NCBI RefSeq assembly: GCF_035285525.1
Contig: NZ_JAYKGW010000005.1
Location: 1 to 32,000 of the forward strand
Reading direction: 5' to 3'
DNA length: 32,000 nt
Source: Okeania sp.
Lineage (GTDB): Bacteria; Cyanobacteriota; Cyanobacteriia; Cyanobacteriales; Microcoleaceae
Shown: piece by piece, positions 1-32,000 of the stretch
Layout of the letters: the number at the start of each line of letters is the position of its first letter
Position numbering within the stretch: position 1 is the stretch's first letter
Program-made: the position numbers and the translations under genes
The notes under the pieces: model-generated
Told to the model about the DNA's origin: nothing
Database searches by the model: none
What the model saw: the letters and a program-made list of their open reading frames with translations, nothing else

Positions 1-131
1 AGAAAATGTTAGAAAAAGGGAAAAATCCTGTAGAGGCAATGAGAGAAACTCAGTTAGAAATGTTGAGTTCTCAACAGTGGAAAGCACCCTTTTATTGGGC
101 ACCATTTGTAGTGCAAGGAGAGTGGAAATAG
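1..131 (+). CDS. 3' end of a CHAT-domain protein gene (partial, runs off the left edge)
   Basis: Frame 3 reads ...KMLEKGKNPVEAMRETQLEMLSSQQWKAPFYWAPFVVQGEWK*, with TAG at 129-131. The PFYWAxFxxxG ending is typical of bacterial CHAT domain C-termini. Confidence 0.5.
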   Translation, partial: KMLEKGKNPVEAMRETQLEMLSSQQWKAPFYWAPFVVQGEWK

Positions 132-331
132 AATTAATTAATTCAAAATTAAGATTAAACCAAGTCAGAAATAATCTTTGTTTTAGTAAGAGTATTTATA
201 GCAGATGACAAAGTTTACTAAGTTGAAATTCTTAGCTATAAGCTAAGGATTCCAATTGTAGAATTCATGCATTCAAAATTAAGAATAAATAAAGTCAGAA
301 ATAATCTTTGGCTTAGTAAGAGTATTTATAG
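131..331. repeat. Two about 71-bp direct repeat copies (131-201 and 261-331), 130 bp apart
   Basis: gaatt..attcaaaattaaga(t/a)taaa..aagtcagaaataatctttg..ttagtaagagtatttatag occurs twice with few mismatches. Confidence 0.8.
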
Positions 332-619
332 AACCCCCATCACCCTAACCATATCTTTGCAAAAGCAAGAATTGAAAGACAGGAGTCAGGAGTCAGAATT
401 TAAAGAAATAGAATAGAGAAAAAAGTATAAAAATATCCCCCATTATCCACCATCTCCCCGACTCCCCGACTCCCTTACTCCCCTACTTCCCAGCTAATTT
501 TATAGATCCGTTTAGGGTTTCTATAGGAAATGCTCCGCTTTCCATGTCCGTTCAAGCGCAGAAAACACACCCTACAAACAAATAGCGTTCATGGGTAAAT
601 CCTATTCATTTCACATATA

Positions 620-1357
620 TTATGCTAAATCAAATAACAAGATTTCTCCATTTGAAGTAGTTGAAATAGATACCTTTTTAATTTCACTTAAAGCAACTCC
701 ATCACCAGCTTTTAGAGAGAATTTATCATTATTATCTACCTCAATATCTACTTCTCCACGAGCAACTTGTATCCATCCATAACGGTTATTTTCAAAAGCA
801 TAATCAATGCTATCTCCGTCTTTCAAAACACTGGCAAATAAATCCACATCTTGATTGACTTTTATTGCGCTATTTCTACCGTCTTTAGCAACAACTAAAT
901 TTAATTTGCCAGAGTTTTTTTCTACTTCAAAAGAATGTTGATTATATGTTGGTTTTAAACCCTTAGAATTTGGCTGTATCCAAATTTGTAAAAAGTGAAC
1001 ATTCTCTGATTTTGAGTGGTTATATTCACTGTGCATAATTCCCGTACCCGCAGTTATGTGTTGTATATCTCCTCGGTACAATACACCACCTTCACCAATA
1101 GTATCTTTATGTTCTAATGCTCCGTCTAAAACATAAGTAATAATTTCCATATCTCGGTGTCCATGAGTTCCAAAACCATCACCAGGAGTAACTGTATCCT
1201 CATTAATTACTCTTAGGGAACGGAAACCCATGTACTCAGGGTCAAAATAGTAGGCAAAGGAAAATGTATGATGAGTGTCGAGCCAGCCATAATTTGCGTG
1301 TCCTCTTGCTTCAGCTTTTCGGATTTTCACGTTTTCTACTTGTTGTAATTGAGACAT
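620..1357 (-). CDS. Pirin family protein (cupin, quercetinase-like)
   Basis: 245-aa ORF. The N-terminus RGHANYGWLDTHHTFSFAYYFDPEYMGFRSLRVINEDTVTPGDGFGTHGHRDMEIITYVLDGALEHKD carries the pirin HxH...E metal-site pattern. AGGAG lies 9 nt upstream of the ATG. Confidence 0.9.
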   Translation of the reverse strand: MSQLQQVENVKIRKAEARGHANYGWLDTHHTFSFAYYFDPEYMGFRSLRVINEDTVTPGDGFGTHGHRDMEIITYVLDGALEHKDTIGEGGVLYRGDIQHITAGTGIMHSEYNHSKSENVHFLQIWIQPNSKGLKPTYNQHSFEVEKNSGKLNLVVAKDGRNSAIKVNQDVDLFASVLKDGDSIDYAFENNRYGWIQVARGEVDIEVDNNDKFSLKAGDGVALSEIKKVSISTTSNGEILLFDLA

Positions 1358-1499
1358 TATTATTAGCTCCTGTTATAATTTTTGATTTTTTTGTATGGAT
1401 GAAATTTTAGTTATTTATCTTATAGTTTACCTGAAAAAATTTGGATAATTAGGGTAATATCTGTACCAAATATTTGATGAAAACCGCTGTTATATTTAA

Positions 1500-1610
1500 T
1501 AGACATCTCCAGAAAAGAGGGAGTAGGGAATAGGGAGTAGGGAGTAGGGGAAAAGAATAGATGATTTCTGTCCGATAATTGATTTAATTTTTTATTTTTG
1601 GAGATATCTA
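1500..1610. mobile_element. MITE-like element with TAGACATCTCC / GGAGATATCTA inverted termini
   Basis: The termini at 1500-1510 and 1600-1610 are reverse complements. The core carries GGGAGTA heptamers and gatttaattttttattttt. Related copies lie at 5662-5744 and 8007-8104, with a degenerate one near 4113-4217. Confidence 0.6.
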
Positions 1611-1719
1611 ATTGTTTATTTCCTATAAAAATAATGCTGCAAAATCTTGATTTTGCAGAAGAAATTTTTCAGTCAAAATCATTGTCTGATTATGCAGCAT
1701 TAACGAATAAATATTTTAC

Positions 1720-1968
1720 TTATAGTTTAGCGTGAGTCCCATCGCAATAAGGAGGATTACCAGTTTTCTTGCAATTACAAAGTGCTACTGTCTGTGACTC
1801 TGTTATCTCAAATGCTACAGGAGTAAACTCAGTTCCAGCATGGGAACCATCACAATATGGTTTATCCGGGTGAGTTTTGGACTGACCACAGGCACACCAA
1901 TAGTAAGTGCCCACTTCAAGTTGTTCAATAACTACTGGTTTATTGTCTGCAATAACGGGTTCGGCCAT
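1720..1968 (-). CDS. CDGSH iron-sulfur domain protein (two CDGSH motifs)
   Basis: Motifs CACGQSKTHPDKPYCDGSH and CNCKKTGNPPYCDGTH. I prefer the MAEPVIADNK start (ATG at 1968) over the 12-codon longer ORF-track start at 2004. Confidence 0.85.
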   Translation of the reverse strand: MAEPVIADNKPVVIEQLEVGTYYWCACGQSKTHPDKPYCDGSHAGTEFTPVAFEITESQTVALCNCKKTGNPPYCDGTHAKL

Positions 1969-2108
1969 GATGTTTTTCTCTCTGAAATTAATCTCTGGAT
2001 ACAAAATCTCTATTTAATAGATTTTGTTTCAACAGATGTATTATAGCTTAAATCGGGTTATCATGTATAGTACGCACTTTAAAGTAAGATAGTACCCAAA
2101 AAGATACT

Positions 2109-2441
2109 ATGAATGTCCAAACTGCAAAGAAGAAGAGAAATTGTCCAGCAGAACTTACTCTTAAGTTGATTAATGGACGTTGGAAACTTTTGATTATTAA
2201 AGAACTATTTAATGGAGTGAAACGTTTTAATGAACTGCATCGCTCTCTCAAAGGTGTTACTCAAAAAATGTTGACTCAACAATTACGAGAAATGGAAGCA
2301 GATGGTATTGTTCATCGGGAAGTTTATTTGCAGGTTCCTCCGAAGGTTGAATATTCTTTAACTTCTCTAGGCAAAAGTCTTCAACCTATGATTAATCAAT
2401 TGCACGAATGGGGAATTAAACATCTAAATTGTAGTGAATAG
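2109..2441 (+). CDS. HxlR-family winged-helix transcriptional regulator
   Basis: 110 aa. CPAELTLKLINGRWKLLIIKELFNGVKRFNELHRSLKGVTQKMLTQQLREMEADGIVHREVY..PPKVEYSLTSLG is the canonical HxlR pattern. The gene is divergent from the CDGSH gene. Confidence 0.9.
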   Translation: MNVQTAKKKRNCPAELTLKLINGRWKLLIIKELFNGVKRFNELHRSLKGVTQKMLTQQLREMEADGIVHREVYLQVPPKVEYSLTSLGKSLQPMINQLHEWGIKHLNCSE

Positions 2442-2455
2442 GGAACAAGGGGAAG

Positions 2456-2490
2456 TAATTAATAATTAATAATTAATAATTAATAATTAC
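2456..2490. repeat. Tandem heptamer array (AATTAAT)n, STRR-like
   Basis: taattaataattaataattaataattaataattac. Similar arrays lie at 4397-4429 and 9027-9080. Confidence 0.85.
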
Positions 2491-2704
2491 TTCTGGTTAA
2501 AACTGAGAAATAGTAAGCAAGTAGGAAATCTGATTTCATTATTCATTAATTTTTAACCCGTCCCTACCCCATGCACCATTTTAGGTGCGTCAGTCTAGTA
2601 GAGGCAAATAGCCATTCGCCCCTACAATATAAACTCTAATAACAAATTTTATCAAGCTTGTAATCAAGCTATTACAGGCCAAATGTTTATTTAATAAAGG
2701 ATGA

Positions 2705-3601
2705 TTAAAAATTAGTAGGTCCCTTATAACCTGATAACTTGGCTAAATTTTCCATAGAAACCACTCCCTCTTGAACTTTACCATTAATTTCCCAAGTTGG
2801 ATATGCCTTAATACTAGCTTCAACACATAGTTGGGTTTGAGAATTTTTGCCTTTAGGATCGCACTCAATATAGTTGATTTTACTAACAGCTTCTTTACCA
2901 AACAAATTCTTTTGCTCCTGACAATGACTGCACCAATAAGCGCCATACATTTTTGCACCGACTTCGGTTAAATGTTCTGCTAATGCAACTTTTGCTGGAG
3001 TGGAAGCAGTTGTAACTCCATAAGTATTTTCTGTGCTAGCAGTAGCGCTATAAATTGGAGAATAAACTGCAAATATTCCTACCAAAGTAACCATCCCGAC
3101 AATAATAGCAGTAAAAATTAACTGCCCAATGTCTTCCCAGTTACGACCTATTAATGTTAAAATTAATAGACTGAGAGAACAAATAGCTGAACCTGTGCAG
3201 TAAAGACAAAGAGACTCAATCTCAAATGCCATGATATACATCAGATAGCTGCTGAAGATGGTCATGGATACGCTACCCACAAACATAAATAACCAACTCC
3301 AGTTTTCTAGTTGCGAACGTAATTGCTTTTGGGAGTCTGAATTAATTAACCAAGGAGCGATCGCCATTGTGCCCATACTAACGTAAGCTAAAAAGCCAAA
3401 CAAAGCCAAAGGTAAACCTAAAATAGTGGCATATTCACTATTGAGGACATTATCACAACCATCCACAGGACAAACTACTGTTCCTCCGGTTAATTTTTCT
3501 ATAGTAAGATAAGCTGTGATCGCAACACCAACTGCTGCGATACCAGCAATAATAAAACGTGAGTTACGATGAATCCAAGGTTTAGAGCGTTTACTACGCA
3601 T
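2705..3601 (-). CDS. Vitamin K epoxide reductase (VKOR) homolog fused to a thioredoxin-like domain
   Basis: 298 aa with multiple TM helices. It has the loop cysteine pair CPVDGC, the membrane CxxC motif (CLYC) and a C-terminal Trx-like WCSHCQEQK. This is the architecture known for cyanobacterial VKOR disulfide-forming enzymes. Confidence 0.85.
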   Translation of the reverse strand: MRSKRSKPWIHRNSRFIIAGIAAVGVAITAYLTIEKLTGGTVVCPVDGCDNVLNSEYATILGLPLALFGFLAYVSMGTMAIAPWLINSDSQKQLRSQLENWSWLFMFVGSVSMTIFSSYLMYIMAFEIESLCLYCTGSAICSLSLLILTLIGRNWEDIGQLIFTAIIVGMVTLVGIFAVYSPIYSATASTENTYGVTTASTPAKVALAEHLTEVGAKMYGAYWCSHCQEQKNLFGKEAVSKINYIECDPKGKNSQTQLCVEASIKAYPTWEINGKVQEGVVSMENLAKLSGYKGPTNF

Positions 3602-3942
3602 TTTTCTCTCCTAATTTAATATAGTTTCTGTTAGTATTATTAACTTTTCTGTCAACTGAAAACTCAAAGATAGAGTTCTCTGATAGCCATTTCATCAATA
3701 TTGGATGATTTTATTGGAGAATAAGAGTTTTATCTTTTCTTCAATTTTATATTATAGCAATTTCTGCAGTTATGAGGTACATTTATAATCCCCTTGAGAA
3801 AGGGATAATTTTTGTTATCCCCTTCCTTAGAAAGCTATGCTTTATCAACATCCTTTTTCACATAAAACTTGACAAAAAGAGTCAAGTATGTATATTTGCT
3901 GGAATCAGCTTTTGTCTCTAAAATTATAAATATAAATAAAGT

Positions 3943-4095
3943 AAGACTTACGTATAAACGCTATTGGTAGGGTGTGTTTTGCGTTCCGCAAAGCTCCGCT
4001 TTATATGTCGGCTCAAGCGCCGAAACGCTACGGGACATGTAAAGCGGTAGTGTAACGCACCAATACTCTATATACAGTGCCTTTGCGTAAGTCCT
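3943..4095. mobile_element. MITE, AGGACTTACGCA-terminus superfamily
   Basis: Ends are aagacttacgta ... tgcgtaagtcct. An identical 5-mer TAAAG flanks it at 3937-3941 and 4097-4101. Confidence 0.8.
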
Positions 4096-4578
4096 GTAAA
4101 GTTTGCTAAAAAAAGTCTGTTGGCGAAAGGAGGGAATGGGTATGGGGGCAATAGGAAGAAAGAATTGATAATTTATGTACCAGAATTGATTTAATTTTTT
4201 ATTTTTGGAAATGTCTAATAGTTACAGGCGTTAATTTTTCTACTCACCACTAAAGTAGTATTGGCCATACAAGATACTATAAAACTCAACTATTGCATTG
4301 CAAAAAGCACTATCTGGAACTGTATATCTTGACACCAAGTATGCCAAAGGACTAAAAGTGCATTCAGTCTTGAACGCAAGTATTAAGGAATTACCGAATA
4401 ATTAATAATTAATAATTAATAATTAATAGTCAATAATTATTCATTCAACAATTCGCGCCTTGAAGCCTCCCCTTGTTCGGGGATAAATCAAAAATTTTCA
4501 TGGGGTTTGTCAATCCCCTTCTTTAAAGAAGGGATAATTATTAATTATTAATTGCTGAACACTGGGCATACTCGACAA

Positions 4579-5181
4579 TTATTCAGGTTCTTTTTTTTCT
4601 ACTGCTATATTTCCTTCAATTTTAGACAAAGCTTGATTAACTTTTTCCTCCAATTTTTGAAATTGTTTTTGTTTTAAACTACTCCATTCTGGCAACTTAT
4701 TAATAAACTGTTGTAAATCAATAATTACACTGGTTAAATCCTGAACTTGTTGCAATTCTGGTCGTTGTTTAAACTGTCGAGAAGTTAATTCTAATTCTGT
4801 TTGCAATAGCTTCAAAGTTTGTTCTTGAATATCTAATCGCTTCGACAAATTTTTAATTGTTGTTAACAAAGGTTTTAACTTTTCTTCTTCCTGAACAATT
4901 TCTAATCCTTTAGTGATCGAGCCAAAAGAATGTATACTATTTTGTAGCTCAAAAATAGTTTCAGAAATTGACTGCTGATATTCCTCTAATTTTCGAGAAT
5001 TATCAAGTTTAATAGTTTGATTTTGTGCTGCCAACTTTCGTCTGTTAAAGAGATTTAAAACTAAAGATATAAAAATAAATTCTACTGGATAAATAATTGA
5101 TTTATTAAACATATAATTAGCAAAAATTCCGAAGGCAGAAGCAGCAAGAAAAATATATTCAAAGATTTCTAAAAGACGCAT
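4579..5181 (-). CDS. Hypothetical membrane-anchored coiled-coil protein
   Basis: 200-aa ORF. The N-terminus is hydrophobic (IFEYIFLAASAFGIFANYMF, VEFIFISLVLNLF) and the rest is heptad-like and Q/E/K/L-rich. I recognised no family motif. Confidence 0.55.
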   Translation of the reverse strand: MRLLEIFEYIFLAASAFGIFANYMFNKSIIYPVEFIFISLVLNLFNRRKLAAQNQTIKLDNSRKLEEYQQSISETIFELQNSIHSFGSITKGLEIVQEEEKLKPLLTTIKNLSKRLDIQEQTLKLLQTELELTSRQFKQRPELQQVQDLTSVIIDLQQFINKLPEWSSLKQKQFQKLEEKVNQALSKIEGNIAVEKKEPE

Positions 5182-5184
5182 TTT

Positions 5185-5217
5185 CAGTTATCAGTTATCA
5201 GTTATTAGTTGTTAGTT
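5185..5217. repeat. Tandem heptamer array (CAGTTAT / TAGTTGT), STRR-like
   Basis: cagttatcagttatcagttattagttgttagtt. The array resumes at 5306-5345, after the MITE at 5219-5304. Confidence 0.8.
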
Positions 5218-5218
5218 C

Positions 5219-5304
5219 AGGACTTACGCAGCAACCCTAAATATGGTGCAACCCCATACGCAATAGTTTTTTGACTCTATATATAGTACCTTGGCGTAAG
5301 TCCT
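5219..5304. mobile_element. MITE, AGGACTTACGCA-terminus superfamily (core type A)
   Basis: aggacttacgca ... ggcgtaagtcct. The flanking 5-mer TAGTT lies at 5213-5217 and 5306-5310. Confidence 0.8.
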
Positions 5305-5351
5305 GTAGTTGTTAGTTGTCAGTTATGAGTTGATCAGCAAAATTAATTAGT

Positions 5352-5454
5352 AGGACTTATGCAAAGAAACCCGGTACGAGCCTAGAAACCGGGTTTATGG
5401 GTTCAGTTCAAACCACGAGATTTTGTTGATAAACCCAGTTTCTGCGTAAGTCCT
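5352..5454. mobile_element. MITE, AGGACTTACGCA-terminus superfamily (core type B, GAAACCCGGT palindromes)
   Basis: aggacttatgca ... tgcgtaagtcct. The flanking 5-mer ATTAG lies at 5346-5350 and 5456-5460. Confidence 0.8.
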
Positions 5455-5475
5455 GATTAGATATCCTAACATATC

Positions 5476-5646
5476 AGGACTAAAGCCATGAGGAAAGCAA
5501 TTTTCTTGGCTTGAGATTGCTTTCAGTCCCGAATGCGTAGCATTCATGTCGCGGAGCGTTAACATGCGTTATGCGAAGCCCAAAACGCTGTCGCTGGTGC
5601 TGCAAGTCGCGCCATGACAGAAATACGTTGCGGGTGCGTAAGTCCT
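5476..5646. mobile_element. MITE, AGGACTTACGCA-terminus superfamily (core type C)
   Basis: aggactaaagccatgagg ... gacagaaatacgttgcgggtgcgtaagtcct. Close relatives lie at 8263-8409, 14524-14683 and 7832-7925 (internally deleted). The flanks here are only approximately duplicated (CATAT / ATATT). Confidence 0.7.
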
Positions 5647-5661
5647 AATATTTTCAATTAT

Positions 5662-5744
5662 TAGATATTTGCAAAAATAAAAAATTAAATCAATTCTTCT
5701 TCCCTGTTCCCAGTTAAGTCTTCCCTCTTTTCTGGAAATGTCTA
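5662..5744. mobile_element. MITE-like element, TAGA(C/T)AT... terminus family (inverted relative to 1500-1610)
   Basis: tagatatttgc ... ggaaatgtcta, with a shared aaaaataaaaaattaaatcaattc core. Confidence 0.55.
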
Positions 5745-6006
5745 TTAGTGATTCAGCGCTTCCTATTACTTGTGAGGTGCAAGCATCGCGGGCAAGATGC
5801 CCGCACTAGAATAATTTGATCATTTGTGCGAAATATGCTGTATAGCTCTGTGCGCAGGCAACAGCTCATTTGGCAATAGGGAGAATAAATTGCCGATAAT
5901 ATAAGACTATGAACTGCTTGGACACCTCCTGCAATTTGTAAATATTATAGCAATGCATGAGGATGGTGAGGTACACTTAACACTTACTGCAGTTCAGCCT
6001 TCCTTT

Positions 6007-6085
6007 GCTGTAACAACCACCGAAGGTTGTGTTACTAAAATTACTAAATAAAATTTTGTACCTCACGCGCCTCCGAAATTGCTGT
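6007..6085. repeat. Dispersed repeat (second copy at 10041-10142)
   Basis: gctgtaacaacc..gaaggttgtgttac...aataaaattttgtacctcacgcgcctccgaaattgctgt is shared by both loci. Confidence 0.75.
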
Positions 6086-6166
6086 CAGTGCGCACATTGC
6101 TATATATTCGCTCCTATTTATCAGTAATGTTAGCGATCGCTTCTTTCCACCCACGGCAAAACTTGT

Positions 6167-7573
6167 TCATATTTGTAAAATTATTCGTGCCAAATTGAAA
6201 TAAATCAAAACACCCAAAACATCAACAGCAGTTGTAATAAATGGTGCTGACATTAATGCGGGGTCTAACCCAAAAGAACGAAACAGGAATGGTAAAGAAG
6301 AACCAGCAACAGAAGCTAAAATTGAGATAGCAACTAAACTTACTCCCACCGTCACAGATACTTCTAAATTGCCATTGATAATAAAAAAGTACGCCCAAAC
6401 TGTTGCCAATAAACCCAGAATAATTCCCAGGATTGCACCAGCAGCAGCTTCACGCAGAATCACTTTTAATGGTCCTATTTTCCAGATTTCATCAGTATTC
6501 ATACCCCGAATGACAACGGTTGAAGACTGGGCCCCCACATTGCCACCAGTACCAGTCAATAATGGAATAAACGCTGCTAAAGCAACTACCCTTTGCAGAA
6601 CATCTTCTTGTGCTGTAATGATTCCACCTGTGACACTATTGGTCAACAATAACACAAATAACCAAACTACTCTTCTACGAGCAGCAGTAAACAAACTTAC
6701 CTGGAAATAATTATCACCATCAGACTGTACCCCACCCAAAGCATAAATATCTTCAGTGGTTTCCTGTTGCAAAATATCCAGAACATCATCAACGGTAATG
6801 ATACCCACCAGTCGTTGTTCGCTATCTACCACTGGTACTGCCAAAAAATCATAACGTTGAATAATATGGGCAACTTCTTCCTGGTCAGTACCAGTTTGCA
6901 CGGAGACAAAATCACGATTTATGATTTCACTGATAGTTTGGTCTAACTGGGAGGTAACTAAATCTCGCAGTGAGACAATACCTGTGAGGTGACGGTTAGT
7001 ATCAGTGACATAGAGAGAATAAACTGTTTCGGTAACGTGAGCTAATGAGCGAATACGTTCTAAACTTTGGGCAACTGTATATTCTTCTTTGAGGGAGATA
7101 TATTCCGGGGTCATTATTCGTCCCGCAGTACCCGCATTGTAACCCAAAAGTTGGGCGGTAGCTTTCCGTTCAGCAGGACTGAGTAGACCTAATAAACTCC
7201 GAACAACACTTGCTGGTAGTTCTTCAAATAGTTTAACGCGGTCATCAGGGGACATTTTATCAACAATATCTATGACTTCTTGGCGCTTGAATTTTTCGCA
7301 TAGAGACTGTTGTACACTGGAGTCTAATTGTTCATAAACGGCGATCGCTTCTGCTTTGGAAAGTAACCGAAAAGCAATGACTTGCATTGTTTCTGGTAAA
7401 CCTTCGATGGCTTCAGCAATATCCGGTGGTTGCACTGGAACTAACATAGCTTTAGCTCCAGATAAGTTATCTTGTTCTAATAGAGCTTGAAGTTGTGATC
7501 GAACTAATTCTCGTAATTCTTGACGAGAAATTGTTGCTACCGAAGGGGATGAATAGTTATTATTTTCAATCAA
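6167..7573 (-). CDS. mgtE: Magnesium transporter MgtE
   Basis: 468 aa with an MgtE N-domain, tandem CBS domains (LTGIVSLRDLV, LVGIITVDDVLD) and a C-terminal TM domain (GNVGAQSSTVVIRG, SAPFITTAVDVLGVLIYF). It has a TTG start, with GGAGGG ending 5 nt upstream of it. Confidence 0.92.
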   Translation of the reverse strand: MIENNNYSSPSVATISRQELRELVRSQLQALLEQDNLSGAKAMLVPVQPPDIAEAIEGLPETMQVIAFRLLSKAEAIAVYEQLDSSVQQSLCEKFKRQEVIDIVDKMSPDDRVKLFEELPASVVRSLLGLLSPAERKATAQLLGYNAGTAGRIMTPEYISLKEEYTVAQSLERIRSLAHVTETVYSLYVTDTNRHLTGIVSLRDLVTSQLDQTISEIINRDFVSVQTGTDQEEVAHIIQRYDFLAVPVVDSEQRLVGIITVDDVLDILQQETTEDIYALGGVQSDGDNYFQVSLFTAARRRVVWLFVLLLTNSVTGGIITAQEDVLQRVVALAAFIPLLTGTGGNVGAQSSTVVIRGMNTDEIWKIGPLKVILREAAAGAILGIILGLLATVWAYFFIINGNLEVSVTVGVSLVAISILASVAGSSLPFLFRSFGLDPALMSAPFITTAVDVLGVLIYFNLARIILQI

Positions 7574-7831
7574 AGTTAACCCTCCTATAATATACTATAA
7601 TCTATTTTAGAGGCTATTGTGCGTAGCGCAAGTAAAAAGTCAAAAAAGAGGGAGTAGGGAGTAGGGGGAGACAAGGGAGACCGGGGAGACAATCGCTCTG
7701 CACAGTTTTATTTAGATGAAACAGTCCACTACAATCTTTTCACTATTTACTGCGTACATCATTTGCCCTACAATGTGCTGTATAGCAACCGCCTTGGCGC
7801 TTAGGACATAGACTGATGATGAATCTTAGAT

Positions 7832-7925
7832 AGGACTGACCCATGCGCAACGTATTTCTGTCATTGCTCGCGAGGAGCGAAGCCATCTCAAGCCTTCAAA
7901 TTTTGTTCCTCATGGCTTTAGTCCT
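7832..7925. mobile_element. MITE, AGGACTTACGCA superfamily (short type C derivative)
   Basis: aggactgacccatgcgcaacgtatttctgtcat ... catggctttagtcct. The flanking 5-mer TTAGA lies at 7826-7830 and 7927-7931. Confidence 0.75.
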
Positions 7926-8006
7926 GTTAGAGCTGGAAACACTTTTCCAACTGTTTCCAGTTAAGGGTTCGCTGCCATAATCGCAATTTCTTGGTTTGAA
8001 CAACAA

Positions 8007-8104
8007 TAGACATCTGGTGATAATCAAAAATCAAATTAATTCTAGTATATAAATTATCACTTCTTTCCCTCTACTCTCTACTCCCTCTTTTCTGAAGATA
8101 TCTA
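8007..8104. mobile_element. MITE-like element, TAGACATCT terminus family
   Basis: tagacatctgg ... gaagatatcta, with a ccctctactctctactccctcttttctg core (reverse complement of the 1500-1610 core). Confidence 0.6.
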
Positions 8105-8160
8105 ATAATCATAGCAATAAACTAGTTTTCTTGGTTATTTGCGCAAGTCCTGATAAGATC

Positions 8161-8250
8161 AGGAGTTATGCAAACTCTTAGACAATACCTTATCTGTAGA
8201 TGGCAAATGGCATTTCCCCCTGCTAGATATGGTGCTTCTGCGTAAATCCT
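8161..8250. mobile_element. Degenerate member of the AGGACTTACGCA superfamily
   Basis: aggagttatgca ... tgcgtaaatcct, with no clean flanking duplication. It abuts an orphan right end, tgcgcaagtcct, at 8140-8151. Confidence 0.5.
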
Positions 8251-8262
8251 AATAAATAAAAG

Positions 8263-8409
8263 AGGACTAAAGCCATAAGGAACGCAATTTTCTTGGCTTG
8301 AGATTGCTATCATGAGGGAATGCGACCCATTCATGTCACGGAGCGAAACGCTGTCGCTTGTGCTTCGAGTACCGCAATGACAGAAATACGTTGCGCGTGC
8401 GTAAGTCCT
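8263..8409. mobile_element. MITE, AGGACTTACGCA superfamily (core type C)
   Basis: aggactaaagccataagg ... gacagaaatacgttgcgcgtgcgtaagtcct. The flanking 5-mer TAAAA lies at 8257-8261 and 8411-8415. Confidence 0.8.
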
Positions 8410-8434
8410 ATAAAACTAACTATTAATTAATATA

Positions 8435-9040
8435 ATGGAAAATTTATTCATAATAGAAACAGCAATTAATTCATTCATCCAAAATTCCTCTGATAAACCG
8501 TCTCCTGATGCTGTTGTGTCCGCACTGCTTGAAATTGAAAAACTCTCAAAAAAGGAGAAGCATATCTATAAAATTGAACAACTATCAGGTAATTGGCAAT
8601 TATGTTTTATTACTGGTACGAAAAAAACTAAAAAAAGAGCTGGTGTTTTATTAGGAGATGGACGCTATATTCCTAATCTTATCAAAATTACACTTTCCTA
8701 TTTTTCCCCTCTCAAAAATTCTCAAATACCTCAAGAATTAGAAATCGGTAGAGTAGAAAATACTGTAGAATTTGCTGGTTTAAAATTATCTCTTTCCGGA
8801 CTCACTAAGTTTATTGATAAAAAAAATATTCTAGCTTTTGATTTTACCAAAATTACAGTCAAATTATTTGGGATAAAACTTTATTCTGGATATATTCGGG
8901 GTGGTCAAAAAAGTGAAAATAAATTTCCGACAGAAAGTATTAGCAAACAAGCTTTTTTTTCCTACTTTGTAATTCAAGAAAAATTTATTGCTGCTAGAGG
9001 TAGAGGAGGTGGATTAGCAATATGGATAATTAATTATTAA
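8435..9040 (+). CDS. Conserved hypothetical protein, possibly PAP/fibrillin-like
   Basis: 201-aa ORF. LSGNWQLCFITGTKK resembles the fibrillin L-x-G-x-W-x-L-x-Y-T motif, and the C-terminal FIAARGRGGGLAIWI resembles the R-I-x-RG-x-x-G-x-x-F-V ending. The family assignment is tentative. The last codons run into a heptamer array. Confidence 0.5.
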   Translation: MENLFIIETAINSFIQNSSDKPSPDAVVSALLEIEKLSKKEKHIYKIEQLSGNWQLCFITGTKKTKKRAGVLLGDGRYIPNLIKITLSYFSPLKNSQIPQELEIGRVENTVEFAGLKLSLSGLTKFIDKKNILAFDFTKITVKLFGIKLYSGYIRGGQKSENKFPTESISKQAFFSYFVIQEKFIAARGRGGGLAIWIINY

Positions 9041-9089
9041 TAATTAATAATGGATAATGGATAATTAATAATTGATAATTTATATAGCT

Positions 9090-9231
9090 ATCAGAAATTA
9101 TTGGTGAGAAAAAACTGTAGGGGTTTGGTCTCCTTTCCCCAAGTGCAAAATAATTAATAATTGACATAGTCATCAAAAATTATTAGTGAGAAAAAACGTA
9201 GGGGTTTAGTCTCCTTTCTCCAAGTGCAAAA
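9090..9231. repeat. Two tandem about 60-bp copies (9090-9150 and 9172-9231) carrying the GTAGGGGTTTGGTCTCC motif
   Basis: atca(g/a)aaattatt(g/a)gtgagaaaaaac(t)gtaggggttt(g/a)gtctcctttc(c/t)ccaagtgcaaaa occurs twice. The second GTAGGGGTTT (9198-9207) pairs with aaacccctac at 9245-9254. Confidence 0.75.
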
Positions 9232-9274
9232 GGATTTGGAAATCAAACCCCTACAATAAAATAGGATTGTTATA

Positions 9275-9910
9275 ATGGATAGTTGGTTAAAAACATTAGA
9301 AAAAAATCCCATAATTGCGGTGATTCGCACTTCCAAAATGGAGCTGGCTCAGCAAATGGCAAAAGCTGTTGCTGCTGGAGGTATTCGGATAATAGAAATT
9401 ACTTGGAATACTGATCGAGCAATTGAATTAATTACTTTGCTCCGCTCCGAATTACCGAATTGTACCATTGGCACAGGTACATTATTAACTCTAGAAGATT
9501 TACAAAAAGCAGTTAAAATTGGTTGTGAATTTCTCTTTACTCCACATACTAATTATGCTATGATTCAAACAGCAAAAATAGCTGGTGTACCTATCATTCC
9601 CGGCGCTCTTTCTCCCACAGAAATAGTTACTGCTTGGCAAACTGGAGCTACTTGTGTTAAAGTATATCCAATTTCAGCAGTTGGATACGCCAATTATATT
9701 AAAAGTTTACAAGGCCCTTTAGGAAATATTCCCTTAATTCCTACTGGTGGAGTAACTTTAGAAAATGCTAAAGAATTTATTGATGCTGGTGCAATTGCTG
9801 TAGGTTTATCAGGGAAGCTATTTCCGAAAAATTTAATAATTACTGAAGATTGGGAAGCGATCGCTCAACAAGCGAAACTTCTAGTTAAACAACTTTCAAA
9901 AAATAATTAG
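9275..9910 (+). CDS. eda: KDPG / 4-hydroxy-2-oxoglutarate aldolase
   Basis: 211 aa. IIAVIR...GGIRIIEITWNT...IGTGTLL...FLFTPH...IPGALSPTEI...VKVYPI...IPTGGV is the class I KDPG aldolase pattern, including the Schiff-base Lys context VKVYP. Confidence 0.88.
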   Translation: MDSWLKTLEKNPIIAVIRTSKMELAQQMAKAVAAGGIRIIEITWNTDRAIELITLLRSELPNCTIGTGTLLTLEDLQKAVKIGCEFLFTPHTNYAMIQTAKIAGVPIIPGALSPTEIVTAWQTGATCVKVYPISAVGYANYIKSLQGPLGNIPLIPTGGVTLENAKEFIDAGAIAVGLSGKLFPKNLIITEDWEAIAQQAKLLVKQLSKNN

Positions 9911-10273
9911 TTGGTAAGCATTTAGCATTCAGCTCTTAGCTTAATTACCTTGAGTTGACAACTCAAACTTGTGTTTCTGGTTTCAACTCTTTAGTTAAAA
10001 ATTTAGTAGAATTAACAGTCTTGGTAACACAGCCTTGAAGGCTGTAACAACCTGGAAGGTTGTGTTACCAGAGTTACTAGGAGACTGGAAGTCTTTAACA
10101 AATAATAAAATTTTGTACCTCACGCGCCTCCGAAATTGCTGTAATTCATTAAAAAGCTGTTTGCATAGCATTCCCAAGGATGAGCTGACTGCTGAAATTA
10201 GTCGAGAACACTAATTAAAATAATATTAATCAAAATTAGACCAAAATTTTTCTTTTTTAAGAGAGGTATAAAC

Positions 10274-10777
10274 ATGAAAAATTTACTTACTTCCAGACTA
10301 ATAATTAAAGTCTTTGTTAGTGCAGCACTAACTATTACAAGTTTTTTTTCCTACTCAATAACAACAGAAGCTAGTCAATGGGAAAATTTAATTGCCACCA
10401 GAATGTTAGAGTTACAAGAATCTGACAAACGTTGGATTTCAATTGATTTATCTAACCAAAGATTAATAGCTTGGGAAGGAAATAAAGCGGTTTATGCAGT
10501 CATAGTTTCCACAGGTAAAGCGTCAACCCCTACACGGTTGGGTACTTTTAAAGTACAAACAAAATATCGCACTACGAGAATGACAGGACCAGGTTACGAT
10601 GTGCCTGACGTTCCCTATACTATGTATTATGATGGGGGAATGGCTATTCATGGTGCTTACTGGCATAATAAGTTCGGTACTCCAGTTAGTCACGGTTGCA
10701 CAAATGTAGCAGTCAATCATGCAAAATGGTTATTTGAATGGGCGTCTGTAGGAACTCCTGTGGTGGTACATGAATAA
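10274..10777 (+). CDS. L,D-transpeptidase (YkuD domain), secreted
   Basis: 167 aa with an N-terminal signal-like hydrophobic segment and the YkuD catalytic motif [20 protein letters not shown]. Confidence 0.9.
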
Positions 10778-11102
10778 TTGAAAAAAAGTTATTTCATTTA
10801 TCAGTTATTAACAAAATTTTGAATGGATTTTTTCATCTATATTCGTCATTGGGAGGTGGGTCGAAAAAAATGTAATGTTGATTTACCAATTTGTGATGGC
10901 GAAGGGAGAGTGGAAAAAGTTGTTTGAGTTGTTTTTTCAAGCATCCCCCTGAAGCCATCTCAATACCCTAAATTTCTAGGAATAAATTGCCTCTATTTTG
11001 TCATTGATAATATCAGGAAAGAGATAGCTGCGGCTAACTTAATATTTTCCTGAACCGTTTAACTAATTTCTGACCACCTCGCCATGACAATATTAATAGA
11101 AC

Positions 11103-11191
11103 AAGACTTACGCATAAACGCTATTAGTAGGGTGAGTTAACGTCATTGTCACCCATCGGTACGCTATATATAGTCCCTTTGCGTAAGTCCT
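11103..11191. mobile_element. MITE, AGGACTTACGCA superfamily (core type A)
   Basis: aagacttacgca ... tgcgtaagtcct. The flanking 5-mer TAGAA lies at 11097-11101 and 11193-11197. Confidence 0.8.
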
Positions 11192-11263
11192 ATAGAAAAT
11201 ATTAAAGATGTCATAGAACCTTATTTAGAATGTATGCTCATAACAACAGAAAACACTGTATTT

Positions 11264-12178
11264 TTACAAAGGAGCAACATGACGCAAAATAGTTAAAGGT
11301 TTTTGCTCCTTAAGAATTTTCATTTGTTCTTGATTTTTTACTAACAAAGCACCAGAAAAACCTAAACTATTCACAGAAATAGACTGAAAATCTGGATATG
11401 AGCGCGGCACAACAAACATCCATTCTCGTGTCACTAAAAGATTATAATCACTAGACTGTTTTCCACTCATCCCATCACTACCTTCTATCCCGACTGCTTT
11501 AAGTAAACAGAAATAAAATTCTAATATTTTGGCAGCAGATTCAAACGGAGAATTTACCCAACCAGGATCTAACTTTGCTATAGCGTGTCGAAAAGGAAAA
11601 TAAGACGTAACACCTATTCCGTTATTAAATTTAGCAGTAGCGATCGCTTTATCTATCGGCACTTTTTCTTCATCTGATACCAAAGGAAGAGGAACCATTT
11701 GCAAATGTTTATGACGTTGACTCGCACCCGCAGTTTTCCCAGAGTTATAAAAAGCTAAACCTTCAAACTCCCCCATACAGGAACCCAAAGCTTGAAAATC
11801 TGACAAATTAAGTAAATTTTCCTGTTCTTCAAATTCTCTAGTAACAATGAGCAAATGATAATCAACAACATTATATTTATTCAGCAGACACAGATGAGTT
11901 TGAGAAATATCTGCAACAAATAAATCCTCCTCATAAGGTTTAAAAGGATTAAAATTTTTGCCAGTGACAACCTTCTTTTTTTCCTGCTGTTTTTTAGCTT
12001 CATCTTTACGGGATAAATTAGATAAAATACGCACCAAGAAACGAATATTATCTTGTTCTACAAATTCATATTCTGTGGGTATCGGTTGGAGTGCGCCACA
12101 TTCCAGAGCATATTCAGTTTGTTGTTTGAGTCTTTCCCAGAGAGTACCCGGTGCTAATAAAAGTTGATTTTCAGACAT
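11264..12178 (-). CDS. ATP adenylyltransferase / Ap4A phosphorylase II-type protein
   Basis: 304 aa. NVVDYHLLIVTREFEEQ and GASQRHKHLQMVPLP (HxHxQ nucleotidyl-transfer motif) match the Apa1/Apa2 family. Confidence 0.8.
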   Translation of the reverse strand: MSENQLLLAPGTLWERLKQQTEYALECGALQPIPTEYEFVEQDNIRFLVRILSNLSRKDEAKKQQEKKKVVTGKNFNPFKPYEEDLFVADISQTHLCLLNKYNVVDYHLLIVTREFEEQENLLNLSDFQALGSCMGEFEGLAFYNSGKTAGASQRHKHLQMVPLPLVSDEEKVPIDKAIATAKFNNGIGVTSYFPFRHAIAKLDPGWVNSPFESAAKILEFYFCLLKAVGIEGSDGMSGKQSSDYNLLVTREWMFVVPRSYPDFQSISVNSLGFSGALLVKNQEQMKILKEQKPLTILRHVAPL

Positions 12179-12230
12179 ATATATAGCAATCCTATTTTAT
12201 TTGTGTATCAAAATCTTACCCTAAAACCCA

Positions 12231-12592
12231 TATCCCGCACGACAAGATGTAGTATCAAATTAGGAGTTAGAATCCAGAATCCAGAATCCGTATGTGAAGA
12301 AGAATCATAAAAGAGGTAGCCAGAAGAATCTTCCCTTTATTTTCTACCTCTCGAAATGCCCAAAATCCTACATTTTGGAACTAGAATTACCTAAAAGTTG
12401 GTACTTTATTAGTATCTGCAAAGGCTGAAACCAATGCCCGTAAAAACTTTGATAAATAATTCAGCCAACCCTACTTAATTGTTGACTAATATAACTTTCT
12501 CCTGTTTGCTCTTCATGGAGTAGGAAATTCTGACTCCTGGATTCTGACTCCTGGATTCTGGATTCGTAGTACATTTTGACGTGCGGAATGTC
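12231..12592. mobile_element. About 360-bp non-coding element with long (about 55-bp) terminal inverted repeats built on GAATCCA heptamers
   Basis: The left arm cccgcacgacaagatgtagta..gaatccagaatccagaatcc (12234-12290) is mirrored by ggattctgactcctggattctgg..tagtacattttgacgtgcgg (12521-12586). Its core is homologous to 30085-30250 on the opposite strand. Confidence 0.6.
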
Positions 12593-12683
12593 AGCTAAAA
12601 ATCATCAGTGGTTAAAAATCGGCATATCCACCATTATTGTTAGAGTTATTAGTACAGGAACAGTCATTTCAGTTATCAGTTAT

Positions 12684-12789
12684 CAGTAGAAAGTGAACCT
12701 CCGAATTTATCGGAATACTGATTTCTCGGGAACCGTGTTAAAATTTTTTCATCCCCGAAAAAGGGGGAGGCTTTATACCTCTTTTTTTG
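12684..12789. repeat. About 106-bp compound palindromic repeat, left member of an inverted pair
   Basis: cagtagaaagtgaacctccga...actgatttctcgggaaccgtgttaaaattttttcatcccc..ggggaggctttatacctcttttttt is the reverse complement of 14736-14848. A partial copy lies at 4455-4500. Confidence 0.8.
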
Positions 12790-12957
12790 GTAATTTTTGA
12801 CAATAATAAAAAGGTCATTTCATTTAACAGTTATCAGTTATCAATACCTCAATTTGAGAATATTTTATTCTGAATAATAAAGCTTTTATTACAAACTAAA
12901 AAAAATAGCTGTTAGCTAATAGCTGACGGCTGTTTGCTTACCTAAAACTTATGATCA

Positions 12958-13896
12958 TTAACCATTCTTTTTAGACGACTTAACGTGCTTAACTAATATT
13001 CTAGCGATCGCTTCCTGTTGCTTACTATCAAAATTTTTAATAATTAACTTCACTACCTCTTTCGGGTCTTGTGGTAATATTATTTTTTCCTCTTCAAAAG
13101 TTGTCTCTTCTGGACAAGTTGCAATTTCTTTTAAATCTTTACTTAAAACTATTTCTTCAACCTTTCTGGCTGCAATTAACTCACCAGCAGTATTCAGCTC
13201 TTTAATAATTATAGGTGCTAACACCAGGTAAGATAACTTAGAATTAGTCAGAGCTGCTTGAGAAGCAGTAACCAAAGTCCGCCAAATTTCTGTATTTTCA
13301 TTCAACTTCAACAAACCATTACAACCCTCTTTTAATTGTTCTCTGGTCTCTGGAGTATCACCTTTCTTAAACAACTCCAACATTTCCTTTAATTTCTCTT
13401 TGACCTGATGAGCAAAATTAGCTGGTATATTTTTATTTCCAATAGAAGTAGTAGTAGATTTAGGAATATTTCTACCATTAACGAGACTATTCAAATTAGT
13501 TTCTAACTCTGTAAAAATAGGTAAAGCATTTTCTACTATTTTTTCTCCTTCTTCTTCTCTTAAACCATAAGGACCTTGGAGGCGTTCTACTAAATCTTTA
13601 AGAGTATCATATCCTTTTAAAAATTGAGATTCTATTGTTTGGTCAATATCAACCGGATTTTCTCGAATTATTTTGAAACAATCTTCTAAACGATGAGCTA
13701 CTTTTTGTACACTGTGCATTCCCAACATAGCAGCTCCACCTTTGACAGAGTGAGCAGCTCTAAACATATCATTAATAGTTTCAGAATCTGTCATAGTAGA
13801 CTTCAAATCTACCAACCCATTTTCTAAAGTTACTAAATGTTCTTCTGCTTCCATTATAAATAATTGCTTAATTCGTTCATCTTGTTCTGATGGCAT
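12958..13896 (-). CDS. Stand-alone Hpt (histidine phosphotransfer) domain protein
   Basis: 312 aa. The N-terminal region FIMEAEEHL...FRAAHSVKGGAAMLG is the CheA/Hpt phospho-His motif (H-S-x-K-G). I recognised nothing in the C-terminal about 190 aa. Confidence 0.8.
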   Translation of the reverse strand: MPSEQDERIKQLFIMEAEEHLVTLENGLVDLKSTMTDSETINDMFRAAHSVKGGAAMLGMHSVQKVAHRLEDCFKIIRENPVDIDQTIESQFLKGYDTLKDLVERLQGPYGLREEEGEKIVENALPIFTELETNLNSLVNGRNIPKSTTTSIGNKNIPANFAHQVKEKLKEMLELFKKGDTPETREQLKEGCNGLLKLNENTEIWRTLVTASQAALTNSKLSYLVLAPIIIKELNTAGELIAARKVEEIVLSKDLKEIATCPEETTFEEEKIILPQDPKEVVKLIIKNFDSKQQEAIARILVKHVKSSKKNG

Positions 13897-14523
13897 AATA
13901 TTTCTCCTAAGTAGGTGATCATAAGTAAATGTAACGAGTATATAGTAGGTTTAATTAATTATATCAAATCCATCTAGTATCGGTACTATTTAATTCCATA
14001 CCGTAGAAGTTTGGTCTCTAAGCCTCCACCAAGCTGAGAGTTTTTGTTAATACTAATGGTAGAATCCTAATTTTCCAAACTAAGTGAATGTTATATTATA
14101 TTATTCAGTTTACTTCTGCAGCTTAGATTTTAGTTATATTAATTTGGTGGTATTTAGGTAGGGACGCCACCAAATGAAAGGAGTTAGAGATAGGAGCTAT
14201 CAGAGTCTGAGATTGGGGTAGGAACGCCGTTAGATTGGCAGTTTACAGAAATTATAAAATCTTTAGTTCAATTTAATCATCATTAAAACCTATCACAATT
14301 AATTTATAATTGCTATATTTCAATAATATTACATGTGTAATCAAAAAAAAGCTTTACCTTTTCCCCTCCTGAGAGGGGTTAGGGGTGGGTTATATCATGT
14401 CCAGTTAAATAATTAGACTTTGGTGGAAGGAAAGCAGAAAGAAGCTTTTATGCCATTTCTACCTTGATTTTATACACGCACCGTGCGTGTAAAAGTTGGA
14501 AAAATATCTACCGTCATATAAGC

Positions 14524-14683
14524 AGGACTTACCCATGATCAAGAAGTTTTAGGCATTTGAGATTGCTTTCAGTCCAGAATGCCCCCCATTTTCTGAGGTA
14601 ATGGGAAGCGCAAAACCCTGTCGCTTGTTATCGCAAAGCTGCGCTGACGCAATGATAAAATTGCGTTGCCTTGCGTAAGTCCT
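14524..14683. mobile_element. MITE, AGGACTTACGCA superfamily (core type C variant)
   Basis: aggacttaccca ... ttgcgtaagtcct. The flanks ATAAG / ATCAA are not an exact duplication. Confidence 0.65.
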
Positions 14684-14735
14684 GATCAAGTTTTTTCTTC
14701 TCTTAAAGGTTCTTCCTTCTTCCTTCCTTCTTAAT

Positions 14736-14848
14736 CAAAAAAGAGGTATAAAGCCTCCCCTTGTTTGGGGATGAAAAAATTTTAACACGGTTGCCGAGAA
14801 ATCAGTATTTCAAGCCTCCGACTTTGGTCGGAGGTTCACTCTCTACTG
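14736..14848. repeat. Right member of the inverted pair with 12684-12789
   Basis: Reverse complement of the left copy. It contains the perfect hairpin cctccgac-tttg-gtcggagg. Confidence 0.8.
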
Positions 14849-14985
14849 TTTCGCTGCGCGACATGAAAAGCGCAGCACCGACCTAGGAGAATAACTGATA
14901 ACTGAAAAGACCTTCTCTATACAATACCGATGCTACCGGACATGATATGAGGTACTGATAACTGATAACTAAAATGACTTGTTAA

Positions 14986-17142
14986 CTATAAATTCATTGC
15001 ATTAGCACGAGCAGCAGCAGCTTCATCGGGGTGAATATTCAAGCGAGTTAAATTTACTCGACCCTTAGCATCTATTTCTCGGACTTTAACAATGACTTCA
15101 TCTCCGATTGCTAATTCATCTTCTACTTTACCCACGCGATAATCTGCAATTTGAGATATGTGAACCATTCCTTCTTTGCCAGCAAATACTTCCACAAAAG
15201 CACCGATAGGAATAATTCGAGTCACGCGACCAACATAAACATCTCCAGGATTCAGTTTCTTGGTCATTCCTTGAATAATATTGCACGCTTGTTTAGCTTT
15301 TTCACCATCCGCTGCTGCAATAGTTACGGTACCATCATCATCAATATCAATTTTGACTCCGGTTTCCTCAGTAATACCTTTAATAGTCTTACCACCAGGT
15401 CCGATGACTAAACCGATCATTTCTGGATCTATCTTGAAAGTTAAAAGTCGCGGTGCATAAGGTGACATATCCGGACGAGGTTCGTTGATAACACTCAACA
15501 TTTTTTCTAGAATATGTATCCGTGCTGGTTTAGCTTGATGAATAGCTTCAGCAATAATTTGTATGGATAAACCTGTGATTTTCATATCCATTTGTAATGC
15601 TGTAATTCCACTATCAGTACCAGCAACTTTGAAATCCATATCACCCAAAAAGTCTTCTATACCTTGGATATCTGTCAGGATACGAACTTCCTCATCTTCT
15701 TTAATTAAACCCATTGCAGCTCCACTCACAGGTTTAATAATAGGAACTCCTGCATCCATTAAACCAAGAGTGGAAGCACAAACAGAACCCATAGAAGTTG
15801 AACCATTGGAAGACAGAACTTCGGAAACCACCCGAATCACATAAGGAAAAATATCGCTTGCAGGTATGACAGGAAATAATGCACGTTCTGCTAAAGCACC
15901 GTGACCTATTTCCCGACGACCAGGCGATCGCAATGGTTTAGTTTCTCCGACGGAAAAAGGAGGGAAGTTATAATGGTGCAAATAACGTTTTTCGTCTTGG
16001 GGATGTAAGTCATCTGCTAATTCTTGAGCATCACCAGGAGTTCCCAAAGTCACAGCAGACATTACTTGAGTCAAACCGCGATTAAATAGAGAACTACCGT
16101 GAACTCTTGGTGGTAAGACTCCTACCCGACAAGAAACCGGACGAACTTCATCTAATTTCCGACCATCAACTCGGATACCTTCGTCAATAATTTGTTTACG
16201 CATCAGCTTTTTAGTAACACCCTTAAAAGTATTACCTAAAGCCATATTGTCAGATTCAACCATTACTCTGAGTGCTTCTTCTTCCGGAAGTTCAGCGATC
16301 GCTTCTGCCAGAGTTTCTTTAATTGCATCAAGTTTCTCATCCCGCTGATTTTTATCCAAATCGTATTCAGACAAAATCTGTTTAATAGATTCTGTTGCTT
16401 TTTCCTTAATATAGTCTTCTAAAGTGGGGTCTACTACTTTGGGTGCTTCTAGTGATGCTAGTTCAATACCCATTTCCGCAATAATTTCTCGTTGAGCTTG
16501 AATCAGGTCACAAACTGCTTCATAACCAAAATCAATTGCTTCAATGATGTCTTGTTCTGGCAATTGATTTGCCCCTGCTTCTACCATTATTACTCCGTGG
16601 GGAGAACCAGCAACCACCAAATCTAAATCACCATTTTTTACTTCACGATAAGTAGGATTTATGATAAAATCGTCTCCCACTAAACCTACCCGTACCGCAG
16701 CCATTGGGCCATAAAATGGTAATCTGGCCAACAATACGGCCACCGAACTACCTGTAACAGCTAGGACATCTGGTGGTACTTCCTCGTCCATAGACAATGT
16801 TGTGGCCACAATTTGAATATCATCCCGCAACCAACTAGGAAATAGGGGGCGTAGAGGTCTATCAATTAAACGACCTGTAAGAGTCACCTTTTCTGGAGGA
16901 CGACCTTCCCGACGCAAAAAGCCGCCCGGAATTTTCCCTCCAGCGTAGAGTCTTTCTTCGTAGTCCACCAAAAGAGGTAGAAAGTCTATTCCTTCTCTGG
17001 CTTTGGCTGTAGTAGCTGTGACTAATACTGCTGTATCTCCTGATTCTATCATCACAGCACCACCAGCTTGAGGCGCAAATACACCGACTTTTAGTCGAAT
17101 GTCCCTTCCATCAAAGGATATGGATTTGTTTATCTCTTCCAT
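14986..17142 (-). CDS. pnp: Polyribonucleotide nucleotidyltransferase (PNPase)
   Basis: 718 aa with two RNase PH domains, KH ([15 protein letters not shown]) and S1 ([26 protein letters not shown]) domains. The match to PNPase runs full length. Confidence 0.97.
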
Positions 17143-17270
17143 CCAATTTTTTTTCCTTATTCTTTCGCTTCTTTAGGAAATCGTAGCATTCTTGGGGATT
17201 CTTAATGGGGCAATTATAAATCAGAAGTCAAATATCACAAATAAAATGTCAAATGTCAAAAATCAGGTAT

Positions 17271-17315
17271 GGTAGTATCGGTAAAATTCGCTCTCCGTAG
17301 GGGTTTAGTCTCCAA
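17271..17315. repeat. Repeat, inverted partner at 21370-21414
   Basis: ggtagtatcggtaaaattcgctctccgtaggggtttagtctccaa versus the reverse complement ggtagtatcgctataattcgctcgcagtaggggtttggtctccaa (40 of 45 identical). Confidence 0.8.
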
Positions 17316-17442
17316 TTTTTCGGGAACCGTACCCTCTACAACCTATGAGTTTTCGCCAACATTGATGGTATAATACCATTTCTCAAAAGCCAAGGGATTT
17401 GATATAAGCTCTGATTTGGTAATTTCCATATCGCAATTTTCA

Positions 17443-17552
17443 TTACAGCGCTTTTCTTTCTTGATGAACCACCGGAGCCATGACCAAAATATTGTAGGGA
17501 CGTTCCATGGAACGTCCCTACTGTGGTTTACCGTGTCAGAAAACCACTGTCA
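17443..17552. mobile_element. MITE-like element with TTACAGCGCTTTTC-type termini and a central GTAGGGACG...CGTCCCTAC hairpin
   Basis: Shares ttgatgaaccaccggagccat(g/a)accaaaat..gtaggga....cgtccctactgtggttt with 31365-31473 and 31616-31726. Confidence 0.7.
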
Positions 17553-17574
17553 AAGTTCAGAAGTCAAATGTCAA

Positions 17575-19845
17575 TTACATTCCGACTGCATCCCAAGCTG
17601 TACCTAGATTTGCCAGATCAACACTACTGTCTAATGTACCGTCATCATCCATGAACCAAATTTGGTTAGCTCCATTGTTTCCATTGCGCCACAATATATC
17701 TGCTATTCCATCATTATTGTAATCGGCAACTCCAGCGACATCCCAAGCTTTAGTTTGCTTTCCTGGATTAGCTGTATAGCTTGTTTTCCCGTCATCATCC
17801 ATGAACCAAATCTCGTTAGCTCCGGTTTTTCCATTGCGCCAGAGAATGTCTGCTACTCCATCATCATTAAAATCCTCTACTCCAGCGACATCCCAAGCTT
17901 TACTTTGCTTTCCTGGATTAGCTGTATAGCTCTTTTTGCCATCATCATCCATGAACCAAATTTGATTAGCTCCTTTCTTGCCATTTCGCCAGAGAATATC
18001 TGGTACTCCATCATTATTAAAATCCTCTACTCCAGCGACATCCCAAGCTTTACTTTGTTTTCCTGGATTAGCTGTATAGCTCTTTTTCCCGTCATCATCC
18101 ATGAACCAAATCTGGTTAGTTCCTTTCTTGCCATTACGCCAGAGAATGTCTGCTACTCCATCATCATTAAAATCATCAACTCCAGCGACATCCCAAGCTT
18201 TACTTTGTTTTCCTGGATTAGCTGTATAGCTCTTTTTCCCGTCATCATCCATGAACCAAATTTGGTTAGTTCCTTTCTTGCCATTGCGCCAGAGAATGTC
18301 TGCTACTCCATCATTATTAAAATCATCAACTCCAGCGACATCCCAAGCTTTACTTTGCTTTCCTGGATTAGCTGTATCGCTGGTTTCGCCATCATCCAGG
18401 AACCAAATCTCGTTACCTCCGGTTTTTCCATTCCGCCAGAGAATGTCTGCTACTCCATCATCATTAAAATCAAAACGGACTGGTTCGTTACTGACACCGT
18501 TACCGCGAGTTATTGTGCTGCCAAATAAGTCATCGTTGTCTTGGTCATCCCCTGATGCAATGTTGTCTGGAGCAGAACCATTTTTGTCAGCATCAACAGC
18601 ATTATTAGAAGAGAATGTAGTAGCCTCATCAATAGTAACAGTAGGCAGAGAAGTTGGCATTCCTTGGTCGCTACCATCCGGGTTTTCATCAGTGAGTTTC
18701 ATAGCAAATATTGCACCACCGAGACCTTCTCCATTGCTTACACCAGAGCCACCATTTGCCTTATTATTACTCAAGGTACTTTGGGAAATATTTAGACTGC
18801 CGGAACGGATGAATACAGCTCCACCCAGTCCATCGCCACCGGAGCCACCATAGGTAGTGTAGCCACTGGAGTTACCACCATTGCCACCGCCGTAGCCACC
18901 ATAGCCTCCAACGCCAACACCATCGTAGCTACCTGAGCCTCCGAAGCCACCGCCTCCGCCACCACCAAAGCCACCGTCGCCACCGGAACCACTGCCACCG
19001 TAGCCACTGTATTCACCGTAGTAATAGCCGTAGTAGTAGTAACCGTAATAGCTGTAATAGCCGCCGTAATAGCCGAAGTCGTAGCCACCGTAGCCACCAA
19101 AGCCACGGCCTCCGCCACCACCAAAGCCACCGTCGCCACCGTAGCCACTGCCACCGTAGGTGTAGCCACCGTCGCCGATGCCACCCGTACCGTCGCCACC
19201 GTCGCCTCCGAAGCCACCGGAACCACCGAAGCCACTGCCAGCCAAGCCGTAGTAGCCGCCGTAGCTGCTACCTACACCCTTACCACCGTTGCCAAGGAAG
19301 CCACCGTCGCCACCATAGCCATCACCGTAATCACTTATATCATCAGCACCATTATTCTCAGACAACCTCGTAGTAAATATACCGCCACCTACATTGCTAG
19401 CAGTCTCATCACCAGAATTTCCACCTATTGCCTGATTTTTACTAAATTTAACATTATCTACAGAAACATTACCATCATAGATAAATAGGGCACCACCCAT
19501 TCCGGCGCCACCGCCTCCTAGCTTACTGTTTCCCCCCTGTGCTTTACCTTTAGTTAGAGTTAAGTTGTTAATATCCACTGTTCCTGACTTGACGAACAAT
19601 GGACGGTATTTATTGTCACCACTAATAGTAGCTGTTTCCACCTTACCTGTCTTTGGATCGTCCCCTGTTATGGCAATATTACTATCAATGAGTTGAATCA
19701 TTTCACCAGATAATGTGACATTCTTCTTGATAACGATAGTATCGTCCCCTGGGCTGTTATTGGCATCCAAAATTGCTTTACTGAGAGTTCCTTTAGTTTT
19801 TCCTGTACCATTATCTTTGGCTTTTGTTACTTGAAATATAGCCAT
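17575..19845 (-). CDS. Large chimeric repeat protein with an N-terminal PMP-like beta-helix, an internal Gly/Tyr tract and C-terminal FG-GAP/VCBS-type repeats
   Basis: I place the start at MAIFQVTKAKDNGTGK (ATG at 19845, GGAG ending 11 nt upstream of it) rather than at 20145. The start region MAIFQVTKAKDNGTGKTKGTLSKAILDAN and the GGA[LVI]F...F/LSxN units indicate a beta-helix. Six 50-aa D-x-N-x-DG-x-x-DILWRN repeats are FG-GAP/VCBS-like. Confidence 0.85.
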   Translation of the reverse strand: MAIFQVTKAKDNGTGKTKGTLSKAILDANNSPGDDTIVIKKNVTLSGEMIQLIDSNIAITGDDPKTGKVETATISGDNKYRPLFVKSGTVDINNLTLTKGKAQGGNSKLGGGGAGMGGALFIYDGNVSVDNVKFSKNQAIGGNSGDETASNVGGGIFTTRLSENNGADDISDYGDGYGGDGGFLGNGGKGVGSSYGGYYGLAGSGFGGSGGFGGDGGDGTGGIGDGGYTYGGSGYGGDGGFGGGGGRGFGGYGGYDFGYYGGYYSYYGYYYYGYYYGEYSGYGGSGSGGDGGFGGGGGGGFGGSGSYDGVGVGGYGGYGGGNGGNSSGYTTYGGSGGDGLGGAVFIRSGSLNISQSTLSNNKANGGSGVSNGEGLGGAIFAMKLTDENPDGSDQGMPTSLPTVTIDEATTFSSNNAVDADKNGSAPDNIASGDDQDNDDLFGSTITRGNGVSNEPVRFDFNDDGVADILWRNGKTGGNEIWFLDDGETSDTANPGKQSKAWDVAGVDDFNNDGVADILWRNGKKGTNQIWFMDDDGKKSYTANPGKQSKAWDVAGVDDFNDDGVADILWRNGKKGTNQIWFMDDDGKKSYTANPGKQSKAWDVAGVEDFNNDGVPDILWRNGKKGANQIWFMDDDGKKSYTANPGKQSKAWDVAGVEDFNDDGVADILWRNGKTGANEIWFMDDDGKTSYTANPGKQTKAWDVAGVADYNNDGIADILWRNGNNGANQIWFMDDDGTLDSSVDLANLGTAWDAVGM
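17578..18474. repeat. Six tandem 150-bp coding repeats, near-identical at the DNA level
   Basis: The landmark (g/a)tcatcatccatgaaccaaat recurs at 17651, 17801, 17951, 18101 and 18251 (exact 150-bp spacing), with a diverged copy near 18399. Confidence 0.9.
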
Positions 19846-20046
19846 TTGTGTTAATTCTCCTGAGTAATTAATTGTTGTACTTAGGGGGACGTTGAAGGTA
19901 ACGTCTCTAGGGGTTTGGTTTCCCAACCCTACGTTTACGTTCTGAAATTTTACTGATGCTAGGGAAGACCTCTCCCCCAACCCCTCTCCTACTTTTGAGA
20001 GGGGAGCAATCTTCTCTTCTCCCTTCCCTAACTCCCCCCTTTCAAA

Positions 20047-20107
20047 GGGGGGTTGGGGGGGATAGTTGTGGGGTTGTGGGGTTGGGGGGAATAGTTGTAG
20101 GGTTGGG
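20047..20107 (+). other. Cluster of G-runs (G6, G7, G4, G4, G6, G3, G3), candidate G-quadruplex or hairpin region
   Basis: ggggggttgggggggatagttgtggggttgtggggttggggggaatagttgtagggttggg lies immediately 3' of the sulfotransferase stop. It is preceded by the hairpins cccctctc/gagagggg (19981-20004) and cccccc/gggggg (20034-20052). Confidence 0.5.
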
Positions 20108-20110
20108 AGG

Positions 20111-20941
20111 TTAACTCTGAAGTAATCCCGGATAGAACAACTCATAATACCATCGGTAATTACTCCTTAGCTCCGCTTCAATCCGCGGTGACACCCAATG
20201 ACGTTCTGGTGCTTTGACCTGAGTATAAGTACGATGAAGATATTTAAACCGATAGAAACTATCCGCCTCCCCTGGTTGTACTACCAAGTTATTCGGATCG
20301 AGTTCATAATTTCCCACCCCCAACCAAGTAAACAAATCTTTCATTGTTGCTACTGGTTCGGACATTAAATGCTCGAATACCAGAAAATACATTCGTTGTT
20401 GGCAAGATTGGTTCATATCTTGTATCCCTTGCAGCGATCGCAATGGTCCGCCCACCACCCCTTTTTTCCCCAGTAAAGCATCAGCACGTCCGTAGGGAGA
20501 CAGAGAAGCCAAGTCATCTGGGAAATCCAACCATACTGTTTTTTGATGTTGGGTTTCAATAGATGCTAAAATTTGTCCTAACTCCCGGACACACACCACC
20601 ATTTTTACATCTGGGTCTAATTCTAAAGCTAATTCTACTTGATTTAACCAACCCCGATGTTTGTCTACTACCATCTGAGAGTCGATTTCCGACCACCATG
20701 CTTTAGCAAAAGCACGACAAGCACATTGTAATCTTGCATATACAGTTTCAAATTCCCCATCTAACTGAGCCAGAAAAAAATTGTTATCACTCAAATGCGC
20801 CCTAATAGCTTGCAGAGTCGGCAACAGGGGTGAACTCATACCATCACAGTAGATTTCTGGGTGTTCTGCCAGGAGTTGACAGGTTAAAGTTGAGCCTGCG
20901 CGGGGCAAACCCGTGACGCAGACTAATTTTCCGTTAAACAT
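20111..20941 (-). CDS. Sulfotransferase family protein (PAPS-dependent)
   Basis: 276 aa with an N-terminal 5'-PSB P-loop-like motif CVTGLPRAGSTL and a 3'-PB-like VVCVRELGQILAS. Confidence 0.85.
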   Translation of the reverse strand: MFNGKLVCVTGLPRAGSTLTCQLLAEHPEIYCDGMSSPLLPTLQAIRAHLSDNNFFLAQLDGEFETVYARLQCACRAFAKAWWSEIDSQMVVDKHRGWLNQVELALELDPDVKMVVCVRELGQILASIETQHQKTVWLDFPDDLASLSPYGRADALLGKKGVVGGPLRSLQGIQDMNQSCQQRMYFLVFEHLMSEPVATMKDLFTWLGVGNYELDPNNLVVQPGEADSFYRFKYLHRTYTQVKAPERHWVSPRIEAELRSNYRWYYELFYPGLLQS

Positions 20942-21294
20942 TAGAGATTTAAGATTGTATATTTTGCAGGTAGTAGATATCGTTAAATCTAGCTAATGTT
21001 TTCTCCGCTGTCAAGTACCATCTCAAAAATTTACATAAATTCATAAATTGTGCATAGTTTCATGTTGTGCATAATTTCTGATAATTTAGTCATCTTCAGA
21101 TGACTTCAGCTATGAGCCAAGGATTTTAATCCTTGAGGAGTCATCGGGTATTTATTTCTACTTTTAGATTCTCATTACCAAAATTATGCCAACCAAATAA
21201 GAAACCGGGTTGATCATCATAATTTTTGGTATTCAAACCAACAAATTTCCTTAATCAACCCGGTTTCTGCGTAGGTCTCCATCGAGCTAGTCGT

Positions 21295-21425
21295 TATATC
21301 AAATCCGCTGGCTTTGGAGAATAAAATTATAGCATCAGAAAAGATCGAAAAGCCCAGTATGTAGAGGCTTTGGAGACCAAACCCCTACTGCGAGCGAATT
21401 ATAGCGATACTACCGGATTTGATAT
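21295..21425. mobile_element. MITE-like element with TATATCAAATCCG / CGGATTTGATATT termini
   Basis: The termini are reverse complements. The core contains ggagaccaaacccctac. Related partial copies lie at 17271-17408 and 13962-14030. Confidence 0.65.
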
Positions 21426-21443
21426 TACCCATGTTTTCTGGAA

Positions 21444-22244
21444 TTAAACAGAATCCGGATCTAATCCTAACTCTTTTAGTTTAGCAGCCAGACGTTCGGC
21501 AAGTTGACGCTCTTGTTGAGCAATTTGCTGTTGTTGGTCAGCTCGTTGACGCTCTTGTTGAGCAAGTTGCTGTTGTTGGTCAGCCCGTTGATGCTCTCGT
21601 TCGGCAGCGGTTAATACTAAGTTTCCTTGGGAATCATAAAATCTTAACCATACTCCTGACTCTTGCAGAATATTTCCTTCCCAAGTACCTAACCATAACC
21701 CTAATTGATCGCACCACAACCATCCTCGTTCATTAGGTTGTAAATCTTGATATTGCTTATTTTGCAGATGCCATCCCTGTAACGAACTCGGTTCAAATGG
21801 ATTAAAGATAAAATAATTTTGGGTATGGAATGTTCGCTCATAAATATCCTTTTTTTCGCCAATATCTACACTAGCAGTCGAAGGAGACGTGAGTTCAACT
21901 ATCACATCTGGATAACGCCCTTGTTCTTGCCAAACTACCCATCCTTGACGATCTGTTTTGCCATCAACATCCAAGACCACAAAGAAATCAGGGCCTTTGA
22001 AGTCACGATTTTTGGCTTGAGTGCTACTGTAATAAATAAACATATTGCCACCCGCAAAAAAATCGTTACGGTCTGACCAATGTTGATATAATGAATCTAT
22101 CAGAAGATTCATGGCAATACGGTGACGGTTGCTTTCCAAGGTTTCTCCATCATCAAAGATTAAGTCTGTAGGTGGCATCGGTGGTTCCCACTCTGGAGTG
22201 ACCTCGGTGAGTGACTCGGCTTTGGGAGATGTTTCTGTAATCAT
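21444..22244 (-). CDS. Uma2 family (DUF820) putative endonuclease with a C-terminal Q-rich repeat tail
   Basis: 266 aa. PDFFVVLDV...PDVIVELTSPSTASVDIGEKKDIYE...NYFIFNP is the PD-(D/E)xK-like Uma2 core. The tail has two 14-aa repeats, QRADQQQQ(L/I)AQQER, from a 42-bp tandem repeat near 21500-21600. Confidence 0.88.
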   Translation of the reverse strand: MITETSPKAESLTEVTPEWEPPMPPTDLIFDDGETLESNRHRIAMNLLIDSLYQHWSDRNDFFAGGNMFIYYSSTQAKNRDFKGPDFFVVLDVDGKTDRQGWVVWQEQGRYPDVIVELTSPSTASVDIGEKKDIYERTFHTQNYFIFNPFEPSSLQGWHLQNKQYQDLQPNERGWLWCDQLGLWLGTWEGNILQESGVWLRFYDSQGNLVLTAAEREHQRADQQQQLAQQERQRADQQQQIAQQERQLAERLAAKLKELGLDPDSV

Positions 22245-22382
22245 TTTTAGCCGCCCATTTTAGGTTTTCATCTTTTAATGTAGCATGAATTGAATAGTTA
22301 GGGAGGAGTCAGGAGTCAACCCACCCCTAACCCTTTCTAGGAGGAGAAGCGATCGCTAGCTTGCTTAAAGTCCTGAAGTGTT

Positions 22383-23222
22383 CTAGGTTGTGTTGTAGTG
22401 GTAGTAATCATTAGCTTCTTCGTTAGCTTTTTCTATACGGTTTATGACTTCCCGTTCCCATTTGACATATTCTTCTGGAGTTTGAAGAGTTCGATAAACC
22501 TTCTTCTTCTCGTCTTTAGTCTCTGAATCTATTTCTTCTGCTGTTGTAGCTGGAGAACTTTCTACATACTCTCTTACTAAACTTTCTAGCAGTTTTACTC
22601 CATTATGTTCTTCAATAGCTGCCTTCTCAGCGAACTTATTCCATAAATCCCAAGGCAATGGAACCTTTGTAGTTTTCTTCTCGTGATTAGGATTCACCAA
22701 AGAATCTATTATCTCAGTCGTGATTTTCTTCTTAGTTGCTTTGGCATAATCTATGACCCACTCCCAACTTCCTATAATGTCTGGAAGACCTTCTTTAGTT
22801 TTCTTGAAAGTTGAAGCTAAAGCAGAACATTGACTAACGTTAGATGGGATGTTTTTAAACCCATGACATAGTAGTTCCCAACCAATCCTAGCAGCTTTAA
22901 TGACGTGCTGAACATACCTCCAACTCTTAGGATAATGTTCTCTGCAGTAAGTCCGAAAATTCCATTTTTTGCCCTTAGTTTCTTCAAAACGAGTATCAAG
23001 TTGAAGTTGTGCAAGCAAATACCCCTCAATAAGATAAGAGTGGGCAGCAGCAAACATCATGGACTGAATGTCCTGGAAACTATCCTTTAAAGAAAAACTA
23101 GGTGTATTTGTTTTTCGGTAAATATCAACCAGCGATTTAGTCCAGGTAGGAAAGCGATCGAGAGTTTCTTTTCCTGGATCTGGAAAGTAGATGGAATTTG
23201 GTTTAACTAAATTTTTGTTCAT
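22383..23222 (-). CDS. Hypothetical protein (orphan)
   Basis: 279-aa ORF with coding-like composition and a K/E-rich C-terminus. I recognised no family motif. Confidence 0.55.
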   Translation of the reverse strand: MNKNLVKPNSIYFPDPGKETLDRFPTWTKSLVDIYRKTNTPSFSLKDSFQDIQSMMFAAAHSYLIEGYLLAQLQLDTRFEETKGKKWNFRTYCREHYPKSWRYVQHVIKAARIGWELLCHGFKNIPSNVSQCSALASTFKKTKEGLPDIIGSWEWVIDYAKATKKKITTEIIDSLVNPNHEKKTTKVPLPWDLWNKFAEKAAIEEHNGVKLLESLVREYVESSPATTAEEIDSETKDEKKKVYRTLQTPEEYVKWEREVINRIEKANEEANDYYHYNTT

Positions 23223-23266
23223 AACACATAAGCTTCAAGGAAAACAGTCTATGTGCAACATTTAAC

Positions 23267-23404
23267 CTACTCAAAGCTATTCACCTTGAATCTGTAAGCA
23301 TCACCAGTTAAAGTGATGGCTGTTGCCTGCAAAGCTCGTAGCATAATTTTACGAGCGCCGTTCCAATCCCGGTGTGCAGTATATCCGCACTCAGAGAGTT
23401 GGGA
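23267..23404 (-). pseudogene. tnpB: C-terminal relic of a TnpB-type (IS200/IS605-IS607 accessory, RNA-guided nuclease) gene
   Basis: The minus-strand translation is SQLSECGYTAHRDWNGARKIMLRALQATAITLTGDAYRFKVNSFE*, with an in-frame TAG immediately upstream. C-x-x-CG...HRD-x-NGA-x-x-I matches the zinc-finger/RuvC-III end of TnpB proteins. Confidence 0.55.
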
Positions 23405-23626
23405 CTAAAAATCTAGACTGCTGGTAAGAAATTTTTCAGTTCAAAATGGCTTTTATCAAGATTTGGAATCTACAAAATATAGTAATGACTGTCTTTGGCC
23501 TCACCCCCTTTTTAATTAAACGCTTGTTATTTGATTTTTATATCTTACAGGCGTTTTATGAATATGTCAAGGGGTTCGATTAAAATAATTCTACGAACGT
23601 ACAAATGGACAACATAGGACAGAATA

Positions 23627-23980
23627 ATGGCTGGAAAACCTTTAAGAGATGAGAAAAAGACAGGTCTGCACTTGACAGTAACTCCTACAACGAAACGAAC
23701 TTTAAAACAGATAGGGAAGTCGTTGGGAATGAGTCAAAGCGAACTTGTGGAGACGTGGGCTGCGGAAGCTCGCAAATCAAGCGAACCAAAAACTACTGGG
23801 AAAATTCTTGAGCGCTTAAAAGCACTAGAAAAATCACACTTGGATTATGTGGGAACTCAGGGCAAAAGACTAGAAAAGCTGTTAGCCGAAAATCATGAAC
23901 ATAAAACCAAGATCAAGAAAGAAATACGGTTTTTAGAAGAAGAGATACAGGCGCTTATTCTTGAATCGTCTGAATCTTAA
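23627..23980 (+). CDS. Hypothetical protein, possible ribbon-helix-helix DNA binder with a coiled-coil tail
   Basis: 117 aa. LHLTVTPTTKRTLKQIGKSLGMSQSELVETWA has a strand-helix-helix pattern, followed by heptad-like LEKLLAENHEHKTKIKKEIRFLEEEIQAL. Confidence 0.45.
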   Translation: MAGKPLRDEKKTGLHLTVTPTTKRTLKQIGKSLGMSQSELVETWAAEARKSSEPKTTGKILERLKALEKSHLDYVGTQGKRLEKLLAENHEHKTKIKKEIRFLEEEIQALILESSES

Positions 23981-24011
23981 ACCCATATAGAAGAAAAATA
24001 AACCCAGGAGG

Positions 24012-24038
24012 CCATCCACAGAAATGTGGATGGATTTT
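24012..24038 (+). terminator. Rho-independent terminator candidate
   Basis: ccatccaca-gaaa-tgtggatgg (9-bp stem, 4-nt loop) followed by atttt, 32 nt after the stop of the 117-aa gene. Confidence 0.55.
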
Positions 24039-24434
24039 CATGGCATTAAAAATCCTACTTAAGTAATATTGCCGAAGTCAGAAGTAGGGGAGAAAGATTG
24101 TTGTTTAGTTTCGTTATGCCTATTAATCCGTGTATCCATGGCATAATCCCTGTGAGCGCCTCAAATCAGCTATTACAGGCAAGATGCCTCTGCTACAAAA
24201 ATAAACCGCTATAATAATCCTACTTACTGTTCATCGCCAATGATGAATTTTGCATCTAGTTATTTTAACTTGGATGCCGTTTTTTATTTTCAAAGATTTA
24301 CACTTAGGGCTGACGGAGGCGAACCCAGAAACCCGGTTTCTCCTAAGTGTTTATTGTTAAAAACAATGATTTATTGTACAAACCGGGTTTCTTTGCATAA
24401 ATTCAGAATATAACCTTTTTTACAAATTTTTAAG

Positions 24435-27400
24435 ATGGCAATTTTACATAGTTTTTGGCTGACCGAAAATCAACAACCTAGTTCTTTATTTGTTTGGGGA
24501 GAAGCTTGGCAAAAAATCACAGAAGATGATGCTGGTGAAATAGAAAATATTACTAATAATCCTTATGCAATAACTTTGGATGAACTGTTGAAATTATCTG
24601 AGGAAAATACCAATTTCTCTTTGAAAAAGGATAAAAAATCTACAATTAAAACTTTAGCTATTCCTACAAAATTATCAGAATCTAACCAAAAAATATATCC
24701 TATTCATTCTGGCACTAATTTATCAGAAATTTCCGAAAAGTTATATTTTTATCCCTGGCAAATAGAAGGAATTTGTCTAGAACCTCTAGAAGCAATCAAA
24801 TTTTTACAATCTATTCCTTTGGGAAAAACTACTGAATCTTTCATTGGTGGAGATTTAAAGTTTTGGTCTCATGTGGCTCGATGGAGTCTCGATTTATTAG
24901 CAAGATGTAAATTTTTACCTTCTATTGAACAAACATTAAATCAAGAATTTATTGCAACTTGGCAACCTTTACTTGATAGTTCTAAAGACCAAACTAGACT
25001 GAAAAATTTTACTCTACAAATGCCTCTGGTTTGTCGTACATATAACCTTGATTGGCAATCACATCTTTCTCTAGAAAATCTCCAAAATTTACAAATAATT
25101 ACTGAAAATAATTCTGCAAAATTTCCCTTAGTTCAATCTAGTCAAGAAATTATTCAAGATTTCTTAAAAAATATAATAGACACACAAATTCGACAACTAT
25201 CAACCGAAATATCTCTAATAAAAACTACTTCATTACATCCCTCAATTAGACAATGGTTGAAATCCTTATTAGGAAAATCTAGTTTAAAATTACCTGCTAC
25301 CAAAGAAACACAACAAATTAGCAGAATACTTGATAATTGGAAATCTCCTTTACAAGAATTTCAAACTACAGAAAAGAAATTTATTACTTGTTTCCGTCTC
25401 TACTCTCCATCTAATAATTCCCAAAAATGGCAACTCGAATATTGTCTCCAAGCAGTCGATAACCCAGAATTTTTTGTTGATGCGAAAACTATTTGGGAAA
25501 ATCCTGTAGCAAGTTTAAATTATCAAGGAAAAACAATTGAACTTCCTCAAGAAACTCTGCTAAAAGGTTTAGGTTTAGCATCAAGAATTTATCCAATTAT
25601 TGAACCTAGTTTACAAGAAGCAACTCCCCAATATTGTCTACTAACTCCACAACAAGCTTATGAATTTATTAAAAGTGGAAGTTCGCGGTTTACTGACAGT
25701 GGACTGGGGGTAATTTTACCGCCTAGTTTGGCGAACCGAGAAGGATGGGCGTCTCGTTTGGGCCTCAGTATTCAGGCCACTGCTCCAAAAACGAAAAAAA
25801 CTGAAAGACTGGGGTTGAAAAGTCTTCTCAATTTTCAGTGGCAATTATCTATTGGAGGCCAGAAATTAACTAAGGCTGAATTTGACAAATTAGTGGCTAA
25901 GGATAGTCCTTTGGTAGAAGTTAATGGGGAATGGGTGGAACTGCAACCTCAAGATGTCCGAGCAGCACAAAATTTCTTTGCTACTCGTCAAGACCAAATG
26001 GCTTTATCTTTGGAAGATGCTTTACGGTTAGCGACTGGGGATACTCAGACTGTGGAAAAGTTGCCTGTTGTTAATTTTGAAACTGGGGGACAACTTCAGG
26101 AACTTTTGGATACTTTGACTAATAATCGTTCCTTGGAAGAGATTCCTACACCTGAGAATTTTCAGGGCGAACTGCGGGAATATCAAGCACGGGGTGTTAG
26201 TTGGCTAACTTTTCTGGAACGTTGGGGTTTAGGTGCTTGTTTGGCGGATAGCATGGGATTGGGAAAATGCGTATCGCATGATACAGAATTAAATATAAAT
26301 AGTATGGTATTGCAAGCGGAGGAAATTTGGCAAGTTTATGCGGGTGAGGCCGAATTTGATGGGGAAGGGTTTTGGGCAAAACCAAATCGGGAATTATTGG
26401 TAAATTCTCTGGATGAGACAACAGGAAAAATTGTGGTGGCTCCTATTCGGCGGTTATATAGGCAGCAGGTACGAGAAAAGTTACGAAGGGTGAGGTTGAA
26501 AGATAAGAGCAGTATTGTTATTACGAAAAGTCATAAATTATTTATTCGCGATAGTTGGAAAAATGATTTTCAGGTGGGAGATTATGTTTGTGTACCTGCA
26601 AAATTGGTTTGGGATGGGAAAGCACAGGATAAAGATTTAGTCAAATTTCTTGCTTGGCAAATAGCTGAAGGATATGAAGCACCTGATATGAGAGGAGTAG
26701 TTATCTCCCAAAAAAATAAACCACTTTTGGCAGAATTACTAAAGACTCTTGAAAACTTAAGTAAAAGATATGGTATTAAAATAAATCGTCCTGCTATTCG
26801 TCCCTATAGTGATAAAAAAGATTGTTACCAACTTATCATACATAGTGTAGAATATCGGAAATTTTTAGAAGGAAAAGGATATAAGTGGGGGAAGCGATCG
26901 CTTGATAAAACTATTCCTTCATTTATTATGCAAGCTGACTTAGAAAGTATTAGAATTTTTCTCAGGAATTATTTTGATGCGGAAGGTTCGGCAAATAAAA
27001 CTATAGGAAATGTTGAAATTTCTACAGCATCATCTCTACTTATTCAACAATTATCTATCCTACTTAGACGTTTTGGAATTTGGATGACAATATCTCCTAA
27101 ACAAAAACGAGCTACTAATGGTACTGGAATTTTTCGTACTTATTATATTGGTACATTTAGCGGTAACTCAGCACGTCGTTTTTTACAAGAAATAGGATTT
27201 AATCAACTAGAAAAACAAGAAAAACTTAAGTCAATCTGTGATAAAAAAGCTAACTCAAATGTTGAAGGAATCCCTGCTTCGGATATAGTCGCCGAAGTAG
27301 CCAATAAAACTAAACTACCACTGCTACATTTAGGAATACATAGTAAAATTTATATTGACGGTTCCCAAGAATTTTCTCCTGCTAGTTTAGAGAAAGTTAT

Positions 27401-29033
27401 TAACAGTATCGAACATATTATTAGTGGAACTGCGGAAGAAGAATATCGTCAACTTAAACCTTCTAAATGGACGACTAAAACTTTAGAAGCTTATTCTTTA
27501 TTGAATATTTTGGAACTAGAAATTCAGAAAACTCGCCTACAAAAATTACTCAATCAAGAAGTCTATTATTGTCAGATAGAATCTATCGAAGATATAGAAT
27601 ATGAGGGATGGGTTTATGACTTTGAAATAAGTAAACATCATAACTTTGTAGCAAATAATATTCTTTGTCATAACACTATTCAAACTATAGCATTTTTGCT
27701 CAATCAACAAGAAAAAGAAGCACTCGAATCACCCACATTATTAGTTTGCCCTACCTCCGTATTAGGTAACTGGGAAAGAGAAGTAAAAAAATTCGGACCT
27801 ACTTTAAAATTAATAGTTCATCATGGTGATAAACGTGCTAAAGGTAAAGAATTTGCTAAAGCAGTAAAAGACAAACATTTAGTTATAACCAGTTATGCTT
27901 TATTGCATCGAGATGAGAAAATATTACAGACAATAAAATGGCAGTCAGTAATAGTTGATGAAGCGCAAAATATTAAAAATCCAGATGCAAAACAATCTCA
28001 AGCAGTTAGAAAATTAGACGCATCTTTTAGAATGGCTTTAACAGGAACTCCCGTAGAAAATCGTCTTTCAGAACTTTGGTCAATTTTAGATTTTTTGAAT
28101 CCTGGATATTTAGGTCAAAAGCAATTTTTCCAGCGTCGGTTTGCTATTCCTATCGAAAAATATGGAGATACAAATTCATTACAAACTTTGCGTTCTTTAG
28201 TTCAACCTTTCATTTTGCGTCGTCTCAAAACTGACAAAGATATTATTCAAGATTTACCAGAAAAACAAGAAAATACTATCTTTTGCCCTTTAGCAAATGA
28301 ACAAGCAAAACTATATCAAAATATAGTGGAAAATTCTTTAGCAGAAATTGAAGCTGCTGATGGTATTCAACGAAAAGGAAAAATTTTAGCCTTATTAGTA
28401 AAACTGAAACAACTCTGTAATCATCCTGTACTTTTACAAATTAAAAAAGGCAGTAAGAAAAAAGTAGAAATAAGTGATGAAAATTCTGGAAAATTACAAC
28501 GAATAGGAGCAATGTTAGAAGAAATAATGTCTCAAGGAGAACGAGCAATTATCTTTACTCAATTTGCTGAATGGGGAAAAATTTTACAACCTTATTTACA
28601 GAAAATTTTAGGTAGAGAAATATTGTATTTATATGGAGCTACCCGCAAAAATAAAAGAGAAGAAATGGTAGACCAATTTCAATTAGATCCTCAAGGTCCG
28701 CCGATAATGATTTTATCATTAAAAGCTGGAGGAACAGGTTTAAATTTGACTCGTGCAAATCATGTTTTTCACTTTGATAGATGGTGGAATCCGGCAGTAG
28801 AAAATCAGGCAACAGATCGGGTATTTAGAATTGGTCAAACTCGGAATGTTCAGGTACATAAATTTGTTTGTACCGGAACTTTAGAAGAGAAAATACACGA
28901 TATAATTGAAAGTAAAAAAGAGTTGGCAGAGCAAGTTGTTGGTACAGGTGAACAATGGTTAACTGAACTAGATACAGAACAGTTGAGAAATTTATTAATA
29001 TTTGATAGAAATAAAGTAATTGAAGAAGAGTAG
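24435..29033 (+). CDS. SNF2-family helicase/ATPase with an N-terminal bacterial SNF2-associated region, interrupted by an intein
   Basis: 1532-aa ORF. Motif I is split as LADSMGLGK|[intein]|TIQTIAFLL. Motif II is VIVDEAQNIKN and motif III is LTGTPVENRLSELWSILDFLNPG. The helicase-C region reads LSLKAGGTGLNLTRANHVFHFDRWWNPAVENQATDRVFRIGQ. The extein product would be 1063 aa. Confidence 0.95.
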   Translation: MAILHSFWLTENQQPSSLFVWGEAWQKITEDDAGEIENITNNPYAITLDELLKLSEENTNFSLKKDKKSTIKTLAIPTKLSESNQKIYPIHSGTNLSEISEKLYFYPWQIEGICLEPLEAIKFLQSIPLGKTTESFIGGDLKFWSHVARWSLDLLARCKFLPSIEQTLNQEFIATWQPLLDSSKDQTRLKNFTLQMPLVCRTYNLDWQSHLSLENLQNLQIITENNSAKFPLVQSSQEIIQDFLKNIIDTQIRQLSTEISLIKTTSLHPSIRQWLKSLLGKSSLKLPATKETQQISRILDNWKSPLQEFQTTEKKFITCFRLYSPSNNSQKWQLEYCLQAVDNPEFFVDAKTIWENPVASLNYQGKTIELPQETLLKGLGLASRIYPIIEPSLQEATPQYCLLTPQQAYEFIKSGSSRFTDSGLGVILPPSLANREGWASRLGLSIQATAPKTKKTERLGLKSLLNFQWQLSIGGQKLTKAEFDKLVAKDSPLVEVNGEWVELQPQDVRAAQNFFATRQDQMALSLEDALRLATGDTQTVEKLPVVNFETGGQLQELLDTLTNNRSLEEIPTPENFQGELREYQARGVSWLTFLERWGLGACLADSMGLGKCVSHDTELNINSMVLQAEEIWQVYAGEAEFDGEGFWAKPNRELLVNSLDETTGKIVVAPIRRLYRQQVREKLRRVRLKDKSSIVITKSHKLFIRDSWKNDFQVGDYVCVPAKLVWDGKAQDKDLVKFLAWQIAEGYEAPDMRGVVISQKNKPLLAELLKTLENLSKRYGIKINRPAIRPYSDKKDCYQLIIHSVEYRKFLEGKGYKWGKRSLDKTIPSFIMQADLESIRIFLRNYFDAEGSANKTIGNVEISTASSLLIQQLSILLRRFGIWMTISPKQKRATNGTGIFRTYYIGTFSGNSARRFLQEIGFNQLEKQEKLKSICDKKANSNVEGIPASDIVAEVANKTKLPLLHLGIHSKIYIDGSQEFSPASLEKVINSIEHIISGTAEEEYRQLKPSKWTTKTLEAYSLLNILELEIQKTRLQKLLNQEVYYCQIESIEDIEYEGWVYDFEISKHHNFVANNILCHNTIQTIAFLLNQQEKEALESPTLLVCPTSVLGNWEREVKKFGPTLKLIVHHGDKRAKGKEFAKAVKDKHLVITSYALLHRDEKILQTIKWQSVIVDEAQNIKNPDAKQSQAVRKLDASFRMALTGTPVENRLSELWSILDFLNPGYLGQKQFFQRRFAIPIEKYGDTNSLQTLRSLVQPFILRRLKTDKDIIQDLPEKQENTIFCPLANEQAKLYQNIVENSLAEIEAADGIQRKGKILALLVKLKQLCNHPVLLQIKKGSKKKVEISDENSGKLQRIGAMLEEIMSQGERAIIFTQFAEWGKILQPYLQKILGREILYLYGATRKNKREEMVDQFQLDPQGPPIMILSLKAGGTGLNLTRANHVFHFDRWWNPAVENQATDRVFRIGQTRNVQVHKFVCTGTLEEKIHDIIESKKELAEQVVGTGEQWLTELDTEQLRNLLIFDRNKVIEEE
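26268..27674 (+). mobile_element. Full-length class 1 intein (469 aa) with a LAGLIDADG homing-endonuclease domain
   Basis: Starts at Cys612 (CVSHDTEL, block A). Block B is VITKSHKL (TxxH). The two dodecapeptide motifs are FLAWQIAEGY and FLRNYFDAEGS. Block F is GWVYDFEISKHHNFVANN. It ends ILCHN (1080) followed by Thr+1. Removal restores GLGKTIQ. Confidence 0.9.
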
Positions 29034-29056
29034 GGGTTTGGAGACCAAACCCCTAC
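29030..29056. repeat. Perfect 12-bp-stem palindrome of the GTAGGGGTTTGG family, overlapping the SNF2 stop codon
   Basis: gtaggggtttgg-aga-ccaaacccctac. The TAG at 29031-29033 is the stop codon. It may also act as an attenuator or terminator between the SNF2 and SWIM genes. Confidence 0.8.
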
Positions 29057-29088
29057 CAGAAAATATAGCTTTTTAACTAATAACGGAA

Positions 29089-29949
29089 ATGAACTTACAA
29101 AGTGACAAAGAATGGTGGACTCAACAATGGATAGACTTGTTAAATTCTTATCGCTTTAAAAAACGATTAGAAAGAGCCAGAAATTATGCCAGACAAGGTA
29201 ATGTTTTGAGTCTAAAATTTAAAGAACAAAGAATTATTGCTCAAGTTCAAGGAACAGCACCCGAACCATACAAACTATCTTTATGGTTAGATACTTTCTC
29301 TGATGAAGATTGGAATTATATCATTCAAACTTTGTCAGAAAGAGCAATTTTTACTGCCAAATTATTAGCAGGAGAAATGCCTCAAAATATAGAAGAAGTT
29401 TTTGCTGCTAATGGTTTAAGATTATTTCCTTTTACCTTAGAAGAAATTCATTCTCGATGTGATTGCCCAGACAAAGCTAGAGTTTGTAAACATATCGCAG
29501 CAGTATATTATTTATTAGGCGATCGCTTCAGTGACGACCCATTTTTATTATTTCAATTACGGGGTCGTACCCAAGAAAAAATATTAGCAGAACTTCGTCA
29601 AAAACGTGGTCAAAGTGAATATGAAAAAGCCACAGAAACGGAACAAATAAAATCTGAAAAAACTCAAGAACAGCAATCAGTTACTAACTCAATATATGCA
29701 ACTTCAGTTATTCCAGAAAATATAAAACTTGAGCAAATATGGGAATATAATCAACAATTAGATTCTTCCTTAATAGTAATTACACCATCTCCAAGTAATG
29801 AAACAATTTTAGATGTTTTAGGAAAAATTTCTTTAGGTGCATCGACTGATATTGTTATGGATTATTTCCAGAAAATTTATCAAAATATTAGTCAACAAGC
29901 AGTCATAACTGCATTAAAACAGGGAGAAGATGAGGGTGATAATGCATAA
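29089..29949 (+). CDS. SWIM zinc-finger protein
   Basis: 286 aa. CDCPDKARVCKHIAAVYYLL is the SWIM CxCx(n)CxH signature. The gene starts 55 nt downstream of the SNF2 gene on the same strand. Confidence 0.85.
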   Translation: MNLQSDKEWWTQQWIDLLNSYRFKKRLERARNYARQGNVLSLKFKEQRIIAQVQGTAPEPYKLSLWLDTFSDEDWNYIIQTLSERAIFTAKLLAGEMPQNIEEVFAANGLRLFPFTLEEIHSRCDCPDKARVCKHIAAVYYLLGDRFSDDPFLLFQLRGRTQEKILAELRQKRGQSEYEKATETEQIKSEKTQEQQSVTNSIYATSVIPENIKLEQIWEYNQQLDSSLIVITPSPSNETILDVLGKISLGASTDIVMDYFQKIYQNISQQAVITALKQGEDEGDNA

Positions 29950-30084
29950 AGAAAACTAGGGTTATTTCGTGATAATTTTTGACTTTTTCAGCGCCGACAG
30001 ACTATTTATTTGCTTCTATAAGAAACCAGGTTTCTGGGTCTAGTAAAAAACTATATGCTATAGCTAAGGTTTTCGTATAAAAAT

Positions 30085-30250
30085 ATCAAAGTTTTGATAG
30101 GTAAAGGTTGTAGCATTTTCAGGTACTAATAAAGTATCAGCTTTTAGGTGTCTCAAGTTAAATTCAGGAGAGCATTTTGGGCATTTCGAGGGGTAGAAAA
30201 TCACTCTAAAAATTCTTCTGGCTACTTCTTCTATGATTCCTATTCCTCCT
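30085..30250 (-). repeat. Second, inverted copy of the core of the 12231-12592 element
   Basis: The reverse complement shares these blocks with 12300-12450: gaatcata.aaga.gtagccagaagaat, attttctacc.ctcgaaatgcccaaaat, acctaaaag.tg.tactttattagta.ctg and aaaactttgata. It is bounded by the 12-bp direct repeat gactttttcagc (29981-29992 and 30295-30306). Confidence 0.7.
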
Positions 30251-30381
30251 GGATTGCAGGATTGCTGGATTCTGGATCCTCCTCACTACTAAAAGACTTT
30301 TTCAGCAAGCCCTAATTAGAATTACTTAGGGAAATGCTAAGATTTATATAATTTTAATTAATAAGGTAGTGATTTCTTGCA

Positions 30382-31152
30382 ATGTTTTTACAATGCTTTT
30401 TCGGACTTTCCTTCCTAAGTTTTCTGGTATTATCTCCTCCAGTTAATCTCCAGCAACCTACATTAAAAACTCAGGTGAAATTAAATGAGAAATTGCTTGC
30501 AGTAGAATTTCCAACCCCCCCAAGTCGAAAAAGGGCGCCAGCTAGAAAGAGAGCTGGTGGGTCTCGGGGTCCATGTAGTCCTATAATCACAGAAAAATTA
30601 GGAATAGGTTTAACTGCTGTAATGCCAGAAAATAATATAGGTACAACAGTTAGTTCTCACCCAACTGTTTATCTATATGTTCCCAAAACTAATAAACAAA
30701 ACGCAGAATTTGTTCTGTATGATTTGACAAATGAAAACATAGATCCAATATATGAAACTAATATATCTTTGCCCCAATCTGCTGGAATTATCAAAGTAAA
30801 TTTGCCAAAAACTGTTGAGCTACAACCTGACAATACTTATGTTTGGTATTTTGGTATAACTTGCGATCCAGACAAACCTAGCTTAGATTACTATATTCAA
30901 GGATGGTTACAACGTACTTCTTTAACTTCTGAAGTTAAAGTTAAACTACAAAAGCTTGAAGAAAACCCATTAGAAAAAGCTAAACTATATGCTGAATTAT
31001 CGGTCTGGAGTGAAACAATAACTACTTTAGAAAAATCTCGTTCAGCTTATCCTCAGGCTTGGAAAAAACTTTTTCAGTCAATAGGATTAGGAGAAATTGC
31101 AGATAGCCAAATATTTGATTTTTCAGAAGAAATACAGTCTAGTCAAAGATAA
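30382..31152 (+). CDS. DUF928 domain protein (secreted)
   Basis: 256 aa with a signal-like N-terminus. The R/K-rich GGSRGPC segment, LTAVMP...HPTVYLYVP, AEFVLYD, YVWYF..CDP..PS.D.YIQGWLQR and KAKLYAE..VWSETITTL follow the DUF928 pattern common in cyanobacteria. The start codon is uncertain. Confidence 0.7.
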   Translation: MFLQCFFGLSFLSFLVLSPPVNLQQPTLKTQVKLNEKLLAVEFPTPPSRKRAPARKRAGGSRGPCSPIITEKLGIGLTAVMPENNIGTTVSSHPTVYLYVPKTNKQNAEFVLYDLTNENIDPIYETNISLPQSAGIIKVNLPKTVELQPDNTYVWYFGITCDPDKPSLDYYIQGWLQRTSLTSEVKVKLQKLEENPLEKAKLYAELSVWSETITTLEKSRSAYPQAWKKLFQSIGLGEIADSQIFDFSEEIQSSQR

Positions 31153-31364
31153 GAAAAAGAGTTAAATTTTCTGGAAAATTGATGTGAAAAAAACTCGATC
31201 AAGTTAGTAGATTAATTTCAATAATTAGTTAATTAAGCAATTCCTAATCTTTTATATTACCAACATCTACTACATTAAAATATTAGAGCTTTTCTACTTT
31301 TAAAATACTATATTTAGGGTGCATAAATATGTAGGCATTCAGCCGTCAGCTATTGGTTTTGATT

Positions 31365-31473
31365 CTCGTTGTTTTTCACTCTTGATGAACCACCGGAGCC
31401 ATAACCAAAATCCAGTAGGGATTTTGCATAAGGGCGTCCCTACTGTGGTTTGCCGATATCAAAACCGCTGTAT
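31365..31473. mobile_element. MITE-like element, TTACAGCG / GTAGGGACG-hairpin family (degenerate left end)
   Basis: cttgatgaaccaccggagccataaccaaaatccagtaggga...cgtccctactgtggtttgccgatatcaaaaccgctgta. Confidence 0.6.
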
Positions 31474-31615
31474 TATAAGACTTCTATTGCCAACAAATTT
31501 GATAGAATTAGGAATTACACAGAAACCGGGTTTATTAACGAAGTTTTTGGTTGGAGCAACAAGATCGCGGCAATAAACCCGGTTTCTTGGTCGCTTTGCG
31601 TAACTATTGATTTTT

Positions 31616-31726
31616 TTACAGCGCTTTTCACTCTCGATGAACCACATCACCATAACCAAAATCTTGTAGGGACGTTGCATCAGGGCGTCCCTACTGTGGT
31701 TTACTGAAATGAAAATCGCTGTAAAA
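31616..31726. mobile_element. MITE-like element, TTACAGCG / GTAGGGACG-hairpin family (complete)
   Basis: The termini tttacagcgcttttc and gaaaatcgctgtaaa are reverse complements (14 of 15). The central hairpin is gtagggacgttgcatcagggcgtccctac. Confidence 0.75.
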
Positions 31727-31733
31727 CTGTATC

Positions 31734-31931
31734 AGGGCTAAAGCCATCTGAATCCAGAAACCCGGTACGAGGGTAGATTATTACTGCTCAAAACAACGAT
31801 TTATCTTACAGGACTTATGCAAAGGTGCTATATGTAGAGTTAAAAAACTATTGCGCAATAGTTTTAGGCACTATATCTAGGGTCGCTGCGTAAGTCCTGT
31901 CTTAGAAACCGGGTTTCTTTGTGTAAGTCCT
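31734..31931. mobile_element. MITE of the AGGACTTACGCA superfamily (type B/C hybrid core) carrying a nested insertion
   Basis: agggctaaagcc ... ttgtgtaagtcct. The flanking 5-mer TGTAT lies at 31728-31732 and 31933-31937. Confidence 0.75.
31810..31898. mobile_element. Type A MITE nested inside the 31734-31931 element
   Basis: aggacttatgca ... tgcgtaagtcct. The flanking 5-mer TCTTA lies at 31804-31808 and 31900-31904. Confidence 0.8.
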
Positions 31932-32000
31932 ATGTATAATAACTGATAACCATGAAATTAAAATCTTTATTCACACAAATTAGTTTTACATCTGGAATCT

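What the first reader, a model, noticed from the sequence alone, without database searches (positions are those of the whole stretch)
17575..19845. Chimeric protein with an extreme Gly/Tyr low-complexity tract inserted in a beta-helix, followed by FG-GAP repeats
Between two PMP-like beta-helix units (GGALFIYDGNVSVDNVKFSKNQA and GGAVFIRSGSLNISQSTLSNNKA) lies a tract of about 170 aa (nt about 18820-19335). It is made almost only of G, Y, D, S and F, and includes GFGGYGGYDFGYYGGYYSYYGYYYYGYYYGEYSGYGGSGSGGDGGFGGGGGGGFGG. Runs such as YYGYYYYGYYYG are very unusual for a bacterial protein. They recall eukaryotic Gly/Tyr structural or phase-separating proteins that can be cross-linked through tyrosines. 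The C-terminus is a six-unit D-x-N-x-DG calcium-type FG-GAP/VCBS array. No classical signal peptide is visible at the MAIFQV start. Export, if it occurs, would therefore need another route. The tract is locally much more GC-rich than its surroundings.
Basis: seen in the sequence. Interest (0 to 1): 0.65.

Follow-up and report, generated by a model that had tools for sequence, protein, structure and literature searches.

The report
Gly/Tyr-rich exoprotein paired with sulfotransferase
The glycine/tyrosine tract is real, but it is the normal glycine-rich core of a widespread, unnamed bacterial surface-protein module with one extra tyrosine-rich expansion, and this module's gene almost always sits beside a tyrosine-sulfotransferase-like gene, which suggests a sulfated secreted protein.

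Summary
One intact 756-aa gene (17575-19845, minus strand) carries a 170-aa tract (aa 171-340) that is 52% Gly with 30 Tyr, followed by six FG-GAP repeats. The "chimeric insertion" reading is only partly right. A Gly-rich tract of 66-218 aa (about 49% Gly) occurs in all 128 homologous module copies I examined, in cyanobacteria and gammaproteobacteria. It contains conserved GGxGGFGGGGG motifs, and AlphaFold2 models it confidently as part of a beta-helix-like solenoid. Only the 31-aa Tyr run (aa 252-282, 17 Tyr) is peculiar to this gene. It lies in a variable linker where relatives carry (GGI)n or (GGF)n runs, so it looks like a slippage expansion. The module has no Pfam, NCBIfam or PDB relative.

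The new finding is the upstream gene (20111-20941), a cytoplasmic PF13469 sulfotransferase. Its only close solved relatives are tyrosylprotein sulfotransferases. A homolog lies on the same strand next to the module gene in 55 of 79 species-level loci, and it is the only recurrent neighbour. My best reading is a secreted adhesin or matrix protein that this enzyme sulfates. Tyr O-sulfation is plausible but unproven. The nearest relatives are Okeania, not Nostocales.

The parts
20111..20941 (-). Sulfotransferase gene (276 aa, PF13469 Sulfotransfer_3), with no signal peptide. It is the conserved partner of the module gene.
   Evidence: Pfam E 1.2e-13. 5'-PSB GLPRAGST and 3'-PB R119...S127 are invariant across 46 homologs. 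The family profile hits only TPST1/2 strongly in the PDB (E 6.5e-10 to 9e-8, next best 2.8e-4). The top 13 Foldseek hits for the AF2 model (pLDDT 91) are all tyrosylprotein sulfotransferases. A homolog lies next to the module gene in 55/79 loci.
19846..20110 (-). Intergenic spacer of 265 nt with G/C-rich 29-nt tandem repeats and a GGAG ribosome-binding site. Co-transcription with the sulfotransferase gene is possible.
   Evidence: Sequence; tandem repeat at 20047-20112; no terminator-like site on the minus strand within this spacer.
17575..19845 (-). The whole gene: 756 aa plus stop. An N-terminal Gly-rich beta-helix-like module followed by an FG-GAP propeller.
19336..19845 (-). aa 1-170: N-terminal cap and first solenoid rungs (FxVT...GTLSxAIxxAN...GDDTI...RPLF...GGGGAGMGGALFIYDG).
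   Evidence: pLDDT 90-99. phmmer against 1.84 billion representatives gives 339 clusters at E<=1e-10. No Pfam or NCBIfam hit.
18826..19335 (-). aa 171-340: Gly-rich tract (52% Gly, 30 Tyr) with GGxGGF motifs at F183, F212, F241 and F293. It is a conserved family feature.
   Evidence: pLDDT is 73-93 outside aa 251-280.
19000..19092 (-). aa 252-282: Tyr run (17 Tyr in 31 residues). A lineage-specific expansion between GGFGGGGG motifs 2 and 3.
   Evidence: Absent from P0001, P0002 and P0003 in the alignment. 80-90% of homologs have gaps at these columns. pLDDT 45-65. Short imperfect tandem DNA periods of 9-45 nt. Relatives carry (GGI)n or (GGF)n runs in their tracts.
18481..18825 (-). aa 341-455: C-terminal rungs of the module (GGAVFIRSG, GLGGAIFAM, DQGMPTSLPTVT) and an acidic linker.
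   Evidence: Conserved columns; pLDDT up to 97 for aa 341-380, 69-90 for aa 381-450 and about 50 at the end.
17578..18480 (-). aa 456-756: six FG-GAP/VCBS repeats of 50 aa, each with D-x-N-x-D-G. Probably a calcium-binding beta-propeller.
   Evidence: PF13517 E 3e-25 and PF01839 E 6e-23, six stretches each. 150-nt tandem array at 90% identity.
17494..17521 (.). Perfect 12-bp palindromic hairpin about 55 nt after the stop codon. Possibly a terminator or a cyanobacterial palindromic element.

Best explanation
The gene encodes a secreted or cell-surface protein with two parts. The first is an N-terminal module of about 450 aa belonging to a widespread but unnamed family. It has a capped, right-handed-beta-helix-like solenoid whose middle rungs are built almost entirely of glycine, with one aromatic residue per GGxGGFGGGGG motif spaced about 23-29 residues apart. 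The second is a six-repeat calcium-type FG-GAP propeller that probably binds a ligand.

Shown: the Gly-rich tract is an integral, conserved part of the module. The Tyr run (aa 252-282) is a lineage-specific expansion of about one repeat length in a hypervariable linker of that solenoid.

Inferred: the run arose by replication slippage of GGY/TAY codon units, just as relatives have expanded GGI or GGF.

Shown: the module gene forms a conserved two-gene cassette with a cytoplasmic sulfotransferase whose closest characterised relatives are protein-tyrosine sulfotransferases.

Inferred: the enzyme uses PAPS to sulfate the module protein in the cytoplasm before export, as RaxST does for RaxX. Tyr residues in or beside the extended Gly-rich tract, such as D172-Y173, are the most likely acceptors. 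The Tyr run would then multiply the potential sulfation, adhesion or cross-linking sites and give a polyanionic, aromatic surface patch.

Inferred: in this signal-less cyanobacterial copy, export uses a non-Sec route, possibly type I-like. Gammaproteobacterial copies use Sec.
For: Family-wide tract: 128 module copies have 49+-7% Gly and a median tract length of 131 aa (range 66-218). The query is typical for Gly (48%) and an outlier only for Tyr (16% versus 4.7+-2.6%). Conserved internal motifs appear.

Structure: AF2 gives pLDDT 86.8 and pTM 0.87, with the tract mostly at 73-93 and only aa 251-280 low. Foldseek's weak matches are all right-handed beta-helices.

Expansion: one search shows the insertion relative to P0001-P0003. 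One search shows other GGX homorepeats in relatives. One search shows short imperfect tandem DNA periods in the tract.

Cassette: a sulfotransferase homolog is present in 55/79 species-level loci, always on the same strand and almost always immediately flanking the module gene. It is the only recurrent neighbour. The reciprocal check held for 2 of 2 sulfotransferase-anchored loci. Pairwise identities of the sulfotransferase and the module cap correlate at r=0.61, with 0 of 2000 Mantel permutations reaching that value.

TPST likeness. PAPS motifs are invariant. No sulfotransferase copy has a signal peptide.

Extracytoplasmic fate: gammaproteobacterial homologs carry Sec signal peptides, and other family members carry RTX, cadherin or Calx-beta domains.

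Literature: raxST homologues of unknown substrate exist in cyanobacteria and proteobacteria (PMC6637879). [quoted passage not shown]
Against: There are no biochemical data.

The TPST catalytic base (Glu99 of TPST2) aligns with an invariant Ser in this sulfotransferase family, and the neighbouring residue is Met in the window's enzyme.

Tyr content of the tract does not differ between sulfotransferase-linked and unlinked module copies.

No Tyr within the tract is universally conserved. The two best-conserved Tyr (GGYGGnGnY, about 80%) are Phe183 and Lys189 in this protein.

24 of 79 loci lack an adjacent sulfotransferase, although many of these are short contigs or paralogs.

In gammaproteobacteria a cytoplasmic enzyme would have to act before Sec export.

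I did not test whether this enzyme falls in the RaxST clade.

The export route is unknown. The protein has no RTX repeats and the window has no secretion genes.
Confidence: 0.55

Rival explanations
1. The sulfotransferase and the module act together on a sulfated polysaccharide. The enzyme sulfates an exopolysaccharide or glycolipid, and the beta-helix module binds, cleaves or epimerises it. The protein itself is not sulfated, and the Gly/Tyr tract is simply a structural solenoid.
For: Right-handed beta-helices are typical polysaccharide lyases and binders. The weak Foldseek matches include PL6 chondroitinase B and alginate lyases, GH82 iota-carrageenase and VexL. Cyanobacteria make sulfated exopolysaccharides (general knowledge). 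PF13469 is a broad family, and the TPST catalytic Glu is not conserved.
Against: No glycosyltransferase, polysaccharide-export gene or any other gene family recurs around the pair. The module's invariant residues are Gly, Ala, Phe and Val plus one Arg, with no conserved acidic or basic cluster of the lyase type. By both profile and fold the sulfotransferase is closer to TPSTs than to heparan-sulfate or other glycan sulfotransferases, by 2 to 5 orders of magnitude in E-value.
Confidence: 0.2
2. The Gly/Tyr tract is a functionally distinct low-complexity domain, analogous to eukaryotic Gly/Tyr structural or phase-separating proteins. It works through dityrosine cross-linking or aromatic stickiness in the sheath or matrix, independent of sulfation.
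For: The tract has an extreme Tyr density, 17 of 31 residues. AF2 confidence is low there, which fits a flexible loop. The tract uses a distinct GGC/GGT/TAC codon set, as seen in highly repetitive structural proteins. The protein is probably extracellular.
Against: The run is absent from the three closest homologs and from all 128 other tracts. No related gene carrying this run was found in 241 million metagenome records; the scan's single hit was an unrelated contig. So there is no sign that the run itself is under selection. Relatives put Ile or Phe in their equivalent repeats. The surrounding Gly-rich region is ordered and conserved rather than an inserted foreign domain.
Confidence: 0.15
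3. The Tyr run is an assembly or sequencing artefact, such as a collapsed or expanded short repeat, or the gene is a decaying pseudogene.
For: The region is a short-period, imperfect tandem repeat, which is prone to misassembly. This exact protein is not on record elsewhere, and no independent assembly carries the run.
Against: The 756-codon frame is intact, and the conserved motifs on both sides remain in frame and in register with homologs. The repeats are imperfect (61-87% matches), unlike a polymerase or assembler stutter. The closest homolog P0003 comes from an independent assembly and is also Tyr-rich (15%) in the same tract.
Confidence: 0.05

Closest known systems
RaxST-RaxX tyrosine-sulfation system of Xanthomonas (bacterial TPST plus secreted substrate)
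   Same: A cytoplasmic, unanchored TPST-like PF13469 sulfotransferase is encoded next to, and on the same strand as, a gene for an exported protein. PAPS-binding motifs are present. Liu et al. 2019 (PMC6637879) noted raxST homologues of unknown substrate in cyanobacteria and proteobacteria.
   Different: The partner is a multidomain protein of 500 to over 2000 aa with a Gly-rich beta-helix module, not a 60-aa RiPP-like peptide. No raxA/raxB-type peptidase-ABC exporter lies nearby. TPST's catalytic Glu is replaced. Sulfation is not demonstrated, and relatedness to RaxST itself was not tested.
Metazoan tyrosylprotein sulfotransferases TPST1/TPST2 (PDB 5WRI, 3AP1)
   Same: These are the best structural and profile matches of the neighbouring enzyme (Foldseek E 2e-10 and TM about 0.56; profile E 6.5e-10). 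The 5'-PSB and 3'-PB motifs are shared. Asp-Tyr acceptor-like sites exist in the tract (D172-Y173).
   Different: Identity is only about 20% over about 210 residues. There is no membrane anchor. Glu99 is not conserved, and the C-terminal third is unrelated.
FG-GAP / VCBS repeat beta-propellers (integrin-alpha-like; PF01839, PF13517)
   Same: The C-terminal 300 aa match both Pfam models above their cut-offs, with six DxNxDG calcium-type loops.
   Different: There are six near-identical 50-aa repeats (90% DNA identity) rather than the seven diverged blades of integrins. The ligand is unknown.
Right-handed parallel beta-helix proteins with GGA(I/L/V)...FxxN rungs (chlamydial Pmp repeats, pectate-lyase-like fold)
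   Same: The GGALFIYDG...FSKNQA and GGAVFIRSG...LSNNKA rungs resemble Pmp-type repeats. The AF2 model is a capped solenoid, and the only fold matches are beta-helices.
   Different: No Pfam beta-helix or Chlam_PMP model matches (E>1). Foldseek against the PDB is not significant (best E 0.075). The glycine-only middle rungs with GGxGGFGGGGG motifs have no solved counterpart.
Gly/Tyr- or GGX-rich structural proteins (hair high-Gly/Tyr keratin-associated proteins, plant glycine-rich proteins, spider-silk GGX, polyglycine-II bundles such as snow-flea antifreeze and phage gp38)
   Same: The composition is similar (GGX, GGY, YYG). The side chain at X is aromatic or hydrophobic. The tract may adopt extended, non-alpha, non-classical-beta conformations: DSSP assigns almost no secondary structure despite high pLDDT. 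gp38 appears among the weak Foldseek hits.
   Different: There is no sequence homology. Here the tract is embedded in a conserved bacterial module with fixed motifs. I had no model coordinates, so I could not test for a PGII conformation.

Membership tests
FG-GAP / VCBS repeat family | Match to PF01839/PF13517 above the gathering score | tested here: met
   PF13517 89 bits (cut-off 26.9) and PF01839 80.7 bits (cut-off 22.1), six stretches each.
FG-GAP / VCBS repeat family | Calcium-binding DxNxDG-type loop in each repeat | tested here: met
   (D/E/A)(F/Y)N(D/N)DG is present in all six repeats, aa 459-712.
Chlamydial polymorphic membrane protein (Pmp) repeats | Match to Pfam Chlam_PMP (PF02415), that is, tandem GGA(I/L/V) plus FxxN repeats recognised by the model | tested here: not met
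   hmmscan at E<=1 lists no Chlam_PMP or any beta-helix family. Only isolated GGAL/GGAV...N motifs can be seen by eye.
Right-handed parallel beta-helix fold | Significant structural similarity of a confident model to solved beta-helix proteins | tested here: inconclusive
   The model has pLDDT 86.8. The best PDB hit has E 0.075 and TM below 0.2, though all hits are beta-helices. BFVD's best hit is a 'Right handed beta helix domain-containing protein' at E 4e-7 but TM 0.23.
RTX / type I secretion substrates | GGxGxD nonapeptide repeats (PF00353) near the C-terminus | tested here: not met
   The query has no PF00353 hit. Many other proteins carrying the same module do have it.
RTX / type I secretion substrates | A C-terminal secretion signal recognised by a cognate ABC/MFP/OMP system | not testable with these tools
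   The window has no T1SS genes, and the signal has no sequence model.
TPST/RaxST-type protein tyrosine sulfation system | Sulfotransferase with 5'-PSB and 3'-PB PAPS-binding motifs | tested here: met
   GLPRxGST and R119...S127 are invariant in 46 sequences and align to the TPST motifs.
TPST/RaxST-type protein tyrosine sulfation system | The enzyme is specifically related to tyrosylprotein sulfotransferases rather than to glycan or small-molecule sulfotransferases | tested here: met
   Profile against the PDB: TPST1/2 and tick TPST at E 6.5e-10 to 9e-8, next best Stf9 at 2.8e-4. The top 13 Foldseek hits are all TPSTs. The margin over CurM ST in Foldseek is small (7e-9 versus 8e-9).
TPST/RaxST-type protein tyrosine sulfotation system | Catalytic base equivalent to TPST2 Glu99 | tested here: not met
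   HMMER alignments place the GEET of TPST opposite G(H/M)SS. The Glu99 position is an invariant Ser36. This rests on sequence alignment only, and a base could lie elsewhere.
TPST/RaxST-type protein tyrosine sulfation system | An adjacent gene encodes an exported substrate with acceptor Tyr, typically with Asp at position -1 | tested here: inconclusive
   Adjacency is conserved in 55/79 loci, and D172-Y173 and E278-Y279 are present. However, no tract Tyr is universal, and Tyr content does not track sulfotransferase linkage.
TPST/RaxST-type protein tyrosine sulfation system | Demonstrated sulfotyrosine on the substrate | not testable with these tools
   This needs mass spectrometry or a 35S-PAPS assay.
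Unnamed Gly-rich beta-helix module family (annotated as 'calcium-binding', 'DUF4347-containing' or 'beta strand repeat-containing' proteins) | The ordered motifs FxVT..GTLSxAI..AN..DTI, RPLF..SGTV, GGGAGMGGxLFIYDG, two or more GGxGGFGGGGG, GGAGxGGAIFxRSG, GLGGAIF and NGNxQGMPxxLPxVT | tested here: met
   All are present and in order in the query.

The most novel reading that the evidence does not exclude
The window samples an undescribed, laterally mobile protein-sulfation cassette. A cytoplasmic TPST-like enzyme sulfates tyrosines on the glycine-rich rungs of a dedicated beta-helix exoprotein module. The cassette is found across filamentous cyanobacteria, large sulfur bacteria and Marinicella. 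It would be the first family of large bacterial sulfoproteins and would supply the missing substrates of the 'orphan raxST homologues'. In this gene the 17-Tyr run would form a poly-sulfotyrosine, strongly anionic and adhesive patch.
Probability: 0.3. Interest if true: 0.8.

Novelty: new variant of a known kind. Interest (0 to 1): 0.55.

Why it matters
In bacteria, protein tyrosine sulfation is established only for RaxST/RaxX in Xanthomonas. Homologous enzymes elsewhere have no known substrates (PMC6637879, PMC9372746). A two-gene cassette conserved in more than 50 species gives a concrete candidate substrate family that can be tested directly. It also points to sulfated surface proteins in ecologically important mat- and bloom-forming cyanobacteria and in giant sulfur bacteria.

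Separately, the module is a sizeable family with no Pfam or PDB representation: 339 clusters at 50% identity with E<=1e-10. Its predicted glycine-only solenoid rungs would be a new structural theme.

The Tyr run itself is probably a slippage expansion of limited significance. That changes only if sulfation or cross-linking is shown.

Tried and rejected
1. Pfam and NCBIfam scans of the whole protein found nothing for aa 1-455: no PMP, beta-helix, CSLREA or choice-of-anchor model.

2. A PDB profile search with alignment A1 hit only RTX proteins. The cause was the C-terminal tails of other family members, not the module, so I discarded it.

3. Foldseek of the module model against the PDB gave no significant match. 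BFVD gave one beta-helix hit with a poor TM-score.

4. I tested whether Tyr content, or Tyr flanked by acidic residues, is higher in sulfotransferase-linked module copies. It is not (Mann-Whitney p=0.07, and the trend runs the other way).

5. I looked for a hydroxyl residue that is conserved only in sulfotransferase-linked copies. There is none. T20, S22, S55, S87 and Y123 are conserved in both sets.

6. I looked for an independent assembly of the Tyr run. This exact protein is not on record. A degenerate DNA pattern scan of JGI metagenomes returned one unrelated AT-rich contig.

7. I looked for secretion-system or glycan-synthesis genes. None is in the window and none recurs across the 79 loci.

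8. I tried to place the sulfotransferase relative to RaxST. No RaxST sequence was available in the tools, and a search for genus names in the supplements of PMC6637879 found nothing.

9. Literature searches for this module, or for a Gly-rich or PGII cyanobacterial protein linked to a sulfotransferase, found no description.

Full report
**1. The observation**

The finding's coordinates hold one intact minus-strand gene. The longest ORF runs from 17575 to 20145. Its first 100 codons are translated intergenic repeat, including a 29-nt G/C-rich tandem at 20047-20112. The closest homologs all begin MAxF(E/R)V, and a GGAG lies upstream of the ATG at 19845.

Residues 171-340 (nt 18826-19335) contain 88 Gly and 30 Tyr. 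Residues 252-282 contain 17 Tyr in 31 positions. GC rises to 0.57-0.66 across the tract, against about 0.40-0.45 in the flanks. Half of that rise follows from Gly codons. The other half comes from a codon switch to GGC/GGT/TAC, with GC3 0.565 versus 0.307.

Pfam finds six FG-GAP/FG-GAP_3 repeats (E 3e-25) with DxNxDG loops. They are encoded by a 150-nt tandem array at 90% identity. The N-terminus has no signal peptide.

**2. The tract is not an insertion into a chimera**

A database search found 495 relatives. The two best are tandem paralogs in Okeania sp. KiyG1. Hundreds of others are cyanobacterial proteins annotated as calcium-binding, DUF4347-containing, Ig-like or Calx-beta proteins, or multi-copy proteins of Marinicella and other gammaproteobacteria. 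They share only the N-terminal 450 aa or so.

All of them have the same ordered motifs: FxVT..GTLSxAI..AN..DTI, RPLF..SGTV, GGGAGMGGxLFIYDG, a Gly-rich stretch, GGAGxGGAIFxRSG, GLGGAIF and NGNNQGMPxxLPxVT. In 128 module copies the Gly-rich stretch is 66-218 aa long (median 131) and 49+-7% Gly. The query, at 48% Gly and 190 aa by the same delimiters, is ordinary in this respect.

The stretch is not featureless. It contains a GGYGGnGnY motif and three or four GGxGGFGGGGG motifs. In the query these motifs sit at F183, F212, F241 and F293, so the spacing is 29, 29 and 52 residues.

AlphaFold2, run with a 49-sequence alignment, gives pLDDT 86.8 and pTM 0.87. Most of the tract scores 73-93, and only residues 251-280 score low (45-65). 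DSSP assigns almost no regular secondary structure to the tract apart from short bridges every 14-15 residues. Together with the 23-29-residue motif spacing, this fits glycine-built rungs that continue the flanking beta-helix. I had no coordinates, so I could not exclude a polyglycine-II-like arrangement.

Foldseek finds nothing significant in the PDB. The best hit is E 0.075, and all candidates are right-handed beta-helices. BFVD gives one beta-helix protein (E 4e-7, TM 0.23). Neither Pfam nor NCBIfam covers residues 1-455.

The 170-aa cap alone finds 339 clusters (at 50% identity) with E<=1e-10 among 1.84 billion representatives. The module is thus a real, moderately large family that has no name.

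**3. What is unusual: the tyrosine run**

Tyr makes up 16% of the query tract, against 4.7+-2.6% in the others. The query has 13 Tyr in its richest 20-residue window, against a maximum of 6 elsewhere.

When the query is aligned with its three closest homologs, residues of about 250-282 appear as an insertion between GGFGGGGG motifs 2 and 3. At these columns 80-90% of all homologs have gaps. The motif spacing there is 52 residues, against 23-25 in the closest homologs, so the insertion is about one repeat length.

The DNA shows imperfect short tandem periods of 9-45 nt. Close relatives carry other homorepeats in their tracts: (GGI)n in a Microcoleaceae MAG, and (GGF)n and (GEGGEA)n in Capilliphycus. 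The simplest reading is slippage-driven expansion of GGX units in a tolerant linker, with X an aromatic or hydrophobic residue.

This exact protein is not on record elsewhere. A degenerate DNA pattern for YYGYYYYGYYYG found only one unrelated contig in 241 million metagenome records. The run is therefore a singleton. Its reality rests on the intact frame, the in-register flanking motifs and the imperfect repeats. P0003, the closest homolog from an independent assembly, is also Tyr-rich (15%) but lacks the insertion.

**4. The neighbouring gene**

The gene immediately upstream on the same strand (20111-20941, 265 nt away) is a 276-aa PF13469 sulfotransferase.

I scanned one genome per species for the module and obtained 79 loci. 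Using tblastn and jackhmmer on their ORFs, I found a homolog of this enzyme in 55 loci. It was always on the same strand as the module gene and almost always directly upstream or directly downstream. Twenty-four of these homologs share 48-92% identity with the window's enzyme. They come from cyanobacteria and also from Marinicella, Thioploca, Thiolinea, Marithrix, Thiodictyon and Competibacteraceae. About 30 belong to a second subfamily at about 25% identity, found in Microcoleus and Nostoc.

All-against-all clustering of the loci's ORFs showed that the sulfotransferase is the only gene family that recurs with the module. Two further loci, chosen by starting from the sulfotransferase, also carry a module gene 114-130 nt downstream. 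Pairwise identities of the enzyme and of the module cap correlate at r=0.61, and none of 2000 Mantel permutations reached that value. The pair is therefore inherited and transferred as a unit.

**5. The kind of sulfotransferase**

The 5'-PSB (GLPRxGST) and 3'-PB (R119...S127) PAPS-binding motifs are invariant in 46 homologs. A family profile hits only tyrosylprotein sulfotransferases strongly in the PDB (E 6.5e-10 to 9e-8). The next best hit is mycobacterial Stf9 at 2.8e-4.

The AF2 model of the enzyme has pLDDT 91.2. Its top 13 Foldseek matches are human TPST1, human TPST2 and tick TPST (E 2e-10 to 7e-9, TM about 0.56). The CurM sulfotransferase (8e-9) and heparan sulfate 3-O-sulfotransferases (3e-7) come next.

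All copies begin within about 25 residues of the PSB loop, so they are cytoplasmic.

Two papers fit this picture. Liu et al. 2019 report raxST homologues without raxX, and of unknown substrate, in cyanobacteria and proteobacteria (PMC6637879). [quoted passage not shown] **6. Cautions**

- The catalytic Glu99 of TPST2 aligns with an invariant Ser in this family.
- Tyr content of the tract does not differ between linked and unlinked copies.
- No tract Tyr is universal. The two best-conserved Tyr are Phe183 and Lys189 in this protein.
- Twenty-four loci have no adjacent enzyme, although many are short contigs or extra paralogs.
- I could not compare the enzyme with RaxST itself.

That the enzyme and the module are functionally coupled is well supported. 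That the protein is the acceptor is likely. That tyrosine is the acceptor is plausible only. D172-Y173 and E278-Y279 match the acidic -1 preference of TPSTs.

The main rival is joint action on a sulfated polysaccharide. Three points weigh against it: no glycan-synthesis genes recur near the pair, the module lacks lyase-like conserved charged residues, and the enzyme is closer to TPSTs than to glycan sulfotransferases.

**7. Location and export**

Gammaproteobacterial homologs put a Sec signal peptide directly before the FxVT start. Other members carry RTX, cadherin, Calx-beta and FG-GAP domains. The module is therefore extracytoplasmic.

This copy has no signal peptide and no RTX repeats. The window holds only housekeeping genes and no secretion genes: pnp, MgtE, VKOR, pirin, Ap4A phosphorylase, an intein-bearing SNF2 helicase, Uma2 and DUF928. 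The export route remains unknown.

**8. Verdict**

The feature is real, but its interpretation changes. It is not a chimera carrying a eukaryote-like insert. It is a member of an unnamed Gly-rich beta-helix exoprotein family with a private Tyr/Gly expansion. Its gene belongs to a conserved cassette with a TPST-like sulfotransferase. The Tyr run alone is of modest interest. The cassette is the part worth following up experimentally.

Noticed in passing
window 24435-29033 (+): A 1532-aa SNF2-family helicase (DUF3670, SNF2-rel_dom, Helicase_C) is interrupted by an intein with a LAGLIDADG homing-endonuclease domain. A SWIM zinc-finger protein follows at 29089-29949.
   Followed up: no
window 19846-20145: The intergenic region carries a 29-nt G/C-rich tandem repeat (20047-20112, 2.3 copies). 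Its translation (PPTPQPHNYPPQPP...GEGLGERS) extends the longest ORF 100 codons beyond the true start and makes it overlap the sulfotransferase gene.
   Followed up: partly
window 17494-17521: A perfect 12-bp-stem palindrome (GTAGGGACGTTCCATGGAACGTCCCTAC) lies between the gene's stop codon and pnp. It scores as terminator-like on both strands.
   Followed up: no
window 17639-18472: The FG-GAP array is a 150-nt tandem repeat of 5.6 copies at 90% DNA identity with no indels. This implies recent duplication or concerted evolution of the propeller blades.
   Followed up: no
L004 9971-11995; L008 9980-16540: Close relatives carry different homorepeats within their Gly-rich tracts: (GGI)n in a Microcoleaceae MAG, and (GGF)n and (GEGGEA)n in Capilliphycus salinus. 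The linkers are generally hypervariable GGX microsatellites.
   Followed up: partly
L019, L047, L072, L074 and others: The module, and often the sulfotransferase cassette, is shared between filamentous cyanobacteria and large sulfur bacteria (Thiomargarita, Thioploca, Marithrix, Parabeggiatoa, Thiolinea), and also occurs in Marinicella and Thiodictyon. This pattern suggests lateral transfer among surface-associated or filamentous bacteria.
   Followed up: partly
L001/L002 (Okeania sp. KiyG1, BLZO01000142): In Okeania sp. KiyG1 the locus holds the sulfotransferase, a 121-aa ORF and then two tandem paralogs of the module-FG-GAP gene (775 and 727 aa). The window has a single copy. IS605/TnpB elements flank that locus.
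   Followed up: no
L081 (JGI Ga0654500_0000613): One metagenomic contig carries at least seven tandem genes on the same strand. Five of them have FG-GAP Pfam hits, some also have DUF4347, and one is P0007, whose tract lacks Tyr entirely. There is no sulfotransferase within 6 kb.
   Followed up: no
window 21444-22244 (-): A Uma2-family putative endonuclease has a C-terminal Gln-rich repeat (QRADQQQQLAQQERQRADQQQQIAQQERQ).
   Followed up: no
L085 2321-2355: The only metagenome match to the TAY/GGN pattern of the Tyr run is an AT-rich contig with Cys-rich EGF-like ORFs, probably eukaryotic. It is unrelated to the gene.
   Followed up: yes

Follow-up and report, generated by a model that had tools for sequence, protein, structure and literature searches.

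Within the 32,000-nucleotide window analysed here, a gene of Okeania sp. encodes the precursor of an sll1366-family SNF2 helicase in which a very probable intein interrupts the Walker A motif (Table 1). The encoded protein is 100% identical to the NCBI entry 'SNF2-related protein [Okeania sp.]', and Pfam recognises the domains DUF3670, SNF2-rel_dom (precursor residues 1073–1332) and Helicase_C (residues 1361–1467). Membership of the family NF058636, 'sll1366 family intein-prone helicase', is indicated by a score of 797.5 bits (cut-off 550; N-terminal equivalog domain). The full profile (1–589 of 589) aligns to residues 1–611, and the end of the model coincides with the insertion point.

Table 1. 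Features of the helicase–intein locus and its downstream neighbour (aa numbers of intein parts count from Cys1 of the intein).
Feature	Position	Strand	Extent, evidence or remark
sll1366-family SNF2 helicase precursor gene with intein	24435..29033	+	1532 aa plus stop; ORF list
N-extein, aa 1-611, last residues GLGK of Walker A	24435..26267	+	NF058636 alignment
Intein, 469 aa (precursor aa 612-1080)	26268..27674	+	Pfam, gap in intein-less orthologues, AF2, Foldseek
N-terminal splicing (HINT) region, intein aa 1-110	26268..26597	+	TIGR01445, model beta strands, Pho RadA alignment
Block A Cys1	26268-26270	+	114/114 orthologues
Block B T-K-S-H, intein aa 86-89	26523-26534	+	T86 and H89 each 114/114
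LAGLIDADG homing-endonuclease core, intein aa 111-330	26598..27257	+	Pfam LAGLIDADG_3, DSSP, Foldseek, conservation
LAGLIDADG motif 1 FLAWQIAEGY, intein aa 127-136	26646-26675	+	E134 in 113/114
HIP1 octamer GCGATCGC within intein	26894-26901	+	over K-R-S-L codons
LAGLIDADG motif 2 FLRNYFDAEGS, intein aa 231-241	26958-26990	+	E239 in 114/114
Helical region between endonuclease core and C-terminal splicing region, intein aa 331-430	27258..27557	+	helices H314-H429 in model
C-terminal splicing region, intein aa 431-469	27558..27674	+	TIGR01443, Pho RadA intein C-terminus alignment
Block F GWVYDFEISKHHNFVA, intein aa 447-462	27606-27653	+	
Block G NNILCHN, intein aa 463-469, then Thr+1	27654-27674	+	
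C-extein, aa 1081-1532, first residues Thr+1 of Walker A (TIQ)	27675..29033	+	remaining SNF2 ATPase and Helicase_C
SWIM zinc-finger protein, 286 aa, downstream of helicase	29089..29949	+	Pfam SWIM 20.3 bits, cut-off 19.6

The insert begins with Cys at residue 612 (GLGK/C, the slash marking the boundary) and ends with Asn at residue 1080 (CHN/T), and hence comprises 469 residues. Excision of residues 612–1080 in silico gives ...LADSMGLGKTIQTIAFLL..., and the junction expected upon ligation of the exteins reads ...MGLGK-TIQTIAFLLNQQEK. Lys-1, directly preceding the intein, is invariant among 121 aligned sequences, while Thr+1 is found in 120/120 of the aligned sequences that cover this position. 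The open reading frame, the intein boundaries and the insertion between K and T of SNF2 motif I given in the original prediction were all confirmed to the base.

Both splicing regions display the features of a class 1 intein. The position 1 nucleophile is followed by a block B of the TxxH type, and by blocks F and G with a terminal His-Asn pair ahead of Thr+1; the assignment is further backed by curated HMMs, the HINT fold and the existence of an empty allele of the host motif. Residues C1, T86, H89, H468 and N469 each occur in 114/114 orthologues, as do D451, H458, N459 and C467. Profile HMMs, a check suggested with the original prediction, scored above the curated cut-offs for both Pfam and NCBIfam models: 79 bits for Intein_splicing (PF14890, cut-off 35.8), 80.7 bits for LAGLIDADG_3 (PF14528, cut-off 22.5), 26.8 for TIGR01445 intein_Nterm (cut-off 24.5, intein aa 1–93) and 20.5 for TIGR01443 intein_Cterm (cut-off 15.6, aa 448–469). 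All of the hallmarks originally read from the DNA (Cys1, TKSH, block F, HN and Thr+1) are thus present.

Membership of class 3 was considered by analogy with the Snf2 intein of D. radiodurans and was rejected, Cys1 being invariant and the block F 'VYD' containing Asp451 and no Cys. The D. radiodurans intein, to our knowledge the only Snf2 intein studied experimentally, likewise resides in a host of the SNF2 family. It is described as class 3, with no N-terminal nucleophile and a branched intermediate formed on the block F Cys (Brace et al. 2010, as cited in PMC4031507). Given its Cys1 and the Asp in block F, the Okeania intein belongs to class 1 and is no mechanistic relative of the D. radiodurans one.

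Between the splicing regions lies a LAGLIDADG endonuclease with two motifs, both of which keep the acidic residue (WQIAE134G and YFDAE239G), in agreement with the two AEG motifs first noted. An AF2 model of the intein (pLDDT 92.4, pTM 0.89) was assigned secondary structure by DSSP, revealing two alpha-beta-beta-alpha-beta-beta-alpha units that span H122–H202 (H122-E135-E143-H151-E173-E187-H194) and H225–H308 (H225-E241-E248-H256-E274-E289-H299). The best Foldseek matches in the PDB are the TliVMA intein (7qss; E 6.6e-25, TM 0.65), PI-PfuI (1dq3), PI-TkoII (2cw7) and PI-SceI. The endonuclease core taken by itself matches I-DmoI and I-Tsp061I at TMt 0.64–0.72, as well as PI-PfuI, and the splicing parts superpose on the RadA, CDC21 and PolII inteins with an rmsd of 2.2–2.6 Å. 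In this model the Okeania intein has the same layout of a HINT fold with a nested two-motif LAGLIDADG domain as TliVMA (7QSS), PI-PfuI (1DQ3), PI-TkoII (2CW7) and PI-SceI (1VDE/1LWS), at E 7e-25 to 1e-9, TM 0.46–0.66 and a sequence identity of 10–20%. Hosts and target sites differ from those of the four known inteins, and aa 331–430 are not obviously the same accessory domain. This helical region contains the blocks of lowest pLDDT (69–83) and is the site of indels in relatives, with an insertion of 109 aa in L057, a 13-aa unit repeated three times in L042 and a 91-aa deletion in L075.

The empty form of the host gene is available for comparison. Five intein-less orthologues (P0107, P0113, P0115, P0116 and P0119; 1060–1065 aa and 83–84% identical over the exteins), among them two from named Okeania spp. 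and two from Microcoleaceae MAGs, show a clean 469-aa gap exactly at GLGK/T. The original prediction had called for this alignment with Nostocales as the comparison group, which proved to be the wrong one: the host, Okeania, belongs to the Oscillatoriales (Microcoleaceae), and the proper relatives are Okeania and Trichodesmium. The intein-less allele L001 of Okeania sp. SIO1I7 is located in the same gene neighbourhood as the filled allele of the window, and the surroundings of its insertion point read GGTCTCGGTAAG/ACCATCCAAACA, also given as ...ATGGGTCTCGGTAAG/ACCATCCAAACAATA....

We have little doubt that residues 612–1080 are a class 1 intein with a nested LAGLIDADG homing endonuclease at GLGK/T of the Okeania sll1366-family SNF2 helicase. 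The opposing view, in which the insert is a lineage-specific domain that stays in a mature helicase of 1532 aa, has a negligible probability and appears effectively refuted already: the class 1 splicing residues are complete and invariant, the intein HMMs exceed their curated cut-offs, the predicted fold resembles that of solved inteins, the insert splits a Walker A GK/T that is intact in intein-less orthologues, and a 220-aa version consisting of the splicing parts only exists at the same site.

The same intein is present at the same site in over 100 orthologues, including those of Trichodesmium, Microcoleus and Nostoc. On the extein tree, presence or absence of the intein changes at least 13 times. 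It is missing from all Planktothrix, several Okeania and several Microcoleus, while every sampled Nostocales orthologue contains it; orthologue sampling was biased towards intein-bearing matches, and the Nostocales pattern could reflect fixation instead of active homing there. Intein-bearing alleles are monophyletic in the Okeania/Trichodesmium clade. In Microcoleus, near-identical exteins are found in filled as well as empty alleles, which implies recent gain or loss. Intein length is 465–469 aa in 97 of the 103 parsed alleles; the 220-aa mini-intein and internally deleted variants share the site. Such a patchy distribution, together with the degenerate and mini variants, would fit an ongoing homing cycle. 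One Microcoleus pair of filled and empty alleles has 9 synonymous differences within −10 to +14 nt of the junction, compared with a background of ~3%. Among 70 further loci, flanking codons vary freely between intein-bearing alleles, and the flanks of the empty allele L080 are like those of the window. Hence, a general junction codon signature separating filled from empty alleles (target-site immunity or co-conversion) was rejected.

Compared with the Trichodesmium allele L002, dN/dS is 0.28 for the intein and 0.46 for the endonuclease core; the extein values in this closest pair are lower (0.10–0.14), and some relaxation of the endonuclease in the lineage is therefore possible. Family medians (465 pairs) are 0.154 for the endonuclease core and 0.142 and 0.055 for the splicing parts, and the family median for the helical region is 0.185. 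Splicing and endonuclease domains are under purifying selection. The intein could nevertheless be splicing-competent with a dead endonuclease, its persistence being due only to the loss of helicase function that imprecise deletion from Walker A would entail. This would accord with a core dN/dS that is the highest of the gene in the closest comparison, and with the monophyly of filled alleles in the Okeania/Trichodesmium clade, a lineage that thus needs no recent homing. We consider loss of the endonuclease unlikely, since this intein and 113–114/114 relatives retain the catalytic Glu pair together with the motifs around it, dN/dS across the family is equally low for the endonuclease and the splicing domain, and the Microcoleus exteins with and without intein are near-identical. 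An endonuclease that may still be functional, as was proposed at the outset, would fit both the invariant acidic residues and the purifying selection on the core; the latter, along with the patchy distribution, lends indirect support to cleavage of the empty allele.

The intein also bears the marks of long residence. Relative to the Trichodesmium allele, dS is 0.34 for the intein and 0.33 for the N-extein. The intein GC content of 33.7% falls between those of the N-extein (35.0%) and the C-extein (32.2%), consistent with the host-like base composition reported previously. The HIP1 octamer inside the intein was found where predicted; the window contains 12 HIP1 copies, where shuffled sequences lead one to expect 0.02, and the copy in the intein occupies an identical offset (624–627) in 6/6 of the Okeania/Trichodesmium/Dapis-clade alleles examined. 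Recent horizontal arrival is not supported, given the matching dS values and the clade-wide HIP1 site. The data support inheritance of the allele within the Okeania/Trichodesmium lineage in place of recent acquisition, and the long residence put forward in the original prediction holds for that lineage.

Neither the allele nor the insertion site is new, both being already recorded. The cyanobacterial sll1366-family SNF2 inteins (NF058636) share the host family, the GLGK/T site, the 465–469-aa architecture and the catalytic residues; the Okeania intein differs from them at the level of allele sequence only and not in kind, with an identity of 73–86% to Trichodesmium/Okeania-clade alleles and 54–64% to those of Microcoleus, Nostoc and Calothrix. 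The JGI product name of the orthologues is 'SNF2 family DNA or RNA helicase/intein/homing endonuclease'. As the same insert is widespread at the same site and already catalogued, the Okeania intein is an ordinary one. A 'Ter Snf2' intein is presumably listed in InBase. Across bacteria, including cyanobacteria, SNF2/HepA (COG0553) ranks in the top 15 of intein hosts (Novikova et al. 2016, PMC4760082), and the P-loop is an intein hot spot (PMC4760082; PMC4513877). The statement in the original prediction that SNF2 inteins have been catalogued in cyanobacteria is correct, as seen from the PMC4760082 survey and NF058636. A literature search for the exact allele, with the supplementary HepA site tables of Novikova et al. 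outside its scope, turned up no more than the Deinococcus intein, surveys of a general kind and papers that briefly mention Sll1366 as a putative SNF2 helicase.

Among solved structures, the Pyrococcus horikoshii RadA intein (4E2T/4E2U/2LQM; E 7e-10) comes closest in sequence; it is likewise class 1, ends in HN and interrupts an ATPase at its P-loop (PMC4513877). Its solved chains of 168–174 aa align to the two splicing parts only, with ~25% identity, and not to the endonuclease; its host is an archaeal recombinase, unlike the SNF2 helicase here. A UvrD-helicase intein (P0152, JGI 'intein/homing endonuclease') is 35% identical over the whole 469 aa, with the same Walker A position (GSGK/C...CHN/T) and the same C-H-N terminus, but the protein it interrupts is an SF1 helicase (Pfam UvrD-helicase, AAA_19) and not SNF2.

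The splicing pathway of class 1 inteins is established, and the steps for the Okeania intein can be modelled on it. Translation would yield a precursor whose ATP-binding loop is interrupted by 469 aa, which presumably renders it ATPase-dead. An N-S acyl shift at Cys1, assisted by Thr86 and His89 of block B, would produce a thioester, and attack by the hydroxyl of Thr+1 would then give a branched intermediate. Cyclisation of Asn469, aided by His468, would release the intein, and an O-N shift would leave a helicase of 1063 aa whose GLGKTIQ loop is whole again. By means of its two-motif LAGLIDADG domain, the free intein should cleave empty alleles at the sequence coding for GLGK/TIQ, whereupon the cut allele would gain a copy of the intein through recombinational repair (homing). 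We infer all three of splicing, endonuclease cleavage and inactivity of the unspliced precursor.

The intein may alternatively have been domesticated as a conditional splicing switch on the SNF2 ATPase, for example sensing redox state via Cys1 and Cys467. The near-constant length in 97/103 alleles, the presence in all sampled Nostocales orthologues and the invariance of Cys467 in the C-H-N terminus (114/114) could be taken this way. Furthermore, the Pho RadA intein, the closest solved relative and also in a P-loop, shows splicing controlled by extein and temperature (PMC4513877), and published work describes a DnaB intein under redox control (PMC6195587). We nonetheless regard regulation as very unlikely to be the role of the intein: alleles without the intein are frequent and clearly viable (all Planktothrix as well as several Okeania and Microcoleus), there are mini and degenerate variants, and the endonuclease domain and its acidic residues are under purifying selection, although a pure splicing switch would not need an endonuclease. 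The roles of regulatory switch and mobile element are not mutually exclusive. A bolder proposal, which we rate as a long shot, draws on Cys1/Cys467 and on the length-constant, near-universal retention in heterocystous cyanobacteria: the intein would be a P-loop splicing switch gated by redox state or stress and controlling the SNF2 ATPase, while its endonuclease would serve spread alone. Separately, and as an equally long shot, the 35%-identical intein at the same GK/T position in the UvrD helicase might mean that a single intein lineage moves between SF1 and SF2 helicases through recognition of DNA that codes for P-loops.

With a mobile class 1 intein as the preferred reading, the locus has little discovery value, this being a textbook P-loop intein in a host family that NCBI already labels 'intein-prone'. 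It does bear on annotation: the NCBI product name 'SNF2-related protein' makes no mention of the intein, and after splicing the helicase would have 1063 aa, not 1532. The family is also of use for the population genetics of homing, with filled, empty, mini and internally deleted alleles occurring together in cyanobacteria, some with nearly identical exteins. As possible reagents, the locus offers a Thr+1 class 1 intein and a LAGLIDADG enzyme directed against the conserved sequence that codes for SNF2 motif I; human SMARCAL1 has already been listed as the predicted target of a Trichodesmium LAGLIDADG enzyme (PMC3159444).

Assignments of the host protein to anti-phage or defence helicases were rejected on their scores against curated NCBIfam cut-offs: ZorD reached 285.6 (cut-off 1500), DISARM DrmD 97.4 and 68.7 (cut-offs 950 and 610), and DpdE remained far below its cut-off. 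The ZorD and DrmD scores reflect generic SNF2 similarity only. No tRNA genes were found within the window, and the locus is hence not a tRNA-associated island. The SWIM protein encoded downstream is a conserved partner gene of the sll1366-family helicase. The order of SNF2 followed by an ORF of 275–286 aa is common to L001, L002, L003 and L004, with DUF928 and CHASE2 cyclase genes next in L001 and L002 only, and SWIM and SNF2 are fused in P0176.

The translated precursor breaks at GLGK/C (Cys residue 612) and resumes at CHN/T (Asn residue 1080), and taking out the insert gives ...LADSMGLGKTIQTIAFLL..., exactly the excision product of the original prediction. Profile searches of the insert returned Pfam Intein_splicing at 79 bits and LAGLIDADG_3 at 80.7 bits (respective cut-offs 35.8 and 22.5), with NCBIfam intein_Nterm and intein_Cterm both exceeding their cut-off. 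The host protein matches Pfam SNF2-rel_dom, DUF3670 ('SNF2 helicase protein') and Helicase_C, as well as NCBIfam NF058636 ('sll1366 family intein-prone helicase'), which scores 797.5 bits where 550 is the cut-off. As the full length of the latter model aligns to precursor residues 1–611, it was evidently built to stop at precisely this insertion point. The precursor is 100% identical to the NCBI entry 'SNF2-related protein [Okeania sp.]', and the element is a routine, already known member of a curated intein allele. A defence-system helicase was rejected, since the NCBIfam ZorD and DrmD models score far under their cut-offs and leave no case for such an assignment. GC content is only 28–30% over the first ~1 kb of the gene (window 24400–25400), an N-terminal region where conservation is poor and orthologues differ by many indels, and reaches 42% with strong positive GC skew in the conserved DUF3670/motif I region directly upstream of the intein (window 25600–26400).

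Features of the SNF2 locus and its upstream interval
Feature	Position (nt)	Strand	Remark
pnp (PNPase)	14986–17142	-	
FG-GAP/W-rich protein, 856 aa	17575–20145		between pnp and SNF2
Sulfotransferase	20111–20941		between pnp and SNF2
Uma2-family endonuclease	21444–22244		between pnp and SNF2
ORF, no Pfam match	22383–23222		between pnp and SNF2
ORF, no Pfam match	23627–23980		between pnp and SNF2
SNF2 helicase precursor ORF, 1532 aa	24435–29033	+	ORF list
Intein, 469 aa	26268–27674	+	junctions located in translation
HIP1 octamer	26894–26901		inside intein
Cys467 codon	27666–27668		in C-H-N
SWIM-type ORF	29089–29949		adjacent to SNF2

An AlphaFold2 model of the intein, computed from an alignment of 32 sequences, has a mean pLDDT of 92.4 and a pTM of 0.89. 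Its N- and C-terminal parts are beta-rich and enclose two alpha-beta-beta-alpha-beta-beta-alpha units (aa 122–202 and 225–308) followed by a helical stretch (aa 314–429). The top Foldseek matches in the PDB are full-length intein homing endonucleases, the first-ranked including the TliVMA intein (7qss, E 6.6e-25), PI-PfuI, PI-TkoII, PhoVMA and PI-SceI. Free-standing LAGLIDADG enzymes (I-DmoI) and mini-inteins (RadA, CDC21-1, PolII) rank lower and match the corresponding parts. [quoted passage not shown]

The intein is present in 114 of the 120 best matches to the full protein, in Trichodesmium, Microcoleus, Nostoc, Calothrix, Scytonema, Crinalium, Leptolyngbya and others; the JGI product name for many of these orthologues is 'SNF2 family DNA or RNA helicase/intein/homing endonuclease', while some are called 'protein splicing site' at NCBI. 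In the alignment of five intein-less orthologues of 1060–1065 aa, from Okeania sp. SIO1I7, Okeania sp. SIO2B3 and Microcoleaceae MAGs, the gap is clean and runs from K611 to T1081. The original observation proves accurate and its interpretation is supported, with the correction that Okeania belongs to the Oscillatoriales (family Microcoleaceae) and not the Nostocales.

The class 1 splicing pathway is established, and from it we infer splicing, homing and an inactive precursor. With its Walker A loop split, the precursor should neither bind nor hydrolyse ATP. Cys1 would carry out the N-S acyl shift and Thr+1 the transesterification; cyclisation of Asn469, helped by His468, and an O-N shift would then restore GLGKTIQ in a 1063-aa helicase. 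Once freed, the intein would act as a monomeric LAGLIDADG enzyme with two motifs, cutting the motif I coding sequence of empty alleles, and repair would copy it into them. Cys1, Thr86, His89, Glu239, Asp451, Cys467, His468 and Asn469 are each found in 114/114 intein-bearing orthologues and Glu134 in 113/114, with Lys-1 and Thr+1 universal. Cys467, two residues ahead of the terminal Asn, also occurs in the UvrD relative described below and is missing from the P. horikoshii RadA intein (LHN) and database protein P0155 (AHN). It may be a disulfide partner of Cys1. A conditional-splicing switch operating through this invariant pair appears improbable.

Compared with the filled Trichodesmium allele (L002), dN/dS is 0.28 for the intein overall, 0.46 for the endonuclease core, 0.14–0.20 for the splicing parts and 0.10–0.14 for the exteins. 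For 61 inteins from species-representative genomes, compared in 465 pairs, the median is 0.154 for the endonuclease core, 0.142 and 0.055 for the N- and C-terminal splicing parts and 0.185 for the helical region. These low values indicate that the endonuclease domain is kept by selection across the family, as would be expected of an enzyme still homing, which is not proof of activity in this Okeania genome.

Intein identity follows host divergence: inteins are 73–86% identical where exteins are 83–95% identical, and 54–64% identical where N-exteins share 49–57% and C-exteins 72–78%. The intein GC content is 33.7%, compared to 35.0% and 32.2% in the coding parts either side. The HIP1 octamer (GCGATCGC) claimed within the intein is indeed there, at an identical offset in all six Okeania, Trichodesmium and Dapis alleles examined; the 32-kb window holds 12 such octamers against 0.02 expected from dinucleotide-preserving shuffles. 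Given this common offset and an intein dS (0.34) equal to that of the N-extein (0.33), the intein is old and vertically inherited in this lineage, bearing out the long residence originally proposed. The dS is uneven along the gene (compared with L002, nt 47–4642), being 0.60 in the C-extein, close to the 0.54 from the empty Okeania allele, and 0.08 in the last 49 intein codons. Such a profile is a possible trace of former recombination or gene conversion close to the 3' splice junction.

Searches with the spliced extein found empty alleles to be common, the intein being missing from all Planktothrix and several Okeania, Microcoleus and Phormidium. On a neighbour-joining tree built from 136 representative exteins, the intein must have been gained or lost at least 13 times; filled alleles are monophyletic within the Okeania/Trichodesmium clade, and Microcoleus and Phormidium hold filled and empty alleles with almost identical exteins. 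Decayed and expanded variants at the same site represent decay stages of the homing cycle: a 220-aa mini-intein without aa 108–296 (P0183), an intein lacking 76 aa from the first half of the endonuclease (Coleofasciculus, L077), another lacking 91 aa from the helical region (Nostocaceae MAG, L075), a 3x13-aa tandem repeat (IGINPVLKDGVFV; Brasilonema, L042), and, in Dapis, a 109-aa insertion (L057) and a gene broken inside the intein (L065). The exteins of filled Microcoleus sp. AR_TQ3_B6 (L003, gene 1501–6297) and empty Microcoleus sp. F8-D3 (L004, gene 1501–4821) differ by ~1–8 per 100 nt over ~1 kb each side, with nine synonymous differences clustered at -10 to +14 nt of the insertion site and 8/9 GLGK/TIQLI codons differing at silent (wobble or first-codon) positions. 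Immunity of the target site could account for the cluster, as could a short tract of co-conversion; 70 other loci displayed no general pattern of this type.

SNF2/HepA (COG0553) is listed in Table 1 of PMC4760082 among the 15 most frequent bacterial intein hosts, with cyanobacteria named. HomeBase lists a Trichodesmium erythraeum IMS101 LAGLIDADG enzyme, presumably the orthologous intein, with the SNF2-family gene SMARCAL1 as predicted target (PMC3159444). The Deinococcus radiodurans Snf2 intein, the sole experimentally studied Snf2 intein in our literature search, is of a different kind (class 3), and the search found no experimental paper on an sll1366-family intein. Outside cyanobacterial SNF2, the same intein occupies GLGK/C in Chloroflexota (P0122, 55%; P0136, 47%) and in a Blastocatellia protein (P0176). 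A full-length relative (35% identical) lies at the equivalent Walker A position, GSGK/C...VLCHN/T, of a UvrD-type SF1 helicase (P0152, JGI metagenome protein, 719 aa). This suggests that a single intein lineage occupies P-loops of unrelated helicase superfamilies, with a hint of movement between SF1 and SF2. Cyanobacterial-type sll1366-family genes in MAGs labelled Acetobacteraceae (L047, with intein, 63% identity) and Actinomycetota (P0249) probably reflect mis-binning rather than transfer.

The gene order SNF2, SWIM-type ORF (281–286 aa), DUF928 and CHASE2 cyclase is common to the window, the empty Okeania sp. SIO1I7 allele (L001) and a filled Trichodesmium MAG allele. P0176 carries the SWIM partner joined to the N-terminus of its SNF2 helicase, which supports a putative functional link between the window's two adjacent genes. 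No tRNA genes were found within the 32-kb window, and its remaining genes are ordinary chromosomal housekeeping (pirin, VKOR, MgtE, KDPG aldolase, YkuD, Ap4A phosphorylase, Hpt). The pnp gene lies 7.3 kb upstream of SNF2 here and only 0.4–3.6 kb upstream in L001, L003 and L004; the stretch separating the two genes in the window (within 14986–24434) looks like a lineage-specific insertion.
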